In this document: piece by piece, positions 1-64,000 of the stretch
Layout: each line of letters begins with the position of its first letter
How positions within the stretch are numbered: the stretch's first letter is position 1
Assembly (NCBI GenBank): GCA_963759775.1
Contig: CAVXAH010000001.1
Location: forward strand, 208,682-272,681
Direction: 5' to 3'
Length of the DNA: 64,000 nt
Source of the DNA: an uncultured bacterium
GTDB taxonomy: Bacteria; Patescibacteriota; Minisyncoccia; Phycocordibacterales; Phycocordibacteraceae
Program-made: the position numbers and the translations under genes
The notes under the pieces: generated by a model
Told to the model about the DNA's origin: nothing
What the model saw: only the letters and a program-made list of their open reading frames with translations
Database searches by the model: none

Positions 1-252
1 CGCGCTGGCTATGCGCTCTCATACCTCCACGAAACCTACCCAGATCTTCGCGTGTACTCCTTTGACTACCACTTGAAGCTCGGAGCACTTCTGACACTCA
101 CGACGCTCCTCAATATTAAAAACGAACTCCCCGCGTTCGTCATAGAGGAAAAGGTCTCGTATGGCTTCACCACACTTGAAGACTTGGAAAAGAAATTTCC
201 TAAGGGCTCACTTTCTACTACTACCACAGCGACCAGTACTGCTAAAAAATAA
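1..252 (+). CDS. C-terminal part of an unidentified protein (gene starts upstream of the window)
   Basis: Frame 1 is open from nt 1 to TAA 250-252. Track ORF 52..252 is its tail. No recognisable motif; Thr/Ser-rich end. Confidence 0.4.
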   Translation, partial: RAGYALSYLHETYPDLRVYSFDYHLKLGALLTLTTLLNIKNELPAFVIEEKVSYGFTTLEDLEKKFPKGSLSTTTTATSTAKK

Positions 253-258
253 CTGTTT

Positions 259-334
259 TGGAGCCGCCTCCCAGATTTGAACTGGGGACCTTCTCTTTAC
301 AAAAGAGTTGCTCTACCAACTGAGCTAAGGCGGC
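259..334 (-). tRNA. tRNA-Thr (anticodon UGU), CCA encoded
   Basis: Reverse complement GCCGCCT-TA-GCTC-AGTTGGTA-GAGC-A-ACTCT-TTTGTAA-AGAGA-AGGTC-CCCAG-TTCAAAT-CTGGG-AGGCGGC-TCCA folds as a 76-nt cloverleaf. Anticodon loop is TT-TGT-AA. Confidence 0.9.
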
Positions 335-345
335 ACTCGCTCACT

Positions 346-762
346 TTAACCCATCTTCGTCATCTCGGACATCTCCGGACGAGTTGCTGAAAGTTGGGTC
401 TTAAAATCTGCGAGCGTTCCAATAAAGGGGCGTTCAGTTGCTTTTGGTGCATCCTGTGCACCCTCTTTAGTGCGCAAATACTTAATAACACGAGTGAGGA
501 ATCGCTCCACCATACGGATACCCTGAAGCGTGAGGTGCACGATTCCGTGACTCGTGCGGTCAACGAGACCGCGCACTTCAGCCTGGAGCCACGCTGAAAA
601 ATCCACGCGAGAAACAACAAAAGAAATGTGTTCGATTATTTGATCGAGAACATCGCGCTGTCTCGCAAGATACCGCACGCCTTTACGGCTTTCAAAAACC
701 GTGAGCCCCACGAAGCTCGCGGATACAAGGACGACAATAAAAATTGAAATGAGGTACATCAT
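346..762 (-). CDS. hypothetical membrane-anchored protein
   Basis: 138-aa ORF with hydrophobic N-terminus MMYLISIFIVVLVSASFVGLTVF. No family recognised. Confidence 0.5.
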   Translation of the reverse strand: MMYLISIFIVVLVSASFVGLTVFESRKGVRYLARQRDVLDQIIEHISFVVSRVDFSAWLQAEVRGLVDRTSHGIVHLTLQGIRMVERFLTRVIKYLRTKEGAQDAPKATERPFIGTLADFKTQLSATRPEMSEMTKMG

Positions 763-767
763 GATAG

Positions 768-1352
768 TTAGCCGCGAAGCGAAAGGCGTGAGAAGCCGGA
801 CACAACAACTCGCTCGCCGAACTTCTGCGTCGCTTCGTTCAAGAGGTCGCGGACCGTCTTTGACTCGTCCTTGATAAAGGACTGATCGAGGAGGACTTGG
901 TCGCGAAAATATGCGGAGAGTTTGCCGTCAAGTATTTTCTGCTTCATATCTTCCGGCTTCCCTTTCACTTCCGCCTCAAAGACCGCGGTCGCGGCATCTT
1001 TCGCATCTGTCGGTACTTCTTCAACACTCTTATATTTTGGGTTCGTTGCCGCAACCTGCATCGCGACGTCGCGCGCAAGTGTCGCGAATTCTGGGTTTTT
1101 TGATACGAAATCCGTCTCGCAGGAAAGAAGAACCATCGCACCTATGGCGCCTTCGTGGACATAGCTTCCTACTGCACCGGCACCAAGCTCACGATCCGCC
1201 TTTTTGCCCGCAGCGTCTGCCGAGCGTTTGCGCAAAATCACTTCCGCCTTCGCAATGTCCCCTCCCGCCTCTTCAAGCGCCTTCTTGCATTGCATGACGG
1301 ACACACCCGTCTTCTCGCGCAATTCCTTAATAATGTCCATTGTGAGTTCCAT
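768..1352 (-). CDS. tsf: translation elongation factor Ts (short form)
   Basis: MDIIKELREKTGVSVMQCKKALEEAGGDIAKAEVILRKR matches the EF-Ts N-terminal domain. The conserved start may be the internal ATG at 1340. Confidence 0.9.
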   Translation of the reverse strand: MELTMDIIKELREKTGVSVMQCKKALEEAGGDIAKAEVILRKRSADAAGKKADRELGAGAVGSYVHEGAIGAMVLLSCETDFVSKNPEFATLARDVAMQVAATNPKYKSVEEVPTDAKDAATAVFEAEVKGKPEDMKQKILDGKLSAYFRDQVLLDQSFIKDESKTVRDLLNEATQKFGERVVVSGFSRLSLRG

Positions 1353-1410
1353 AGGTGTTGTAGCTTAATTATACCAAACCCTCGGCGAGGGAGAATTGAA
1401 GAATACTTGT

Positions 1411-2109
1411 TTATGCTGTCTTACCGTGGAGATACGCAGCTGAAAGCTCGTTCAAAAGGAGTTTTACGGCCTCACGGGAGGCGTCATTTGCAACGATGGG
1501 GTACGTCGCATCTTTAATGTCGCAGTCGGAGCTCATGATGCCGATGATTGGAATACCCGCATCTCTTCCCTCTTTCACTGCATGCTTCTCACGCTTGGTG
1601 TCAACGACGAGGAGCGCGTCCGGCTTCTTTGCGAGTCCTGTAATACCGTCAAGACGCTCGGTGAGCCGCTTCTCTTCGCGACCAAGGAACACGAGCTCGA
1701 GCTTCGTGTGGCGCTTTGCAAGTGTGCCTGCCGCCTTCTCTTCCTTAAGGGATGCGAGGCGGTCAATACGCTTTTTGATTTCTACGAAATTGGAGATGGT
1801 GCCACCAAGCCAACGGGTTGAAACGTAGGGCTGACTTGCGGCCACGGCAGCCTGCTTTACGAGTGCAGAAATCTCCGTCTTGCCTCCGACGAAAAGGACG
1901 GTTTTGCCGGCCTTTGCGAGCGTTTCCATCACGCGCTTTGCGGACGCGAGCTGGTCCTCTGTTTTAGCAAGGTCAATGATTTCCGAGCGACCCTTTGCTC
2001 CCAAGAGGAAGGGCTTCATTGAGGGATGTCTTTTTGATTTGACCTGAGCGAAATGCGCCCCTGTATCAAAGAGGCGCTTTACGTCGGCCGTGTTGGTTCC
2101 TGAGGACAT
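1411..2109 (-). CDS. rpsB: 30S ribosomal protein uS2
   Basis: uS2-type sequence: HFAQVKSKRHPSMKPFL, VLFVGGK, YVSTRWLGGTISNF. The longest ORF runs to 2196, but the conserved N-terminus starts at ATG 2107-2109. Confidence 0.9.
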   Translation of the reverse strand: MSSGTNTADVKRLFDTGAHFAQVKSKRHPSMKPFLLGAKGRSEIIDLAKTEDQLASAKRVMETLAKAGKTVLFVGGKTEISALVKQAAVAASQPYVSTRWLGGTISNFVEIKKRIDRLASLKEEKAAGTLAKRHTKLELVFLGREEKRLTERLDGITGLAKKPDALLVVDTKREKHAVKEGRDAGIPIIGIMSSDCDIKDATYPIVANDASREAVKLLLNELSAAYLHGKTA

Positions 2110-2311
2110 GTGTGGGGGCACTTTACCCGAAAAGTCTCTACTGTGCAAGCGGAGCAAGGAAGTTCCGAGGAAAGCGTAGCGAAGCTGATCGCGCACGGTG
2201 TTTTGGCATCCCTTTGCGCATCTGCGCTATGCCAAAACGCGAACGCGGAGCTTAGGAAACTGCTCGCAGGAGCAGTTTCCGCGCTTCCGCAGGAATTTCC
2301 TTGCGGAGCAC

Positions 2312-3274
2312 TTACTCCACCTCCTCCGATGGTCCCACACCGCCTGCGGCCGCGGCGGCCTGAAGAGCCAAAACAATGTCATCAATTCCCCCTTCCATTA
2401 CCCGCGGAAGGTTGTGCCAAGACTCCTTAATGCGGTGGTCAGTCACGCGGTCTTGGAGGAAGTTGTAGGTGCGTATTTTTTCGGAGCGATCACCCGTGCC
2501 GATTTGTCCCTTTCGCTCTGCCGCGTGTTTTTTTGCCTCCTCTTCTTCATGCAATTGTTCAATCTTTGCGGAGAGGATTTGCATCGCTTTCTCGCGGTTT
2601 GCCTGCTGGCTCCGTTCTGCCTGCGACCGCACCTCAAGCCCGGTCGGCTTGTGGACAAGCCGTACGGCCGTCTCAACCTTGTTTACGTTTTGCCCACCGG
2701 CGCCACCGGCGCGTGAAAACTCCATGAGAATATCGGCGGGGTTGATATCTACTTTTGATTTTGCACGGATCGGCAACACCGCGATAGACGCTGTGGAGGT
2801 GTGAATGCGTCCCGACTTCTCGGTCGCAGGAACTCTTTGCACGCGATGTACTCCCATCTCATAACGAAGCGCGTCGTACGCAGGCGTCCCTCCAATTTCT
2901 ATAGTGAGGTCGTCAATCAACCGCACTTTCCATCTCTTTGATTCTGCAAATTTCTGATACATCTCTTTCAGGTCGCGTGCAAAAATAGTTGCTTCATCTC
3001 CCCCCGCGCCAGCTCGAAACTCTAGGACAATTGCCATGGGCTTTGACTCCTCTTCTTTCTCTTTCGTGAGAATACGGTCCATTTCAGCAAGAATCTCTTT
3101 CTGACGCGCGCGGATGCGCGTCTCGTCTTCTTTCGCCATGTGCACCAAATCTGCATCAACTCCCGCGGCGAGCGTCGCGTTTTTCGCTTCCTCTTCAAGA
3201 CGTTCAAATTCCTCCGCAAGATATGCGACGGCGTAATTCTTTTTGAGTTCAGGAGAATATTCCATGGTGCTCAT
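2312..3274 (-). CDS. prfA: peptide chain release factor 1
   Basis: GGQ motif ([20 protein letters not shown]) and RF1-type PAT tripeptide ([17 protein letters not shown]). Confidence 0.9.
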
Positions 3275-3321
3275 GATAGCAAAGAGCGCGCAGGCTTGGC
3301 CTGCGCGCTCTTTGAAAACAT

Positions 3322-3576
3322 CTACGCCCTCTTCTTAGCGGCGCGTTGCTTGAAGCGCTCAACGCGTCCAGTAGTATCAAGCGTGCGATCCTCACCCGTA
3401 TAAAAAGGGTGCGATTTTGAAGAGATTTCTACGACCACTTTCGGGTACTCTTTGCCGTCTTTCCCCTTCCCTGTTTCTTTGGTGGCAATTGTGGAACCAA
3501 TAAGAAAATGCGCTCCAGAGGCAATATCCTCAAAGAGAACGGGTCGGTACACTTTTGGATGAATATCCTTTTTCAT
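3322..3576 (-). CDS. rpmE: 50S ribosomal protein bL31
   Basis: [17 protein letters not shown]...SKSHPFYTG. The track ORF extends to 3711 and overlaps the upstream gene. The conserved start is ATG 3574-3576. Confidence 0.9.
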
Positions 3577-3620
3577 TGCTTCGCACTCTACCTTAGAGCA
3601 GAAAACCTTGCAAACAGCGA

Positions 3621-4976
3621 CTAGTTGTTGGCGAGGAAGTCTATGTTCTGCTGGATGCCCGCAACTTTCGCCATAACTTGGTTTGCATAGGTCTGTCCAA
3701 GCGTTGCCCACCGGCCACCGGCATAATATTTCGCGGCGGCCGTGTGCTCGGCCGTATAGCCGCCCGCACCAGCGCCAAGGTCAGAAAGGAATACTCCCAT
3801 CGCCGCAATCGCGTCCTGCGGATTCCAAGGATTTGCGACTGCTACGCCGCGAGCGGCGGCGATGCGTCCGGCGATACTCGCCCAGGTGGAGGGGATGAAT
3901 TGTGCAGGTCCCATCGCGCCGCCGTACCCACCTGCGCTCGCTATAGGGCATGAGACGACTTGATAATGCGGATCAAACCCGAGTTTAGAAGCGAGGGCAA
4001 GGAATGGAGGCACATCGCGAGTTGGGTGCATCACTGCGGCAAATGCCGTACCGGTATTTTTGCCGATGCCCGCACCCGTCACGTCGTTCGTGAGATAACA
4101 CTGCCCTACGTTTGCCCCCAGATTTGATTCCTGCGTGAGGATCGCAAGCACGAACGCGGGGTCAACGCCCGTGGACTTCTCGGCCGCCTGCGCATATTTA
4201 AGCGCATCGCCGAACTGGATGGCGGCGGCATCGCGAAGCGGAAAGAGTGCGGCGCGTATCGCGGCAGCCTTCGCCTGGTTCGCAGCGAGGACTTTCTTGT
4301 ACTCCGTTTCCTGATTGGTCGTAATAGCGAGCAGTTGCTGTTTTACAACCTGAGCCTCAGCAACCTTCTGCTTTTTGGTTTGTATGTCGTACTTGGCATC
4401 CGTCACCTTGTTCTGTGTTTGCGTGAGGACGGCTCTTTCACTTTCTGTTTTTGCTTTCGTCGCTCGTATGTTGGAGAAGAGCACTTGCATTTCGCCCTTG
4501 ATAGATACGAAAGCGTCAACATCTGCGAAAAAAGAGGAGAAGTCGTCAGATGAAAGCGCCACTTCAACGAGAGAATAATCTTCAAGCTGGCTCTGCTGAC
4601 GAAGCATAGACGCAAGCGAGGCGTGCCCTTGAACGATACGATTCTCAAGCTGTCCGATAACCTGGGTTTTAGTGACTATCTGGGAACCAAGTTGCTTCAG
4701 TTTTATGTTCTGGGCATCTATTTGCGCTTGCGCCTGTTTTATTTGCGCGTTTAGTGCCGTGACGTCCCCCGTGAGCGTATTCTTCTTTGCGCGGGTCGCA
4801 TCAAGCACCACCTGTTGCGCCGCTATCTCTTTCTGAAGCTGGTCGTATTGCGCTTGCAAATGGGCACGCTCTTGTGGAGTGAGTTCCTCGGCGTGAGCAT
4901 AGGGTTGTGCGGTGAGCACCGTACTTGCCGCGCCAACGACAACGAGCACAATGAGCATGGAGAGGATCTGCTTCAT
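3621..4976 (-). CDS. secreted coiled-coil protein with MltB/SLT_2-like lytic transglycosylase domain
   Basis: Signal-like N-terminus, a long Gln/Ala-rich coiled coil, then ILTQESNLG and GAMGPAQFIPSTW motifs. Confidence 0.7.
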   Translation of the reverse strand: MKQILSMLIVLVVVGAASTVLTAQPYAHAEELTPQERAHLQAQYDQLQKEIAAQQVVLDATRAKKNTLTGDVTALNAQIKQAQAQIDAQNIKLKQLGSQIVTKTQVIGQLENRIVQGHASLASMLRQQSQLEDYSLVEVALSSDDFSSFFADVDAFVSIKGEMQVLFSNIRATKAKTESERAVLTQTQNKVTDAKYDIQTKKQKVAEAQVVKQQLLAITTNQETEYKKVLAANQAKAAAIRAALFPLRDAAAIQFGDALKYAQAAEKSTGVDPAFVLAILTQESNLGANVGQCYLTNDVTGAGIGKNTGTAFAAVMHPTRDVPPFLALASKLGFDPHYQVVSCPIASAGGYGGAMGPAQFIPSTWASIAGRIAAARGVAVANPWNPQDAIAAMGVFLSDLGAGAGGYTAEHTAAAKYYAGGRWATLGQTYANQVMAKVAGIQQNIDFLANN

Positions 4977-5056
4977 ATACAGGGAAATTATAACAAAAAT
5001 CGCGGGTCCCGTTTGGGCCCGCGATTTTCTTCCTTCCCGTACTATTTCTTCGCTTC

Positions 5057-5740
5057 TTACTTCTTGCCTTCCGGCTTTTTCGCATCAGCCGCTGCTGCAG
5101 GAGCTGCTCCTGCCTCACCCTCCACCTCTTCCTTGCCCTTCTTCTCAACCTCAATAGCCGAGAGGTCAACGGCAACGGGAGCTTCCACTACCTCCTCCTT
5201 CACTTCCTGAGCAAGCGCAATCACCTCTTCAAGAGCGGTGTTGAGCGTGACACCTGCAGGGAGCACAATATCCTTCGCGCGAATCTGGTCGCCAATCTTC
5301 TGAATCAAAGAAATATCCACTTTGAGCTCGTGTGGGAGCGCAGCTGCTTCTGCCTCAATCTCCACTTCGTGGAGCACTTTCACGATGTTTGCACCGTCTT
5401 TCGCCGCCGGAGACTCGCCCACGAACACAAGTGGCACTTTCACCTCAACTTTCGCGCCCTTCTCAATTGCATAAAAATCAGCGTGGCGGGGAACGCTAGT
5501 CACTGGATGATGATCAACATCGTGGATAAGAACCTGGAGCGGAGCGGCTTCAACCCCCGAAAGCTCAATGATAGAAGATTCACCTGCGACTCGTAGCATT
5601 TTCTCAAATGCCTTAAGCGGAAGCACGATAGAAACCGCCTTTTGTTTGGGACCATAGACGACAGCGGGCAAAGACCCCGCTCGGCGAAGTGCCGAGAGCG
5701 AAGAAGCAGTATCCCGCTTGGTTGCGGTGAGCGTATGCAT
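5057..5740 (-). CDS. rplY: 50S ribosomal protein bL25 / general stress protein Ctc
   Basis: MHTLTATKRD..LPAVVYGPK..HDVDHHPVTSVPRHADF with a charged tail. Start taken at ATG 5738-5740 rather than 5920. Confidence 0.85.
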   Translation of the reverse strand: MHTLTATKRDTASSLSALRRAGSLPAVVYGPKQKAVSIVLPLKAFEKMLRVAGESSIIELSGVEAAPLQVLIHDVDHHPVTSVPRHADFYAIEKGAKVEVKVPLVFVGESPAAKDGANIVKVLHEVEIEAEAAALPHELKVDISLIQKIGDQIRAKDIVLPAGVTLNTALEEVIALAQEVKEEVVEAPVAVDLSAIEVEKKGKEEVEGEAGAAPAAAADAKKPEGKK

Positions 5741-5998
5741 AGTGAAAGGAGTATGCCTGAAACACCTAAAAAATTCAAGCCCTGTCAGACACTTTGGCAT
5801 TGTCGTGTTTGTGCCACCACGAGTTTTGGTAGCAAACCCGAAATTGCTCAATTTATTATTGGTTTGGAACAGACCAGCTACACGACAAGTGGCACGATGC
5901 CAAAGTGTACGCCGGGGCAAGCGGGCTAAGTTCCCGCGAGGGCGGCAGAGACTTTCTTAAGACGAGCAAGAAATGCGGCTCTCGCGGCGGGAACGTTC

Positions 5999-6925
5999 TC
6001 ACTCTTCCCTTTCCAGACAGTAAGTGCCTCTTCCTGCAGCGCACGGGCATACGAAAATGTGAGCGGCCATGGCGCGCTTGAGGCAAGAGCGGCGCACGTA
6101 ATCGCCTGTAGGTTCTAGAGTTGCTTGGTCTGGGGTTTGTCCGCCTGAAAGAAACACAATGCCCGCCACCTCCTTTGGAACCGTCTTCATGAGTACCGCG
6201 ACCGTGTCCTCCGCCACCTCTTCCGGCGTATCTTTCTTTCCGCTTTCGCTTCCAGAAATCGCCATTGCGGTTTTGAGTATCACTCCCGGGAGGTCTACCG
6301 CCTGCTCATGCAGTACGTGAAAAAGTGCGCCGAGCGTTTCTTGCAAGACTTCCTTCGCACGAGCGCGCGAGTGCCTACCCGAAAGAAGTACTTCCGGCTC
6401 AAGGATAGGCACGAGACCTGCCTTTTGTGCCTCTTTCGCATAGCTTGCGAGACGTTTTACGTTTTCAAGAATCGCAGCAGAAGTGGGCAGCTTGTCGCCT
6501 TCAATACGAATGACTGCGCGCCATTTTGTAAACACCGCCCCCCGGTCGGCAAAGGTTTTGAGCCGCTCCGGCAAACCAAGGAGTCCTTTGGTAATAAGCT
6601 CATTCGCGCTTTCCAAAAAGGGCTCCGTACCCTCATCTACTTTTATACCTGGGGCAATACCGCGCTGTGCGAGAGATGTGGTAAAAAGCATGCCGTCCTC
6701 GCCTTCTTGTACAAATGTTTCTGCAAATAAAATGACCCCTGAAAGGTAGTCCGGAACGCCTGGCGCGTTTAAGAAAAGTTCGCGAAACTTCTTGCGCATT
6801 TCAAGCGTCGTATCAATACCATAGGAAGCAAGACGCTTGTCAGCAGAAGACACGCTCTCGTCGGCTGCGAGAATGCCTTTCCCGGGAGATACGAGGGCAC
6901 GTGCGCGCTCTCTAAGGTCCATCAT
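5999..6925 (-). CDS. fba: fructose-bisphosphate aldolase, class I (frame lost near 6115; homologous C-terminus continues to 5926)
   Basis: GKGILAADESVSSADKRL and FLSGGQ are class I aldolase motifs. After ...DQATL the conserved NLQAIT..SSAPWPLTFSYARALQEEAL continues in another frame to TAG 5926-5928. Confidence 0.85.
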   Translation of the reverse strand: MMDLRERARALVSPGKGILAADESVSSADKRLASYGIDTTLEMRKKFRELFLNAPGVPDYLSGVILFAETFVQEGEDGMLFTTSLAQRGIAPGIKVDEGTEPFLESANELITKGLLGLPERLKTFADRGAVFTKWRAVIRIEGDKLPTSAAILENVKRLASYAKEAQKAGLVPILEPEVLLSGRHSRARAKEVLQETLGALFHVLHEQAVDLPGVILKTAMAISGSESGKKDTPEEVAEDTVAVLMKTVPKEVAGIVFLSGGQTPDQATLEPTGDYVRRSCLKRAMAAHIFVCPCAAGRGTYCLEREE

Positions 6926-6958
6926 GCGTGGATTTTAGCATGCTAAAATCCACGCATG
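6923..6958. promoter_or_regulatory. 36-bp perfect palindrome, candidate divergent leaderless promoter/operator between fba and the PfkB kinase
   Basis: Sequence is CATGCGTGGATTTTAGCATGCTAAAATCCACGCATG. Each arm reads TGcTAAAAT-N6-ATG. The left CAT is the fba start codon. Confidence 0.6.
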
Positions 6959-6961
6959 GAT

Positions 6962-7078
6962 CCCGTTAGAAGCCGCGGTCGCTGTGGTAAAATCTCGGAT
7001 ATCATATGAAACTGAGCATTTTTAGTAGCTGTGCGTTAACCAAGTTGAGTCGCCTGACCGCGACCTGCTTCTAACGGG
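6962..7078 (+). mobile_element. ORF-less miniature inverted-repeat element (CCCGTTAGA family)
   Basis: Termini are CCCGTTAGAAGC / GCTTCTAACGGG, with sub-terminal complementarity. It is flanked by direct repeats ATGGA (6956-6960, 7079-7083). Confidence 0.6.
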
Positions 7079-8074
7079 ATGGAACAATCGCTTGATTTCG
7101 TCGCCATTGGCGACACCGCCGTTGACGAATTTATCCGGCTCAAGGACGCCACGGTGCATTGCGATATAAACAGTGAAAACTGCACCATTTCTATGAAGTG
7201 GGGCGATAAAATCCCTTTTGAGTATTCGGTGTTGGTAGCGGGTGTTGGAAACGCCGCAAACGCGGCGGTTGCCGCCGCGCGCCTTGGGCTCCGTGCGGGA
7301 TTCGTCTCAAACGTAGGTGATGACTCCTACGGAAAGGAGATTCTCACCGCCTTTGCGCGGGAAGGTGTAGACGCGAGCGGTGTCGCGGTGAATGCAGGTA
7401 TGGTGACGAACCATCACTACGTGCTTTGGTATGAGTCAGAACGTACGATTCTCATTAAACACGAAGACTACCCGTACGCGCTCCCGAAAAATTTTACTGC
7501 GCCCCGCTGGATTTATCTCTCGTCCGCTGGCGCACGCTCCGAAGCTTTTCATAGTGAGCTTGCGACGTGGCTTGTTGCACACCCCGAAACGAAACTCGCC
7601 TTTCAACCGGGCACCTTCCAAATGAAAATAGGAAAAGCAAAACTCGCCGGGCTTTATGCACGAACTGATCTTCTCGCGGTAAACAAAGAGGAAGCGGAGC
7701 GCATTTTGGAGCGCGACAAAGACGAGATTACAAATCTGCTCCGAGATCTCCACGCGCTTGGACCAAAAATCGTACTCATCACTGATGGCCCAAAGGGCGC
7801 GTATGCCTATGACGGAAAAGATATGTTCACGGTACCCATGTATCCCGACCCAAAACCCGCCTTTGAGCGGACCGGCGCGGGAGATGCCTGCACCTCTACC
7901 ATCGTTGCGGCACTCGCGCTCGGAAAGCCACTTGCCGAAGCGCTTCTGTGGGGACCAGTGAATTCAATGTCAGTCGTGCAAGAAATCGGCGCACAAAAAG
8001 GGCTTCTCGCTCGCCCTGCACTTGAAAAATATCTTGAAAACGCTCCAAAAACGTATACGGTGAGTCCGTTTTAG
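7079..8074 (+). CDS. PfkB-family carbohydrate kinase
   Basis: GVGNAANAAVAAARLG and C-terminal TGAGDACTSTIVAAL are PfkB signatures. Confidence 0.8.
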   Translation: MEQSLDFVAIGDTAVDEFIRLKDATVHCDINSENCTISMKWGDKIPFEYSVLVAGVGNAANAAVAAARLGLRAGFVSNVGDDSYGKEILTAFAREGVDASGVAVNAGMVTNHHYVLWYESERTILIKHEDYPYALPKNFTAPRWIYLSSAGARSEAFHSELATWLVAHPETKLAFQPGTFQMKIGKAKLAGLYARTDLLAVNKEEAERILERDKDEITNLLRDLHALGPKIVLITDGPKGAYAYDGKDMFTVPMYPDPKPAFERTGAGDACTSTIVAALALGKPLAEALLWGPVNSMSVVQEIGAQKGLLARPALEKYLENAPKTYTVSPF

Positions 8075-8223
8075 AACTCATTTCAAAACCGGGGCACGAA
8101 CGGGGCGTTGCATCCGAGGGGGTCGCGAAGTTGGGCGGTGCGAGCGTTTCAGGTATTTTTTCAGCAGAAAAAATACCGTACCAGAGGAGGCAGCGCCTCG
8201 TGAGTGGTTTTGAAACGAGTTCT
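8073..8223 (+). repeat. structured intergenic repeat, family A, copy 1
   Basis: 18-bp outer inverted repeat (AGAACTCATTTCAAAACC / GGTTTTGAAACGAGTTCT). Conserved core is GCGAGCGTTTCAG-GGTATTTTT-TCAGCAGA-AAAAATACC-GTACCAGAGGAGG. Related copies lie at 22834-22936 and 25686-25818. Confidence 0.6.
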
Positions 8224-8392
8224 AGTTCTTGAGAAGTTCGCGGTATTCGCCGTAGTGAGAATCAACCGTGTCGTGGGAGTCTGCGTACGCGACACGAATG
8301 ATGAGAAGTGCCGCTCCTCCACCGACAATCGTGATGGCCAGAACTGCCATGTATGCGTTTATTTTCCTTGCGAGTGACATTCTTGGGGGCAT
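8222..8392 (-). CDS. small membrane protein (56 aa, below the ORF-track cutoff)
   Basis: MPPRMSLARKINAYMAVLAITIVGGGAALLIIRVAYADSHDTVDSHYGEYRELLKN has one TM helix. The ORF starts 2 nt after the transketolase stop. Confidence 0.4.
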   Translation of the reverse strand: MPPRMSLARKINAYMAVLAITIVGGGAALLIIRVAYADSHDTVDSHYGEYRELLKN

Positions 8393-8394
8393 AC

Positions 8395-9384
8395 TTATTT
8401 TACAAATGAACGTGCCGCGTCCACAATCGCCGGCGCATTTAGCTTGTAGTGAGCAAGAAGTTCATCGGGGGTTCCTGACTGCCCAAACTCGTTATGAAGC
8501 CCCATAAACCGCATGGGAACAGGATAAAGCTCCGCGAGCGCTTCAGCAACCGCGCTACCAAAGCCCCCAGCAACCTGATGCTCTTCAATAGTGATGACGC
8601 GGCCCGCGCGTTTCGCCGCATGCACCACTGCATCTGTATCAAGTGGCTTCACGGTTGGCACGTGAAGCACGATTGACCCTATGCCTTCTGCGGCAAGCGC
8701 GCGGGCCGCAAGCAACACTTCGTAGGAGAGCGCGCCGGTAGAGAGCAGGGCGACGCGCGGCTTTTTGTCTTCAAAGAGAATTGTCGCTTTCCCAATTGAA
8801 AATGAGGTCTCTGGAGTGGTAAAGACAGGTGTTGCCGCGCGTCCAAACCGCAGATAGGTGGGCGTCTTGGTTTTCGCGGCCGCGAGAACTGCTTTCCTCG
8901 CTTCCTCAGCATCCCCGGGCACGATTACGGTCATGTTGGGAAGCGCGCGCATCATGGCAATGTCTTCAAGCATTTGGTGTGTCGCGCCGTCGGGACCCAC
9001 CGAAACGCCCGCGTGCATTCCGCATATTTTTACGGGCACGTCGTTTAGTGCGATTGTCGTGCGGATCTGTTCGTAATTCCTGCCCGGAGAAAACGCCGCA
9101 TAGGACGCAATAAAAGGCACCTTCCCTATCGCGGCCATACCTGCTGCTACGGTCGCCATGTTCTGCTCAGCGACGCCCATTTCAACAAAGCGTTCTGGAA
9201 ACTCTTTTTCAAAGTCCTCCGCGCGCGTAGACTCTTTAAGGTCTGCACACAACACCACAACTTGTGGGTCCGCCTTCCCCGCCTCCACCACACCCTTCCC
9301 AAACCCGTCGCGCGTCGGCTTTTTTTCAATATCGTCCGCAAAGACTTTTGCGGAAAGTTTTGCGTGTGGGTTAAGCATATTCAT
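8395..9384 (-). CDS. transketolase, C-terminal half (pyrimidine-binding + C-terminal domains)
   Basis: VAEQNMATVAAGMA and GATHQMLEDIAMMRALPNM are transketolase middle-domain motifs. Confidence 0.85.
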   Translation of the reverse strand: MNMLNPHAKLSAKVFADDIEKKPTRDGFGKGVVEAGKADPQVVVLCADLKESTRAEDFEKEFPERFVEMGVAEQNMATVAAGMAAIGKVPFIASYAAFSPGRNYEQIRTTIALNDVPVKICGMHAGVSVGPDGATHQMLEDIAMMRALPNMTVIVPGDAEEARKAVLAAAKTKTPTYLRFGRAATPVFTTPETSFSIGKATILFEDKKPRVALLSTGALSYEVLLAARALAAEGIGSIVLHVPTVKPLDTDAVVHAAKRAGRVITIEEHQVAGGFGSAVAEALAELYPVPMRFMGLHNEFGQSGTPDELLAHYKLNAPAIVDAARSFVK

Positions 9385-10228
9385 GAGGGACTTTTCCGCC
9401 CATTGAGCGGATTTCTTTCAAAAACCGTTTTGCTTCTTCTTTGGTGGGTGGCTTTCCGTGCCACTTGTAATCAAATTCTATTTCCTTTACGCCCTTGCCC
9501 GGAATCGTGTGCGCAATAATCAATGTCGGCTTTTCAAAAATCGTTTTCGCTTCTTCAACCGCAGATACAAATGCGCGCATATCGTGTCCGTTTACCTCAA
9601 GCACATGCCAGTTAAAGGCGCGGTATTTATCCGCAAGGGGCTCGAGTGGCATAACGTTTTCGGTCATACCATCTATTTGAATGTTATTTCGATCAATAAC
9701 GGCAGTGAGATTTGATAATTTGTTTTTACCTATAAACAACGCCGCCTCCCACGTATTTCCCTCCTCTTGCTCGCCATCACTCATGAGTACGTAGGTTCGG
9801 TTCGTCTTTCCATCCATGCGAAGCGCATATGCCATTCCCCCTGCCTGCGAGAGACCCGAGCCAAGCGGTCCAGAGGTTGTTTCAAGCCCCGGAAGACGCG
9901 TGCGTTCTGGGTGCCCTTGAAGTCGCGTACCAAATTTGCGAAGCGTCAGGCACTCTTTGACGGGGAAATACCCCGCGTGTGCCATAGCGGCATACCGCAC
10001 GGGCGTAATGTGCCCGTTTGAAAGCACAAGTCGATCGCGCTCGGCCCACCCCGTATGTTTTGGATCGTGTTTGAGAATATGAAAATAAAAGGCGGCGAAG
10101 ATGTCCGCCATGCCAAGTGGCCCTGCGGTGTGCCCCGAGCCGGCAGCGACCAACATTTCAATAACGGTCTCGCGGATTTTTTCCGCGTGCGATTCAAGTT
10201 TTTTGATTTCAGTGTCCGTAAGAGCCAT
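9371..10228 (-). CDS. transketolase, N-terminal half (TPP-binding)
   Basis: GSGHTAGPLGMADI and MSDGEQEEGNTWEA. It overlaps the C-terminal-half gene by 14 nt, giving a split transketolase. Confidence 0.85.
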   Translation of the reverse strand: MALTDTEIKKLESHAEKIRETVIEMLVAAGSGHTAGPLGMADIFAAFYFHILKHDPKHTGWAERDRLVLSNGHITPVRYAAMAHAGYFPVKECLTLRKFGTRLQGHPERTRLPGLETTSGPLGSGLSQAGGMAYALRMDGKTNRTYVLMSDGEQEEGNTWEAALFIGKNKLSNLTAVIDRNNIQIDGMTENVMPLEPLADKYRAFNWHVLEVNGHDMRAFVSAVEEAKTIFEKPTLIIAHTIPGKGVKEIEFDYKWHGKPPTKEEAKRFLKEIRSMGGKVPHEYA

Positions 10229-10248
10229 CAGAAAGAGTATACCGTACG

Positions 10249-10977
10249 CTATTCGTAGGTACCGTACTGTTCAACCATCTTGGAGAGTGTACGAAATTTA
10301 GCATTCATATCTTTCGCCTGCAGAAGTTCATGGCCCACCACGAGTCGGTTGGCGCCTGCGGCGAGGAGTTCTGGCGCCGTCTGCTCAGTAACTCCTCCAT
10401 CAATTTGTATCGTCATCTCTGGGTAGCGTTTTTTGAAGGAACGTATGCGCGTGAGCACTCGGCGGTCAAACGGCTCTCCTTGTCGACCAATTTGGGCAAT
10501 ACCCATAAACTGCACATACTCTATAAAAGGGAGAAAGGGTTCAATGAGCGAGAGGTCGCTCGTGAGGTTCACGGCAAGTCCAAGCGACAGGAGCCCTGGT
10601 GCAAAATCTTTGTCATGACCGTACTTCAACCGCAGGTCGGTGATGACGCGTGGAAGGTATGTGGTGCTTTCGGCATGGACGGTAATGCGGGATGCGCCTA
10701 CGGCGATCCATGCTCCCGTCACAAGCTCGGGGTCTCGCACCATAAGATCCACCTCAAAACGCAACCGCCCCGCGTGCGGCAAAAACGTGTTTGCCGCCAC
10801 CATTTGTGCAAAATCCTTTCCGCCCTCGGCGTATGGCCAGCTCTTTGGGGTCGCAAATTCCCCGTCAACCACATCTATCTGCACGGCGTCCACACCGTCT
10901 ATGCTCGCGAAACGCCGAAGCGCATCCTCAAGTTCTTTACGAGTCTTGGGGAGTACGGCCGGGACAATAGCGCTCAT
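10249..10977 (-). CDS. ribulose-phosphate 3-epimerase family protein (divergent)
   Basis: Barrel-type pattern IVPAVLP...QIDVVDGEF...VQFMGIAQIGRQGEPF. It sits in a pentose-phosphate gene context. Confidence 0.55.
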   Translation of the reverse strand: MSAIVPAVLPKTRKELEDALRRFASIDGVDAVQIDVVDGEFATPKSWPYAEGGKDFAQMVAANTFLPHAGRLRFEVDLMVRDPELVTGAWIAVGASRITVHAESTTYLPRVITDLRLKYGHDKDFAPGLLSLGLAVNLTSDLSLIEPFLPFIEYVQFMGIAQIGRQGEPFDRRVLTRIRSFKKRYPEMTIQIDGGVTEQTAPELLAAGANRLVVGHELLQAKDMNAKFRTLSKMVEQYGTYE

Positions 10978-11119
10978 ACCCTGGGGTACAACATGGCATT
11001 GCTCCGAGTGGCACCTCTCGAGGTGAAGCTGTGCTGTTTATGTTTTATCTGCGTTTGTGTAATCAACATTGTGTGAGTCGGAGCTGTGCCACGATGCCAT
11101 GTTGTCCCACGGGGCATAG

Positions 11120-11608
11120 CTAAAACTTTAAAAGGCGGCGGGTATGCCGCGGTGCTTCTGAAAACGGCGTTTCCAGGAAAATGCGTACGGCGTTGACTGC
11201 CTCTTCGCCTGCAACAAAGCGCGCGCCGATAGAGAGAATGTTTGCATTGTTGTGGCGGCGTGCAAGCCGCAAGATGTCAAAACCATCTTCCGAGTGTCCT
11301 CCCTCTATATCAAGTGACTCGGTCACGCGCATGGGACCGTAGTAGACCGCGGCGCGAGCGCCAGAAACACGGTTCGCGCACATCGCCTCTCCTTCTCCAC
11401 TTCCGCCCAAAATAATCCCGCAGCTTTCGGGATCAGCGGCGACACGCTTTGCAAGCGGCATAATGAAATCCGGATAATCATCATCCCCGTTAAGTTCATG
11501 AGCACCTAAGTCCTCAACGGAGTATCCAAGTGTCGGTAGGTGCGCAAGGAGCGCGGCTTTCATCCGAAAGCCCGCATGGTCAGATGCAAGATAGATCTTC
11601 TTAGGCAT
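11120..11608 (-). CDS. rpiB: ribose-5-phosphate isomerase B
   Basis: KIYLASDHAGFRMK and GGSGEGEAMCANR match the RpiB/LacAB family. Confidence 0.85.
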   Translation of the reverse strand: MPKKIYLASDHAGFRMKAALLAHLPTLGYSVEDLGAHELNGDDDYPDFIMPLAKRVAADPESCGIILGGSGEGEAMCANRVSGARAAVYYGPMRVTESLDIEGGHSEDGFDILRLARRHNNANILSIGARFVAGEEAVNAVRIFLETPFSEAPRHTRRLLKF

Positions 11609-12611
11609 GAGCGGCTTTAAGAACGTGCCGTACGAGCGATTCGGTGTACCCCATTTCGTTGTCGTACCACGCGAGTACTTTCACCAAGTTCCCATCCACC
11701 ACACGTGTCATACCAAGATCGGCAAGAGAAGCGTGGGGCTCTCCGATGATGTCGCTTGAAACGAGTTCCTCATCGGTGGTGGTGAAAATGCCTTCCCAGC
11801 GGCTATCTTTCGCGGCTTTGCGAAGAGCGTCATTTACCTCTTCGACAGTCGTTGCGCGCTTCGCGATGAAGGTGATGTCCGCAATAGAGCCAGCCGGCAC
11901 TGGAACACGAAGCGAGATGCCATCAAATTTTCCGGCAAGTGCCGGATATGCTTTCGCAACCGCAATTGCCGCACCAGTTGAAGTGGGCACAATATTTTGT
12001 GCGGCCGCTCTTCCCTCTTTCTTATCTTTCTTTGACGGACCGTCAACAATCGCTTGACTTGCGGTGTATGCATGCGTAGTGGAGAGCACTGCCTTTTCAA
12101 TGCCGATGGCTTCGTCGAGTATCGCGATGACCGGGCTTGCGGAGTTGGTCGTGCACGAAGCGTTTGATGTTATTTGGCATGTGCCGAGCCGATCTTCGTT
12201 GAGACCCATGAGCACGGTCGCGCCGAGTGGAGAATCCGTTTTCACTGGAGCCGTTATCACGACGCGCTTTGCGCCTGCATCAAGATGCACTTTCGCTTTT
12301 TCGTATTCCGTAAAAAAACCCGTGGACTCTATGACGACATCCACATCGAGGTCCTTCCACGGCAAGTTCGCTGGGTCTTTTTCGGAAAAGAATTTGACCG
12401 GCTTTCCGCCAATCACGAGCGCACCGTCTTTTGCTTCCACTTCAAACGGCGCGCGGCGATACACCGTGTCGTATTTCAAAAGGTATGCGAGGTTCTCCAG
12501 AGAGCCGAGATCGTTTACGGCGACGATTTCAATACCACGACCAAAACTCCTTCTCGCAAAAGCTCTTCCAATCCTCCCAAATCCGTTAATCGCAACTCGT
12601 ACTGGTTTCAT
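11601..12611 (-). CDS. gap: glyceraldehyde-3-phosphate dehydrogenase, type I
   Basis: VAINGFGRIGR and SNASCTTNS motifs. Start taken at ATG 12609-12611; GTG 12653 is the longest-ORF alternative. Confidence 0.9.
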   Translation of the reverse strand: MKPVRVAINGFGRIGRAFARRSFGRGIEIVAVNDLGSLENLAYLLKYDTVYRRAPFEVEAKDGALVIGGKPVKFFSEKDPANLPWKDLDVDVVIESTGFFTEYEKAKVHLDAGAKRVVITAPVKTDSPLGATVLMGLNEDRLGTCQITSNASCTTNSASPVIAILDEAIGIEKAVLSTTHAYTASQAIVDGPSKKDKKEGRAAAQNIVPTSTGAAIAVAKAYPALAGKFDGISLRVPVPAGSIADITFIAKRATTVEEVNDALRKAAKDSRWEGIFTTTDEELVSSDIIGEPHASLADLGMTRVVDGNLVKVLAWYDNEMGYTESLVRHVLKAAHA

Positions 12612-12679
12612 ATCTTTTATATTAGCATCCACCTCCCCATTAAATCTTTCCACTTTAAATTTTTAAATCTTTAAATAGT

Positions 12680-13183
12680 TCATGGATTTTTGCCGTATCG
12701 GCGGGCGTATTCCGGTCCCCAGATGTGGGGCATGTCCTTGGCGAGCATCGCCATGGACGCGCGCTCAAACTCCTCCACGTCCTTTTGTCGCTTGGTCTGC
12801 TCCGGTTTCCGCTGTAGTCCTTGGTGTTCGGACGACTTCACCGCCTTGATAAACGACGAGATGAGCTTTGAGCATTCTTCTGCTCTCATCTTTAAATTTT
12901 TAAACATTTCAATATTTAAATATCCTATGTCGTGTGCCGCATAGAGCTGTGCTCTCACTTCCCCCGCAGAGGCTTTAGCGATGTAGAGATAGTTCACAAA
13001 CCCTTGTCGCGTCCCACTTTCAAACCCTTCTGCAATGTTGCTCATCACCGAAATACTCGCGCGCTGAATTTGGTCGGTGAAGCCACGGTCGCGGCACGTG
13101 CGAAGGACGTCGTACACATCGCGCGTGAGCGCACGAGCGGCTTGCCAGCATTTCAAATCCTCAAATCGCTGTACCGTTGCCAT
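12680..13183 (-). CDS. four-helix-bundle protein (23S rRNA intervening-sequence protein family)
   Basis: FEDLKCWQAARAL, SNIAEGFESGT and ASAGEVRAQL motifs, with a C-terminal extension of about 55 aa. Confidence 0.75.
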   Translation of the reverse strand: MATVQRFEDLKCWQAARALTRDVYDVLRTCRDRGFTDQIQRASISVMSNIAEGFESGTRQGFVNYLYIAKASAGEVRAQLYAAHDIGYLNIEMFKNLKMRAEECSKLISSFIKAVKSSEHQGLQRKPEQTKRQKDVEEFERASMAMLAKDMPHIWGPEYARRYGKNP

Positions 13184-13215
13184 AATTAATACTTAAACAT
13201 TTAAATATTCCAAGT

Positions 13216-16200
13216 TTAATTTGGGGTTTCCTCGGGCGCAGGCTCTGGTGCGGGTTCTGGAGCAGGTGCGGGTTCGGGAGTTGGTTCTGGAGCCGGGATT
13301 GACTCAACTGGAGGAGGCTCGCTTGGTGCATCACCGCCTTCTGCCGGAGTTCCTGAAGTTACAGTTACCAAACGCGAGACGCCTCCGGTATTTCCTGCCG
13401 CATCACTTACTTGGTATGTGATGGTGTACATGCCCTCGGTTGTAGCATCAACCGTGCCAGACACTATTATATGTGTCGTGAGGTCGCCGTCGATGTCGTC
13501 CGTTGCGGTAGTGCCCGGGTCGGTGAAGGTGTCGCCTACCGAAACCTCAATCGCCGCATCTCCGATGAGTGTAAGAACTGGTGATGTGGTGTCGCCAGAG
13601 ACTGGTGTTGATGTTGCAGAGCTTGGTGGCGAAGTAACGGTTGGAGGTTCGGAACCACCGCTTGAACTTGGAGGAGGGGTTTGCGAAACAGTAGGAGTGG
13701 ATGGTACGCCAGTGTCGGAAGTCTGTACCAAGAAATAGTCAAAGGAGACATCTTCGTCTTGGTCTCTTGAAAGCACCACGCGGAAGCTTCCGACTTGTTT
13801 GTCGCTTACGTACCATGAGCCGCTCACCTGCGAGTTGAAGGTGATGAATATCTTCGTTGAGGGCCTCACAAGAGAGTTGGTGATTTCAACCACTGTGTTG
13901 CCGGAGAGTATCGTTGCGGTGCCTGCAGAGCTTGTGCCGTCTGCGTCTTTTCCTGCGACAAGTTCGCGGAAGACAAGCTGGTTGAAGCGCGCAATACCCT
14001 TTTCAATAAATATGCCGAAGTTTTCAAGAGCCGAAGCAAGTGTGGAGGTGGAGAGGATGTTTGTAGAAGTTGCCATGCCCACTTCTCCACTTTCAAGTTT
14101 CGCGAGGCGATCCTCAAGTGAGTTCATGCGCGCTTCGTGCATATTTACTTTTGCAGCAAGTGCTTGTACGCCTGCGAGCGTAAAGGTGGTGAGTTTGTAG
14201 AGATCAACGCCTCTTCTATCCGCAGAAAGTATTTCTGGCGCCGTCTGCGCGGCGTCCTCCGCGATAAGTCCGAGGCGAAGCGGACTTCCGGCGCTCTCCA
14301 CGGTGTAGTGGTAGGTTGCAATCTTCAACTGCCCAAGCTTCGCAAGGGCAGCCGCCCCCTCCTCTGCGCCAAAGTATGTGACGTCAGATTTGGCAGAGCG
14401 GGTTGAAGTATTTACAAAACCGATCGCCGCCACCTCACCATTTACTTCCAGTGCGTGGTTTGGGGTGTTGGTGCCGATACCAACGTTGCCTGTTGCTCCA
14501 TTAACCGTAAACTGCCCTGGTGCAAATGCGTATTCCGGGCTGACAAATACTTCAACCGTTCCGGACGAGGAAATGTTCGCGAGCGCAAAACCGACAATTC
14601 TTCCAGACTCCGTCGCCTTCTTTCCAACACCCGGTGTTGAAGAAAGAGTAATGGGATCGCCGATTGAGATTGGTCCGCCTTCCATATTTACTTTCGTGGG
14701 CACGCGACCGGCAAGAGCAACAGGGACATCATTTGCGCCGTGTGTTCCGATTGCGACACCATTTTGACCAAGTGTCGCACCAGAGCCTTCCGCCAAAGAG
14801 AGGCCTGGGGAGGTTGAAACAATGCCTATCATTCCTCCACTTGAGGTTGCCTTGCGCACTCCTTTGACTGTCCCGCTATCAAGCATCACCAATTCTCCAG
14901 GCTCAAGAGAACCCACTGCTGTGTAGTACTCGGCGAGGTCCGTACATTGGCTTGACGTACAACCCGAAGCAAAGACGTTGCGCCAGCGAAGAAGCGATGT
15001 GCTTTGTCCGAGGTCTTGCGCGGCGTCACCGCCAGGATAGACGTGGCCGGAGGTGGTCATTTTAACTGTTGCGGAAATTGCGCCAAGAACAACACTTCCT
15101 GCATCGGAGTAAACAAGCAAGTCCGCATCATTTCCTCCGTGACCAAAATAACCCGATCGGCTTCCATTCCTGTAGAAAGCCATGTAGGGATAGGCTGTCG
15201 TTGTATTGGTAACACGCATCACTTCCGCAAAGCTTCCGGTTCTGGATACATCAAGTAGTGCGCCTGGCGTCGTGGTCCCAATGCCGACGTTGCCGGAAGA
15301 GGTTATGGTTAAGTCCCGCGTGTTTCCGCCTCCTCTAAATTCAAGGTTCCCGGTTATTGCACGTACAATTGCTCCCGCGCTGTCCCACGTGAGTTGCCCA
15401 TATTGGTTGGTGAGAGATCCCCACCCAACCGAGTTCAGGTTGTTATCACGAACGTCTAGTTTTGTCGTCGTTGAAAGTTGTCCAATACCAATACGTCCAT
15501 CATTCCCAACCACAAAGTGTGTTGCGGTTGAGCTTCCAACGACAAATGCGGGGCCGGTAATGCCGTTTGGGTTCACTGACAACTGTCCCCACGGCGAGGT
15601 GGTCCCGATTCCCACTCTTCCGCTTGTCTGTTGGACAATGAAGTGTGAGGTGCCTACGGTAAGTCCACCCGTTGAGATAGTGGAGGTCGCGGTGGTGGAG
15701 GTGGCAACAAAGTTTTGTCCCACCACCAGTCCCGCAACCGAGAGTTTGGCGTAGGGCGAGGTGGTGCCGATACCGACGTTGCCTGAGGCGTCAACTCTCA
15801 TCCTTTCTGAACTGTTTGTTATGAAGTATATGGGTTGAGCGGCAATGGTATAAAGCTGAACAGGTCCTGTGTTTGCAACCAAATTCATAATACTACTGCC
15901 TGAAGAGCCATCGCCGATATAGCCAATTTCCGTATTATCAGATGTCCTAAATGATATGTACGGATCGGCAGTTACTGCTGAAGCGCTGTCAAGATCCTGA
16001 ATACGCAACATTTCTGATCCCGTGGAAGCGATGTGAAGTTTCGCGCCTGGACTCGTCGTCCCGATACCGACGTTGCCATTTTGAAGCACCGTGAGACCAC
16101 TTGCGCCGGCGGCTGAAAGACCGCCGGCGAATGTGGAGGTTGCGGTGGTGCTCGTTGCATGGAAATACTCTGCAACGACCGGCCCGACGACTGACAGTTT

Positions 16201-16608
16201 TGCGTATGGCGACGTCGTCCCGATCCCGACGTTGCCGGTAGAGCCGATAAAGATACTTGAGGTGGCTTGTGCTACGCCCATATCATTGCCGACGAGGAAG
16301 TTGCCTTTGGCGAGGGCGAGATTGTTGACTCCAATCGTTGAGGTGGAAACAAGCATTTTGTTCGCGTCGGTGGCGATGAGAGAGGACGCGGAAATGCCGG
16401 TGAGCCAGGTTGAGCCCGAGTTCGTGAAGCCGGTGGTGGAGGCGTTCTGGAATGAGGACGCGACGGTGGTGGAGGTTGCGTGGAAATACTCCGCAACGAC
16501 AGGTCCGACGACGGAAAGTTTGGCGTATGGCGAAGTTGTGCCGATACCGACGTTGCCTGTGCTGTTCTGAATAAGAAGTTTGGTGGTGTTGTTTGTAACC
16601 AAGTTCAA
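13216..16608 (-). CDS. C-terminal 1130 codons of a giant fibre-like surface protein
   Basis: It carries repeated GNVGIGTTSPYAKLSV modules. A tailspike-type intramolecular-chaperone (S74-like) segment lies at approx 14090-14420. An Ig-like module and a PAPEPTPEPAPAPEP tail follow. Confidence 0.75.
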   Translation of the reverse strand: MNLVTNNTTKLLIQNSTGNVGIGTTSPYAKLSVVGPVVAEYFHATSTTVASSFQNASTTGFTNSGSTWLTGISASSLIATDANKMLVSTSTIGVNNLALAKGNFLVGNDMGVAQATSSIFIGSTGNVGIGTTSPYAKLSVVGPVVAEYFHATSTTATSTFAGGLSAAGASGLTVLQNGNVGIGTTSPGAKLHIASTGSEMLRIQDLDSASAVTADPYISFRTSDNTEIGYIGDGSSGSSIMNLVANTGPVQLYTIAAQPIYFITNSSERMRVDASGNVGIGTTSPYAKLSVAGLVVGQNFVATSTTATSTISTGGLTVGTSHFIVQQTSGRVGIGTTSPWGQLSVNPNGITGPAFVVGSSTATHFVVGNDGRIGIGQLSTTTKLDVRDNNLNSVGWGSLTNQYGQLTWDSAGAIVRAITGNLEFRGGGNTRDLTITSSGNVGIGTTTPGALLDVSRTGSFAEVMRVTNTTTAYPYMAFYRNGSRSGYFGHGGNDADLLVYSDAGSVVLGAISATVKMTTSGHVYPGGDAAQDLGQSTSLLRWRNVFASGCTSSQCTDLAEYYTAVGSLEPGELVMLDSGTVKGVRKATSSGGMIGIVSTSPGLSLAEGSGATLGQNGVAIGTHGANDVPVALAGRVPTKVNMEGGPISIGDPITLSSTPGVGKKATESGRIVGFALANISSSGTVEVFVSPEYAFAPGQFTVNGATGNVGIGTNTPNHALEVNGEVAAIGFVNTSTRSAKSDVTYFGAEEGAAALAKLGQLKIATYHYTVESAGSPLRLGLIAEDAAQTAPEILSADRRGVDLYKLTTFTLAGVQALAAKVNMHEARMNSLEDRLAKLESGEVGMATSTNILSTSTLASALENFGIFIEKGIARFNQLVFRELVAGKDADGTSSAGTATILSGNTVVEITNSLVRPSTKIFITFNSQVSGSWYVSDKQVGSFRVVLSRDQDEDVSFDYFLVQTSDTGVPSTPTVSQTPPPSSSGGSEPPTVTSPPSSATSTPVSGDTTSPVLTLIGDAAIEVSVGDTFTDPGTTATDDIDGDLTTHIIVSGTVDATTEGMYTITYQVSDAAGNTGGVSRLVTVTSGTPAEGGDAPSEPPPVESIPAPEPTPEPAPAPEPAPEPAPEETPN

Positions 16609-19600
16609 ATCGTACCCCCCGAGCGTTCGAAGAACCCATTACCGTTGCCACTACTGTCGGTACGCGAAATCAGGCTGACATTAGTACCGCGCAGTAACGC
16701 AAAGTATCGGAGTCAGTGCCAGCGATATTAAACTTCGCCCCTGGAGTCACTGTTCCGATGCCAACTCGACCATCATTTCTCACAAACAGAATGCTGGTTC
16801 CGTTGCTGTCCGTTACGTTGAGCGAGGAGTTAGCAGATGTCGCATCCGTACCTTGAATACTCAATTTTGACAGCGGACTCGTCGTACCGATGCCGACGTT
16901 GTTGCCGTTAAGATTTAGAATTGTTGAACTGGTCGGATTTCCCAACGAAACAATGTTGGAAGAGTTCATGGTGAGCACACTTCTATCAACTCCGATATTA
17001 TCGACGATCTTAAAAGCTTGCGCATTATCGATAACGACGTTCCCTCCTGATACATGCAATTTCCCAAGCGGCGAAGTTGTCCCAATGCCAACGTTGCCGC
17101 CAAATTCTTGGAGTACGATAGGCGTTTTTACAGAATTGCCGACATTGAAGGATTCGATACCGAGATAGTTATTGCTTCCATTGTAATCTCTATAGATATA
17201 TCCGACAGTGCCTCCTGACACACCGAACCCGAGTAGTTGTTCGTATGTTGTTGATGTCTCAGATTGCGCACCGGTGATCTGCAATTTTGCCGAAGGCGTC
17301 GTCGTCCCAATGCCGACATTGCCCGTGCCATCAATCACCATTCTCGTCGCAGGAGTCGCTCCCGTGACAAAACAATGTCACGGCTTGCTCCACTTGGGCG
17401 CGATTGAAGAACGAGATTTCCTGCCGTAAGAAAGGGGTATACGCCACCACCATTTGATGTTGAATACAAAACAGGGTGCGTATCCGTAGTATCGAATGCG
17501 GTCGCATTGTTTCCGAAATGGAGTAGAGTCGCGACATTTATGTTACCCGTTACGTCCAAGTTAAATGCAGGGGATGTATTTCCAACCCCCACATTCCCAT
17601 TTTGAAGCACCGTGAGGCCCGTAGCGCCGGCGGCTGAAAGACCGCCGGCGAATGTGGAGGTTGCTGTTGTTGAGGTCGCATGGAAATACTCCGCCACCAC
17701 AGGCCCGACAACAGAAAGTTTGGCGTACGGCGAGGTGGTGCCGATGCCGACGTTGCCGTTGGCTTTTATTGAAAAAAGGTTCGCACCCGATGCGCTTGAA
17801 TCAACTCGAAGAGCATACGTTGCACTGTCGGAAGGTCCCACCCGGATGAGTAGTCCATTTCTATTGCTCCCGGCGAAGAACCTGTTTGCACAATGCCTGC
17901 TACATATCCTCCGCCTAGCCCCGACCAAGTAAGTCCACCCGCCAATACGCCAGTGCCATCGAGATCCGCTAAAGCAGTTGCTGTGTTTGAAAGAAGAGTG
18001 ATCGGACTCGTCGTCCCAATCCCCACATTCCCATTTTGAAGCACGGTGAGGCCCGAGAGCTGGCGGCTGAAAGACCGCCGGCGAATGTTGAGGTTGCGGT
18101 CGTGGAAGTGGCGTGGAAATACTCCGCTACAACAGGCCCCACGACCGAAAGTTTTGCGTATGGCGATGATGTCCCAATCCCGACGTTGCCGCCCTCAAGC
18201 ACGGTGAAAAGGGTTGCAGGAGGCGGTGTTGATGACGTTGAAAAGTGAGCCGGTGCCACCAGTCCCAGTGCGTGAGGCGCGAAGACGGCGAGGTGGTACC
18301 AAAGCCAGAGTTCCCGTTTGCAACCACAAATGCGGTTGGGTTTCTGGAGGTGGTGGATGCCGAGCCCGCGACGGTGAGCCCGCCGTTTATGAGTGCATCA
18401 CTCCCCACGCCAAGACCGCCGCGGATGTTGAGCCCGCTGCCAAAGACCGCGAGCGCGTCCACTTGGAGAGAGTCGGTTTGGATGTTGCCCGCATAGAGGG
18501 TGGATGCTTCAAGACCGCCAATGTCAATAACGGCGAGAGAGTCGCGGTTGAAATTAGCCACATACGCATACTTGCCGGAGACAAGAAGATGCCGCGAGCA
18601 CCTTGAAGTGAGGTGCCGGGGGTGGGGCCTTGGGTTTCGGCGATGAAGGTGGGACTTGCGGGGTTGGAGATATCAATAACGGCGAGAGAGGCGCGGGTGA
18701 TGTTGGCCACATACGCATACTTGCCGGAGACGAAGATGCCACTGGCAGCGTCAAGCGAGGTGCCGGGGGTGGGGCCTTGGGTTTCGGCGATGAAGAGGTG
18801 GGACTTGCGGGGTTTGAGATGTCAATGACGGCGAGAGAGTCGCGGTTGGAATTAACCACATACGCATACTTGCCGGAGACGAAGATGCCGATGGGACCAT
18901 CCAGCGAGGTGCCGGGGGTGGGGCCTTGGGTTTCGGCGATGAAGGTGGGACTTGCGGGGTTGCTGATGTCAATGACGGCGAGAGAGTCGCGGTTGGAATT
19001 AACCACATACGCATACTTGCCGGAGACGAAGATGTTGCGAGCGCCATCAAGTGAGGTGCCGGGGGTGGGGCCTTGGGTTTCGGCGATGAAGGTGGGAGTT
19101 GCGGGGTTGGATATGTCGATGACGGCGAGAGAGGCGCGGGTGATGTTGGCCACATACGCAGTACTTGCCGGAGACGAAGATGCCACTGGCGCCGTCAAGC
19201 GAGGTGCCGGGGGTGGGGCCTTGGGTTTCGGCGATGAAGGTGGGACTTGCGGGGTTTGATGTCAATGACGGCGAGAGAGTCGCGGTTTTGATTTGCCACA
19301 TACGCATACTTGCCGGAGACGAAGATGTTGCGAGCGCCATCAAGTGAGGTGCCGGGGGTGGGGCCTTGGGTTTCGGCGATGAAGGTGGGACTTGCGGGGT
19401 TTGAGATGTCAATAACGGCGAGAGAGTCGCGGTTGGAATTAACCACATACGCATACTTGCCGGAGACGAAGATGCCGATGGGACCATCCAGCGAGGTGCC
19501 GGGGGTGGGGCCTTGGGTTTCACTGATGAATTCCGGGTCGATGGCGCGGCCTGCGAAGTATGAGCTGCCGCGCCCGGAGATGGAGGCATAGGGGCCGCCG

Positions 19601-20432
19601 AGAAGTGCGGTCGAGCTTGCGACCGCAAAAAGAGGCGACGTGGATGCTTGTCCCGCAGAACCCGCCACCGAAAGTTTTGCGTATGGCGATGATGTCCCAA
19701 TCCCGACGTTGCCAGATTTGTCTATTCTCACTCTTTCACTGGATGCGGTGCCAAGGTCGTGCGTGTGAAAAGCCAAGTAGCCCTCGCCAGTGCCTGAAGG
19801 CCCACCAAACTCAATTCCAGAAAAACCCTCGTCAGTAGCAAGGTTATTTTCTGCTCCATATTTGGTTATACCGATGTATCGAGACGTTGTGATCAAATCA
19901 TTCCAATTACCCAAAGAAATGCCCGTTACCGTTCCAGCGGAACCATATATGCTCAGCTTGCTTCCTGGACTCGTGGTACTGATGCCCACGCGCTGATTGA
20001 GTGTATCAATGGAGAGAATGGAGTTGCTTGTGGCGTCGGTGAAATTGAACGTGTTTACCAGATTTGTCTGCGGCGTGAAGAAAAGGCCTGGGCTTGCGCC
20101 ATTTATACCGAGCGTCGTAGTGCCCGTGGAATTTACCGACGTTGTGATTTCGTTTGAGCTGTCATACTGAATACGAAACTGTGGCGCGACCGTAGAGGTG
20201 ATGGTCTGCGCACCAGAATTCACGATGCCGCCGGCAAGGAGATTTCCCGAATTATCTACGCGGAAAAGTGTCGTGCCAGCATTTGATTTGTAATTAATGA
20301 AGTCGCCCGAAGGAGCGGTGTCGGTAATGCGATACGCGCTGATGAAAGGCGTGCCGTTTGCGTTTTGAAGTATTTCAAGAGAAGCGCCGGCTGTGGTGGT
20401 GCCGATGCCAAGTCTTCCGGAAGTAAGTCACC
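16609..20432 (-). pseudogene. central part of the same giant gene, coding sense spread over at least 8 abutting frames
   Basis: Track ORFs 16670..17341, 17335..17928, 17766..18044, 17969..18259, 18127..18561, 18554..19198 and 19195..20223 carry the same repeat themes. Their frames can be spliced into continuous sense. Confidence 0.6.
18540..19560 (-). repeat. seven tandem ~147-bp units encoding LVIVD-type repeats
   Basis: The anchor CCACATACGC recurs at 18558, 18707, 18856, 19003, 19150, 19296 and 19443. Each unit encodes KYAYVVNSNRDSLAVIDISNPASPTFIAETQGPTPGTSLDG. Confidence 0.8.
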
Positions 20433-22669
20433 CGCAGGCGCTCGGCGCCTGCGGTAGAGAGGGCGAGTGTATTTGCAGCTGGCGACCACCAGCCAGTATC
20501 AACATCGTTTGAAAACGTAAACGCCGGAGCGCCTGCGGCGCCGAGTGTGGAAGCGGCGAAGTAAGTAGCCGTAGAGGTAGCGCTTGCGGTGATTCCGGCA
20601 ACTGAAAGATTGCCGGAGAGAAGCGCATCTCCCTGAACCGACAAACGAGACCCGGGAGAGGTGGTGCCGATGCCGACGTTGTTCGTAGTGAAGTCATATA
20701 CCAATCCGGAAGTCTCAATGGCGAGTCCTCCCGCAAAGGTGGATGTGGCTGCGGCGTCGGTTGCCACAAAGAACGCCGCGGTATTTGCGCCCGTCGTGGA
20801 AAGACTTCCTGAAACCGAGAGTGTGCCGAAAGTTCCCGTATCCGCCTCGACCGTCCCGGCATTTAGAACATTGCCACCATCAAGCGTCCCGTCTATCTGG
20901 ACGTAATTGCTCAAGTTATTTTCCAAGCTGTCGTACACGCCGTTGATAACTTTATCGAGATAGTCTTTGGAGACACCGGAAACAAGGGTTTGGTAGGTTG
21001 GGTTTGAGTAGTACGTGGGATACGAGATGTTGGTGACGCGAGTCGTAGTCCCAGTTCCTCCCGCAAGCGAGCCGGAAGGTACTCCGGGAAGCACGATAGT
21101 TGGTGGTGGAGCAAACAACATTGCAAGCGCATTCGTCACACCAGAGAACCATCCGCGGATAGTTTCGTAAGTGGTAAGTGCTACGCGCTCGCCCGCCTCT
21201 GCAAACCCGAGCGCCGCAGAGAGATCTACCGAAATTTCCGGTATGCCCACTGCCGCGACTGTGAGACCTTTGTTCCCTTTTAGAAGATCGCTTTTGAGCG
21301 TCTCGAGCGCAACCGCGCTTTTGCCAAGGGCTCCTAGCGTCGCGATTTCAATTTTTTTTGGAAGCTCCGACACGCCGTGCACAGCTTCGTATGCAAGCGC
21401 ACCCGAAGAAGTAATCGCTTGCTCGTATCCACCAAGAAGGCTCTCGAGTCCCCCCACAAATGCGAGTGCCGACGTGTACTCTGCATTAAAAACCGCCTCC
21501 GCGATGCGCGGCCCGCCGTCCGCAAGCGCCTTTGTAAAACCAAGATACGCACCAGCAACGTCATGTGGTGCGCTGTCCGCAAAGACTGCAAGATGCTCCC
21601 CCACGTTCGTTACAAGCGAGAAGGCTACGCGCGCGCTTTCCGGTGCCGCTTCCGCAGTGCCGTACGCAAGCGAAGTACCAGCGCGTATAGACCCGTGTGA
21701 AGCGGCGATGAGCGCATTTCCAACCGCAAGATTAAACTTCACCGCCGCGACGGGCGCGGCGCGTATCGCGTCCCGCGTCCTCTCACCAAGCGAGAGTGCC
21801 TTTCCTCCCACGGTGTTTACAAACGAAAGATATTTCTCAAACGCACCGTGGCTCAAGCTATACCCCGCCTGCCCCACACTTGTGTACACATTCCACGGAA
21901 GCGACGCCACACTCGCAACGCTTTTTTCCCACGAGATTTTTGAAACGATGTTCGCAACCTCCCCAATCGTCGGGATCGCAACCACTCGTGTTTGATTTTC
22001 GGAATTTCGCAACCTCCAACCTCCAACCTCCAACCTCGGAGTTTCTATCGGCATCGCAAAAAATGTTGAGTCCGGGTACGCCAAGTGCGGTGACGCCATT
22101 TCATTCGTCATGTCCTCAACGCGCATCTTTGTGCGCGCTTGTGTTTCCAAAATTTCTGCGTTTATCAAAGCAAGCCGATCACTTACCGCGTCTTGTTTCT
22201 CCGACGCTACGCCCGCGAACGCGACTGATGCGTCAAACACTGAAGCTCCTGCATTTTCCAAAAAGTCAGTGAACACTGCGGCACGTGCGAACGCACCTGC
22301 ACCACCTACGACAAAAAGTGCAGTGGCAATAGCGACTCCTTCGCGCGCGAGCCACGTTGTTGGAAATACTCTAGAAGCTTTCGGAAGCGGAGCACTGAGC
22401 ACGCGCGCCACTTTTTGTATCGGAGAGTGGACAGCGCGGTATTCCTTCTCGCGCACCTGTTGGAGTGTGCGAGCGCGCACCTGGTTGCGGTCGCCCTGCG
22501 CTTGCACAAAGCCCTCAAGAGAATTCCTATCAATAAACCACGTACGGCCAATCTGCTTGCCTATCAATTTCCCCGAGCGACACAGACGCGCGAGGTAGTC
22601 AGAGTTATATCCAGAAAATTTGGATGCTTCTCTATTTGAAATTAGATTTGTATTTAAGAAAGGATCCAT
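20375..22669 (-). CDS. N-terminal 764 codons of the giant surface protein (HTH + TM + extracellular region)
   Basis: Excisionase-type HTH ISNREASKFSGYNSDYLARLCRSGKLIGKQIGRTWFI, then TM helix GVAIATALFVVGGAGAFARAAVF. The frame is lost at approx 20425. Confidence 0.75.
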   Translation of the reverse strand: MDPFLNTNLISNREASKFSGYNSDYLARLCRSGKLIGKQIGRTWFIDRNSLEGFVQAQGDRNQVRARTLQQVREKEYRAVHSPIQKVARVLSAPLPKASRVFPTTWLAREGVAIATALFVVGGAGAFARAAVFTDFLENAGASVFDASVAFAGVASEKQDAVSDRLALINAEILETQARTKMRVEDMTNEMASPHLAYPDSTFFAMPIETPRLEVGGWRLRNSENQTRVVAIPTIGEVANIVSKISWEKSVASVASLPWNVYTSVGQAGYSLSHGAFEKYLSFVNTVGGKALSLGERTRDAIRAAPVAAVKFNLAVGNALIAASHGSIRAGTSLAYGTAEAAPESARVAFSLVTNVGEHLAVFADSAPHDVAGAYLGFTKALADGGPRIAEAVFNAEYTSALAFVGGLESLLGGYEQAITSSGALAYEAVHGVSELPKKIEIATLGALGKSAVALETLKSDLLKGNKGLTVAAVGIPEISVDLSAALGFAEAGERVALTTYETIRGWFSGVTNALAMLFAPPPTIVLPGVPSGSLAGGTGTTTRVTNISYPTYYSNPTYQTLVSGVSKDYLDKVINGVYDSLENNLSNYVQIDGTLDGGNVLNAGTVEADTGTFGTLSVSGSLSTTGANTAAFFVATDAAATSTFAGGLAIETSGLVYDFTTNNVGIGTTSPGSRLSVQGDALLSGNLSVAGITASATSTATYFAASTLGAAGAPAFTFSNDVDTGWWSPAANTLALSTAGAERLRVTYFRKTWHRHHHSRRFS

Positions 22670-22833
22670 AGTCGGATATCCGAATTACCTATATTCTACC
22701 TAACAAGTTGGTGATAACGTGTATATTTTGTGTGGATAAGGTGTCAATAATGAAAAAGCATGAATTTGAACAAAAACAGAGCTTAAATAATTTTCACAGG
22801 AGGGATTAGTGCTTGCTTGTATGAAAACCCTCC

Positions 22834-22936
22834 GGCGAACAGGTACTCCACCCAGTACGGCATTTTCCCTGCTGAGAAAATGCCTGAAATGCTCGCGTCG
22901 TCACGCTCTCAACCCCCTTTAAAGCACCTGTTCGCC
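22834..22936 (-). repeat. structured intergenic repeat, family A, copy 2 (inverted orientation)
   Basis: Outer stem GGCGAACAGGTAC / GCACCTGTTCGCC. Reverse complement contains GCGAGCATTTCAG-GGCATTTTC-TCAGCAGG-GAAAATGCC-GTAC. Confidence 0.6.
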
Positions 22937-23373
22937 ATTTGGCATCCGGCTTTGGATGTTTTATATATGTGAAAAATAGAAAATTCGATCTTTGATACCA
23001 AAATTTCACAAAATATTCTTGAACCTCAAAAGAACTCAGCTGAAGAAAACCATGAGTATCTTCAATAAATACCTAGCTATATCGGATGTCCGACACCAAA
23101 CAAAGCGGAAAGTACCAAGCACTAAATCTCAAGAACCAAACACACTGACCCCACATGCAGATAGCGTCGTAAAACTTTATTTCCATACGTTGTGCGACGT
23201 TAAAGCAAAAGAAGGACCAAGTACCAAAACTCAAGAACCAAACAAGTACGAGAGAATTCCTCTTTTAATGCTTATGCCTGGATTTTAGTGCTCTGATCCT
23301 CTTGTTTGGTTCTTGATGCTTCAATATTGGTAATTTCTACTAGCTGTTCTATCCGAGAAAAGATATGACTTAT

Positions 23374-24138
23374 TTACTTGTTATTTATGATAGTGATTCC
23401 CGCTGCTCTCGATATTAAAGTGTTAGACGAGATCGTTGAATCTAAGAGCCCTAAGCCTAATACACCCAGCAAAAGCGATAGAACGGCCAAAACAAGAGCC
23501 ACGAGCCGAAGGGTTCGGAAACCTACCCCAAGAGACACTTCCCCCCTTACAGCTCGCTCCGGCGACTTCTCTTCCCCCTCCACTGCAAGCTCCTCAAGCT
23601 TCACCTTCTTCATAACACCAAATTTCGGAGCTTCTTGGGTCTTATAAATAGTATGTATCGGTACCTGCACCGCTCCGGTCTCTACAACAGGTTCTACATT
23701 TCTTTGCGCATCTGCTTCAGTAGCGGATATTTGTGGCCGTGAGAACCAATCTTTCCATGCGCCGTGCATGACTTCGAGAGTGTTTTGCGTCTGACTCTCA
23801 TCTATCTGCGGATCCTTCTTCTCGGTTTTTGGCTGTTCCGAAAGCTTGTTGAGCGATGGAAAATACTCATTGCTTTCGCTCTTGTATCGTGGAGCTTCCC
23901 ATGTCGGGTGGAGAGGTTCTTTTGATACTTCTGGAGCAACTTCCATCTTTGGTTCTTCCGCTCCAAATCGGTGATCCTGAAGTGCTGACTCTAGTACATA
24001 CCAAGTCCTGCCGATGAGCCTGGCAGGGACCCTTCCTTCTCTGCAGAGCTGGCCGATGTAGTCTTTTGCGTAGCCGGTTATCTCCGCCGCTTGCTTAGAC
24101 GAGATATATTTCTTGTGATCAATAATGACCTCTTGCAT
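23374..24138 (-). CDS. HTH (excisionase-type) protein with C-terminal TM helix
   Basis: ISSKQAAEITGYAKDYIGQLCREGRVPARLIGRTWYV at the N-terminus and LVALVLAVLSLLLGVLGLGLL near the C-terminus. Confidence 0.6.
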   Translation of the reverse strand: MQEVIIDHKKYISSKQAAEITGYAKDYIGQLCREGRVPARLIGRTWYVLESALQDHRFGAEEPKMEVAPEVSKEPLHPTWEAPRYKSESNEYFPSLNKLSEQPKTEKKDPQIDESQTQNTLEVMHGAWKDWFSRPQISATEADAQRNVEPVVETGAVQVPIHTIYKTQEAPKFGVMKKVKLEELAVEGEEKSPERAVRGEVSLGVGFRTLRLVALVLAVLSLLLGVLGLGLLDSTISSNTLISRAAGITIINNK

Positions 24139-24227
24139 GACCTGCAGTATAGCGCTATCTCGTCTCGGATAGAAAGTCCCCTTCCCTGTTCATAACCTGT
24201 GGAGAAAACCGACCCTGCCTGCTCGTC

Positions 24228-25610
24228 CTATGACAATTTCTTAACGATGATTTCTTTGAGGAGTGCTGGGTTGCCGGATCCCTTGCTTGCTTTCATGCTT
24301 TTTCCAATGAGGTACTGGAGCGAGGCGATCTTCCCTGCTCGGTATTCGGCAACCGCTTTTGTCTCATCACGAAGCACGGTATCAACGACGGCTTCCAATG
24401 TGCCCGTGTCATGTACCTGGAGCAGTCCTTTTTCTTTTGCGATCGCTTCCGGCTCACCACCAGTCTCTACCATAATCGCAAAAATATCTTTCGCGCCTCT
24501 TGAAGAAAGCTCTTGATTACTTGTCATGGAAATAACTTTTGCGAAAGCATCGGGAGTTACGTTTCTCTGTTCCCCCGCAAAATCAGAAACAAAGTAGTTC
24601 ATAGCGAGACCGTACTGGTCCGGACTTAGTTTTGAAAGAACTGCATCCAGAAATAGCACGCGTTCATTTTTGCCTACGACAAACTCAACGTCTGCTTCTT
24701 TAAAATTAAATGCTTTGTATTTTGCACGATGCCCACCCGGGAGTACGGGTAAGCTCGCTCGTATGGATTCTTCTGTAAATTCGGGAACTTCGGAAAGCAT
24801 AAGCTTTGGGAGATCTGGCTCCGGGAAGTAGCGGTAGTCGGCACTCCCCTCTTTGAAGCGCTGGTGGAACGTCTCTTGTTTTGCTTCGTTCCAGCCTCGC
24901 GTTTCTTGCCGTAGCGTCTCGCCCTTTTCAAGGGCGCGTATCTGGCGGTCTACCTCGTAGACAATCGCACGCTCCACCGAGCGAAACGAATTCAGATTTT
25001 TCACCTCGACTTTTGTCCCAAACGTCCCTTCCTCGGCAGAGACAGAGATGTTTGCTTCAATACGCATCTCGCCTTTCTCAAGGTTTGCCTCTCCCGCTCC
25101 AAGTGTACGAAGGAGCAGCTGCAATTCACGCGCAAACTTGCCTGCGGTCTCCGCATCATGAATGACTGGTTCCGTAACGAGCTCCATGAGTGGCACGCCC
25201 GCGCGGTTGAAATCAACGAGCGACTTTCCTTTTGTGTGTGTAGAACGCGCCGTGTCTTCTTCAAGATGGATGCGCGTAACCGCGACACCTCCAAGTGTCC
25301 CGCCTTTCACGAGTGGATGTTCGTACTGGCTGATTTGGTATCCCTTCGGAATATCTGGATAGAAATAACTCTTCCGGTCAAACTCACTGAAGTCTGCGAG
25401 CGTACCGTCTATCGCCGCACCCATACGAAGAACATGCCTAACCGCTTCGCGGTTTATAACCGGCAGTGTGCCCGGGTGCGCAAGACAGATGGGGCATACA
25501 TTACTGTTCGGACGGACCTCGTCCGGATCGTTCTTGCACGAACAAAACATCTTGGTTTTAGTCCGGAGTTCGGCATGCACTTCAAGACCAATGGTGGGGC
25601 GGTAGGACAT
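24228..25610 (-). CDS. gatB: Asp-tRNA(Asn)/Glu-tRNA(Gln) amidotransferase subunit B
   Basis: MSYRPTIGLEVHAELRTKTKMFCSC and the overall GatB layout. Start is ATG 25608-25610. Confidence 0.9.
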   Translation of the reverse strand: MSYRPTIGLEVHAELRTKTKMFCSCKNDPDEVRPNSNVCPICLAHPGTLPVINREAVRHVLRMGAAIDGTLADFSEFDRKSYFYPDIPKGYQISQYEHPLVKGGTLGGVAVTRIHLEEDTARSTHTKGKSLVDFNRAGVPLMELVTEPVIHDAETAGKFARELQLLLRTLGAGEANLEKGEMRIEANISVSAEEGTFGTKVEVKNLNSFRSVERAIVYEVDRQIRALEKGETLRQETRGWNEAKQETFHQRFKEGSADYRYFPEPDLPKLMLSEVPEFTEESIRASLPVLPGGHRAKYKAFNFKEADVEFVVGKNERVLFLDAVLSKLSPDQYGLAMNYFVSDFAGEQRNVTPDAFAKVISMTSNQELSSRGAKDIFAIMVETGGEPEAIAKEKGLLQVHDTGTLEAVVDTVLRDETKAVAEYRAGKIASLQYLIGKSMKASKGSGNPALLKEIIVKKLS

Positions 25611-25685
25611 TATGTAACAAGAGTACGGCGCAAAGTGCGAACGAGCAACTCGCATATTCCTAGAAAATGTTCAAAAACCTATGAC

Positions 25686-25818
25686 CCCTAGGCGGGGCAG
25701 GTGCTTCAGAGGGGGTTGCGAGCGCGACGGCGCGAGCATTTCAGCCATTTTTTCAGCAGGAAAAATGGCGTACCCGAGGAGGTACCTGCCCCGCCTTCGG
25801 GTTTGCCGACAGACCCTA
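25686..25818 (+). repeat. structured intergenic repeat, family A, copy 3
   Basis: 12-bp outer stem GGCGGGGCAGGT / ACCTGCCCCGCC (25691-25702, 25784-25795). Core is GCGAGCATTTCAG-GCCATTTTT-TCAGCAGG-AAAAATGGC-GTACCCGAGGAGG. Confidence 0.6.
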
Positions 25819-26787
25819 GAGCGGGAGCAGCTTGGCGAGCTTATCGGAGAACTCTTTAAGGGCGTCTTTGTCCTCAACACTCACTTCAAGCACTTCCCTG
25901 CCTGTATCCCTACGCAGGAGCTCCGCTTTGGTTTCCCGTTCCGCAAGCGAAACAAGGTCTATTTTTGACAGGATGATAACCTCCTTCTTTTCACCAAGCG
26001 CATGCCCGAATGCCTCAAGCTCCTTGCGTACCTCCCGGTATGCCGCAATAGGGTCGTCTTGGGTAGCCGAGACGAGATGAAAGATAACTCCAGTTCTTTC
26101 TATGTGTTTTAAAAACTTCGTACCAAGACCTCGTCCAGTCGAGGCTCCTTCAATAAGACCTGGAATGTCTGCGAGAATCCTGCCGTGGAAACTCCCGAGA
26201 GCCGGCTCAAGGGTGGTAAAGGCGTAGGCGCCCACCTTGGACTTCGCGCGGGTCAAAGCATTCAAAAGAGACGATTTCCCCGCATTTGGGAGCCCTACAA
26301 AACCCGCATCCGCGATGAGCTTAAGGGTAAGCAGTACATCTCCGCCTGCCGCCGGCTTCCCTGGGGTACATTGGAAGGGGTTCTGGTTCGTAGCACCTTT
26401 ATAGTGTGCGTTTCCCCATCCACCACCACCGCCCTTAAAAAGTACCGTGTGTTCTCCCTCTTTCGTAATTTCAAATTCCTCTCCTGTCTCTATAATGCGC
26501 GCCACGGTTCCTATTGGTACTTTGAGAAAGACCGGGTCGCCGTTTCCTCCATGACAGAGCTCGTTTCCTCCTGCTTCGCCGGGTTTTCCACGAAACTTCT
26601 TTTCGTATCGATATTTTGAGAGATACGCGAGGTCGTGGACTCCTTCCAAAATAACGTCTCCACCGCGACCGCCATCGCCGCCTCCCGGTCCTGCTCGCTC
26701 GGTGCCTTTAATATGCAGCCAGCGCACAACACCATCCCCGCCTTTCCCGGCGGTCGCATGAATCCTCACCTCATCAACAAATGCCAT
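25816..26787 (-). CDS. obg: GTPase Obg
   Basis: FVDEVRIHATAGKGGDGVVRW (Obg fold) and the G1 motif GLPNAGKSSLL. Confidence 0.9.
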   Translation of the reverse strand: MAFVDEVRIHATAGKGGDGVVRWLHIKGTERAGPGGGDGGRGGDVILEGVHDLAYLSKYRYEKKFRGKPGEAGGNELCHGGNGDPVFLKVPIGTVARIIETGEEFEITKEGEHTVLFKGGGGGWGNAHYKGATNQNPFQCTPGKPAAGGDVLLTLKLIADAGFVGLPNAGKSSLLNALTRAKSKVGAYAFTTLEPALGSFHGRILADIPGLIEGASTGRGLGTKFLKHIERTGVIFHLVSATQDDPIAAYREVRKELEAFGHALGEKKEVIILSKIDLVSLAERETKAELLRRDTGREVLEVSVEDKDALKEFSDKLAKLLPL

Positions 26788-26812
26788 CTCTGCACCATAG
26801 CAAACTTATCCG

Positions 26813-26848
26813 GAAAACAATACTACCATATATGGTAGTATTGTTTTC
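26813..26848. promoter_or_regulatory. 36-bp perfect palindrome abutting the yerC-like start codon (candidate operator / bidirectional extended -10 promoter)
   Basis: Sequence is GAAAACAATACTACCATATATGGTAGTATTGTTTTC. It reads TGgTAGTAT-N7-ATG(26849). The core AATACTACCATATATGGTAGTATT recurs at 27304-27345 and 50972-50995. Confidence 0.6.
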
Positions 26849-27280
26849 ATGAAAAAGAAAATAAATGACTTATCGGAAGCCGAACGCATCAAAACACTGG
26901 ACGCGCTCTACACCGCCGCAAGCAGTGTGCATACTCGTGCTGACATGAAAGCCTTCTTACGAGATCTGCTCACGGTGAGTGAGCGTGTGATGCTTGGGCG
27001 ACGTATTCTTATCGCACGCCTTTTGCTCCAAGGAGAGACGCGAGATGCTATACGCACGCGAACTGGTGCAGGGTACGCCACCATAGAGAGAGTGGGACAG
27101 TGGCTTGAAGACCAAATGCCTGGGTATGAGCAGGCTATTACGGGCATGGAGCGCGAATTTAAGACGCGGAGATTTTATATGCACTACAGCGCGCGCGAGG
27201 TATTGCGACGCCTTAAGAAACGCTACCCTCTCCACTTTCTGCTCTTCCCCGAACCATCTTCAAAAAAGAACCGCTCTTAA
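26849..27280 (+). CDS. TrpR-like YerC/YecD family DNA-binding protein
   Basis: LRDLLTVSERVMLGRRILIARLLLQGETRDAIRTRTGAGYATIERV matches the YerC/YecD Trp-repressor-like family. Confidence 0.75.
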   Translation: MKKKINDLSEAERIKTLDALYTAASSVHTRADMKAFLRDLLTVSERVMLGRRILIARLLLQGETRDAIRTRTGAGYATIERVGQWLEDQMPGYEQAITGMEREFKTRRFYMHYSAREVLRRLKKRYPLHFLLFPEPSSKKNRS

Positions 27281-27303
27281 TACGTCTACTCTACTCACTC
27301 CTA

Positions 27304-27345
27304 CAAAAGTAGAATACTACCATATATGGTAGTATTCTACTTTTG
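27304..27345. promoter_or_regulatory. 42-bp perfect palindrome between convergent yerC-like and secA genes (operator copy and/or terminator)
   Basis: Sequence is CAAAAGTAGAATACTACCATATATGGTAGTATTCTACTTTTG, with the same 24-bp core as at 26813-26848. Confidence 0.55.
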
Positions 27346-27388
27346 ATTTCTGACGCATTGGGCGTTGGGGACGCTCCGGGTTTACCCC

Positions 27389-29921
27389 TTAGGCTTGAGG
27401 ATTTCCGATCACTATCCATCCATCCTCTTCCACGAGCCGTTCTGCTTTTTTATATTTGAGAGTCTGTGTTTCCTCACCCTTCTTGATGATAACGACATCG
27501 TTCCTGCCGTAGGCCGAGGTTTTCACGAGCGGAGCTTGTGCACTTCCTTCTTCACTCCCCTGCGCTACAAGCCGTGCGCGAGTCTTTTCTTCTTCAGTGC
27601 GAATGCGGGCGTAGTCGGCGGGAGCAATATTTGGCACCGTGCGACACACCGCTTCTTTGATTGCGGTTTCAAGCGCGCGGTAGCGCGAAAGTCCTTCGCG
27701 TCGGTACTCGATCAGAGGATCTCTTTGTCCGTACGCACGAAGTGACACTGAGCGCCGAAGGTAATCCATAGTATCCAAATGCTCCAACCAGAAAGTGTCG
27801 GTTGCCTGGAGCAGAAGCCGGCGCAAGAGCGCAATAAGTGATTCTGCACCGTATTCTTTTTTCTTCGCTTCAAGTGCTGTCTCGCCGCGTCATCTCCCTC
27901 GACGAGGTCACGAATGATGCTTCTCGACTTCTTGCGCAGAGCCCATGAGGGCGGCGCGACGGCGTGCGTATATAGCAAGACGCTGGGTGTTCATCACATC
28001 GTCGTAGGCAAGCACTTGTTTGCGTGAGTCAAAGTTGAACCCTTCTATGCGCGTTTGCGCCGTCTCAAGGGACTTCGTAATCATGGAGCTCTCTATGGCT
28101 TCGTCTTCGGGAATGCCAAACGTTACCCATCACTTTCTTCAAGGTCTCCGACGCAAAAACGCGCATGAGTTTGTCTTCAAGCGACACATAGAACCTCGTT
28201 TCGCCCGGGTCGCCCTGACGGCCGGAACGACCGCGCAGCTGGTTATCAATACGACGCGCGTCGTGACGCTCGGTACCAATAATCGCAAGACCACCCGCGG
28301 CGAGAACCTCATCGCGCTCTGCTGGGTCGGTCGGCATGCCACCGAGCTTAATGTCAACACCTCGACCTGCGAGGTTTGTTGCTACCGTCACACGACCTTT
28401 GTGTCCCGCCTGCGCGATGATTTCTCCTTCGCGCTCGTGGTTTTTTGCGTTCAAGACTTCGTGCGGCACGCCGGCATCCCGCAGATACGAGCTCACCACC
28501 TCGTTGTCTTCAATAGAAACGGTACCCACCAAGACCGGCTGACCTTTCTCGTGCCGCGCCTTCACGTCGCGCGCAACTGCTTTGTATTTGCCGGCGGCTG
28601 TTTGGAAAATAAGGTCGTCAAAGTCCTTACGTGCGATTGGCTTGTGGGTTGGCACGACTACCACCTCAAGTCCGTACACCGTATAAAACTCTTCCTCCGA
28701 GCTAAGCGCGGTGCCTGTCATGCCCGCAAGTTTTGTGTACATGCGGAAATAATTTTGGAAGGTAACGGTTGCGTAGGTACGCGTCTCTGCTTTCACCGCG
28801 ACTCCCTCTCTCGCTTCAATAGCCTGATGCAGGCCGTCTGACCATCTTCGCCCTGGCTGCATGCGTCCGGTGAATTCATCCACAATCACAATCTCGCCGT
28901 CCCGCACGACGTACTCTTTGTCTTTACGGAAAAGTGCTTTCGCGCGCACCGCTGTCTCTAGGTGATGCGCGTACTTCATGCCGCCCTCGGTATAGATATT
29001 CTCCATGCCGAGCGCCTCTTCTGCCTTTTTGATGCCTGCATCCGTGAGTTGTATCGCCTTTTGCTTCTCATCCACACTGTAGTCTTCCCCTTCCTTGAAG
29101 CTCTCGGTAATCAATGCGAAACGTTCGTAGAATTTTTCGGAATCGCCCGCGGGGCCAGAAATGATGAGCGGGGTCCGCGCTTCGTCTATTAAAATGGAGT
29201 CGATTTCGTCGACTATGGCAAACGCATGCTCGCGCTGGTTTATCTGCGATGCGTCGTACGCGGTGTTGTCTCGCAAGTAGTCAAAACCGAGTTCGTTGTT
29301 GGTTGCGTAGGTAATGTCTGCTCCATAAGCTTCTTTTTTTGTCGCCGGTCGCAGATAGTCGTAAAATACGCGGAACGAGCCCTGCTCGTCACGCTCTGCA
29401 TCCTCGGCTTTCCGCACGTGTGATGCGTCGTATACATAGGAACCCGAAGAGGTGATGACGCCAACAGAAAGTCCGAGTGCCGCGTACACCTGTCCCATCC
29501 ACGCGCCGTCGCGGCGCGCGAGGTAGTCGTTTACCGTCACAATATGAACGCCCTTCCCCACAACCGCGGCGGCTGTTGCTGGAAGTGTAGCAACGAGCGT
29601 CTTTCCCTCTCCGGTTCGCATCTCGGCTATTTTGCCGCGAAGCAGAGCGAGCCCTCCCATGAGCTGTACGTCGTAGTGGCGTTCATTTAAAGTGCGGCGG
29701 GCGGCTTCACGCACGAGCGCAAAGACAAGTGGTACATCAGCGTCATGAACACCCTTCGAGGAACGCGTTCGCAGATCAGCTATTTTTTCCTTAAGCTCGT
29801 CATCGGTGAGTGCTTCCGCGAACCCCGCGAGAGCGTTTACGGAAGACACGACCTCGGCCGCGGACTTCAAAAAAGCCGCGGATTGGTTCTTAGAAAACAG
29901 CTTAGAGAGGAAACTCGCCAT
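27389..29921 (-). CDS. secA: preprotein translocase ATPase SecA (reading frame broken at least three times between approx 27880 and 28135)
   Basis: [14 protein letters not shown] and [14 protein letters not shown] motifs in ORF 28065..29921. Homologous sequence ([24 protein letters not shown].., [10 protein letters not shown]..) continues in other frames. It ends in ORF 27389..27826 ([13 protein letters not shown]). Confidence 0.85.
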
Positions 29922-29949
29922 CGCTTGGGCACTATAGCATTTTCAGGAT

Positions 29950-30245
29950 TTTGAGGCATCGTGAGATGCCCTGCTCGACACGTGCCTCCTCGGGTACGCG
30001 TCGCCGCCCCAGCCGGTCGGCGCGCTCACAGCGGCGAAGTGAGGTAATTTGTTCAACACCAGGTGTTGAACAAATTCGCCGAACGAGCACGGTGTATGCC
30101 TACATACGCTCGTACACGTAACCGACTCGAAGACTCGTCGGACCAGTGCTTGCGTGTCGCTCGGACGCGACACGTTTCGGTTGAGACAACCGAAACGCTC
30201 CCTGTGCGAGTCCTTGCGGGACACGTGTGCTCGCAATGCTACAAA
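29950..30245 (-). repeat. structured intergenic repeat, family B, copy 1 (upstream of secA)
   Basis: It shares these modules with 47863-48006: GGTACRCGTCGCCGCCCC, CGCTCGTACRCGYAACCGACTCRAAGACTCGTCGGACC, and TTTCGGTT-loop-AACCGAAA followed by CGCTCCCTGTGCGAG. It has extra hairpins, including GTGTATGCCTACATAC. Confidence 0.55.
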
Positions 30246-30277
30246 AAACACCTCCCACTTTCGCGGGAGGTGTTTTG
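30243..30277 (-). terminator. intrinsic terminator (bidirectional hairpin)
   Basis: ACACCTCCC-N8-GGGAGGTGT flanked by an A-run and a T-run. On the minus strand it is followed by TTTTTTG, directly after the 28-codon ORF. Confidence 0.65.
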
Positions 30278-30288
30278 TGAAAACTGAA

Positions 30289-30375
30289 CTAACGACGCTT
30301 TTTTCCTTTCTTCGTCTTCTTTGCTTTCTTCGTGGTCTTCTTTGCCTTCTTCATCTTTTTCATTTTCTTTGCCAT
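30289..30375 (-). CDS. 28-aa lysine-rich basic peptide (not in the ORF track)
   Basis: ATG 30373-30375 to TAG 30289-30291 encodes MAKKMKKMKKAKKTTKKAKKTKKGKKRR. CATAAT lies 13 nt upstream and a terminator immediately downstream. Confidence 0.35.
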   Translation of the reverse strand: MAKKMKKMKKAKKTTKKAKKTKKGKKRR

Positions 30376-30541
30376 GATAGTAGGTTGATTATGGCTGATA
30401 AGTAGAGCTGATAGATCCGCTCGCGCAAAAATGTTGCGTAAACGTTTCTATAAATAAGTATGAACCCATTATGGAAAATGTGTGTGCGCCAAACACAAAA
30501 TGTGTGGATAACTTTCTTGTCGTGTGAATTTTAAAAAATCT

Positions 30542-31570
30542 CTAAAGATTTTTTCTTGCACCAAATGTTTCCACTTCTCGTTCAATAACGATGTTGGTTG
30601 CGTCGAATACTCGTTTCGCAACTTCTTTTGCGAGCTCATCTACGTCTGCTGACGTTGCGCCTCTTTCTGCGACAATAACCAGCGGCTGGCGTTCAAACAG
30701 CCGTACGGGTCCCTTTGTAAAACCACGAAGGTGAAGTGCGTGGTCAAGAACCCACGCGAGAGCAATCTTCACACGGCCGTCTTGTTGTGGAAATTGTCGA
30801 AGATCAGGAAACTGATTTGTGAGTCGGAGTGCCTGCTCTTTCGTGATGAGGGGGTTTTTGAAAAATGAACCTGCCGTACCGGTCATAGAAATATCTGGAA
30901 ACTTCCTCGCCCGAATGGCACGAACGGTCTGGGCGATATCATACGGAGTCTCAAGCGCTTCGTCGCGTTCTTTCGCCAAAACAAGGTCGGGGTACGAAAG
31001 CTTTGGTGTTGCCGTACGTGACAGTATGAGCCCCACACGCGTGATAATAAGTTCGGGATGTTTTTTAAAAATGCTATCCCGATACCCAAACGCACATTCT
31101 TCCTTTGCAATGCGTCGCTCCTCGCCCGTCTTTGCATTGATGGTATCGGCAAAAACAAATATCTCGCTGAGCTCTGTACCGTACGCACCAATGTTTTGCA
31201 CGGTAGCTCCCCCCATGGTCCCCGGTATACCCGCGAGATTTTCAATTCCCCACAACCCTCGACCTGCTGCCTCTTTAACCACAAGGTCCCACGGTTGGCC
31301 ACTTCCCACCAAAAGTTCAACGTGAGTCTCCCTTTCTTTCCATACCACACCCCCTATTTCAATTTTAAGTACAAGCCCGTGAACCCCCTTGTCCGGTACT
31401 AAAATGTTTGCCCCGCCACCAAGTGGTAGAAGCGGAATGGTGTGGCTCTGTACAAAAGAAATTGCATGGTGAATATCTTCTTCCGTCTTTGCTTCTTTAA
31501 AGAATTGCGCAGGACCTCCAATCCGAAAGGTCGTGTACGGCGCAAGGAGAACGTCTTCCGGTGAGGTCAT
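30542..31570 (-). CDS. murB: UDP-N-acetylenolpyruvoylglucosamine reductase
   Basis: LAPYTTFRIGGPAQFF and GGGANILV, the MurB FAD-binding pattern. Confidence 0.85.
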   Translation of the reverse strand: MTSPEDVLLAPYTTFRIGGPAQFFKEAKTEEDIHHAISFVQSHTIPLLPLGGGANILVPDKGVHGLVLKIEIGGVVWKERETHVELLVGSGQPWDLVVKEAAGRGLWGIENLAGIPGTMGGATVQNIGAYGTELSEIFVFADTINAKTGEERRIAKEECAFGYRDSIFKKHPELIITRVGLILSRTATPKLSYPDLVLAKERDEALETPYDIAQTVRAIRARKFPDISMTGTAGSFFKNPLITKEQALRLTNQFPDLRQFPQQDGRVKIALAWVLDHALHLRGFTKGPVRLFERQPLVIVAERGATSADVDELAKEVAKRVFDATNIVIEREVETFGARKNL

Positions 31571-33753
31571 TGTGGCAAAGGAGCCTTTGAGAGAGTTGAG
31601 ATTGCCGCTCGACCTTCTTCTGCTGATTCAGGAAAAACTAATATTGCCTCTTCTACCGTTGCAATCGCCTTTGCTCGATTGCCCGCAAAGAAATATGAGC
31701 GCGCTAACTCAAACCAGGTGGCGAGCGTCGCGTCGGGCTTATTTACTCTAAGTCGCCAAAGCGCAGTGAGCTCGTTGTATGCCTTCGTCTCGTGGTACGC
31801 AAACGCAAGGATGTCGCTGTCAACTGTCGTCGTGCCGAAAGCGCCGAGAAGAATGTTTGTGGCGCGTGCACGGTCGCCCGCCACCATATTTCCTGCCGCC
31901 GCATAAAGGGCGAGATCAGGAAATTGCGGTGCGAGCGCATAGGCCTTCTCAAAATCTTCTTTTGCGCCTTGGGTATCGCCAAGAGCAAGCTTTACGCTTG
32001 CGGATTGTATGAGAATCTGTGGCTTTCTCGGAGATGCCGCTTTGGCACCCTCAACCGCCTGAAGCATACCTGCAATGTCTCCGTTCAAGCGGTATGCCGC
32101 GGAAAGCTGAAGGAGCGTGCGTGCGTCTCCCGGGTGTTCGGCGTTTTGTTTCTGCATCTCGGAGAGTGCCAAGGCCGCGAATTGTTTTTTCAAGCCTTCC
32201 TCGCTTTCTTGGTCTGCTACCACACCACTCGCATAAGAAATTAATTGCTCCCGAACCTCCTGGAGAGTAACCGGTCGTCTTGTGGTGAGGTCAAGAAACG
32301 CGGTAAAATTTCCTTCCCTTCCCCCTGCGGAGGGCGATATGGCGACGATGAGATCTTTCGCAGCTCTCATTCCCGGCACGTTTATGGTGTACACCAAGAC
32401 ACAGGCTACCGCGACCGCAATAGCAAATGAGACTGACGTATTTTGCGTTTCTATTGTTCGCATACGTTCAAGAGTGGGTATTGGTCGCCCTACCTGGCTA
32501 TCAATAAACGCGAGGATGGCGAAGAAGTATATAGATGAGTAGATATTGTCAAAGACAAAGAAGTTGTGGGTGGCATATCCTGCAAGAGCGGCGGTCAGCG
32601 CAATACGCTCAGCACGGGAAAGTGTTGAGTTTCTCCATAGAGAAACTATGGCGAGTCCAAAGAAAGAAAGATAGAGAAGGAATGCGGGTAGTCCTCCCGC
32701 CATAAGCCAGTCTATAAAAGCGTTGTGCGCGCGATCAAACCACGGCTCCTGTGCATAGAGCGATGGCTCGTAGTGTTTGTTGAAAACATAATTGAAGCCT
32801 TCCTGTCCCCAGCCAAGCACCGGACGCTCTTTAAACCCTTCCCATGCCATGCTCCAAATAGTGAAGCGTACCTCTCCATCGGCAAGAGAAATGGAAGTCA
32901 TTCTTTGCAGAGTGCTGTTTCCCTCTACAAAGGAAGAGTTGCGCGCAAGGTACAAGCTTCCCGTAAGGAGCAGGAGGACAGCGAGCGCCCATAAGGCGAT
33001 ACGACGCGCGTGGCCGCTTCCCGTCAGCGCCGTAAGAAGTGCGGCGAGCGAGAGCGCTCCGACAAGCCCGAGAATCGTTCCGCGTGTCTCCGTGAAAAAA
33101 ATGAGGACTGCTTGCGTGGAAGCAAGGACAAGCAAGATGTACTTGAGCCACACACGTCTCTCCGTGAGCGCAAGCCAACCAGCAATAAAAGTATTGAGGA
33201 GAAGGTATACGGCGAAATATGCGGAGTTCCCGAGAGAAGAGTCAATGCGTGTTGAGCCTTGGTGTATAGCGGCAAGCCCCACAAGTTGTAAAAGCGCATG
33301 GAAAACAAGGAGCATCGAGACGCCAAGCGTCATGAGGAACCATGCGCGCCATTTCTCTTCAACCCGAAGCACGGCTGATGCGGCTACAAAAAACCCAAAA
33401 AGATGCGCCAGAAAAACAAAGCCCTCCATACGCTCAAAGTTGCTCCAAAATGCTTTGAGCGCGTTCGGTGCAAAGGAGTCAGCGATGAACATCCACAAAG
33501 TGAGCGCAAGCACTGCAGCACCGAGCCATGAAAAACGCGGGCGGTATTCTTTGTCCATCACCGCAAGCACCACCCACGCACACACTGCAATCTCAACGAG
33601 AATGCGGAAAAAAAATGCCTTGCCGGTTATAAACGGAAAAAAGTACGAATTTGCAACGATGAGCGGAGTGAGCGGTATGAGAAAAAGCGCCCCAAGCGCT
33701 ACCCATCTGGCGATTTGCTTTGCTGCTTCCCCGGAGTGCATGTTGGAGGACAT
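31567..33753 (-). CDS. O-antigen ligase/polymerase-like membrane protein with C-terminal TPR repeats
   Basis: About 12 hydrophobic segments with a Wzy_C-like region, then TPR-like repeats (YRLNGDIAGMLQAVEGA.., ALGDTQGAKEDFEKAYALAP). Confidence 0.65.
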   Translation of the reverse strand: MSSNMHSGEAAKQIARWVALGALFLIPLTPLIVANSYFFPFITGKAFFFRILVEIAVCAWVVLAVMDKEYRPRFSWLGAAVLALTLWMFIADSFAPNALKAFWSNFERMEGFVFLAHLFGFFVAASAVLRVEEKWRAWFLMTLGVSMLLVFHALLQLVGLAAIHQGSTRIDSSLGNSAYFAVYLLLNTFIAGWLALTERRVWLKYILLVLASTQAVLIFFTETRGTILGLVGALSLAALLTALTGSGHARRIALWALAVLLLLTGSLYLARNSSFVEGNSTLQRMTSISLADGEVRFTIWSMAWEGFKERPVLGWGQEGFNYVFNKHYEPSLYAQEPWFDRAHNAFIDWLMAGGLPAFLLYLSFFGLAIVSLWRNSTLSRAERIALTAALAGYATHNFFVFDNIYSSIYFFAILAFIDSQVGRPIPTLERMRTIETQNTSVSFAIAVAVACVLVYTINVPGMRAAKDLIVAISPSAGGREGNFTAFLDLTTRRPVTLQEVREQLISYASGVVADQESEEGLKKQFAALALSEMQKQNAEHPGDARTLLQLSAAYRLNGDIAGMLQAVEGAKAASPRKPQILIQSASVKLALGDTQGAKEDFEKAYALAPQFPDLALYAAAGNMVAGDRARATNILLGAFGTTTVDSDILAFAYHETKAYNELTALWRLRVNKPDATLATWFELARSYFFAGNRAKAIATVEEAILVFPESAEEGRAAISTLSKAPLPQ

Positions 33754-33824
33754 TGTAGCATTGAGGTATACGAAACTTGGGCGCTGGCTCGCGCCGTTCT
33801 AAGTGATACGATAGATTTACCTTC

Positions 33825-34571
33825 ATGAAACTGACCCTCTCCATAAAAGAAGCTCTGAAAAAGAGGTTGCACAAAGAGGGCGCATTATATGCTCTCTTGG
33901 CAAAGTTGAGGCGGCGACCGCTTCCAGAGTTCTTCCATTCAGGTTTCCATGGAGACCACTATCTCATTGCGATTGCTGACGCACTTCTTAATCGTGTTGA
34001 TCAATTTATCGAGACCGGGTCAAGCACTGGCTCTACCATCGTGTTTGTCGCAGAGAAATTTCCTTCCCTTCCATTGTGGGGTTGCGAGCCGGACAAAAAT
34101 GCATTCTCATTTGCTCGAACGAAGACAGGAAAATATCCAAATATTCATTTAATTAAAAAGGTTTCCCCAGACTTCTTATATGACATCGCGAAAGAGAACC
34201 GTGGCCTGACCGCACAAGATACTCTTTTCTGGTTGGATGCGCATGCGAATGGCTTTTCGTGGCCATTGAAGAAAGAGATAGCGTTTATTACCTCTCATTT
34301 TGAGAAAGCCTATATTCTGATTGACGATTTTCTCGTTCCTGGAAGGCCGTGGTTTGGTTATGACGCTTATGACGGACAGGTGTGCTCCATGGATTTCATA
34401 CGTGACTCGCTCGACAAAAAGCAATCCTACACCGTGTATTATCCAACGTATCGTGATCAGACTTCTGCATTTTGCAAATTGCGTGGGTGGGTACTCATAG
34501 AATTCGGCCATGGGGAGCCTCTTCCTGCATTGCTTTTAGATAAAGTTGAAAAATCCCCTCATGTCAATTAG
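33825..34571 (+). CDS. hypothetical protein, possible SAM-dependent methyltransferase fold
   Basis: The FIETGSSTGSTIVFVAEKF glycine-rich loop resembles class I methyltransferases. Weak call. Confidence 0.35.
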   Translation: MKLTLSIKEALKKRLHKEGALYALLAKLRRRPLPEFFHSGFHGDHYLIAIADALLNRVDQFIETGSSTGSTIVFVAEKFPSLPLWGCEPDKNAFSFARTKTGKYPNIHLIKKVSPDFLYDIAKENRGLTAQDTLFWLDAHANGFSWPLKKEIAFITSHFEKAYILIDDFLVPGRPWFGYDAYDGQVCSMDFIRDSLDKKQSYTVYYPTYRDQTSAFCKLRGWVLIEFGHGEPLPALLLDKVEKSPHVN

Positions 34572-35874
34572 AGAACACATTTATTCTTTGCTTCGGAAAT
34601 CAGAGCAGTACCTGAAAACCGACATGGTGTACCTGACTCACGGAGGTTTTTGGCTTACTCTTTGGCAGACAAGCACCGCGCTTTCTTCTCTGGCTATTGC
34701 TGTTGCATTTGCCTATCTGCTTCCCAAAGAGGTTTTTGGAAATTATAAATATATTCTTTCCCTAGCGGCTATAGCTGGATCACTCTCTCTCACGGGTCTC
34801 GGTGGAGCCGTGACACAGGCCGTTGCTCAGGGGTTTGAACAAACGCTCAGTGCCGCTTTCCGCGCCAATTTTCGTTGGGGTATGTTCGTCACTGCTACTT
34901 CATGGGTAATGGCAGCGTATTATTTTATTAATGAGAACAATACAATTGCTACTGCCCTCTTTTTTATAGGAATCATTCTCCCTTTTCTTAATAATTTCCT
35001 TTTATACGGAGCCTTTCTTAGTGGAAAAAAATACTTTAAAGAAAATGCTCTCAAAGGAATTGTTCTTGGTATTGTCCCGGCAGTAGCCGTTATTAGTACT
35101 TTCTTTATCACGAACAACGCGGCCTTCCTCGCTATTATATTTCTCTTTTCAAGTGCGGTGGTTGCAGGTTTATTTTATTTTCTTACCGTACGTACTCATC
35201 GGCCTGTGGGTGGAGTAAGCCTAAAAGCGCTTTCCTATGGAAAACATGCAAGTGTTATGGGAGTAGTGGGAGTTGTTGCTGTTCAAATAGAAAGCGTACT
35301 TATTTTTCATTATCTTGGAGCTGCGGAACTCGCTGCGTACGCTCTTGCCCTCGCTTTTCCACAACATATCTGGAATTTGTTTCGAAATGTTTCAACTCTG
35401 GCTCTTCCAAAATTCTCTGAGAAAAGCTTCGTGGGTGTGAAGTTTCCTCTTACACGTAAAATATTTACCCTCTCACTCGCCGCCGGGATAATTACGGCCT
35501 TATATGTCTTTCTAGCGCCGCTTCTTTTTGAGATTCTTTTCCCCCAATATACGGAGTCAGTTCTCCTTTCACAAGTCCTTTCGATATCCCTCCTTGGCAT
35601 AGCAAGCGTCATACCTCTTACCGCACTACAGGCATCGCTCAAGAAAAAAAGAATGTATGCGTATACATTCGTGAGTAACGTATTCCATATTGTCGTTGCT
35701 TTGATATCAATTCCTATTTGGGGATTGTGGGGTGCAGTCGCAGCATATATTGCAGCGCGCTTGTTTTCTCTCGCACTCTCAATCTTTCTTACCAGGACTA
35801 TCGAAACGGGAGACAAATTTGACGATTCTTCTAAAAATACGGAAGATGAGATACCGAAACCAATGATGGGATGA
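34546..35874 (+). CDS. polysaccharide flippase (Wzx/MOP-like, multi-TM)
   Basis: 442 aa with about 12 TM segments, in a polysaccharide cluster context. Confidence 0.6.
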   Translation: MKNPLMSIREHIYSLLRKSEQYLKTDMVYLTHGGFWLTLWQTSTALSSLAIAVAFAYLLPKEVFGNYKYILSLAAIAGSLSLTGLGGAVTQAVAQGFEQTLSAAFRANFRWGMFVTATSWVMAAYYFINENNTIATALFFIGIILPFLNNFLLYGAFLSGKKYFKENALKGIVLGIVPAVAVISTFFITNNAAFLAIIFLFSSAVVAGLFYFLTVRTHRPVGGVSLKALSYGKHASVMGVVGVVAVQIESVLIFHYLGAAELAAYALALAFPQHIWNLFRNVSTLALPKFSEKSFVGVKFPLTRKIFTLSLAAGIITALYVFLAPLLFEILFPQYTESVLLSQVLSISLLGIASVIPLTALQASLKKKRMYAYTFVSNVFHIVVALISIPIWGLWGAVAAYIAARLFSLALSIFLTRTIETGDKFDDSSKNTEDEIPKPMMG

Positions 35875-36681
35875 GTATGGGAAAATCCTAAGAAATTTAG
35901 GAAGTGGTTGTATAGCGTGTCTTAACGGAATATCGTGCCACAGAAGACGATCACATCCGTCTATGACGAGAGTTCCGTCATACAGTTGAAATACTCGTGT
36001 TTGATATTTCTTCCCGTCAAAGAGCGAGTGGATTTGGTTATCTTTCAAGCCAAAAACCGAAAAAAATTCTTCCCTTACAAAAAATCCATTGAGTCGTGTC
36101 GCGGCGATAAGCTCATATCCCTTTCTCTTGCCAAGTTCCGTCAACGCGCGGAGAGATGATCCTTGGCTGATTTTCATATCTTTTTCTTGAATAAATATAA
36201 TATCGTCAGGAATGGAGGGGTTAAACTCAATCACCACGACGTGTGGTTTATAGGTGCTTATTGAATTCCAAATATGGTAATCATTCCCATCGACATCTAC
36301 CGACAAGAGATCAAAATCTTTAGGAATACGGGTTTTCGCTAATATTTCGTCCAGTGTATTTTCTCCCTCGAAAGAAACCATCGCATGCACGCTTGTAACC
36401 TTTGGATTATTCGTATATGTCTTTTGTAAAGACGCGTGTCTATTTTTGTCGCCTTCGATGAGAACACTGGACCATCCTTTGTTAAGAATGAGATTCCTTG
36501 TATTGCTAAAATGTATACCGTCCCAGGCACCAATTTCCACACACCATTTCTCTTCTTTGGTAGGTAACATTTGAAAGATTTTATCAATGATTCCATCTTC
36601 CCCTGTTTGAGAAAACGTGTTTTCTCCAAATGTTTGCAGCTGGAAATGTGTGGTATCAGTCTCTGTTTTTCCGTTAGTCAT
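35779..36681 (-). CDS. methyltransferase-like protein (FkbM-like)
   Basis: CVEIGAWDGIHFSNTRNL..VLIEGD motif. Start taken at ATG 36679-36681, which forms an ATGA overlap with the upstream stop. Confidence 0.45.
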   Translation of the reverse strand: MTNGKTETDTTHFQLQTFGENTFSQTGEDGIIDKIFQMLPTKEEKWCVEIGAWDGIHFSNTRNLILNKGWSSVLIEGDKNRHASLQKTYTNNPKVTSVHAMVSFEGENTLDEILAKTRIPKDFDLLSVDVDGNDYHIWNSISTYKPHVVVIEFNPSIPDDIIFIQEKDMKISQGSSLRALTELGKRKGYELIAATRLNGFFVREEFFSVFGLKDNQIHSLFDGKKYQTRVFQLYDGTLVIDGCDRLLWHDIPLRHAIQPLPKFLRIFPYSSHHWFRYLIFRIFRRIVKFVSRFDSPGKKD

Positions 36682-37721
36682 AGCGATGTAAAATATGAAG
36701 ATAATTTTTCCGCAAACTGATCCGCGGAGCACTGTTCGACCGCAAATGCCCGAGCATTCTCTCCGAGTTTACGCCTTTCGTCTTTATTTCGCAAAAGTCT
36801 TTCTATAGTCGCATGCAGAGCTCTCTCATTATTCCGCTCAACGAGAGCCGCACTTCTCCCGTCTTCTACATATGACTCCATTGTGTTGGTTCTTGTAACC
36901 ACAATGGCCTTCCCCATCGCCATCGCTTCAACGAGTGTCGAACAGCCCATCGCGTTGTTTCTTTCATGGTCCGGTATATTGAGGGGCAACACAACAAGCT
37001 TAGCGCGCGCATACTGCTCCACAAGCTCCTGAGGAGTGAAGTTGTGAACGGTCACATTCTTCGGGAGTGGTTCCAGATGCTTTAACTGATTTGGCAATGC
37101 CGTAATTTTCACTTCGATATCCAAATCTTTCACCGCTTCAAACAGCGTCTTGAAGTCCCGCCCAGGATCTCTTCCTATGCTTAAAATGAAATTCTCTTCT
37201 GGAACCTTCTGCGGTTTGAAAAATTCAATATCAGTACCTAAGTGTAAAAATAATGTTTTTTTATGGGGGAAAAGCGCCCTCAGCGCATTTTCCTCACTCT
37301 CGGAAATCGTAACAACCCCGTCGGTGCGTGAGGCTAAATAATACAGAAGTTTTTGTTTAAATGTCTTTCGTTCTCCTATTAACCCGGTTACATTGAAGTC
37401 TAGTAGTACCCATTTTGGTTTCTTTATATGGAGAACCGCCTTTATAAAGAGCGAGCCGAACGCGGTTGAAGTAAATACGGCGTCATGTTTCAGAAATAAA
37501 GGGAATAGGGGTAGATGAACAGCGTGTATGTTGAGAATGTGTCGTCTTAAGAAAACTGCAAATGAGCGGGGTATATACTGCTCAAGCTCAAGATAGCGCG
37601 CGTCAATTCCATATTTTCGCATGCGAAACATACCAAAAAAGTGACCGTCATGGCCCTCCCTGGCTTTGATGGCACTGAGTTCATCACGTTTAATTCGATT
37701 GAATAGAAAGAGGACTTTCAT
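36678..37721 (-). CDS. glycosyltransferase, GT4/group 1
   Basis: C-terminal GT1 pattern (NAMGCSTLVEAMAMGKAIVVT). Start taken at MKVLFLF (ATG 37719-37721). Confidence 0.75.
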   Translation of the reverse strand: MKVLFLFNRIKRDELSAIKAREGHDGHFFGMFRMRKYGIDARYLELEQYIPRSFAVFLRRHILNIHAVHLPLFPLFLKHDAVFTSTAFGSLFIKAVLHIKKPKWVLLDFNVTGLIGERKTFKQKLLYYLASRTDGVVTISESEENALRALFPHKKTLFLHLGTDIEFFKPQKVPEENFILSIGRDPGRDFKTLFEAVKDLDIEVKITALPNQLKHLEPLPKNVTVHNFTPQELVEQYARAKLVVLPLNIPDHERNNAMGCSTLVEAMAMGKAIVVTRTNTMESYVEDGRSAALVERNNERALHATIERLLRNKDERRKLGENARAFAVEQCSADQFAEKLSSYFTSL

Positions 37722-37728
37722 TGATATA

Positions 37729-38907
37729 TCATTTCTCGTTGAGGAGGTCATTTATGGTAGTTGATTTCGTGCTCATTTTCTTTTCCACATACGTATGAGC
37801 GCGCACCACCATACTTTTCACCGCTTCTGATTTATCGACGCAGGCCTTCACTTTACTCCTCAATTTCTCTATGCCGTCAGTCTCCTCCCAGAAAAACCCC
37901 CGATCACCGTCTTCTCCAATTGTCTCAACAATACCTCCGACCCTGCTCCCAAGGACTGGAACATTCATGTACATTGCCTCCCAAAACACGAGTCCCAGGC
38001 CTTCAGAGTCTGATAGCAATATGAAAGCATCTGCGTCGCGATAAAAATCCCATATGTTTTGTCGGTCAATGTTGCCGGCGAAAAAAACACTTTTCTCTAA
38101 AGATAGATCCGCAACTAATTTCTTTAGTCGGTCCTCCAAACTCCCTTGCCCAACAATCATGAGGATAAGATCTCCATCATTTATTTTTTTTAGTGCGCCT
38201 ATCAACCCGTCAAAGTTTTTTTCAGGTTCCAGTCTACCCACAGACAATATGATCTTTTTGTCTTTGGGAATGTGGTACATCTCTCTTATCGTGTTTTTTC
38301 GTGAGGTTTCTATATGCTTTTGGTCACGTGTAATTGTGTTCGGGTTAAATATTTTAATTTGACTTGGCTTAAAGCCGATTTCCTTCGCATATTGCGCCGT
38401 TGTTTCGTTTATAGCAAAAACCTGGTGGATAATGTGCTTTCCTAGGAATTCCATGAGTCGTTGGTATACCAGAGGCCAAAGACGATACTTTCGCGTGGAG
38501 ATAAGTTTCGTGGGAAGATTTGTTAAAATAATTACCACCTTACATCCCAAAAATAACCGCGGATACAGACTGCCAAAAATTGAAGGAAAGTCATATAGGA
38601 GAACGATATTGGGCTTAAATGCATATTTCTCGAGCAATAACGGCGTCATAAAGATATTTGCAATGTCGTATAACACACGCAATTTCCCCACTCGTGCCTT
38701 AAGGTGGGTGGTTTGTAGGTTTTCGGAAATCTCTTTATGGTACGATTTAATGCTCCAATTTAAGGAAAAAATCTTGTTGTGTTCTGGGTTTACGCCATCT
38801 CGCTCAAATTTTTCAATGATTTCTTTAGTATTGACTTCATACAAATTCCTCCAGTCAAAAGAAAAAAGTAGTATATGTATAGATTTGTTATCTAATAGCC
38901 TGTTCAT
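37729..38907 (-). CDS. glycosyltransferase, GT4/group 1
   Basis: EGLGLVFWEAMYMNVPVLGSRVGGIVETI. Confidence 0.75.
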   Translation of the reverse strand: MNRLLDNKSIHILLFSFDWRNLYEVNTKEIIEKFERDGVNPEHNKIFSLNWSIKSYHKEISENLQTTHLKARVGKLRVLYDIANIFMTPLLLEKYAFKPNIVLLYDFPSIFGSLYPRLFLGCKVVIILTNLPTKLISTRKYRLWPLVYQRLMEFLGKHIIHQVFAINETTAQYAKEIGFKPSQIKIFNPNTITRDQKHIETSRKNTIREMYHIPKDKKIILSVGRLEPEKNFDGLIGALKKINDGDLILMIVGQGSLEDRLKKLVADLSLEKSVFFAGNIDRQNIWDFYRDADAFILLSDSEGLGLVFWEAMYMNVPVLGSRVGGIVETIGEDGDRGFFWEETDGIEKLRSKVKACVDKSEAVKSMVVRAHTYVEKKMSTKSTTINDLLNEK

Positions 38908-39527
38908 ATTCTTTCCTCATTTTTCTTTATCACCATAAGATATGATCCTCGCAAAAATGGCGTCACTTGAGCAATGAGGGAAGAGAGAAAAAATAGTATT
39001 TTATTTCTTGACCATATTCCGTAATAAAATATGCTCTCGATGCGAAGACCCTGAATAGAATCAAAAGATTCCAGACTCACCTTACGAAAAAGCTTTCTAA
39101 TCGCCATGGGCGGATAGGGTTTTATGTGGCCGAATGTGTGCCAGATCGTCTTGGGCATCGGAGTAATAAGAACGATATTTCCACCCGGCTTCAAGACCCG
39201 CTTCATTTCACGAAACATCTTTTGAGCATCATCAGGAAACAGGTGCTCAATGATATTGCTACAATGAACGACGTCGAAAAAAGAGTCCTCGTAGGGAATG
39301 GCTGTCGCGCTTCCCTCTTTCACCTTTAACCCCCTTTTTTGGAGCTCCCGCACCATAGTAACGTTCGTGTCAATGCCGTATGCGCTGCTTGTATTATTCT
39401 CTAAGATTTTTCCTTCACCACAGCCGATGTCAAGAACGGTCTTCTCTTTTAGAAAAATCTCCTGAATTGGATTTTTCTTTCGCATCCAATATGAGAGTAG
39501 CTTAAACAAAAAATAAATGTTGTTCAT
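38904..39527 (-). CDS. class I SAM-dependent methyltransferase
   Basis: VLDIGCGEGK motif I and the Methyltransf_11-like layout. Confidence 0.75.
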   Translation of the reverse strand: MNNIYFLFKLLSYWMRKKNPIQEIFLKEKTVLDIGCGEGKILENNTSSAYGIDTNVTMVRELQKRGLKVKEGSATAIPYEDSFFDVVHCSNIIEHLFPDDAQKMFREMKRVLKPGGNIVLITPMPKTIWHTFGHIKPYPPMAIRKLFRKVSLESFDSIQGLRIESIFYYGIWSRNKILFFLSSLIAQVTPFLRGSYLMVIKKNEERI

Positions 39528-39624
39528 GTTATAGCAGAAAGAATGTCCTGCATCTTGGTAATTAAACCACTTAGTGAATGATTTTTAGCAATTTCTTCTC
39601 TTAAGAGTCTGTGTGTATGAATTC

Positions 39625-39861
39625 TCATATCAGGTGATGTGTTGAGCGTCTTTTGCATAGGTTTTGAATGTGCGCGAACGTGCAAGTGCCGCAGGCAATT
39701 ACCGCATCAACTGGATTGTCCCTTTCCTCGAACGCCATGATGCCTATCATACTCCCTTCAAAATCGCTTGAATACGCTCGGCTGTTGAGAGAATTTGCAC
39801 CCGGTTCGCATACCGTGCGGGATAGCAAATTGCGCTTGCATAGAGTAATTTCATGGCGCAA
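39625..39861 (-). CDS. hypothetical small protein (weak)
   Basis: 78-aa ORF filling a gap between operon genes. No motif recognised. Confidence 0.25.
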   Translation of the reverse strand: MRHEITLCKRNLLSRTVCEPGANSLNSRAYSSDFEGSMIGIMAFEERDNPVDAVIACGTCTFAHIQNLCKRRSTHHLI

Positions 39862-39869
39862 CTGTCTCT

Positions 39870-41006
39870 CTAAAAAGTTTTGTGTAAATCATCCGCGATG
39901 CGGGACGGAATATTTCCTTGTTCAGCGAGGTGCGCCCGGGCTTTCGGTTCGGCGTGCATAGGAAGAGATAAACGAACCTCAGTATCTTCAATAAGTCCGA
40001 CAATGTGGTACGAGAGCGCGGTTGGGTCTGCAACGGGCGCAGAAAGCACGTCCTCGTATCCCTGGAATACCTCGCCCACAATACCGACATCTGTGGTTAT
40101 GATGGGAATTTTCGCGAGTGCGGCTTCAAGAAGAGTCCGTCCGTATCCTTCGTATGCGCTTGCCTGGATGTACGCCTGGGCGCTTTGCATCATTCCCCAC
40201 GCCGTTTCCGCGGGAAGCCAACCCTTCACGAATATCACGCGGTCGGAGAGTCCAAGACGCCGCGCCATGCGCTCGAGCCGTCCTCGCTCCCGCCCTTCCC
40301 CAACAACGACGAGACCGATCATTGGGTAATGCCCTGCAACAAGCTTGAGCGCCGCAAGTATGTCCTCAATGCGTTTCTCGGGCTCCAGCCTGCCTACGGT
40401 GATGAGCGTAAACGTAAAGGGGCGAGTAGGAAGTGGAGCCTTCGGAGGAAGTGTGTAGCCAACTGCAACGGGAATAATCGACGGGTCCGGGATATTTTTT
40501 CCATAGCGCGCAATAAGAGAATCTTTGACGCGTTTTGAAACGACGCGGATACCATTTGCTTTGGGAAGCACCCGATCGGCGATTTTTCGGCGGAAGCGAT
40601 TTAAAAGCGGCATATGCACGCGAGGGGAGCGCCAATTCCCGCTTCGCACGAACCAGGGTGACAGAAAATCCGTATGCACTTGAATGTGAAGTTTTGCATT
40701 CGTCCCCTCAACAGCCTTAAGCGCCGCGAGCCCGTGTTCAAATGGGTCCTGCGCGGACACTATTTCTATATGTTCGGTGTCTATAAGGACGCGCGCGAGC
40801 TTTGCGAGCGCGCGAACTCGAAAGAACTTTGATGCAAACACCGGGTGCAAGTGAAGGGTTCCTTCATCAATACGTAGTGTCCGAGGAGGTGCTGAGGAAA
40901 GAATATGGAGCTCCCCTATTGCCGCGGCGTACGTGCGCATACGCGCGCGCGCAGAGCTTGCGGCATCAAAAATTGAGGGGTCGTTTGAGATAAAGAGGAC
41001 CTTCAT
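39870..41006 (-). CDS. glycosyltransferase, GT4/group 1
   Basis: EGYGRTLLEAALAKIPIITTDVGIVGEV. The true start is MKVLFISND at ATG 41004-41006. The track extension to 41084 reads through the adjacent element. Confidence 0.8.
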   Translation of the reverse strand: MKVLFISNDPSIFDAASSARARMRTYAAAIGELHILSSAPPRTLRIDEGTLHLHPVFASKFFRVRALAKLARVLIDTEHIEIVSAQDPFEHGLAALKAVEGTNAKLHIQVHTDFLSPWFVRSGNWRSPRVHMPLLNRFRRKIADRVLPKANGIRVVSKRVKDSLIARYGKNIPDPSIIPVAVGYTLPPKAPLPTRPFTFTLITVGRLEPEKRIEDILAALKLVAGHYPMIGLVVVGEGRERGRLERMARRLGLSDRVIFVKGWLPAETAWGMMQSAQAYIQASAYEGYGRTLLEAALAKIPIITTDVGIVGEVFQGYEDVLSAPVADPTALSYHIVGLIEDTEVRLSLPMHAEPKARAHLAEQGNIPSRIADDLHKTF

Positions 41007-41117
41007 CCCGTTAGAAATAGCAGACGCCTGCATCCCCTCAGTATGTAGCATGTTAGGTTTTTGTGACATGATTTTGTCGTACAAGCACTAGAGCGTCTGC
41101 GTCTTATTTCTAACGGG
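41007..41117 (-). mobile_element. ORF-less miniature inverted-repeat element (CCCGTTAGA family)
   Basis: The left arm reads CCCGTTAGAAATAGCAGACGC. The right end is GCGTCTGCGTCTTATTTCTAACGGG on the plus strand (reverse complement CCCGTTAGAAATAAGACGCAGACGC). Flanking direct repeat is TTCAT (41002-41006, 41119-41123), i.e. ATGAA on the coding strand. Confidence 0.65.
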
Positions 41118-41119
41118 AT

Positions 41120-42205
41120 TCATGGTGCTTGGAGCGTCTCTACCGTTGCGGTAAGCATGTTTTCAACAGAATACCGTTTGGCAGACTCCTCTGCACGTGC
41201 CGAGAGGTCCCTACGTATTTGGTCGTCTCCAAGCACTTTTCTAAGGGCGTTTTGCAGTGCGACGGAGTCTTCATGCGGGAAAAGGATTCCCATCTTTTCG
41301 TCACTGATGACTTCCGGGTTTCCGCCAACATTTGTCGCGACGACTGGTACGCCGAGCGAAACTGCTTCAATAAGGAGATGCGAGAGTCCTTCATATGCAG
41401 AATTGAGAACGAATACGTCCGCGCCCTTCATGACTGCAAGCGTATCTCCATGACTCAATACTCCAGTGAAGACGGCGCGACCCGGAAGCGCGTGCTTCGC
41501 TTTTGTCTCAAGCGAAGCACGGTCCGGACCATCACCCACGATCGCGAGGGACGCGCCCGGAATGCTCGAGACCGCGTGAACGACACCCTCTATACCTTTC
41601 CAGGGCACCAGTCGACCAGCTGTGACCACGAGCGGTCGCGGCAAAGCCGCGACCGCCTCCGGCACGTTTCCAACTTCTTCCGTCCTGACCGCATTGTAGA
41701 TAACCGTAATCTTGTCGCTTGGTACTCCCCACGCTTCCACCACACCCTTTAGGTATTTGCTTGGCACGATGACCTTGTGTGCCGCTTCTGCAGTGCGGTT
41801 TTGTATTTTTTGAAGTAGACGCACTTGAAACGACGGCTGTTTTGACTTCACGAATTCGTCGAGAGGCATTGAAACACCAAAACGCTGTCTCCCCTGCTCC
41901 CACGCATAGTCGCCCACAATCTTTACCACAAACGGTTTCCCCGCCCGCTTCGCCGCGTGCATTCCCGGGAGACCAACTGAAACGGGGTCAAGCGCCATAA
42001 CAAGGTCAGCGGTGCGTGCGGCACGGAGCACTCGCCGAAAATATACATAATGACGAAACAGTTTTGGGAAATGACGTACGTCGGAAAATTTCACGAGTTC
42101 AACATGAACGCCGCGCTTTGGCAATTCCTCCGCGAGAATCTTCGCGTAGGTTGCCGGGCCGCCAATTTCAGGCGGATACAAGGGTGTCGCGATGACGAGC
42201 TTCAT
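41120..42205 (-). CDS. glycosyltransferase, GT4/group 1
   Basis: EGLSHLLIEAVSLGVPVVATNVGGNPEVI. The true start is MKLVIATPLYPPEIGGPATY at ATG 42203-42205. The track extension to 42355 is antisense GIY-YIG sequence. Confidence 0.8.
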   Translation of the reverse strand: MKLVIATPLYPPEIGGPATYAKILAEELPKRGVHVELVKFSDVRHFPKLFRHYVYFRRVLRAARTADLVMALDPVSVGLPGMHAAKRAGKPFVVKIVGDYAWEQGRQRFGVSMPLDEFVKSKQPSFQVRLLQKIQNRTAEAAHKVIVPSKYLKGVVEAWGVPSDKITVIYNAVRTEEVGNVPEAVAALPRPLVVTAGRLVPWKGIEGVVHAVSSIPGASLAIVGDGPDRASLETKAKHALPGRAVFTGVLSHGDTLAVMKGADVFVLNSAYEGLSHLLIEAVSLGVPVVATNVGGNPEVISDEKMGILFPHEDSVALQNALRKVLGDDQIRRDLSARAEESAKRYSVENMLTATVETLQAP

Positions 42206-42486
42206 CCCGTTAGAGATAGGAAACGCTTTAGCCGGTTTTTGAGATACCGTTTGCCCGTCCCGGTTTTCAGGTACTTCTCTCGAGCTTCCGCGTCCTCCAG
42301 GTTGTGACATGCTTCGTAATATATCAGTTCGTACGGACGGTGCTTTTTTGTCCAACCGCGAGACCCTTTTTGATGCTGGCTGAAGCGTTTCCGTAAATCA
42401 TTTGTGACCCCCGTGTACCAATAATCGCTCGTGAGGCTTTTGATGACGTACACATAACACATTTTGTTATCTCTAACGGGATTCAT
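42202..42486 (-). CDS. GIY-YIG nuclease family protein (UPF0213/COG2827 type)
   Basis: MCYVYVIKSLTSDYWYTGVTNDLRKRFSQHQKG...YYEAC...AREKYLK matches the GIY-YIG pattern. The conserved start is ATG 42460-42462. The upstream in-frame ATG 42484-42486 lies in the duplicated target. Confidence 0.85.
   Translation of the reverse strand: MNPVRDNKMCYVYVIKSLTSDYWYTGVTNDLRKRFSQHQKGSRGWTKKHRPYELIYYEACHNLEDAEAREKYLKTGTGKRYLKNRLKRFLSLTG
42206..42480 (-). mobile_element. 275-bp inverted-repeat-bounded GIY-YIG cassette, copy 1
   Basis: Termini are CCCGTTAGAGATA / TATCTCTAACGGG. Flanking direct repeat is TTCAT (42201-42205, 42482-42486). It is identical to 43630-43904 except at 2 positions. Confidence 0.7.
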
Positions 42487-42495
42487 AACCCTATT

Positions 42496-43629
42496 CTAAC
42501 GGCTTACAAACAGCTGGTCGAATATCCTACGCATCGTAGAACTGATCAGGTTCCAATCATATTTTTCTGTAACCATCTTGAGTGCATTTGCCGTAACCTC
42601 GTTTGCTTTCTCCGGCCGCGCCAAAATATCTTTCACCGCTTCAGCAATCTGCTCCGGTGAGTTTTTATCAACCGCCCAACCAGTCGTCGCCTTATCGGGA
42701 TTGCGTTTTTCGTCATATAGAAAATCTGCGATGCCTCCCTCTTGAGTTGTTATCACCGGAAGTCCGGCGGCCATTGCTTCCATAAACGAAACCCCGAAGC
42801 CTTCGGTCCTTGAGGGGCGAATAAAGATGTCGGCCGCATGCAAATACTGAGGAATACCAGCTCGGTCGACATGACCGAGAAACTCCACACGATTTTCTAT
42901 CTTGAGTTTTTTCACTAACGCCTTGAGTGAACCCTCTTCCGGCCCACTGCCGAGTATTTGAAATTGCACCGAATCAGGCAACAGACGGAGAGCCTTTATA
43001 ACATCGTCAATCGCATTTTTATGCACAAGTCTTGAGGTCGTAATAAGTACGGTCTCCCTGTGTGAAATTGGTGCCCCTGCAAACTTCGTTACATCGACTC
43101 CGTTCGGCACGAGGTGAATTGCTCCTTTGAAATGCCGTGCGCGTGCCCACTTGGCGAGATAATTTGAAAGCGGCAGTACCACCTTCGCCTTAGTAAACGC
43201 TTGCGCAAAAAGTGGCCAGAGCGGCAACATCGTACGCTCAATATGCGCTATAGGGTCCCCTTCTTGGAGACTGAGCGCATACGGTACCTCCGGATGAAAG
43301 GTGTGAAAATGTGCGGCAGGAATGCCTGATGAGTGCGCCATCATAGCCCACGCCGCATCAAAATGATGTTCTTTATGGAGTGCTGCTGCCTTGCGAGCCG
43401 CTGTGTATTGAAAAAAAAGTTTGCTCAACCTTCCGTTGCTACTTCCGATACGGTGTACAAACACATTGCCGATTTTTTCTTCACGTTTCTCCAAGACGGA
43501 GAAACGCATGGTCACCATGTGAAATTCAATTTCCTTCGGATCAATCCGGTCCGTAACTTCTTTGATCGCCACTTCAGCCCCGCCCACGTGTGGATAGTAT
43601 GCGAGAGAGAAAATAAGCACGCGCTTCAT
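42496..43629 (-). CDS. glycosyltransferase, GT4/group 1
   Basis: EGFGVSFMEAMAAGLPVITTQEGGIADFL. The true start is MKRVLIFSLAYYPHVGGAEV at ATG 43627-43629. Confidence 0.8.
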   Translation of the reverse strand: MKRVLIFSLAYYPHVGGAEVAIKEVTDRIDPKEIEFHMVTMRFSVLEKREEKIGNVFVHRIGSSNGRLSKLFFQYTAARKAAALHKEHHFDAAWAMMAHSSGIPAAHFHTFHPEVPYALSLQEGDPIAHIERTMLPLWPLFAQAFTKAKVVLPLSNYLAKWARARHFKGAIHLVPNGVDVTKFAGAPISHRETVLITTSRLVHKNAIDDVIKALRLLPDSVQFQILGSGPEEGSLKALVKKLKIENRVEFLGHVDRAGIPQYLHAADIFIRPSRTEGFGVSFMEAMAAGLPVITTQEGGIADFLYDEKRNPDKATTGWAVDKNSPEQIAEAVKDILARPEKANEVTANALKMVTEKYDWNLISSTMRRIFDQLFVSR

Positions 43630-43910
43630 CCCGTTAGAGATAGGAAACGCTTCAGGCGGTTTTTGAGATACCGTTTGCCCGTCCCGGTTTTCAGGTACTT
43701 CTCTCGAGCTTCCGCGTCCTCCAGGTTGTGACATGCTTCGTAATATATCAGTTCGTACGGACGGTGCTTTTTTGTCCAACCGCGAGACCCTTTTTGATGC
43801 TGGCTGAAGCGTTTCCGTAAATCATTTGTGACCCCCGTGTACCAATAATCGCTCGTGAGGCTTTTGATGACGTACACATAACACATTTTGTTATCTCTAA
43901 CGGGACTCAT
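43626..43910 (-). CDS. GIY-YIG nuclease family protein (second copy)
   Basis: Same protein as 42202..42486 from codon 9 onward. It differs only at residue 2 (S for N), which lies outside the inverted repeat. Confidence 0.85.
   Translation of the reverse strand: MSPVRDNKMCYVYVIKSLTSDYWYTGVTNDLRKRFSQHQKGSRGWTKKHRPYELIYYEACHNLEDAEAREKYLKTGTGKRYLKNRLKRFLSLTG
43630..43904 (-). mobile_element. 275-bp inverted-repeat-bounded GIY-YIG cassette, copy 2
   Basis: Same termini as copy 1. Flanks are CTTCAT / ACTCAT (ATGA on the coding strand). The upstream gene's stop TGA and the downstream gene's ATG both lie in the flanks. Confidence 0.7.
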
Positions 43911-44752
43911 GATCGAATATACTCAAGCAGTTTCCTTTTCGGCATCCAGCCGATTCCTCGAGATTTCGTTGTATCAATACGTGCCTCCATTCGGTTCCCT
44001 TTCACTTCTGGCTTCATTTCAATAGGAGCGTTAAAAGATTTCGCTACCTCGATTACTGAGAAAGATTCATCTGCACCAAGTCCAAACTCGTCTCCTTCTC
44101 CTTTTTCGGCAACTACAGAAAGACCCTCCACAATGTCGTCTACGTGTGTGAATATGCGCCGCTGGGTACCCGGAGCATTCACGGTTAACGGGCCGCCTTT
44201 CGTTGCCTGTTGTCGAAATATTTCGATTACGGTCCCGTATTTACCCACCCGCTCACCTGGTCCATAGACGTTATAAAAATAGGTAATCGCGTACGGAAGC
44301 GCATACCACTCTCCGTAATTGCGCACCAGCTCCGTGTTTGTGGCCTTAGTCCACGCATACGGGCTTTGATCTCGTCCTAGCCCGCCGTCAGCAAACTTTG
44401 TTGAGGAACCGGCGTATATGAGCTTTCCTCCTCGTTTTCGCCAAAATTCAAGAACGCCAAAGGTGCCTGCGGCATTAAGATCCCAAACGAGAGCGGGTTC
44501 AGTAAGACTTACCTCAACACGAGAGTATTCCCCAAGATGAAAAATGAGGTCGGGAGTATCGGGAATATGTTTCTCAATATCTTTCGTGTGGCCTTCGCGA
44601 TACTCAACTCCGGCAACATGATTTTCTTTTGAGCCGGTAAAATAATTGTCCAGAGAAATGACGCTGTGTCCGTCTTTGACGAGGCGTGCACACAGATGCG
44701 AGCCAATGAAACCCGCTCCACCGGTGACAACAATAAGTTTCTTGGGGGTCAT
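43907..44752 (-). CDS. NAD-dependent epimerase/dehydratase (UDP-glucuronate decarboxylase-like)
   Basis: KLIVVTGGAGFIGSHLCARL..SLDNYFTGSKENH. Start taken at ATG 44750-44752. Confidence 0.75.
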   Translation of the reverse strand: MTPKKLIVVTGGAGFIGSHLCARLVKDGHSVISLDNYFTGSKENHVAGVEYREGHTKDIEKHIPDTPDLIFHLGEYSRVEVSLTEPALVWDLNAAGTFGVLEFWRKRGGKLIYAGSSTKFADGGLGRDQSPYAWTKATNTELVRNYGEWYALPYAITYFYNVYGPGERVGKYGTVIEIFRQQATKGGPLTVNAPGTQRRIFTHVDDIVEGLSVVAEKGEGDEFGLGADESFSVIEVAKSFNAPIEMKPEVKGNRMEARIDTTKSRGIGWMPKRKLLEYIRS

Positions 44753-44754
44753 TT

Positions 44755-45870
44755 TTAGAAAAAGATAAACGTGCTGGCGGCGAGGGCGGCAAGTCCGCCG
44801 AGGCTCCATGTCCAGAGTGAAGACTTGGGCGCCGCCTCGGAAGCGGGCAATACCGCCCCCGCAGCGGCAAGGTTTACTTGCGCCGCGGGGGCTTTCACTC
44901 CTTCAGTTGCATGGTTCGTAGCGGTTAGCGCTGGCTTCGTCTCGACCGACTGCACTTTTGATAACACGTGAGTGGTAGGGGCAGGTTTCGCGGCAACGGA
45001 TGGCGCGACAGGCGATTGCCATGCGGCGGCGACTTTTCCATTTGGGAATAAAAACTCTGTAGTCTCTAGAGAAGGAAGTCCGGTCGTCTCCGGAACAAAC
45101 GTTATTGTTTTGCCGCCCAAAATACGAGTGTTCGCTGGAACTCTGAACGCCGTATCTCCTGCGGTAAGTACCCATCCAGAAAGGTCAACCGTATAAGTAT
45201 CGTCGTTCGTGAGTGCAATACCAGATTCAAGCGCCGCGACGCGAACGCGAGAGGGCGTCACCGTAACCACAAAAGAATCGCACATATCGTCTTCGCCTTT
45301 AATGGTTACGCACGCCACAACTAGATACTCGCCCGGGACTCTATACGCATGGAGAACACGTTGTCCCCGCTTTGTCGTACCGTCGCCAAACGACCACACG
45401 GCCCTCACATGCGGGCGTACTCTGCCGTCTGATTCATACACCCGCGCCGTATATGTCGCTTCCACATTCACGATCGCTCTACGATCGTCTCCAATCGAGA
45501 TTTGGGCATTAGAGAGCGGCGGACGCTTTTTCCCGTGACTCGTCGTTACGACCGGCACAGCGTCCTCTACCAATCCGTCCTTAATCTCATTCTCAAAACG
45601 AGGCGGTACGCTTTCACCCCCCACCGTAATGAGCGCCTGGATATTTGCGAATGTTGTCGGACCAATCCCGCTCACGCTTTGAATATCGCCAATCGCAGTA
45701 AATAGCCCGTTCTGGTTCCGGTAATCAATAATCGCTACTGCCTTAGACGGACCGATGCCGGGGAGAGTTTCAAGCGTCGCTTGATCTGCGGTGTTGATAT
45801 TTATGAGCGCCGCATACGCACATATTGGCGTGAAAAGAATTGCGAGCGCGATGAAACTCAGTTTTCGCAT
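44755..45870 (-). CDS. ComEA-like helix-hairpin-helix DNA-binding protein with PKD-like domain and C-terminal TM anchor
   Basis: LININTADQATLETLPGIGPSKAVAIIDYRNQNGLF..SVSGIGPTTFANI (HhH x2), WSFGDGTTKRGQRVLHAYRVPGEY (PKD-like) and a hydrophobic tail. Confidence 0.7.
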   Translation of the reverse strand: MRKLSFIALAILFTPICAYAALININTADQATLETLPGIGPSKAVAIIDYRNQNGLFTAIGDIQSVSGIGPTTFANIQALITVGGESVPPRFENEIKDGLVEDAVPVVTTSHGKKRPPLSNAQISIGDDRRAIVNVEATYTARVYESDGRVRPHVRAVWSFGDGTTKRGQRVLHAYRVPGEYLVVACVTIKGEDDMCDSFVVTVTPSRVRVAALESGIALTNDDTYTVDLSGWVLTAGDTAFRVPANTRILGGKTITFVPETTGLPSLETTEFLFPNGKVAAAWQSPVAPSVAAKPAPTTHVLSKVQSVETKPALTATNHATEGVKAPAAQVNLAAAGAVLPASEAAPKSSLWTWSLGGLAALAASTFIFF

Positions 45871-45892
45871 GGGAGTAAAGAATTTGATGGTT

Positions 45893-47785
45893 CTATGACT
45901 CCCCTTTCAAGATCTTGCGTAGCTGTTCTTCTGCGACCTCAAAGGGCTGATTTTGGTGTGGTGGCAGTGTGTGATCCGGGCGCGGCGGTGTTGGTACTTG
46001 TGGAGGTGGTGGAAGCGGTTTTGGCGGAGAAACAGGTTGTTGCCCGATTGGTTTCGGCGCAGGAGTACTCTTTGAGAGTACATCAGCGAGCGCACTCTTC
46101 AGGGAGTGTTGTTGTGCCTCTTCTTTTTTTTGCTTAGTCTCGCCCACTTTTGCTGTCACATTTCTCAAAATGGATTTGAGGTCCTCTGCTGTTTTTTGTG
46201 GCACTTGGTGTTGCACAAAATCGCGAGGTCGCGGGGACACCTGCCGCCGTAGTTCGTATAATGGAGTGGGTGGAGGAAGTGGCGAAGGCATGCGCTGTAT
46301 GGGTTCACGACCTGTCTGAGCGGGGCTCGCTGTCGGGGGTATTGGTCTGTCCTCTTGTCTGCTTTGGGGAGCGGGCGGGCCTTGCTCTCTTCGAGGCTCT
46401 TCGCGCATAGGGCGGCTTGGGGCGACAGGCCGAGATGTCTGCGGACTACCACGCGCGGATGATAGGCGCGATGCTTCTTCCTTCATTTCCGCAATTGACG
46501 CCGCGAGTTCGGTCATGATGGCACTCTCTACCTCAGCACGTTTGTTCCCATAGGTTATACGGGAATTTTCAACAACTTCTTTTCGGAACGAGCGAGCGGG
46601 CTTATCAATGGGCGGGATAGTCACTGCCGAAAACGGACGTGAGCCAATGCCGTCTATCATGAGCGTGAGATAAACCTGCGCAAACCCGAGGTTGACCAAG
46701 TCTTCTTTCGTAAATTCTGGGAAGAAAATAGTCTCCAGTACTTCCGCATCAAAGGGGCCAACTCGAAACGTTACGGTCGTACCGACGTTGCCGAAAACGG
46801 CCGCGCGCACCTGCTCTTCCATTTGCTCAACATACTGGTGCGCAATAATCAGATTCAAATTGTACTTACGCGCTTCTGAGAGAATTTCTGCGAATGTGTC
46901 GTTTGCAAAGTTCTGAAATTCGTCGACATAAAAGTAGAACTTTGCGGAACGCTTGAGCTCTTTTTCGGCAAGCTCAGCGCGGCTCATGGCGGCAAGGAAG
47001 ATGCGCGTCGTAATCATGGAGCCCAAAAGCTTCATGTTCGTGTCGCCCACGAGGCCCTTTGAGAGGTTGATGAGGATGATTTTTCGCTCGTCCATCATCG
47101 TTCGAATATCAAAGGAGGACTTCGGCTGGCCGATGATATTTCTGATAAGCGGATTTGAGGTGAACTGGCCGATTTTGTTTTGAATAGCCGGAGTTGCTTC
47201 TTGCGTATAGCGGTCAGTGTAGGTTGCAAATTCTTTCGTCCAAAAGTCTTTCACGAGTGGGTCTTTTACGTTCTCAACTACTTTCTTGCGGTATACCTTG
47301 TCGGTGTACATGCGGTTGACGCCAAGGAGGGTCGCGCCGGGATACTCCAGAAGGGCGAGAAGTGTGTTGGTGAGGATGTATTCCATACGCGCAGACCACG
47401 CGTCTACCCATATTTTCTTAAAGGTCGCCATGAGTCCGGAAACCACGAGGTGGCGCTTGTCGTATCCCACATCTTCCATGACGTTGAAGGCAATTGGCTG
47501 ATCCAAGTCAAATGGTGCAAAATACACCACATCTTTAAGGCGGTCTCCGGGGATGTAGTCCAGTAGGCGGTCAACGGCGCTTCCGTGTGGGTCAATGAAG
47601 GCCATTCCTTCCCCGTTTCGGATGTCTTGAATCGCCATGTTCTCAAGCAGAGTCGACTTCCCCATGCCCGTCTTCCCGATGACGTACATATGGCGCTCGC
47701 GGTCTTTTGCCTTAATACCAAAAGGCGTTCGCTTCCCACGCGAATCCGATGCAGCAAAGTACGTTACCCGATCAGGGTTATCCAT
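45893..47785 (-). CDS. VirD4/TraD-like (type IV coupling protein family) P-loop ATPase with Pro-rich tail
   Basis: Walker A VIGKTGMGKSTLLENM and Walker B-like FYFYVDEFQNF, then IIAHQY. No TM segments. The C-terminus of about 190 aa is proline-rich. Confidence 0.6.
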   Translation of the reverse strand: MDNPDRVTYFAASDSRGKRTPFGIKAKDRERHMYVIGKTGMGKSTLLENMAIQDIRNGEGMAFIDPHGSAVDRLLDYIPGDRLKDVVYFAPFDLDQPIAFNVMEDVGYDKRHLVVSGLMATFKKIWVDAWSARMEYILTNTLLALLEYPGATLLGVNRMYTDKVYRKKVVENVKDPLVKDFWTKEFATYTDRYTQEATPAIQNKIGQFTSNPLIRNIIGQPKSSFDIRTMMDERKIILINLSKGLVGDTNMKLLGSMITTRIFLAAMSRAELAEKELKRSAKFYFYVDEFQNFANDTFAEILSEARKYNLNLIIAHQYVEQMEEQVRAAVFGNVGTTVTFRVGPFDAEVLETIFFPEFTKEDLVNLGFAQVYLTLMIDGIGSRPFSAVTIPPIDKPARSFRKEVVENSRITYGNKRAEVESAIMTELAASIAEMKEEASRLSSARGSPQTSRPVAPSRPMREEPRREQGPPAPQSRQEDRPIPPTASPAQTGREPIQRMPSPLPPPTPLYELRRQVSPRPRDFVQHQVPQKTAEDLKSILRNVTAKVGETKQKKEEAQQHSLKSALADVLSKSTPAPKPIGQQPVSPPKPLPPPPQVPTPPRPDHTLPPHQNQPFEVAEEQLRKILKGES

Positions 47786-47862
47786 ACGGAGAGTATAACA
47801 AAGCCAAACCTGAAAATGTGCTACGAACCCATTTCAAAACTCTCGCTCGGCATTTGCAAAAA

Positions 47863-48006
47863 ACGGTACACGTCGCCGCCCCGGCCAGGCGGCGCGTTCC
47901 CGCTCGTACGCGCAACCGACTCAAAGACTCGTCGGACCGGTGCTCGCCTGCCGCCCCAGGCGGCAGATTTCGGTTCAGAAACCGAACCGCTCCCTGTGCG
48001 AGCGCG
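47863..48006 (-). repeat. structured intergenic repeat, family B, copy 2 (upstream of the ATPase gene)
   Basis: Same modules as 29950-30245. The variable hairpin here is CTGCCGCC-TG-GGGCGGCAG, versus GTGTCGC-GTCCGA-GCGACAC in copy 1. Confidence 0.55.
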
Positions 48007-48045
48007 TTTTTTTACAAACACCTCACTCAAATTATGGAAATGTAG

Positions 48046-49344
48046 CTAAGGTTGCGGTGCGGGTACGGAGAGAGCTTTGCGAAGCGAGGTGTATTTGTTT
48101 CCTGCATCCCAGAAAATGTAGGAGGTGAGACCGGCGTCGTAGGTGGCCTTAATTTGTGCTTCAACCATGGCCGCCGTGTATGGAACGGGGTAATCAAATG
48201 ACTGGAGCCACGGAGCTATTTTTGAAGCTGGGTACGATTGCTTTGCGTACATGCCGGTCGGTTTTGTTTCGGTCGTGGTCGCAAGCCCGTCATGAGCCGG
48301 AATTACCACCACTTCTGTAAGGGGTGTATGAGTCAGTGCGGCAACTTTCGTTGTCGTTGCGAGTGTGCGCTTCACCCCCTCAATAAGCGAGACATACACT
48401 ACTTTGTATGGGTCGGCGTTGACATCTTTGAGTCCCGCAAAATTCTTATTGTAGTGGCTTGGGTACACCATCGGGTAGATGTAATCAAAATACGGCATCG
48501 CTCTCTCAAGCACCTGCCCAATTCCAAGATCATCCGTGAGGATGGTAGTGTAGCCGAAAAGATCGGCGGAAATCTTCGCCCCGGTCGGTTTTACGTTTTT
48601 GGAAAGGTGCTGCCAGAAACGTTCAATAGCTTCCGCTTTTGATACGGCAGGATAGACCACGTCACTCATAACACCATCGGAGGGCCAACGAATGTAGTCG
48701 TAGTTGAGCTCATCAAAACCAATCACGTCGTGAGCGTATTTTGAAAGTTCAACAACGTAATTCCAATACGGCTCTGCTGAAGGATCAATAAATGAGAGGC
48801 CTTTGCGGTCTTTCCACGGTTCACCCGGACGCGACTTACTTTGCACCGACTGTTCGGGGTGGAGTTTGGTGTAGTACGGATCCTGGAAAACCGTGATGCG
48901 TCCAACAACGTAAATATTTTTGTCGTGAAGTGTCTTTATAAATTCCTTCATATCGGGCGCCCCGCACTCAGTTGAGACTGAATCTTTAAGGATAGGATTA
49001 TCGGTCGGAAAAGCGATTCGGCCAGTGAAGTCTTTAATATCAATGACGAGTGTATTGAGCTCGGTATCGTCTACAAATTTCACGAGCGATTCCCGAAATG
49101 ACGGAGTACCAACGACGCACTGAGACATATAAATGCCTTTCATCGCGTCCGGGGTAGAGACATGGGCGACGCGTGGGGTGGGTGGTGTTTGTTGAGATGA
49201 GGCGGTGGAAGTGGCTTCCACGAAAGTGGGGCTAGTGTAGTTTGTTGAAAAGACGTACGGCGCGATGGCGAAAAACCCAACGCTAAAGGCAATGGTACCG
49301 AATGCAAACAGGGGCCCGTGAGAGCTAAATTGGGGAGACGCCAT
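48046..49344 (-). CDS. putative glycoside hydrolase (TIM-barrel, DUF4015-like), N-terminal TM anchor
   Basis: LVIDIKDFTGRIAF..VGRITVFQD..GFDELNYDYIRWPSDG pattern. Confidence 0.5.
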   Translation of the reverse strand: MASPQFSSHGPLFAFGTIAFSVGFFAIAPYVFSTNYTSPTFVEATSTASSQQTPPTPRVAHVSTPDAMKGIYMSQCVVGTPSFRESLVKFVDDTELNTLVIDIKDFTGRIAFPTDNPILKDSVSTECGAPDMKEFIKTLHDKNIYVVGRITVFQDPYYTKLHPEQSVQSKSRPGEPWKDRKGLSFIDPSAEPYWNYVVELSKYAHDVIGFDELNYDYIRWPSDGVMSDVVYPAVSKAEAIERFWQHLSKNVKPTGAKISADLFGYTTILTDDLGIGQVLERAMPYFDYIYPMVYPSHYNKNFAGLKDVNADPYKVVYVSLIEGVKRTLATTTKVAALTHTPLTEVVVIPAHDGLATTTETKPTGMYAKQSYPASKIAPWLQSFDYPVPYTAAMVEAQIKATYDAGLTSYIFWDAGNKYTSLRKALSVPAPQP

Positions 49345-49594
49345 GAGCAGGTGCGGAGACGGGTGACGCTTCCTGCGTGGGAGTCGGCGCAGACGTGCCT
49401 GTCTGAGCGGAGCTTGCAGTCAGGCCGTTTGCTTTTGCCGCGCGCACTTTTTCAAGTCGTACTGAGAAACCTACGATAGCGACCGTGAACCCAAAGATTG
49501 GCAGGAGAACCGAGAGCCAGGAGAATGGAATGCCAGAAAAGGGCGCAAGCGCGGTGAGGATACCAAGAAGAATAAGAAAGCTTGAGCGGGACAT
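49325..49594 (-). CDS. small membrane protein
   Basis: Two TM helices (FLILLGILTALAPFSGI, LLPIFGFTVAIVGFSV). The track ORF starts at 49633; ATG 49592-49594 avoids overlap with rsmI. Confidence 0.5.
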   Translation of the reverse strand: MSRSSFLILLGILTALAPFSGIPFSWLSVLLPIFGFTVAIVGFSVRLEKVRAAKANGLTASSAQTGTSAPTPTQEASPVSAPAHGVSPI

Positions 49595-49619
49595 AAGAAG
49601 CAGTTTATAGCCTCGTTCC

Positions 49620-50303
49620 TCAAGGCGCAACAATGACTACGAATTCACCCCGCACTGTTTCGGGATTATTTTTGAAATGTGCTTGGAGCTCGTTTGCGGT
49701 TCCCGCACGTACTTCCTCGTGTATTTTGGTGAGCTCACGGCAAATGGTTACCGTGCGGGATACGGGTAGTACGAGGGCAAGAGATGCGAGCGCTTTCTCT
49801 ATGCGATGGGGGGATTCGTAAAAGACGACGGTGCGTTTTTCGGCGGCAATAGTTTTGAAAAGTGTTTGGCGACCTTTTTTATGTGGTAAAAATCCAAGAA
49901 ATATAAATTCGGCTGATGGAGCTCCTGCTATTGAAAGTGCGGCGGCGAGCGCAGAGGGTCCTGGAATTGTTTCAATGCGCGCGCCTATTTCCCTCGCGCG
50001 CGCGACAAGTTCAACGCCAGGGTCTGAAATGCCTGGTGTTCCGGCGTCGGTCACGAGCGCAACGTGTTTCCCTTCAGCGAGGAGAGAGAGGACACGCGCG
50101 CCTCCGGCGCGCGCCGCTTGTGCACTATATATAATGAGCGGCTTTGAAATGTCATACCGCTGAAGAAGCTTTGAGGTGACACGGGTGTCCTCACAGGCTA
50201 TTGCCTCCGCTTTCTTTAGCGTCTCAATCGCCCGAAGCGTGATGTCTCCCAGGTTCCCTATTGGTGTTGCGACTACCGAAAGTGTTCCTTGCATGAAGGG
50301 CAC
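49620..50303 (-). CDS. rsmI: 16S rRNA (cytidine1402-2'-O)-methyltransferase
   Basis: LSVVATPIGNLGDITLRAIETLKKAEAIACEDTRVTSKLL. Confidence 0.85.
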   Translation of the reverse strand: MPFMQGTLSVVATPIGNLGDITLRAIETLKKAEAIACEDTRVTSKLLQRYDISKPLIIYSAQAARAGGARVLSLLAEGKHVALVTDAGTPGISDPGVELVARAREIGARIETIPGPSALAAALSIAGAPSAEFIFLGFLPHKKGRQTLFKTIAAEKRTVVFYESPHRIEKALASLALVLPVSRTVTICRELTKIHEEVRAGTANELQAHFKNNPETVRGEFVVIVAP

Positions 50304-50518
50304 TCTAGCAAAAAGAGTGCTTACTCGCTATGCGACGAGCTGGTCGGCCACTTTATAAAGAACCCGCCGAGAGGCGGGACCAGGGTTCTTTGCTGGAAAA
50401 GGAAGCGGCCTCCGCCGCCCACAGTTAGATGTTGCGTCCATTCAAACCCTTCGCAAAGCCTTCGGGTCGTCTGGACGCCTCCAGTAGATATCGCCACTTA
50501 TTCTCTGCCGTTGGTTTT

Positions 50519-51811
50519 CTATTGTTTTAGTACTAAATTATCTGCAATCTTGTATATATCTCCAGCGCCCATGGTCATGACAGCATCACCCTCTTTTGGT
50601 TCATTCCCAAATAAACGTTCAATTTCTTCAAAGGTGGACGCTGATGCATTTTGACCGTTGCCGCGAATACGCTCTGCAAGCAGTGCGCTTGAAATAGATT
50701 TGTCTGGCTTTTCGCGCGCAGCATAAATGGGGGCGATCACAACTTCATCAGTGTCAACAAATGCAGCCGCAAAGTCCTCAAACAAATCACGCGTGCGACT
50801 GTAGAGGTGAGGGTGAAATGCGACGAACACTTTTCCTTTCGTCTGCGCACGGAGCGCTTTGAGTGTTTCTTTTATTGCCGTCGGGTGGTGTGCGTAGTCG
50901 TCATACACCTCTGCCCCGTTCTTCGTCTTCCCTTTGTATTCAAAACGTCGCCATGTGCCTTGAAAGTCAGCAATACTACCATATATGGTAGTATTCTCGA
51001 CCTTGGGGAGAATAAAACGTGCGGCGGCAAGTGCGGCGCGCGCGTTCATGCGGTTAAATTCGCCCGGGAGTTTGAGTGGAGGCACTTCCTCTTTGGTGTA
51101 GTCGATGATGTGGGCCCGCGCCTCGCGGAGCACTTCTTTGATGTTTGGATTATTTGGATCGGTAACGATCGCACCGTCTGCGGGTACGCGGGCAACGGCT
51201 TTTCGGAAGGTGTCTTGGAGGGCGACGAGCGAGGGAAACCAGTCCGTGTGGTCCCACTCAAGATTCGTAATAACGAGAATGTGCGGCGAGAGCTCAAGAA
51301 GATGGTCTCTGTATTCGCATGCCTCAACCACAAAGAGGTCGTTTGCTCCATCTGCAAGATAGTTACTCCCGAAATCTTTCACGATTGAACCTATGATGGC
51401 AGTTGGGTGCGCCCCCGCGTCTTTCAAAATTTTGGCGAGCATGCCGGTTGTAGTCGTCTTCCCATGCGTCCCCGAGATGGCGATGGTACGCTTCCCTGCC
51501 GAGACTTTTCCAAGCATCCCGAAATATGAAAGCTGTGGAATGCCGAGCTCTTTTGCGCGAGCGCGCTCGGGGTTGCTTTCCGGTACTGCGTCGCTGTACA
51601 CCACTGCCTCGACACCTGACGGAACATTTTCCTTTTTCTGTCCTATCTTGACCTTGATACCCTTGGATTCAAGAAGAACCGTTGTAGCAGACGCTTCGCG
51701 ATCAGAACCGGAAACAGTCGCACCTTCGTGTGCGAACAGCTGCGCAAGTGCCGACATACCGATACCACCGATGCCGACAAAATGAATTCGCTTTGGGTGT
51801 TTATACGCCAT
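50519..51811 (-). CDS. murC: UDP-N-acetylmuramate--L-alanine ligase
   Basis: IHFVGIGGIGMSALAQLF and ISGTHGKTTTTGM. Confidence 0.9.
   Translation of the reverse strand: MAYKHPKRIHFVGIGGIGMSALAQLFAHEGATVSGSDREASATTVLLESKGIKVKIGQKKENVPSGVEAVVYSDAVPESNPERARAKELGIPQLSYFGMLGKVSAGKRTIAISGTHGKTTTTGMLAKILKDAGAHPTAIIGSIVKDFGSNYLADGANDLFVVEACEYRDHLLELSPHILVITNLEWDHTDWFPSLVALQDTFRKAVARVPADGAIVTDPNNPNIKEVLREARAHIIDYTKEEVPPLKLPGEFNRMNARAALAAARFILPKVENTTIYGSIADFQGTWRRFEYKGKTKNGAEVYDDYAHHPTAIKETLKALRAQTKGKVFVAFHPHLYSRTRDLFEDFAAAFVDTDEVVIAPIYAAREKPDKSISSALLAERIRGNGQNASASTFEEIERLFGNEPKEGDAVMTMGAGDIYKIADNLVLKQ
50972..50995. promoter_or_regulatory. 24-bp perfect palindrome inside murC, identical to the yerC-flanking core
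   Basis: AATACTACCATATATGGTAGTATT encodes NTTIYGSI of MurC. Confidence 0.55.
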
Positions 51812-53121
51812 ACGATTTCACAATAGTATTGAACTCGTCGCCCCGATCATACTCGTTTTTAAACATTCCGAACGACGCGAAAGCGGGAGAAAAAAGAATG
51901 GCGTCGCCTGGGTTTGCATGCAACCACGCATCAGCAACCGCTTTCTTGAGCGAGTCGTAAACAGGAGCGTCAGGTAGCAAGCTCTTGATACGGTCCGTAC
52001 CGGTACCGGCAAGCAAAATCACTCGCTTCGTAACTGTGGGCAGTGCAAAAAGAAGTGCATCCATCTCAAGTCCTTTGTCCGCTCCGCCCATGATGAGTAC
52101 CGATTGGTTTTGGGATGAGAGCTTTTAGGGCGGCGACTGTCGCTTCGGGAGTTGTCGCGGTGGTGTCGTTGTATATTTGGATTTTACCGCGCTCAAAACA
52201 GAGCTCGAGACGACCAGAAACTCCTTTAAATGCCTCTAGCACTTTGCGACTCACGTCATCCGAGATTCCGTACGTGCGAGCGGTGGCGAGTGCGAGCGCG
52301 GCATTATAGCGATTGTGCTCCCCGGGAATCTTGAGCTTCCAGGTGTCCGGCAATTTCGCCGCATCAACCACAGCAATTTTTGACAAGATACGGTCGCCGT
52401 ATTTCTCAATGATGGTTGGCGCGCACTGGCTACCTAGCACCAGCGTATCTCCTTCTTTTTGATTTAAGAAAATGTTCGCCTTATCTCCCAGATACGTATC
52501 CAAATTATTCTTATAGTAGTTTAGGTGGTCGGGGAAAAAGGTCGTAAAAACACCAATGTGCGGGCTTATTTTAGCCTCTCCAAAACCTTGACACTGCCAC
52601 GAATCAAGTTCAAGAACCGCCGTATGTTCTGGTGTCGCTTCCGGCAGAAGTCCTAGTGTTGAGACACCGCGTACGTTGCCGCCCAAAAGCACTGACTTCC
52701 CTGCCTCCTTGAGAATTGCGGCAACCATATGCGTGACGGTTGTTTTGCCGCGCGTGCCGGTAATGCCGATAAGAGGGACTTTTGAAAGTTCCGCAAAAAG
52801 ATCCGCGCTCATGCGGACGGGAATACCGTTCTTTCTTGCTTCGGCTATATAGGGAGAATCGAGCGGTACGCCAGCACCTTTCACAATAAGATCGCGCTCG
52901 CGGAAATCTTCGAGGCGATGTTCGCCAAGCACAAATTCTATATTGGAAAATCCTGCAAGTTCAGCAACCGACGAATCAAGTTGTTCGTGCGTCTTTAGGT
53001 CAGTGACGGTGAGTTTTGCACCACAGGAAGCAAGGTATTTAGCATCTCCCACACCTCGACCAAGCAAGCCGAGGCCCATCACGGTGATTCGTTTGTCGCG
53101 GAAAAATGCTGACGCATCCAT
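51801..53121 (-). CDS. murD: UDP-N-acetylmuramoylalanine--D-glutamate ligase (frame lost near 52123-52126)
   Basis: ORF 52066..53121 (ITGTRGKTTVTHM) and ORF 51801..52091 (MGGADKGLEMD...SPAFASFGMFKNEYDRGDEF) are the two parts of MurD. They are joined across an A4/T4 run. Confidence 0.85.
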
Positions 53122-53166
53122 TAAACGCTATGGTAGCGCACACTCTGTCCTCTCGCACGGAGAGGT

Positions 53167-53652
53167 TTACAAGCAGTTTACGGTGCTTATCAAGTCTTCG
53201 TGCGTAAGGGGAAGCTCGCTGCGAGGAATCTCGACGATTTGGTAGGGCGCTGTTTGTACTTCGGCGAGTGCACAATTTTCCCCGGGCTTCTTAAGCACTA
53301 CATTTACCATACGAGCCGACCCTACGTCGGCGACTTGTGCCACCTGAATTTCGTAACCTGCGGTTGGCAATGTTCCGGCAAAGACGGCTGCAACGACACT
53401 TTTTGAGAAATCAATGGACGGACGAGATTTTTCAGTATGAATGAGCTTCCAGAGATGATCGAACTGCTCCTCGGAAGAAATAAGGTAGTTCACGCGCTTC
53501 GCGACTGCGGATTGTGTTCCTGAGGTGATTTCCGTAAATGGTACCGGAGCTTTGGCTCCGGATGAGGGGACCGAGGGACCAAAGACGAAAAGAGTTCCTC
53601 CAACCACCACCGCAACGGCGGCAAGTCCAACAATAATGAGTGTTTCCTTCAT
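53167..53652 (-). CDS. secreted/anchored hypothetical protein (PrcB C-terminal-like)
   Basis: N-terminal TM/signal segment and TLPTAGYEIQVAQV..APYQIVEIP, which resembles the PrcB_C domain. Weak call. Confidence 0.4.
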   Translation of the reverse strand: MKETLIIVGLAAVAVVVGGTLFVFGPSVPSSGAKAPVPFTEITSGTQSAVAKRVNYLISSEEQFDHLWKLIHTEKSRPSIDFSKSVVAAVFAGTLPTAGYEIQVAQVADVGSARMVNVVLKKPGENCALAEVQTAPYQIVEIPRSELPLTHEDLISTVNCL

Positions 53653-53730
53653 TTGGCTTCAGTATACCCGCCCCTCCGTGGGTGTAGAGGGCTTGGTGGG
53701 TATATCTTCAGAACCTCTAGAATGCCTACG

Positions 53731-53800
53731 TGGTGCAAGCGGAAGGAGTCGAACCTTCGACCGCTCGAGTATCAGTCGAGTGCTCTACTGCCCAGTGAGC
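53731..53800 (-). pseudogene. truncated tRNA-Ile(GAU)-like copy (D-arm to CCA, no 5' acceptor strand found)
   Basis: GCTCACTGGGCAGTAGAGC-A-CTCGACTGATACTCGAG-CGGTC-GAAGGTTCGACTCCTTC-CGCTTGC-ACCA. The 30-nt anticodon-arm region is identical to the intact gene. The T-arm and acceptor differ but still pair. Confidence 0.5.
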
Positions 53801-53897
53801 CGAATCAAAAGTGAATGTCTCCATTCATTTTTGTGAGGCGAGCGCAGGGAGAAAGCCGTTCCTACGGCTTACTGGCTGAGCTACTATGTGCTGTGCT

Positions 53898-53973
53898 TGG
53901 TGCAAGTGCCAGGGATCGAACCTGGGACCGCTCGAGTATCAGTCGAGTGCTCTACCAGCTGAGCTACACTTGC
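53898..53973 (-). tRNA. tRNA-Ile (anticodon GAU), CCA encoded
   Basis: GCAAGTG-TA-GCTC-AGCTGGTA-GAGC-A-CTCGA-CTGATAC-TCGAG-CGGTC-CCAGG-TTCGATC-CCTGG-CACTTGC-ACCA. Confidence 0.9.
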
Positions 53974-54135
53974 GAGCGAGGAAATATGAAAATACGTGTC
54001 TGCACGTGTTTTCATATTCTCCGAGCGAGCTAAGTGTATGCCTACATACACTTGCAAGTTCGGATTTTGCGATAGTACCAGAAATCCCCAGACGCTTCCA
54101 GCGGACCTAATTTAGGCCTTATACTTAGTTTACAA

Positions 54136-54336
54136 ATGGTCCACCGTGGAAACACGCGGGAACCGAAATTCCTCTCTACGAGGAAGGTCTCTAGCTCTCT
54201 CGATAAGTGGCGCAGGCATAGAAATAAAGAGAGGATTTGGCGTCGTGCAGTGAAAAAACTTTCTCAGGTGCTCGTTAAAGAAAGTACGCCGCTTGAAATC
54301 AGTTCAACGCCGATTCCGATTTTGGTGGAGCAATAA
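54136..54336 (+). CDS. hypothetical small basic protein (weak)
   Basis: 66-aa ORF with TATACT 10 nt upstream and a strong hairpin right after the stop. It lies in the rRNA-tRNA spacer, so it may be non-coding. Confidence 0.3.
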   Translation: MVHRGNTREPKFLSTRKVSSSLDKWRRHRNKERIWRRAVKKLSQVLVKESTPLEISSTPIPILVEQ

Positions 54337-54347
54337 AAAATAAAGCC

Positions 54348-54385
54348 AACGTAAAAGCCGCGCGTAATCGCGCGGCTTTTACGTT
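54348..54385 (-). terminator. intrinsic terminator ending the 16S transcription unit (17-bp stem)
   Basis: AACGTAAAAGCCGCGCG-TAAT-CGCGCGGCTTTTACGTT. On the minus strand it is followed by TTTATTTTTTATT. Confidence 0.7.
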
Positions 54386-54560
54386 GTTGTGTGAAAAGAA
54401 AGAAGGTGCGGTCACACATAATTCGTTCGCCGTCGCTCACGAATTTGCGCGACCCCGGCTCGCGGTTCGGCGTGCTCGCCGAACATCGCTGCGCCCCGCA
54501 CACACGCAAAACAGCCCTTCCGGGCTGTTTCTTGTACCTAAATGTTGTGCGTGTGTGCGC

Positions 54561-54579
54561 TCTTTTGTTCCGCCTATTC
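54561..54579 (-). other. 3' strand of a 19-bp pre-16S processing stem
   Basis: TCTTTTGTTCCGCCTATTC is the exact reverse complement of 56218-56236. Confidence 0.6.
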
Positions 54580-54726
54580 ATCCCGATTGAAAGCTCAATT
54601 GAGGCTTTCAAACGAGATCCCGGGATACGTTATCCGGTGTCCGAGTACAGTTTAGAGACTAGTACTATCTCTCGTGATCTTACGATCGCATCGACAATGT
54701 CTTGGCTTTCGACCAAGACGACTCCA

Positions 54727-56217
<1,491 letters not shown>

Positions 56218-56219
<2 letters not shown>

Positions 56220-56236
56220 ATAGGCGGAACAAAAGA
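56218..56236 (-). other. 5' strand of the 19-bp pre-16S processing stem
   Basis: GAATAGGCGGAACAAAAGA on the plus strand, directly abutting the 16S 5' end. Confidence 0.6.
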
Positions 56237-56427
56237 ATTCACACCTTGCCCGACACACTCGCAGTGTGTCGGGACTTTTTTCAATCACAACATCTAACGT
56301 ATAAAGATTGGAATAATTAAACTCTGTTTCCAGAGCCTCAGTGTCCTCCAACCCAGTTTTCAAAGGTCTCGCTCGTATCTATTTTCGAGCAAAGAAACGC
56401 CCGCTCCCTTTCGGGAGCAGTCCGCCC

Positions 56428-56456
56428 ATACTATATGCGGGGCACTATAGCGTCAA
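56428..56456 (-). promoter_or_regulatory. candidate sigma70-type promoter of the 16S gene
   Basis: Minus strand reads TTGACG (56456-56451), N17, TAGTAT (56433-56428), about 200 nt upstream of the 16S 5' end. Confidence 0.5.
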
Positions 56457-56487
56457 GACCCTGAAAAACTCCTGAAAATAAAGCTTG

Positions 56488-57402
56488 TTACAAAGATTTT
56501 GCCGAAAAGAAAAGACCTTGCTGACCAATTACCCTATCCGTACCATATTGAATACCTTCATAGCCAACAGACTGAGATGTTCTTCCTCCATGTATGGGCC
56601 TAGCCTTGTTTGAGCGAGATATCACAAGTCGTCCGTCTTGCCCAAGAGATTTAGTAAAACTTGAGCGGAACGGGAAATTTTCCTTTTTTGTTTTAGCCTC
56701 AACAATCATTCTATAAATGCTTTCAGGGAGTGACTCCTGAAACATTTCAGCAAGCTTGAGGTTTGTTAATGTTGACGCGACTTCCCTATCAAGGGCTGGA
56801 TTGTTTTCAGAATCTTTAACTTTTTGTTGGAAAGATTGATCTGTCCATAGTGACTTAAATTCTTCTAGTGCTTCACGGGTAGCCGGCGGCACAGCCTCTT
56901 CTGAATCATACAGAGAAGTTACGTAGGTGCTGAGTTCGTTGAGGTCAGCAAAATAAGTAGTTTGCATGCCATGTATAGGCTCTTTTGAAAGTAGGCGCCA
57001 ACCTGTAGCGGGTGTTTCTTTTGCAAAAACAGGATCTTCGTCCTCTTTATAGTTCCAATTAACAAAGGGGATTGTTCTCTTTCCAGAGAACAATCGGCTA
57101 GGCAGATTTTGGTCATGACTGTAGTCACCGAGTGTATTATCGAGATACTCTATAAGTGATTTTGCGGTTAAGGGAGATCCATTAGGTAGTGCGTCACTAA
57201 AAAACATCAGGGTCATGCCTCTGTCTTTTGCTTTTTCCAACTGATCAAGGGTAAAAGGGATTTTAGGAGAATTTTTGAACTTCAATCCGGCTTCTTTTAG
57301 TTCTTGTAACCCATAAAAATCTTCGCCAAGAACTTCTCGTGCTTTTTCTTCATTTAGTCCAGATTCGACTGTATTTCTGGCCCGCACAGGGAATTTTTCC
57401 AT
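56488..57402 (-). CDS. hypothetical protein (AT-richer orphan)
   Basis: Long ORF with no motif recognised. Start taken at MEKFPV (ATG 57400-57402), preceded by TATAAT-N7. Confidence 0.55.
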   Translation of the reverse strand: MEKFPVRARNTVESGLNEEKAREVLGEDFYGLQELKEAGLKFKNSPKIPFTLDQLEKAKDRGMTLMFFSDALPNGSPLTAKSLIEYLDNTLGDYSHDQNLPSRLFSGKRTIPFVNWNYKEDEDPVFAKETPATGWRLLSKEPIHGMQTTYFADLNELSTYVTSLYDSEEAVPPATREALEEFKSLWTDQSFQQKVKDSENNPALDREVASTLTNLKLAEMFQESLPESIYRMIVEAKTKKENFPFRSSFTKSLGQDGRLVISRSNKARPIHGGRTSQSVGYEGIQYGTDRVIGQQGLFFSAKSL

Positions 57403-57491
57403 GTTTTTAATTATACCTCCCGCAGAGAGTGTTGTCCCCATTGCGCGTAAAACGAAGAGGAGTATGCTCTACAGAGCCGTCAACCTTTGCT

Positions 57492-58187
57492 GTGATAAGC
57501 GCACTCAAACGCCAGTCTGTGGTTGTGTCCGTGGGAGGTTCTCTCATCGTTCCCGACCAAATTGACACTGGTTTTCTCTCCACCTTTAAGTCTCTTGTTC
57601 TAGAGAAAGTACAAAAAGGATTTTCTTTTTCAATAATTGCGGGCGGCGGCAAAACCGCGCGCCGCTATCAGAGCGCCGCAAGTGCTGTCACTCCCCTTTC
57701 ACGTGAAGACTTGGATTGGATTGGCATACACTCCACGCGCTTGAATGCACAGCTCCTTCGAAACATTTTTGTAGGGTACGCGCATCCGCAAGTGGTGACG
57801 AATCCGATGATAGAGCTTGATGCAGACGAGCCCATTATCATTGCGGCAGGATGGCAGCCCGGCCATTCAACGGACTACGTCGCCGTACTCATGGCAAAAA
57901 TGCTTGGCGCAACACGTTTGGTGAACCTTTCAAATATTGATTACGTATACGACAAGGACCCACGTGCGCATACGAGCGCAAAAAAAATAGAAAAGATTTC
58001 ATGGGCCGACTTTAGAAAACTCATCCCTGCCGAGTGGGACCCCGGCCTCTCTAGTCCGTTTGACCCCATCGCCGCAAAAGAAGCAGAGCGCTTGGGGCTT
58101 GAAGTTGCGATTATCAACGGCACGAAACTGACCGAGTTTTCAAACTATCTGGACGACAAACCTTTCGTTGGTACGGTTATTTCTTAA
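57492..58187 (+). CDS. pyrH: uridylate kinase, archaeal type (amino-acid-kinase fold)
   Basis: VVSVGGSLIVP..IIAGGGKTARRY..IGIHSTRLNAQLL..GHSTDYVA. The start is uncertain: GTG 57492, or GTG 57429 from the track. Confidence 0.8.
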   Translation: MISALKRQSVVVSVGGSLIVPDQIDTGFLSTFKSLVLEKVQKGFSFSIIAGGGKTARRYQSAASAVTPLSREDLDWIGIHSTRLNAQLLRNIFVGYAHPQVVTNPMIELDADEPIIIAAGWQPGHSTDYVAVLMAKMLGATRLVNLSNIDYVYDKDPRAHTSAKKIEKISWADFRKLIPAEWDPGLSSPFDPIAAKEAERLGLEVAIINGTKLTEFSNYLDDKPFVGTVIS

Positions 58188-58728
58188 TCTGCGTTAGCAT
58201 TTCTCCAACTTGAGAGTGTAGGTCATTGATTGAGTCGTCATTTTGGATTTTGTAGTCCGCTTTTTCCATAACGCCGAGAATATTCATATCCCACGGATCT
58301 TTTGCAGAGAGCTCGCGGTCTTCTTGGGCGACCCACGTATCAAAATCAACTTTGTCTGTTGAGGAGCCGCGAAGCACAATGCGGTCGTAGCGGAGTTTTC
58401 GGTCAGCATCCACTGCGAGAATGAGTACTCCTTGTTTTCTCAGATATTCAGCTTCTGCAAGCGCACGCACTGACTCAATAATCGCATTACCGCCGTACTC
58501 TTTCGCGCGTGCGTAGAGCGACTCAATGATGTAGGACGGGTTCTTGGTCTTGCGCATTTCGTTTGCAACAAGCCGCATGGTGTCGCGCGTCGCGGGAAGA
58601 CGGCGCCTCGTAATCTCTTCCACCAAAAGGTCACGAACAGAAAAATGTTTAAACCCTTTTTGTCTAACCAAATACTCAACCACTTCACCCTTCCCCGCCC
58701 CTATCGTGCCAGTAATGCCTAAAATCAT
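58177..58728 (-). CDS. P-loop nucleoside/nucleotide kinase family protein
   Basis: MILGITGTIGAGKGEVVEYL P-loop with an NMP-kinase-like layout. Specificity unknown. Confidence 0.5.
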   Translation of the reverse strand: MILGITGTIGAGKGEVVEYLVRQKGFKHFSVRDLLVEEITRRRLPATRDTMRLVANEMRKTKNPSYIIESLYARAKEYGGNAIIESVRALAEAEYLRKQGVLILAVDADRKLRYDRIVLRGSSTDKVDFDTWVAQEDRELSAKDPWDMNILGVMEKADYKIQNDDSINDLHSQVGEMLTQIKK

Positions 58729-59624
58729 TTCTTTGAGAAATAGCGCGCGAGCGGAATAAGGAGCGGAGCGGAGCGGCAGATAGAGGAGAAGGCGCCGGCG
58801 ATGACACCCACAAGCATCACGAGGGCAAAGTTTCGCGTCGCTTCGGCGCCGAGGTAAATGAGTGCGAGAAGCGCGAGGACGACCGTGACCGCGGTGTTAA
58901 TAGAGCGGGTCATCGTTTCGTCAATTGATTTACCGATTGTTATTTCAAAATCTTCTTTTGTATTCGTCTTCTCGTTTTTCGCAAGATGTTCGCGAATGCG
59001 GTCAAAGATGACAATGACGTCGTTCACCACATATCCAAGAAGAGCGAGCATGGCGACCACAAAGAGGGAGTCTACTTCAGCGCCGGTCGTGTAGCACCAC
59101 ACGGCGTAGAAGCCTGCCGGAACAATGAGGTCAATCGCGAGCATGGCGACAACCGTGAGGCCGTAACCCCAACTTGGCACGGGGCGCGAGACTTTGCGGA
59201 ATGCAAATGCAATGTAGAGGACGATGACGAGTACCACCGCAAAGATTGCCCACATCGCCTTGTTGGTGAATTCGGAACCAAGTGACGGACCAACGGAGGT
59301 AAAGGAAAGTTCAGTCGTGGCAGCGTTTCTGGAGAGGGTTTCAAGAATTGCTTGGTGCTCATCGGGCGTGAGGGCACGGGTGCGAATGGCAATCGCATTT
59401 TCGCCAAAAGTGCGCACGTGCACTTCTCCAAGCGGAATAGTTGCTACTTGTTCTTGAATACTTGAAAGAGCGGGACGACCGTTTGGATACGCGACCTGTA
59501 TTGAGGAGCCGCCCGTGAAATCAATTCCGAGTGGGAGGCCGAGGAAAATGATCGCGGCGATGGCACCCGCAAGCAAAAGACCGGTGAGCCAGAAGAAAAA
59601 GGTACGGTGACGGATGATGTACAT
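58725..59624 (-). CDS. secF: protein translocase subunit SecF
   Basis: Six-TM SecF layout (LGIDFTGGSSIQV, VNDVIVIFDRIRE). Confidence 0.85.
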   Translation of the reverse strand: MYIIRHRTFFFWLTGLLLAGAIAAIIFLGLPLGIDFTGGSSIQVAYPNGRPALSSIQEQVATIPLGEVHVRTFGENAIAIRTRALTPDEHQAILETLSRNAATTELSFTSVGPSLGSEFTNKAMWAIFAVVLVIVLYIAFAFRKVSRPVPSWGYGLTVVAMLAIDLIVPAGFYAVWCYTTGAEVDSLFVVAMLALLGYVVNDVIVIFDRIREHLAKNEKTNTKEDFEITIGKSIDETMTRSINTAVTVVLALLALIYLGAEATRNFALVMLVGVIAGAFSSICRSAPLLIPLARYFSKK

Positions 59625-59627
59625 AAA

Positions 59628-60965
59628 TTAGAGGTTGGGGGTTGAAGGTTGGGGGTTGGAGCGAAATCCGGAACTCAAAGCGAAACGCCAGCCACTGCCC
59701 TTTTCTTCAGGTACAAGCGCGAGCAAGAAGACGCGAGAAAGCGAGACGGCGGAGATGAGCGACGCGAGGACACCGAGCACAAAGACAAGTGCGAAGCCTT
59801 GAACGACTCCGGTGCCGAGCCAGAAAAGAATCACACCGGAAATAAGCATGGTGAGGTGGCCATCTCTGATCGCGGTCCATGCGCGCGCGAAACCAAGGTT
59901 CACTGCCTCGCGCGGGTTCTTCCCGTCTTTCAATTCTTCTTTCATGCGCTCAAAAATAAGGACGTTTGCGTCAACAGCGATGCCGAGCGAAATAATAAGA
60001 CCCGCAATACCAGAGGCAGTGAGCGTAACTGGTACGACTTTGATAATGGCGAGCATAACTGCAAGATATTCACCGAGCGCGATTACTGAAATGAGACCCG
60101 GGAGACGATACCAAAGCACCATAAAGAATGCGATGAGCGCGAAACCAACTGCGCCAGCAATAACTCCCGCGGCGATTGCCGCCGCGCCAAGTGTAGGGCC
60201 AACTGTAGACGAGCTCTGAAGTTCAATTTGCACGGGAAGCGCGCCGAAGTTTAAGTTACGCACCTGGTCGCGCGCCTGCGCGGCAGTAAAGCGGCCACTG
60301 ATGACTGCCGTGCCGTTTGGAATTGGCTCTTGGATGACAGGCTCTTGTATAAGCACGCCATCAAGGAAGATGGCGAGGATTTCTCCTGTGTGCTCCGTGG
60401 TGATTTTCTTGAAAAGTTCTGCACCTTCGCTATTGAAATTGAGAAGTATTTGGGGCGCAGCGAGACCGGCGGTTGCGCCGCTTCCAAACTGAAGCGCCGC
60501 TTTATCAAGGTAGCGACCGGTGAGACCTGTTGAGACGTATGCCGCCTGTGTGGTGGTTCCGACTTTGGTGGTTGTGGCGAGTTTAAACTCGAGCGTGGGC
60601 GTTTCTCCGAGCGCTTTCACAGCCGCTTGAATGTCGGTGATGCCTGGAAGAGCGACGATGAGACGGTCTTCAGTCCTACCTGACGCGGCGCTTGCTTCTT
60701 CGGTCTGCACCAAAGGCTCCGCGACACCGAAAAGGTTTACTCTGCGTTCAATAACGCCTTGAAGCGCGGAGAGCGCGTCTTTGCGCTCAGCGGCAGGCGT
60801 CTCCGACATGTCGGCCTTATAGACAAGCTCCGTACCGCCCGCAAGATCAAGACCAAGCTTAAAGCGGTAGGAGCTTTCCGGGTTGGCCTCGGTGCCGAGT
60901 ACAAAATACGTAAGCAAGCCCCCGACGACGAGGGCGATGGTAGCGAGAACCCGATACCGAGTCAT
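59628..60965 (-). CDS. secD: protein translocase subunit SecD
   Basis: LGLDLAGGTELVY and AVDANVLIFERMKEE. Start taken at MTRYRVLATIALVV (ATG 60963-60965). Confidence 0.85.
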   Translation of the reverse strand: MTRYRVLATIALVVGGLLTYFVLGTEANPESSYRFKLGLDLAGGTELVYKADMSETPAAERKDALSALQGVIERRVNLFGVAEPLVQTEEASAASGRTEDRLIVALPGITDIQAAVKALGETPTLEFKLATTTKVGTTTQAAYVSTGLTGRYLDKAALQFGSGATAGLAAPQILLNFNSEGAELFKKITTEHTGEILAIFLDGVLIQEPVIQEPIPNGTAVISGRFTAAQARDQVRNLNFGALPVQIELQSSSTVGPTLGAAAIAAGVIAGAVGFALIAFFMVLWYRLPGLISVIALGEYLAVMLAIIKVVPVTLTASGIAGLIISLGIAVDANVLIFERMKEELKDGKNPREAVNLGFARAWTAIRDGHLTMLISGVILFWLGTGVVQGFALVFVLGVLASLISAVSLSRVFLLALVPEEKGSGWRFALSSGFRSNPQPSTPNL

Positions 60966-61008
60966 GGGAGGAGTATAAGGGAAATTAGTAGAAAATAAAG
61001 AGGCGTGT

Positions 61009-62043
61009 TTAAGCCATCTCGCGCACGAGAGCATCGGCGAGGACCTCAAGACGATGCGGTGCGACAGCTCCAGCACTGAGGCGAGCGACTTTTTCCTTCC
61101 GTTTCTCTTGCGAAAGCGAAAGTGTTTTCTTTAAAAGATGAGCGAGGTCGGTGGCGTCGCCATCCGTATAAGAAAACTCGCGACCAACAATTTCGGCCAT
61201 GTCCGTGCTTGCGGAGAGCGGCACCGCTCCAGACGCAATCGCCTCAAAAATGGTTTTATCAAGCATGCCACTTTTGCTTGCGTTTACATACACTTCGTGT
61301 GAGCGGAAATAACGATATTTCTCGGTATCCCTAACCGCGCCGATGAAAGTTACCCGCTCTGCAATGCCGAGTTCGTTTGCTCGCGTAGCAACTTCCTGAG
61401 GATACGTTGAAACGGGATTGCTTGGTCCTCCAGCAAACGTAGCGGTGAATGGTATTCCCTCTTTTTTGAGTAGTCCAAGCGCCTCAACAAGAAGATCCGG
61501 ACGCTTTGAGCGATCAAACCGGCCAAAGAAAAGTACCGAGTGGGGTTTCTTTGTAATCGGCTCATCTGGGTGGAGTGAGCTCGTATCAACGCCAACGGGC
61601 ATGAGGCGAGCTCTCTTGTATTTCGCGGTGTAGGAAGACTTTGAGGTGTGGAAAATCTTGTCGCAAAAGACACTTGCAACGTCAGTGATGAAATTCCCAG
61701 CGTAGTGGTTTCGCCACAGGTACACTCGCTTCCCCATGAGTTTCCAAAGCCACCCAGCGACCAAGAGATATTCTTGGTTCATGTGTACAAAGACGGCGTC
61801 GTATTCATGCCGATGTTTCCAGGCAAGCGTAAGGACACGAACTGCAGTTCCAAGCTGAGCATCGTGCGCGCTCGCGCGCAAAGACTCCACTTTCACATTT
61901 TTCGGAAGCACATAGATGCCTCTGCGAAGCGCAAAAACGAGTATGTGGTCTACGCGACCAGAAAGCTCTTCAACCCAGCGATGGAAAAATCCAAGAGTTG
62001 AGTCTGTTTTATCAATGGTTTGCGTGAGAATGAGGAGACGCAT
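61009..62043 (-). CDS. glycosyltransferase, GT4/group 1-like
   Basis: MRLLILTQTIDKTDSTLGFFHRWVEEL with a C-terminal GT1-like half. Start is ATG 62041-62043. Confidence 0.65.
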   Translation of the reverse strand: MRLLILTQTIDKTDSTLGFFHRWVEELSGRVDHILVFALRRGIYVLPKNVKVESLRASAHDAQLGTAVRVLTLAWKHRHEYDAVFVHMNQEYLLVAGWLWKLMGKRVYLWRNHYAGNFITDVASVFCDKIFHTSKSSYTAKYKRARLMPVGVDTSSLHPDEPITKKPHSVLFFGRFDRSKRPDLLVEALGLLKKEGIPFTATFAGGPSNPVSTYPQEVATRANELGIAERVTFIGAVRDTEKYRYFRSHEVYVNASKSGMLDKTIFEAIASGAVPLSASTDMAEIVGREFSYTDGDATDLAHLLKKTLSLSQEKRKEKVARLSAGAVAPHRLEVLADALVREMA

Positions 62044-62044
62044 G

Positions 62045-62851
62045 TTAGGAATTTTGGCGCGTGGCAAGTTTCACCGCATTTTCAAAAAGGCACGCAACAG
62101 CGATGGGACCGACCCCGCCCGGAACGGGCGTAAAGAGTGAGCACTTTGGGGCACAAGCGGGGTCGGCATCGCCAACCATCTGGCCACCTGATTCGCTCGT
62201 TCCGGCGTCAATGAGGACGACGCCGTCTTTGATCATTTCTGGTCTGATGAGATGTGGATGGCCTGCGCCACAGACAATGATGTCCGCTTTGCTTAGCACC
62301 GCCTCGAAGTCTTCTGATTTTTTTGTGACAACCGTGACCTCGGTTCCCTGCTGACCAAGCCAGGTCGCGACTGGTTTTCCGACCAACCACCCCTCTCCAA
62401 TAACGACCCCCTTTTTGCCTTTCAAATTCACTTTTCCCCGCACGAGAATTTCTCGAACCGCCGCCACGACGGGTGGAAGAAGCGCATCCGCATCTCCCGA
62501 CTCAAACTTTTTACGCGCCGCACTCCCTAGCACGTCAACGTCTTTTGTACGTGGAATGGCATCACACACCTCGCTTGGGTCGATGTGTGACGGAAGTGGG
62601 AGCTGGACGATGAGTGCATTCGCATCTGTTTTCTTGACTGCATGTTGCAACTCGTCTGACGTTACGGTCTCGGGAAATCTTTGTATTTCAAATTCGCAAC
62701 CAGCCGCCGCCGCGTATTTCGCTTTGATAGCAAGGTACGAGCGCGTCGCTCCTGTCTCATTTGCCACAAGGGCGACTACTTTCGGCGAATACGAGAGCGC
62801 TTTGGTGCGTGCGAGTATCTCCCCTGCTAATTTCTTTCCATCGATATTCAT
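62045..62851 (-). CDS. folD: bifunctional methylenetetrahydrofolate dehydrogenase/cyclohydrolase
   Basis: LVANETGATRSYLAIKAKYA, VVIGEGWLVGKPVA and PVPGGVGPIAVA. Confidence 0.85.
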   Translation of the reverse strand: MNIDGKKLAGEILARTKALSYSPKVVALVANETGATRSYLAIKAKYAAAAGCEFEIQRFPETVTSDELQHAVKKTDANALIVQLPLPSHIDPSEVCDAIPRTKDVDVLGSAARKKFESGDADALLPPVVAAVREILVRGKVNLKGKKGVVIGEGWLVGKPVATWLGQQGTEVTVVTKKSEDFEAVLSKADIIVCGAGHPHLIRPEMIKDGVVLIDAGTSESGGQMVGDADPACAPKCSLFTPVPGGVGPIAVACLFENAVKLATRQNS

Positions 62852-63909
62852 TTGTGTCGGCGCGAAGTATCAGGCACGTACTGCTCGTACTTCCCGTTGG
62901 TGTAATAAAAGGCATCGTACGGAGCGTATTGATATTGATATCCAAGAACACGCGTTACTTTTGTACCATCCACCGCAATAGGGTACGAATATCCTTTCCA
63001 CGCCCCGGGCCCCGTCGGGACTTTTCCCCGAGTAAGATGCCAAAAGACAAAAAACGCGAGTCGTGCCATCCATGGAGAAACAGGAAGTTGCCGCTTCCCC
63101 ACTGCGCGAGCCATATCCTTTCCGCGGACCACCTCTCCCGGTGGACATATATTGAACACCTCATACCCCTTCACCGGTTCACCAAAGGAAAGGCGTTCAA
63201 CGATAGCAACCACATCATCTTCATGAATGAACTGGCGTACCCATTTGGGCGTTACGGGAACAAACGCAACGAGACTTGAAATCAATCGATACACAAAGGA
63301 GTCTTTTAATTGACCCGAGAGGGCCGATTGGAGACCGAACCGAATGCGCATAAAGCGGCCGCGCGGACCGGTAATAGCGGCCGGACGAATAACTGCTACG
63401 GAAACTCGTTTGCCGCTTTTTTCATATTTTGCTTTGAGATGCTCTTCAACGACACGCTTTTCCTCTGCGTAGAGATACTCAGATTTCCGAAATGACTCAT
63501 TTTCTGTAAAGCGGTGCTCAATAGTGTTGTCGGGAAATGCGCCATAAGAAGCGACCGTAGAAAAATGGATAAGGCGAGCAACCGACGTGTCGGAAAATGC
63601 AAAATCAAACAATCGATCTGAGCCTCCAACGTTCCACTTCCACTCCAGGTCCTGCTGTCCGTACATTTCGCGAATTTGCCACGCCGTATGGATCACGATA
63701 TCGGGCGCATACGCTCGCACCTGTTCCTCCCATGCGTCCGCCGTATTGGTTTCTAGATATATCAGCTTCGACTCTTTCCGGATAAGGTCGGGAACGGCTT
63801 CTTTGTCTATCCCAATGATTTTTTCTACGTCATCGCGCTTCGCAAAATGCTCGACAAGCATAGCGCCTACGTACCCCGCGGCACCAGTGATTAAGATTTT
63901 GTGTTTCAT
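62848..63909 (-). CDS. NAD-dependent epimerase/dehydratase family protein
   Basis: MKHKILITGAAGYVGAMLVEHF Rossmann motif. Confidence 0.7.
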   Translation of the reverse strand: MKHKILITGAAGYVGAMLVEHFAKRDDVEKIIGIDKEAVPDLIRKESKLIYLETNTADAWEEQVRAYAPDIVIHTAWQIREMYGQQDLEWKWNVGGSDRLFDFAFSDTSVARLIHFSTVASYGAFPDNTIEHRFTENESFRKSEYLYAEEKRVVEEHLKAKYEKSGKRVSVAVIRPAAITGPRGRFMRIRFGLQSALSGQLKDSFVYRLISSLVAFVPVTPKWVRQFIHEDDVVAIVERLSFGEPVKGYEVFNICPPGEVVRGKDMARAVGKRQLPVSPWMARLAFFVFWHLTRGKVPTGPGAWKGYSYPIAVDGTKVTRVLGYQYQYAPYDAFYYTNGKYEQYVPDTSRRHK

Positions 63910-64000
63910 AGAGCGCTGACGCGGAAAAACATCCGTTTTATGGTTTTCAGCGCAATCACGATATCCAAGCCAAGTGAGCGGTGTTTGAGATAAAAGAAAT
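63906..64000 (-). CDS. 3' end of a polyprenyl glycosylphosphotransferase (bacterial sugar transferase)
   Basis: The partial frame reads ..FFYLKHRSLGLDIVIALKTIKRMFFRVSAL, typical of the Bac_transf C-terminus. Its stop TGA overlaps the next ATG (ATGA at 63906-63909). Confidence 0.55.
   Translation of the reverse strand, partial: FFYLKHRSLGLDIVIALKTIKRMFFRVSAL

Follow-up and report, generated by a model that had tools for sequence, protein, structure and literature searches.

GIY-YIG proteins with a single domain and a length of about 86-100 aa are known from the UPF0213/COG2827 family, whose members include E. coli YhbQ and B. halodurans BH0048 (PDB 1ZG2) and which the protein described here resembles. 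In E. coli, yhbQ occurs as a single copy, is annotated as a nuclease of the DNA damage response, and has no bounding inverted repeats. Slx1, which has a GIY-YIG/URI domain, is a eukaryotic repair enzyme unassociated with mobile DNA that differs from the present protein in that it also has a zinc-finger domain and a partner protein, Slx4. The T4 Seg proteins (free-standing phage homing endonucleases) and I-TevI are, like the cassettes reported below, selfish GIY-YIG genes wedged between host genes; GIY-YIG homing enzymes have a long DNA-binding domain, move only between homologous loci, and lack terminal inverted repeats, target duplication, and non-autonomous derivatives. To our knowledge, no GIY-YIG enzyme catalyses transposition, and a literature search did not find a published description of inverted repeat-bounded GIY-YIG elements at start codons. 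We analyzed a 64,000-nucleotide stretch of DNA (the window) from an ultra-small bacterium (Patescibacteria) in which cassettes of about 275 bp with one 86-residue nuclease gene land exactly on start codons, rebuilding each.

The window contains four elements bounded by inverted repeats, two GIY-YIG cassettes and two ORF-less elements (Table 1); three had been recognized in a preliminary description of this DNA, which missed the ORF-less element at 6962-7078. The 9-mer CCCGTTAGA has 8 exact sites in the window (0.31 expected), which fall into exactly four inverted pairs. An ungapped alignment of segments 42206-42480 and 43630-43904 shows 2 mismatches, and because the 86-aa cores are identical, both substitutions are synonymous, as originally stated. 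The 94-aa ORFs read from the junction ATG have a single difference, N/S at residue 2, a residue contributed by the flank. At the upstream terminus of cassette 2, the outermost base is mismatched (coding strand GT for AT). The flanking genes encode GT4 glycosyltransferases and an NAD-dependent epimerase, in keeping with the glycosyltransferase operon first proposed. Also borne out were the upstream TGA inside the duplicated ATGA (43907-43910 and 41120-41123; the stop upstream of cassette 1 is TAG, 42496-42498) and the unoccupied ATGA junctions at 36678-36681, 38904-38907, and 63906-63909. A database gene call (P0121) over-extends the glycosyltransferase at 42496-43629 to 412 aa, into cassette 2. 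Both ORF-less elements are predicted to form hairpins (z-scores of -6.4 to -6.9 for element A and about -5.3 for element B).

Table 1. Coordinates of the elements, their parts, and the host genes in the window (GT, glycosyltransferase).
Feature	Coordinates	Strand	Details
GIY-YIG cassette 1	42204..42482	-	Core 42206-42480 plus terminal AT each side; between GT genes 42496-43629 and 41120-42205
GIY-YIG ORF, cassette 1	42202..42486	-	94 aa from duplicated host ATG (42486), 86 aa from internal ATG (42462); stop TGA 42202-42204 overlaps regenerated ATG 42203-42205 of downstream GT
Terminal inverted repeat arm, cassette 1	42204..42218		ATCCCGTTAGAGATA; partner arm 42468-42482
Duplicated host ATGA, cassette 1	42483..42486 (upstream copy)	-	Regenerated copy 42202-42205
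GIY-YIG cassette 2	43628..43906	-	Core 43630-43904; at ATGA stop/start overlap of epimerase 43907-44809 and GT 42496-43629
GIY-YIG ORF, cassette 2	43626..43910	-	94 aa, or 86 aa from 43886; start ATG 43908-43910 overlaps epimerase TGA; stop TGA overlaps regenerated ATG 43627-43629 of GT 42496-43629
Arms, cassette 2	43628-43642 and 43892-43906		Same as cassette 1
ORF-less element A	41005..41119	-	Core 41007-41117; arms CCCGTTAGAAATAGCAGACGC; at ATGA overlap of GT 41120-42205 and GT 39870-41006
ORF-less element B	6960..7080	+	Core 6962-7078; arms CCCGTTAGAAGCCGCGGTCGC / GCGACC-TGCTTCTAACGGG; directly adjoins ATG of PfkB kinase gene 7079-8074 (+ strand); flanks ATGGA...ATGGA
Equivalent duplicate pairs	43907-43910 / 43626-43629; 41120-41123 / 41003-41006; 6955-6959 / 7079-7083		Last pair ATGGA
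Host GT4 glycosyltransferase	41120..42205	-	361 aa; start codon rebuilt by cassette 1; L081 orthologue 5138-6223
Host GT4 glycosyltransferase	42496..43629	-	377 aa; start codon rebuilt by cassette 2
Host GT4 glycosyltransferase	39870..41006	-	378 aa; start codon rebuilt by ORF-less element A
Host NAD-dependent epimerase	43907..44809	-	TGA kept in upstream ATGA copy of cassette 2

The preliminary description had suggested aligning orthologous operons to find empty ATGA sites, and in three syntenic operons of relatives all three glycosyltransferase junctions lack an element and hold a single ATGAAG or ATGAAA each, in agreement with the reconstructed sites (cassette 1 junction in L081 and L082; ATGA junction of cassette 2 in L081, L082, and L083; junction of element A in L081-L083). 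Comparison with the relatives thus shows the window elements at the glycosyltransferase junctions to be insertions. The near-identical cassettes 1 and 2 occupy non-homologous junctions. A 'solo IR-like remnant' previously proposed at about 42495-42502 proved instead to be ancestral host sequence, as the junction reads CGCTAGAATAGGCGTATGAAG in L082 and CGCTAGaatgtagctATGAAG in L081, both operons without the element. We observed no presence/absence polymorphism inside a single population. A homologue, P0021, never changes its site among the samples examined, suggesting that many copies may be old and immobile.

The cassette ORF matches the GIY-YIG domain profile (PF01541, E = 1.9e-17), in agreement with its first assignment, and the family protein has conserved GIY, YIG, Arg, His, Glu, and Asn positions. 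An AF2 model of the cassette protein (pLDDT 86.9) matched, in order, the folds of UPF0213 (1ZG2), the structure-specific nuclease Slx1 (7cq2, 4xm5, 6seh; TM-score about 0.6 over the query), and I-TevI, whose catalytic domain was a weaker match (ranks 9-10, E = 0.34). 1ZG2 was the best match by sequence (E = 3.8e-4) as well as by fold, and YhbQ is 39% identical to the cassette protein over the GIY-YIG motifs. The protein is thus predicted to be a minimal nuclease, nearest UPF0213 and Slx1. A separate DNA-binding domain is absent from its 86 aa, which hold only a conserved basic C-terminal helix. In PHROGs, homing endonucleases were matched weakly. Across phyla, the nuclease shows strong purifying selection.

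A search for further copies recovered about 90 with the same architecture beyond the window, in Patescibacteria and other phyla, confirming that the earlier observation was real and larger than first described. The same termini enclose about 71 GIY-YIG ORFs and also bound about 20 ORF-less elements (80 genome loci), and one ORF-less subfamily, to which element B belongs, is represented by more than 120 matching metagenome stretches. No relatives were found on viral contigs. The putative autonomous form is about 275-279 bp long and consists of one 86-aa GIY-YIG gene between terminal inverted repeats of 13-15 bp (A-Y-CCCGTTAGAG-N-Y), the right one of which supplies the final codons of the ORF (S-L-T-G-stop). 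The ORF-less derivatives are 43-122 bp long, have the same termini, and form long hairpins. GIY-YIG loci lacking these termini, which had been thought capable of undermining the family, do exist, but solely in distant UPF0213 members such as E. coli yhbQ; they delimit the mobile branch and do not refute the family reading.

Across the family, the termini read A-Y-CCCGTTAGAG...CTCTAACGGG-R-T and are followed by a short duplication, with the TGA of the ORF overlapping the host ATG. Family-wide conservation and arm-to-arm concordance place the ends at A-Y-CCCG...CGGG-R-T. Left and right arms agree at variable positions in 96-100% of copies: position -1, which is T in 46 copies and C in 24, agrees in 100% (53% in shuffled pairings), and positions 10 and 11 agree in 96% (74% and 43% in shuffled pairings). 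ORF-less arms agree at three variable positions in 75/75, 73/75, and about 64/66 cases, and the N-terminal extension of the ORF is either MNPVRD or, shifted by one base, MIPLE. These patterns show that the termini are conserved as DNA rather than as peptide. Of two boundaries considered in the preliminary description, a perfect inverted repeat of 15 bp (ATCCCGTTAGAGATA) with a 2-bp duplication best fits the arm concordance. Identical dinucleotides lie just outside the A-Y...R-T termini in 52 of 90 copies, compared with 26% in shuffled pairings, showing that a short duplication accompanies insertion. A clean duplication is absent in about 40% of copies and its length differs among copies, an observation equally compatible with repair guided by microhomology and with a fixed staggered cut. 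Flanks are unequal in L060 (left GTGAAT, right ATGAAA) and in L065 and L021 (left ATGAAC, right GTGAAG), showing that the rebuilt start codon takes its first base from the element.

Forty-two of 45 AT-terminated ORF elements are on start codons, as are 43 of 50 copies of the ORF-less subfamily (50 unique insertions out of the metagenome matches) and all four elements of the window, where about 43 of 1909 RTGR sites are gene starts and 212 are intergenic. These insertion positions show start codons to be the targets of the AT-terminated class. C-class elements are off start codons in 22 of 24 cases, often with conserved flanks without duplication. The ORF-less subfamily is also orientation-specific (43/50), a bias that its symmetric termini leave unexplained. 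In the AT class, the old ATG is kept upstream with its ribosome-binding site, and the rebuilt host ATG is made of the element's terminal A (or AT) and host bases. At least 8 elements have the junction ATG as their only start codon, and in 25 the ORF is in frame with it. The old ATG serves the nuclease ORF as its start or is coupled to it in translation. ATGA overlaps of the kind formed by the nuclease TGA and the rebuilt host ATG drive termination-reinitiation coupling; in a published test, 13 of 14 gene pairs with ATGA overlaps were strictly coupled in translation (PMC6728339). The right end holds TAA in a second frame and in-frame read-through (S-N-G-M) in the third, so translation in any frame is delivered to the host start. 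The element is thus nearly neutral to the operon, whose expression signals it borrows.

Our best reading is a class of autonomous mini-transposons with MITE-like derivatives, and we estimate a probability of roughly 0.6 that the family represents previously undescribed minimal DNA transposons of Patescibacteria that are present in some other phyla too. Empty sites, recurrence, and start-codon association support the mobile family specialized for translation-start junctions that was proposed at the outset. Mobilization is probably due to the element's own GIY-YIG nuclease. We propose that the nuclease would recognize both arms, probably stem-paired in single-stranded or extruded DNA, and would cut at the base of the stem; the cleavage of branched DNA by Slx1 fits a model with paired arms as the substrate. 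A short staggered cut at the target R-T-G|R could then produce the 2-bp duplication or, if the target contributes the A/T at -2/+2, a 4-bp one (TNNA).

Alternatively, the inverted-repeat units may be moved in trans by an enzyme encoded elsewhere, with the GIY-YIG gene as cargo in a MITE-like vehicle (for example, a selfish/addiction nuclease or a repair function). This would account for the same termini on ORF-less elements with quite different interiors and for the single fixed site of P0021, and we know of no strand-transfer chemistry in GIY-YIG nucleases. However, the right repeat is inside the last codons of the ORF in essentially all of the about 71 copies, across phyla; distant GIY-YIG paralogues have different inverted repeats, as expected from co-evolution of protein and ends; in 14 of 15 loci, the ORF element and the ORF-less elements have the same terminal class, T or C; and an unsystematic look at roughly 80 contexts found no other gene in common. 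We regard trans-mobilization as unlikely. It is more doubtful still that RTGR(A) start sites without an element are cut by the nuclease and repaired by copying an occupied locus via a few ATGAA-like bases, so that the 'duplication' is inherited homology and not staggered-cut fill-in. Such homing is suggested by the variable length of the duplication (ATGA, ATGAA, TGCGA, only AT in a nested case), sometimes imperfect flanks, near-identical ATGRA on both sides of every AT-class copy, and the PHROGs matches, but templated repair would have very little homology to work with (4-6 bp), the central dinucleotide varies in concert in the two flanks (GA, GG, GT, CA, TT, TG) as for a true target duplication, and clean duplications occur at the non-ATG targets GTCAAC, GCTGGC, and GTTTAC.

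There is little probability that the repeats are a host-beneficial RNA or DNA structure (an operon hairpin for translational coupling, mRNA processing, or stability) spread by ordinary recombination, with the nuclease ORF incidental. The terminal stem does close the predicted RNA fold of the whole cassette (z = -3.8; -5.3 to -6.9 for ORF-less elements), arm variation is compensatory, and each of the three frames has stop and start signals at the termini; yet relatives function with the same junctions empty, ORF-less interiors are unconserved, no Rfam match was found, near-identical copies with target duplications are at unrelated junctions, and purifying selection acts on the nuclease. An assembly or annotation artefact, or integron-type gene cassettes, has a negligible probability. 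The two cassette copies are 99% identical, but assembly duplication was ruled out by their different flanks and junctions and by an empty orthologous site for each, and the same architecture occurs on hundreds of independent contigs. The attC core-site consensus is GTTRRRY / RYYYAAC, which the GTTAGAG / CTCTAAC in the inverted repeat superficially resembles; however, empty sites hold no half-site of the repeat, so the boundaries are outside the repeats, whereas integron cassettes have theirs at G|TT, and this reading is likewise refuted.

Among known mobile DNA, the putative mini-transposons share with REP/RAYT (REPIN) systems a small nuclease-type gene between inverted palindromic repeats and many dispersed intergenic ORF-less hairpin doublets. 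RAYTs, however, are homologues of HUH (Y1) transposases that are usually present as one copy and are themselves immobile, and REPINs sit downstream of genes, off start codons, whereas the present family has a GIY-YIG enzyme and the gene-carrying unit is itself duplicated. Bacterial MITEs (Correia elements of Neisseria, Rickettsia palindromic elements) and their parent insertion sequences likewise have terminal inverted repeats and short target duplications, and the MITEs form hairpin-forming ORF-less copies that do little harm in transcribed regions; in contrast to the cassettes, each parent element measures at least about 700 bp and codes for a DDE transposase of 300 aa or more. We know of no MITE that rebuilds, or is specific to, a start codon, and a literature search did not find one. 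IS200/IS605 elements are also very small, with sequence-specific short targets and important folded single-stranded ends, but they have a Y1 HUH transposase, subterminal hairpins in place of terminal inverted repeats, and no target duplication. Unlike yhbQ, the cassette branch is multi-copy and bounded by inverted repeats, with sites that are empty in relatives and ORF-less derivatives, and unlike homing enzymes, the cassettes occupy non-homologous sites and have inverted repeats and duplications.

The 9-mer CCCGTTAGA occurs at eight sites in the 64 kb against 0.31 expected, and these sites form exactly four inverted pairs, which bound two cassettes carrying a GIY-YIG ORF and two elements lacking an ORF (elements A and B, Table). 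The preliminary description had named both cassettes and the 111-bp element as bounded by inverted repeats, which our scan confirmed, but its total of three overlooked element B. Reading of 40800-44100 and alignment of the two 275-bp units along their coding (minus) strand reproduced the reported two differences between them. The 86-aa core is identical in the two cassettes, and the longer reading from the upstream junction ATG (94 aa) differs between them at residue 2 alone. The neighbouring genes encode an NAD-dependent epimerase and a series of GT4 glycosyltransferases. The public model for one of the latter (P0121, 412 aa; 42496-43779) is 35 codons too long upstream, extending into cassette 2. 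Exact-sequence look-ups returned no record of the window's GIY-YIG protein at either 86 or 94 aa, and no match for the neighbouring glycosyltransferase or for P0121. The cassettes thus corrupt automatic annotation, with gene callers extending a glycosyltransferase into the cassette and losing the nuclease ORF.

Coordinates of the repeat-bounded elements and other features of the window
Feature	Position	Strand	Description
Cassette 1	42206-42480	minus	275 bp, GIY-YIG ORF
Cassette 2	43630-43904	minus	275 bp, GIY-YIG ORF
Element A	41007-41117	minus	111 bp, ORF-less
Element B	6962-7078	plus	117 bp, ORF-less; ATGGA...ATGGA flanks; adjoins ATG of plus-strand PfkB kinase gene
Palindrome beside element B	6923-6958		36 nt, perfect, CATGCGTGGATTTTAGCA followed by TGCTAAAATCCACGCATG; unique in window
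Aldolase gene	5999-6925	minus	
Palindrome AATACTACCATATATGGTAGTATT	26819-26844, 27313-27338, 50972-50997		24-26 nt, perfect, three copies
Small ORF	~26850-27280		one AATACTACCATATATGGTAGTATT copy on either side
Repetitive coding region	14400-20700		37-nt motif (GGTGCCGATGCCGACGTTGCC-like) 15 times; tandem 147-nt units at 18522-19530
Distal glycosyltransferase/methyltransferase cluster	36000-40000		GC 0.42 vs ~0.52 elsewhere
tRNA-Ile (GAT)	53898-53973	minus	
Partial tRNA-Ile copy	53731-53788		58 nt of one gene end, 88% identical, 167 nt from gene
Inverted repeat	22840-22930, 25698-25788		91 nt, 84% complementary
Direct repeat	8136-8190, 25728-25782		55 nt, 85% identical

The remaining features in the table were noted in passing. 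The 36-nt palindrome covers the aldolase start codon and the duplicated ATG to the left of element B, so that two divergent start codons 30 nt apart are mirror images. The AATACTACCATATATGGTAGTATT palindrome resembles an operator or a terminator, or a further family of small repeats, and the highly repetitive region presumably encodes a large repeat protein. The partial tRNA-Ile copy could be an integration scar, and the low GC content of the distal cluster points to a block acquired separately. A hairpin-like core, TTTCAG..ATTTTTTCAGCAG.AAAAAT, is common to the 91-nt inverted and 55-nt direct repeats.

Orthologues of the glycosyltransferase that lies between the two cassettes were found at 71-74% identity, and three of them sit in syntenic operons of relatives (loci L081, L082 and L083) in which all three window junctions are unoccupied. 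At the epimerase/glycosyltransferase junction the relatives read ...agatATGAAGCGCGTG... and the window reads ...GATCATGA[GTCCCG...CGGGAT]GAAGCGCGTG...; at the next junction, between two glycosyltransferases, the empty sites are CGCTAG-aatgtagct-ATGAAGCTCGTC (L081) and CGCTAGAATAGGCGTATGAAGCTCGTC (L082), and the window has cassette 1; at the third, also between two glycosyltransferases, the relatives read ...catATGAAAGTACTTTTC and the window has element A. The repeat is wholly absent from the three relatives' loci. The inserted DNA includes both complete inverted repeats, with no repeat half-site at the empty positions. Judged from these alignments, the elements at the three junctions are insertions, and two copies at different sites differing by two synonymous changes provide indirect evidence of transposition. 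Empty orthologous junctions, which the preliminary description had proposed to look for, were therefore found at all three positions; the same comparison identified its "solo inverted-repeat remnant" CCGTTAGAATAGGGTT (42495-42502) as the 3' end of the host gene itself. The CTAACGG that follows an empty ATGA at 36678 was considered as another repeat remnant and rejected as host sequence or chance.

The elements belong to a large family. The nuclease has 3678 database relatives at E ≤ 1e-3, and among the best 120 of these the named sources are almost all Patescibacteria lineages. Many relatives are annotated at 94-95 aa with an N-terminal extension reading MNPVRD.. or, shifted by one base, MIPLE.., which indicates that the conserved object is the DNA repeat and not the peptide. 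Across 80 genome loci, CCCGTTAGAG lies 15-35 nt upstream of nearly every GIY-YIG ORF, and CTCTAACGGG forms the last codons (S-L-T-G-stop) of nearly every one. A scan for repeat pairs recovered 94, with size clusters at 267-278 bp (71, with the ORF) and 43-122 bp (20, ORF-less). GIY-YIG genes were bounded by inverted repeats in essentially all of the ~71 copies, and the terminal repeats were common to coding and non-coding copies. An ORF-less subfamily with arms CCCGTTAGARGCCGCGRTCGC, which includes element B, was found in more than 120 metagenome-contig stretches among the matches listed. No relatives were retrieved from IMG/VR contigs, giving no sign of phage carriage. One homologue, P0021, was considered as evidence of multiple sites in another genome and set aside, as it occupies one fixed locus in all samples. 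We conclude firmly that these small insertion cassettes and their ORF-less derivatives form a widespread family.

The preliminary assignment of the ORF to the GIY-YIG superfamily was upheld by a PF01541 match that spans residues 9-79 of the 94-aa ORF and scores 63.8 bits, above the cut-off of 22.6 (E = 1.9e-17). Among 44 homologues Y3, Y5, Y16, G18, R26 and E50 are invariant and H30 and N76 nearly so; we take these, from I-TevI, to be the catalytic positions (GIY Tyr, YIG Tyr/Gly, Arg, His, Glu and Asn). A confident AF2 model (pLDDT 86.9) has strands at 2-9, 15-20 and 44-52 and helices at 23-32 and 55-66, giving the beta-beta-alpha-beta-alpha core fold of the superfamily. Its fold matches were, in order, UPF0213 protein BH0048 (1ZG2), the structure-specific endonuclease Slx1 and the I-TevI catalytic domain. 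Because 1ZG2 is nearest by both sequence (the sole significant PDB match, E = 3.8e-4) and fold, the single-domain 86-aa protein is akin to UPF0213/COG2827, and as no NCBIfam model matches it, it forms a distinct branch. Neither the domain profile nor the AF2 model contained an additional domain. Matches to PHROGs endonucleases and homing endonucleases were weak, and a PADLOC search for defence systems gave one weak match that is not meaningful. Two distant GIY-YIG paralogues lie between unrelated inverted repeats, CCAGCTCCAGTTTTTGGTC / GACCAAAAACTGGGGCTGG at L098 (~2783-3077, minus) and CCCTGTTAAATAA / TTATTTAACAGGG at L042 (5161-5409), and the combination of a GIY-YIG gene with terminal inverted repeats may predate the CCCGTTAGAG family and extend beyond it.

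To define the termini, we set the left arm of 71 distinct ORF elements against the reverse-complemented right arm. Arm positions 0-9 are invariant. At position -1, 46 copies have T and 24 have C (the T and C classes), and the base is identical between arms in 100% of elements compared with 53% in shuffled pairings, and positions 10 and 11 agree in 96% compared with 74% and 43%, respectively. Position -2 is A on both arms in ~90%, and position -3 is not complementary. Three variable arm positions of the ORF-less subfamily agree in 75/75, 73/75 and ~64/66 copies, and its interior is AT-rich and unconserved. Concordance and conservation together place the termini at A-Y-CCCG...CGGG-R-T. The agreement at variable positions favours pairing between the arms, or copying of one from the other, over simple protein binding by each arm, and is compatible with a structure-specific nuclease. 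In predicted folds the ORF-less elements form long hairpins whose stem begins at the terminal AT (z = -5.3 to -6.9), and a terminal stem closes the whole cassette RNA (z = -3.8). Rfam had no match at E ≤ 1 in 40900-44000 or 6800-7250.

The same dinucleotide (for example GA, GG, GT, CA, TT or TG) lies just outside both termini in 52 of 90 copies, compared with 26% in shuffled pairings. Because the A/T at -2/+2 is self-complementary, the duplication can also be read as a 4-bp TNNA or a 5-bp ATGAA; comparison of GTG/ATG, nested and tandem junctions showed that lengths of 2, 4 or 5 bp are formally equivalent according to where the boundary is placed. The length differs in some copies. Mixed junctions were found at L060 (left GTGAAT, right ATGAAA) and, with left ATGAAC and right GTGAAG, at L065, L021 and in two metagenome copies. 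Together with the T..A / C..G concordance, which is strict at position -1, these show that the downstream start codon takes its first base from the element. A C-class subgroup (L010, L047, L050, L063, L068, L056, L067 and L074) has conserved flanks TTYAC...GTRAA outside the repeats and no evident duplication, and has either a longer inverted repeat or a different target or mechanism. Further C-class GIY-YIG elements in an Omnitrophota MAG (L058) and a MAG labelled Saccharibacteria (L042), each at ~2975-3265, occupy the same place inside type-IV-pilin-like leader codons (between G-F-T and I-L/V-E); here GTTTAC is duplicated, and the host sequence TTTACCATATTAGAGAT resembles the element's own terminus.

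The ATG or GTG at the right junction starts an ORF of 60 aa or more in 42 of the 45 distinct T-class ORF elements and in 2 of 24 in the C class. The ORF-less subfamily provided an independent metagenome sample, in which 43 of 50 unique insertions were on start codons, with the same arm facing the gene every time. These counts agree with the specialisation for start junctions suggested earlier from the window alone, and it is firmly established that the AT-terminated class inserts on start codons and rebuilds them. With a crude gene model, 212 of the window's 1909 RTGR sites are intergenic and ~43 coincide with gene starts. Each of the four elements occupies a gene start, for which purging of gene-disrupting insertions alone would give a chance of ~(43/255)^4, or ~1e-3. 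From the junction ATG an uninterrupted frame runs into the nuclease ORF in 25 elements, and this ATG is the sole start codon in at least eight (L013, L014, L032, L034, L041, L048, L059 and L061); nuclease expression appears to depend on the insertion site. The nuclease stop TGA overlaps the host ATG in ~49 of 74 copies. At the right end, TCTAACGGGATGA, one frame closes with TGA, the second meets TAA four bases short of the ATG and the third continues in frame as S-N-G-M; at the left end, ATGAATCCCGTTAG, two frames are closed, by TGA and TAG. Of 14 gene pairs with ATGA overlaps that were tested, 13 proved strictly coupled by termination-reinitiation (PMC6728339). At L018 (~2960-3000) the right end of one element abuts the left end of the next (CTCTAACGGGATGAATCCCGTTAGAG), and at L012 (2877-3000) an ORF-less element is nested exactly on the internal ATG of a GIY-YIG ORF, so that regenerated start codons serve as targets again.

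We propose that the cassette's own GIY-YIG nuclease mobilises both the ORF-bearing and ORF-less forms, with a probability of roughly 0.6. This reading draws on the position of the right repeat inside the ORF, on the different repeats that bound distant paralogues and on the terminal class, T or C, which ORF and ORF-less elements have in common in 14 of 15 loci. In a bolder reading, to which we return below, an element would insert on a start codon, the old ATG and ribosome-binding site would pass to the nuclease gene, and a new ATG or GTG for the host gene would be made from the element's terminal base(s). The termini would have evolved for translational transparency, presenting a stop or in-frame read-through in every frame, and hairpin MITEs would have derived from the element across Patescibacteria. 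Against mobilisation by the nuclease count its lack of a DNA-binding domain, a duplication that is variable or absent in ~40% of copies, the unexplained orientation bias of the ORF-less subfamily, the C class lying away from start codons and the homologue P0021, which never leaves its one site in any sample. GIY-YIG transposition is also, to our knowledge, without precedent.

The matching terminal classes speak against mobilisation in trans by another enzyme, and we consider that reading unlikely. Homing guided by microhomology could draw on the short flanking identities and has to contend with the range of dinucleotides that match across the two flanks; we think it distinctly improbable. The predicted stems would suit a hairpin kept for its benefit to the host, the empty junctions of the relatives and the lack of an Rfam match would not, and we give that explanation very little weight. 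An assembly artefact or an integron cassette is refuted by the repeat architecture in 80 genome loci, the empty sites and the metagenome copies. Whether the family is a new class of prokaryotic transposable element, with an 86-residue GIY-YIG protein (UPF0213/Slx1-like) as its sole product, translationally transparent termini and Patescibacteria-wide hairpin MITEs, we put at even odds.

If so, the element, at ~275 bp, would be smaller by far than any other autonomous mobile element known. If the GIY-YIG protein moves the cassettes, it would add a new enzyme class to the few prokaryotic transposases, set a lower size limit of ~275 bp with one 86-aa protein, and explain how a parasite persists in the extremely compact, operon-dense genomes of Patescibacteria. 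It would also be a clear case of selfish ends shaped by the translation apparatus besides their own enzyme, as they rebuild the host start, retain the upstream stop and couple element translation to the operon. For the experimenter, the elements flag start codons "for free", a tiny nuclease recognising a defined 15-bp repeat or stem may serve as a tool, and a concrete function that can be tested suggests itself for some members of UPF0213/COG2827, a large and uncharacterised family.

In the incomplete library searched, no prokaryotic GIY-YIG genes were described as transposable cassettes bounded by inverted repeats, and no elements were described that target and regenerate start codons. In a 2017 review of how transposable elements are classified, GIY-YIG appears only among the homing endonuclease types and within eukaryotic Penelope-like elements (PMC5718144). 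Free-standing homing endonucleases have a sequence-specific DNA-binding domain, occupy homologous loci only and lack terminal inverted repeats and target-site duplications, whereas the elements described here have no extra domain, occupy non-homologous junctions and carry inverted repeats and duplications. In an integron attC cassette the boundary falls inside the core site (between G and TTRRRY), which is left at empty positions; this model was rejected because the empty sites contain neither a core site nor a repeat half-site. REP/RAYT systems have an HUH Y1 transposase-like gene flanked by REPs, whereas the present protein is GIY-YIG, and the classical UPF0213 member, E. coli yhbQ, has no bounding inverted repeats, unlike this branch. 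No known transposase class (DDE, DEDD, HUH, serine, tyrosine or Cas1) is encoded in the element, whose only ORF is the 86-aa GIY-YIG protein. Insertion sequences with terminal inverted repeats and their MITEs share with these elements the terminal repeats in coding and non-coding copies, the empty sites and the duplication, but they encode a transposase of a known class, whereas the present elements encode a GIY-YIG protein only.

Follow-up and report, generated by a model that had tools for sequence, protein, structure and literature searches.

A perfect palindrome within murC of a Patescibacteria genome as a putative cognate site of a YerC/TrpR-like protein

The palindrome and its copies in the window

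The murC gene, which encodes UDP-N-acetylmuramate--L-alanine ligase and has the Pfam domains Mur_ligase, Mur_ligase_M, and Mur_ligase_C, lies at 50519..51811 on the minus strand of the window, that is, the whole 64-kb stretch of DNA that was analysed. This gene is the host of a 24-bp perfect palindrome, AATACTACCATATATGGTAGTATT, at 50972..50995 (unstranded), which is an in-frame intragenic copy of the site that brackets the yerC gene 24 kb away. Exactly three copies of the 24-mer were identified in the window (26819-26842, 27313-27336, and 50972-50995), and the observation behind the original prediction holds in every detail. No further match was found in the 64-kb window when up to three mismatches were allowed. 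Degenerate copies are also absent from the window, where every other position has at least eight mismatches, and the copies are thus all-or-none. The 24-mer did not occur in 100 dinucleotide-preserving shuffles, with no copies expected against the three exact copies seen, which agrees with the earlier statement that these matches cannot be chance.

The other two copies flank the gene of a YerC/YecD-type TrpR-like HTH protein of 143 aa (26849..27280, plus strand, PF01371). At 26813..26848 (unstranded), the upstream copy extends into a perfect palindrome of 36 bp, with the 24-mer at 26819-26842. This palindrome occupies most of the 61-bp divergent spacer between obg and yerC and runs up to the yerC ATG. 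The downstream 24-mer (27313-27336) is the core of a longer perfect palindrome, of 42 bp, at 27304..27345 (unstranded). It is located where yerC and secA converge with their 3' ends and is flanked by an A-run and a T-run.

The murC copy encodes N-T-T-I-Y-G-S-I (residues 273-280) directly N-terminal to ADFQGTWRRFE, in the stretch that links the middle Mur ligase domain to the C-terminal one. The in-frame NTTIYGSI before the FQG motif of murC is therefore as had been predicted. MurC was compared with its 113 closest homologues having the FQG motif, and the spacing from AAAR to FQG is constant in all of them, whether they bear the site or not. The HMMER alignments to solved MurC structures also exhibit no gap at the palindrome site. 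Since the length of MurC is unchanged in both comparisons, the palindrome is no insertion, and the insertion of a mobile segment into murC was ruled out. The murC copy is coding sequence and not an inserted segment, which is what the original prediction had read from the spacing.

Conservation and distribution of the palindrome in related genomes

The usual peptide at the site position among the 113 MurC homologues is [ST]D.tI.eSLa. The site peptides identified among them are TTIYGS (8), TSIYGS (6), TTIYRS (3), and TTIYDS (2), with TIIYDS, TVIYDS, and others as single occurrences. The murC DNA was compared between seven genomes with TTIYGS, which are the window genome (W), L018, L028, L059, L084, L179, and L180. 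The sequence ACT ACC ATA TAT GGT AGT is exact in six of the seven genomes, and the seventh matches 17 of the 18 nt, with one synonymous base off (ACC for ACT). As a background, identical residues in the rest of murC have the same codon in a fraction of 0.39-0.55 (mean 0.46) between these genomes, and the chance of all six site codons agreeing at the 0.46 background is about 1% per genome pair. Such an agreement points to constraint on the murC DNA itself because it is so improbable. In this alignment of MurC orthologues, which had been proposed earlier as a check, the DNA palindrome is retained despite near-saturated synonymous divergence, and this indicates that the murC palindrome is kept by selection acting on the DNA itself. 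Chance and peptide constraint were ruled out as the source of the murC palindrome by the shuffles together with the codon identity of murC.

Variant palindromes were also identified in murC. The peptide TSIYGS of locus L181 is encoded by AGACACTTCCATATATGGAAGTGTCT, TIIYDS of locus L176 by ATACTATCATATATGATAGTAT, TTIYRS of locus L177 by AGACACTACGATATATCGTAGTGTCT, and TVIYDS of locus L182 by ACTGTCATATATGATAGT, which has one asymmetry. The arms of the murC variants match the arms that bracket yerC at other metagenome loci. As these variants indicate, the MurC residues (G to D, G to R, and T to I or S) follow the palindrome and not the reverse. At L176, ACTATC...GATAGT is shared by murD and murC, and at L177 murC and murD have different variants. 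The UPGMA tree of the roughly equidistant MurC sequences did not discriminate between a single origin and repeated gains of the site, and the site-bearing sequences were grouped only in part. The murC site is optional, as some genomes with the yerC bracket do not have it. One example is JAQVIY01, where the yerC bracket is present in the GCTACC variant and murC matches the site at only 9 of 18 nt.

The 18-nt core, ACTACCATATATGGTAGT, was scanned in one genome per species, covering 185,579 species and 596 Gb. The scan identified 95 loci, about 80 of them in MAGs of CPR/Patescibacteria (Kaiserbacteria, Paceibacterota, Parcubacteria, Saccharibacteria, Falkowbacteria, and Moranbacteria), with 3-12 copies per CPR MAG. 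Nine of the CPR core loci are flanks of yerC, and a yerC homologue with the core next to it is also present in Saccharibacteria (L026). The matches outside CPR number roughly 14 against about 9 expected by chance, and no YerC homologue was found beside these matches (Agathobacter, Bacillota, Treponema, and others). They were set aside because their count is near chance and no YerC homologue is adjacent. Long ORFs contain roughly half of the CPR core sites. The core has two open frames, TTIYGS in frame 1 and LPYMVV in frame 2, and each of these intragenic sites uses one of them, whereas frame 3 is closed by a TAG.

The host genes of the core are murC, an HhH-GPD/nth-like gene, and dnaG (five genomes each), trpS and pheT (four genomes each), enolase (eno) and reverse transcriptase (RT) (three genomes each), and murD, uvrB, argS, alaS, miaA, dus, holB, and ygjP (at least one genome each). 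The same position within a housekeeping host gene recurs across different genomes. Many intragenic sites are at or near Pfam domain boundaries. In dnaG the site falls at residue 92, where the zinc ribbon gives way to the catalytic core, and the holB site is at residue 159, right after the N-terminal domain. Where an intragenic site lies may depend on what the host protein tolerates and not on regulation.

In OY969413, a complete genome of Kaiserbacteria, sites are located in trpS, dnaG, and the nth-like gene at about 258, 457, and 648 kb and the yerC pair at 702 kb, and no exact core was found in its murC. A mosaic repertoire of this kind makes a regulatory need specific to murC unlikely. The original prediction had named control of cell-wall synthesis as one possible role of the site. 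A link specific to cell-wall synthesis is not supported, since the same palindrome is present in trpS, dnaG, pheT, enolase, nth-like, uvrB, argS, alaS, miaA, dus, holB, and RT genes and since murC lacks the site in some genomes with the yerC bracket. In the Saccharibacteria MAG CAYHYY01, the core is within a dispersed repeat of at least 150 bp that has at least eight copies.

The surroundings of yerC were examined in an unbiased metagenome scan that was seeded with conserved YerC peptides, the palindrome being unused as a query, and 80 loci were obtained. The bracket was counted at the 64 unique yerC loci with both flanks readable, for palindromes of at least 14 bp. An upstream palindrome is present at 63 of the 64 loci, with its centre 15-58 nt 5' of the ATG, a downstream palindrome at 58, and both at 57. 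The central 14 nt are identical between the two flanking copies at 46 of these 57 loci. The centre is almost always ATATAT, and the arms are symmetric and lineage-specific, for example ACTACC, ACTTCC, ACTATC, ACTACG, AGTACC, and ACTATG before ATATAT. Further palindrome types at the yerC bracket are GACTTGATATATCAAGTC, CACCCATATATGGGTG, and GGATTGATATATCAATCC. By these counts, the bracket appears to be a hallmark of the CPR YerC-like family. The upstream copy is presumed to be an autoregulatory operator, and the downstream copy is presumed to be a second operator that also forms a hairpin.

The closest relatives keep the gatB-obg-yerC-secA synteny and their arms vary (ACTACC, ACTTCC, CCTCC, ACTATC, ATTTCC, AGTACC, and GCTACC). 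The synteny being kept while the arms change indicates that the pair of sites co-evolves in place, and on the same observation we discarded, for these close relatives, the idea that yerC is a mobile cassette. An extra copy of the locus's own variant is located within 3 kb of yerC at eleven loci besides L164. At L164, CACCCATATATGGGTG is found on one contig at both yerC flanks, within uvrC, and past the next gene. No extra sites were found in three 20-kb yerC neighbourhoods with other variants. The same core is present at yerC and in murC in the window genome, REEB12, and S40-23, and the same-genome match between yerC and murC rests on these three core-type lineages.

The palindromes extend beyond the core. 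The flank complementarity beyond the 18-mer is 0.62-0.88 at +1 to +7 in intergenic copies and 0.43-0.67 at +1 to +9 in coding copies, where 0.25 is expected in both cases, and the flank consensus is AAY-core-RTT. The arm pairing at +9 exceeds the typical TrpR footprint, which hints at hairpin or cruciform involvement or at palindrome-extending mutation. In the murC mRNA, the palindrome forms a hairpin of -19 kcal/mol (z = -5.6), to which the flanking sequence adds seven further pairs, two of them G-U. The hairpins at the yerC copies have -22 to -28 kcal/mol, and the downstream copy has -27 kcal/mol on either strand. Given the extended arms and the strong hairpins, structure or palindrome-extending mutation would also contribute. 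The 37 intergenic core copies that were classified are convergent (13), tandem (17), or divergent (7, mostly yerC 5' ends), and they are often a few tens of nt past stop codons.

The YerC/TrpR-like protein and the proposed role of the site

The YerC-like protein of the window scored 56.7 bits against PF01371 (cutoff 27) and 43 against TIGR02531 (YerC/YecD), which is barely above the cutoff of 42.2. The nearest solved structures to its profile are 3FRW, 3KOR, and 3G1C, at 1e-8 to 3e-11. The protein has the TrpR HTH as its sole domain, and no nuclease or transposase domain was found in it. Its C-terminal tail, KKRYPLHFLLFP, is conserved, with R.KK.YPLHFLLFP nearly invariant, and is absent from the Firmicutes YerC-type structures 3FRW, 3KOR, and 3G1C (104-119 aa). 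The AlphaFold monomer has a low pLDDT of 65, and the AF2 confidence at the tail is low.

The recognition helix of the window protein is GAGYATIERV. The scaffold of the YerC-like proteins is nearly invariant, and variation is greatest in helix D and at the exposed recognition-helix positions Y, A, and E. The helix type Y-x-TIER pairs with the arms ACT[AT][CT]C-CATATATG, the type GVG[KT]DTVWR with GACTTG, and the type RVGVTTIAK with CACCC. Asp at helix position 2 always occurs with a TGATATATCA centre among the loci listed. The helix identity of same-arm pairs against other pairs at matched overall identity is 0.67 against 0.50 and 0.73 against 0.54, and this co-variation is support and not proof because the pairs are phylogenetically non-independent.

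The YerC of B. subtilis is HisR, a TrpR-family repressor, and TrpR and HisR both bind 20-bp palindromes and autoregulate (PMC9413887). The co-variation and this behaviour of the family support the assignment of the binder well, and the YerC-like protein is quite likely to be the protein that binds the palindrome. The link to the YerC-like protein that the original prediction had drawn is thus strongly backed by comparative data, namely the bracket and the co-variation of helix and arms. Its term "intragenic regulator site" would also be a fair description, given that the palindrome is kept in orthologues.

On balance, we favour the explanation that the murC palindrome is a selected DNA element and a cognate site of the YerC/TrpR-like protein, with few such sites per genome, as the comparative sequence data suggest. 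The palindrome variant of each lineage would have been written by substitution into tolerant stretches of housekeeping genes, with murC as a recurrent host. A TrpR-type dimer would bind the 24-bp site. The upstream copy abutting the ATG would autoregulate yerC, and the downstream copy would double as a hairpin at the convergent 3' ends. There would be no promoter to repress inside murC, and the effect there would come from the occupancy of DNA by protein. An occupied murC site may be an obstacle to RNA polymerase crossing the murD-murC-rsmI block and may belong with similar sites that are scattered over other essential genes. For the consequence at murC, a roadblock is possible and is put forward tentatively, with a purely architectural anchor as the somewhat less likely alternative; both are rough estimates that we infer from the site and its context. 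The wider picture, which we regard as speculative and somewhat unlikely, would be that CPR have a fast co-evolving pair of a TrpR-fold protein and its palindrome. The site of each lineage would be kept around the protein's gene and would also be written over coding sequence of essential genes, where it forces amino-acid changes, and the resulting genome-wide roadblocks or anchors could tether the chromosome or slow growth globally in organisms with very few regulators. In the literature that was searched for the motif and for TrpR in CPR, no description of the palindrome system was found.

The dispersed sites could be bound by the same protein and serve as architectural anchors like those of Noc/NBS, SlmA/SBS, MatP/matS, and ParB/parS, placed wherever coding tolerates them, in which case the conserved C-terminal tail would mediate tethering or partner binding. 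This is consistent with host genes that are functionally unrelated, with the many sites near Pfam domain boundaries, with a site repertoire that is mosaic between genomes, with the few and dispersed sites of OY969413 (about 258, 457, 648, and 702 kb), and with the nearly invariant tail motif that is missing from 3FRW, 3KOR, and 3G1C. Intragenic palindromic sites are also normal for parS, NBS, and SBS. However, the YerC-like protein resembles neither ParB nor TetR nor MatP, each genome has only 3-12 sites, with no clustering seen, the AF2 confidence at the tail is low, and we know of no precedent for a TrpR-fold nucleoid organiser, so that this explanation is considered unlikely. A selfish repeat of the REP/MITE type that spreads or is made uniform by gene conversion or template switching, with yerC as its associated gene and the murC copy as a passenger, is improbable. 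The bracketing of yerC by cognate repeats resembles that of RAYT genes by REPs, and the all-or-none identity of the copies, the arms that exceed the core even in coding DNA, the dispersed repeat of CAYHYY01 that contains the core, the sites in reverse-transcriptase genes, and the mosaic distribution between genomes all fit such a repeat. However, the coding sites have arisen with no length change and hence no insertion, the protein is a bare HTH with no nuclease or transposase domain, and the synteny of yerC is stable. Half-converted sites (ACTACC...GATAGT; TTIYDS) resemble stepwise point mutation, and lineages whose synonymous sites are saturated still have the palindrome at the same position of murC.

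A structure that acts independently of protein, such as an mRNA stem-loop or a DNA cruciform affecting translation, mRNA stability, or termination, would account for the strong hairpins in murC mRNA and at yerC, for the long compensating arms and the A/T runs in the flanks of intergenic copies, and for the 13 of 37 intergenic copies between convergent genes. It is nevertheless very improbable, as pairing alone does not explain the invariant ATATAT centre, the single variant common to all copies of a genome, or the co-variation with the recognition helix. A terminator would also have no purpose at the upstream yerC copy, which is in the promoter spacer of two divergent genes, and the murC site is not terminator-like. 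No intrinsic terminator was called by the scan at the murC copy, which is mid-gene, or at the downstream yerC copy, an AT-rich 42-bp palindrome with a mere TTTTG tail, and none of the copies coincides with an Rfam family. An explanation of the murC palindrome by selfish spread or by structure alone is less likely. The option favoured by the original prediction, an internal promoter in murC, for example for rsmI, is hardly credible. The central TATAT resembles a -10 element and is used by one sigma-70-like match of 9/12 on the antisense strand, and promoters of CPR are poorly known. However, the two sigma-70-like matches at murC compare with 1.2 expected from shuffles, the sigma-70 consensus scan gave nothing promoter-like at the yerC copies, the start of rsmI is about 670 bp away, and the intragenic sites in other hosts have no constant relation to downstream gene starts. 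An internal promoter or terminator at murC was rejected, the consensus scans being at chance level.

Significance and comparison with known systems

The bacteria under CPR/Patescibacteria have tiny genomes, few regulators, and almost no experimental genetics. The analysis pairs a small regulator, near-universal in one large CPR clade, with its exact predicted DNA site and yields rules of protein and site co-evolution. It would also be a rare case in which a predicted DNA-binding motif overrides protein-coding constraint in essential genes. Directly testable predictions are which helix residues set the binding specificity and at which positions a roadblock or an anchor would act, and the palindrome signature could help to assign contigs to lineages. 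Should the intragenic sites prove functional, a minimal genome would be controlled or organised by them in an unusual manner.

The CPR protein belongs to the same family as TrpR and HisR (YerC), as indicated by PF01371, TIGR02531, and the structures 3FRW, 3KOR, and 3G1C. The operators of TrpR and HisR are palindromes of 18-20 bp and the CPR site, a perfect palindrome over about 20-24 bp, has one copy that overlaps the promoter region of the protein's own gene in the layout of autoregulation. The HisR motifs are lineage-specific, like the CPR palindromes (PMC9413887). However, a regulon of amino-acid biosynthesis or transport (trp, his) is not seen among the extra CPR sites, which are inside housekeeping genes (uvrC among them) or at 3' ends and not in promoters. 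The CPR yerC is also bracketed on both sides, its sites have an invariant ATATAT centre in contrast to the HisR motif TTTAnnnnnnTAAA, and its protein has an extra conserved C-terminal tail.

The parS/ParB, NBS/Noc, SBS/SlmA, and matS/MatP systems are similar in having short palindromic sites, few to tens per chromosome, that are often intragenic. Such sites are sometimes at orthologous positions, for example parS within parB/spo0J. The binders of these systems are unrelated to the CPR candidate, which has the TrpR fold, and no clustering at ori or ter is seen in CPR, as judged from the dispersed site coordinates in OY969413. Chromosomal parS is also nearly universal, whereas the CPR sites diversify rapidly between lineages.

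The REP/RAYT systems share with the CPR system a gene flanked by cognate palindromes, a repeat that co-varies with the protein, and other copies that are dispersed. However, the CPR protein has no HUH/Y1 catalytic domain, and the CPR copies number 3-12 per MAG and not hundreds, about half of them being intragenic and arisen without insertion. The Rickettsia palindromic elements (RPE) are similar in that conserved protein genes contain a palindrome that is translated in frame. The RPE are insertions of about 100-150 bp that add peptide, whereas the CPR palindrome replaces codons and leaves the length unchanged. The intragenic roadblock operators of CodY, CcpA, and PurR resemble the murC site in that a repressor site downstream of the promoter, within the transcribed region, would block elongation. 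Those roadblock sites are degenerate and belong to single operons, whereas the CPR sites are identical perfect palindromes in many unrelated essential genes.

Palindromes in murD and near yerC

The ATATAT-centred palindrome occurs within murD in two loci from other genomes (L073 and L176). The murD of the window has no site at that position, where its sequence is CCTGTTTACGACTCG. On the single contig L177, murD carries CTCCATATATGGAG (2328-2341) and murC carries ACTACGATATATCGTAGT (3290-3315), which are two different variants within one genome. One of them may be left over from an earlier specificity, or a second binder may recognise it.

A further ATATAT-centred variant, the 20-bp palindrome CCCATCGATATATCGATGGG, is located at 6175-6194 of L176. 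This variant is hosted by an unannotated 142-aa ORF that is inserted between murC and rsmI. Some yerC loci also have a second, different ATATAT-centred palindrome clustered close to the gene. Such palindromes are CACTTTGATATATCAAAGTG, present twice in L149 (3620-3743), and TCTTATCATATATGATAAGA, present three times in L118 (80-264). Apart from its three copies of the site, the window contains a single perfect palindrome of 16 bp or longer, the unrelated 36-bp CATGCGTGGATTTTAGCATGCTAAAATCCACGCATG at 6923-6958.

The core in reverse-transcriptase genes and in a dispersed repeat

The 18-nt core was also identified in reverse-transcriptase genes of Kaiserbacteria and Saccharibacteria, where it is read in frame 2 (LPYMVV) at an equivalent position each time (L017, 2551; L044, 5605; L056, 1175). 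PF00078 was confirmed for L044. In the Saccharibacteria MAG CAYHYY01 (loci L004, L040, L047, L049, L058, L061, L071, L072, L075, L077, and L087), the core lies inside a dispersed repeat that is 150 bp or longer, occurs in at least eight copies and has compensating proximal arms. It adjoins the CRISPR-repeat-like sequence CCCCGCGGCAAGCCGCGGGGATTGAAAC. The palindrome in CAYHYY01 seems to travel as part of a larger repeat.

Broken ORFs and surroundings in the window

The murD of the window (51801-53121, minus strand) is read as an ORF of 351 aa (52066-53121) that overlaps with a second one of 96 aa (51801-52091). The split is a frameshift, representing either an assembly indel or else a pseudogene. 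The secA of the window (27389-29921, minus strand) is read as three ORFs (28065-29921, 27908-28084, and 27389-27826), whereas SecA is intact in relatives (838-839 aa). Taken together, the broken secA and the split murD point to indel errors in the assembly from which the window comes.

Two tRNAs (53901-53973 and 53742-53801) and the 16S rRNA gene (54727-56218, minus strand) are located just past the murD-murC block, spanning 53742-56218. In the relatives L176 and L186, LAGLIDADG genes precede murD by a few kb, on the side that this 16S rRNA gene occupies in the window. The stretch at 34000-40000 is low in GC (0.41-0.43 compared with about 0.52 elsewhere) and is possibly an acquired island.

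The C-terminal tail of the YerC-like protein

The YerC-like protein, the presumed palindrome binder, ends in the tail R.KK.YPLHFLLFP (residues ~118-143; window 27200-27277), which is nearly invariant across all CPR YerC-like proteins. The tail resembles a short motif for interaction or membrane targeting, and its AF2 model exhibits helices at low confidence. The YerC-type structures of Firmicutes (3FRW, 3KOR, and 3G1C; 104-119 aa) differ from the CPR proteins in being without this tail.
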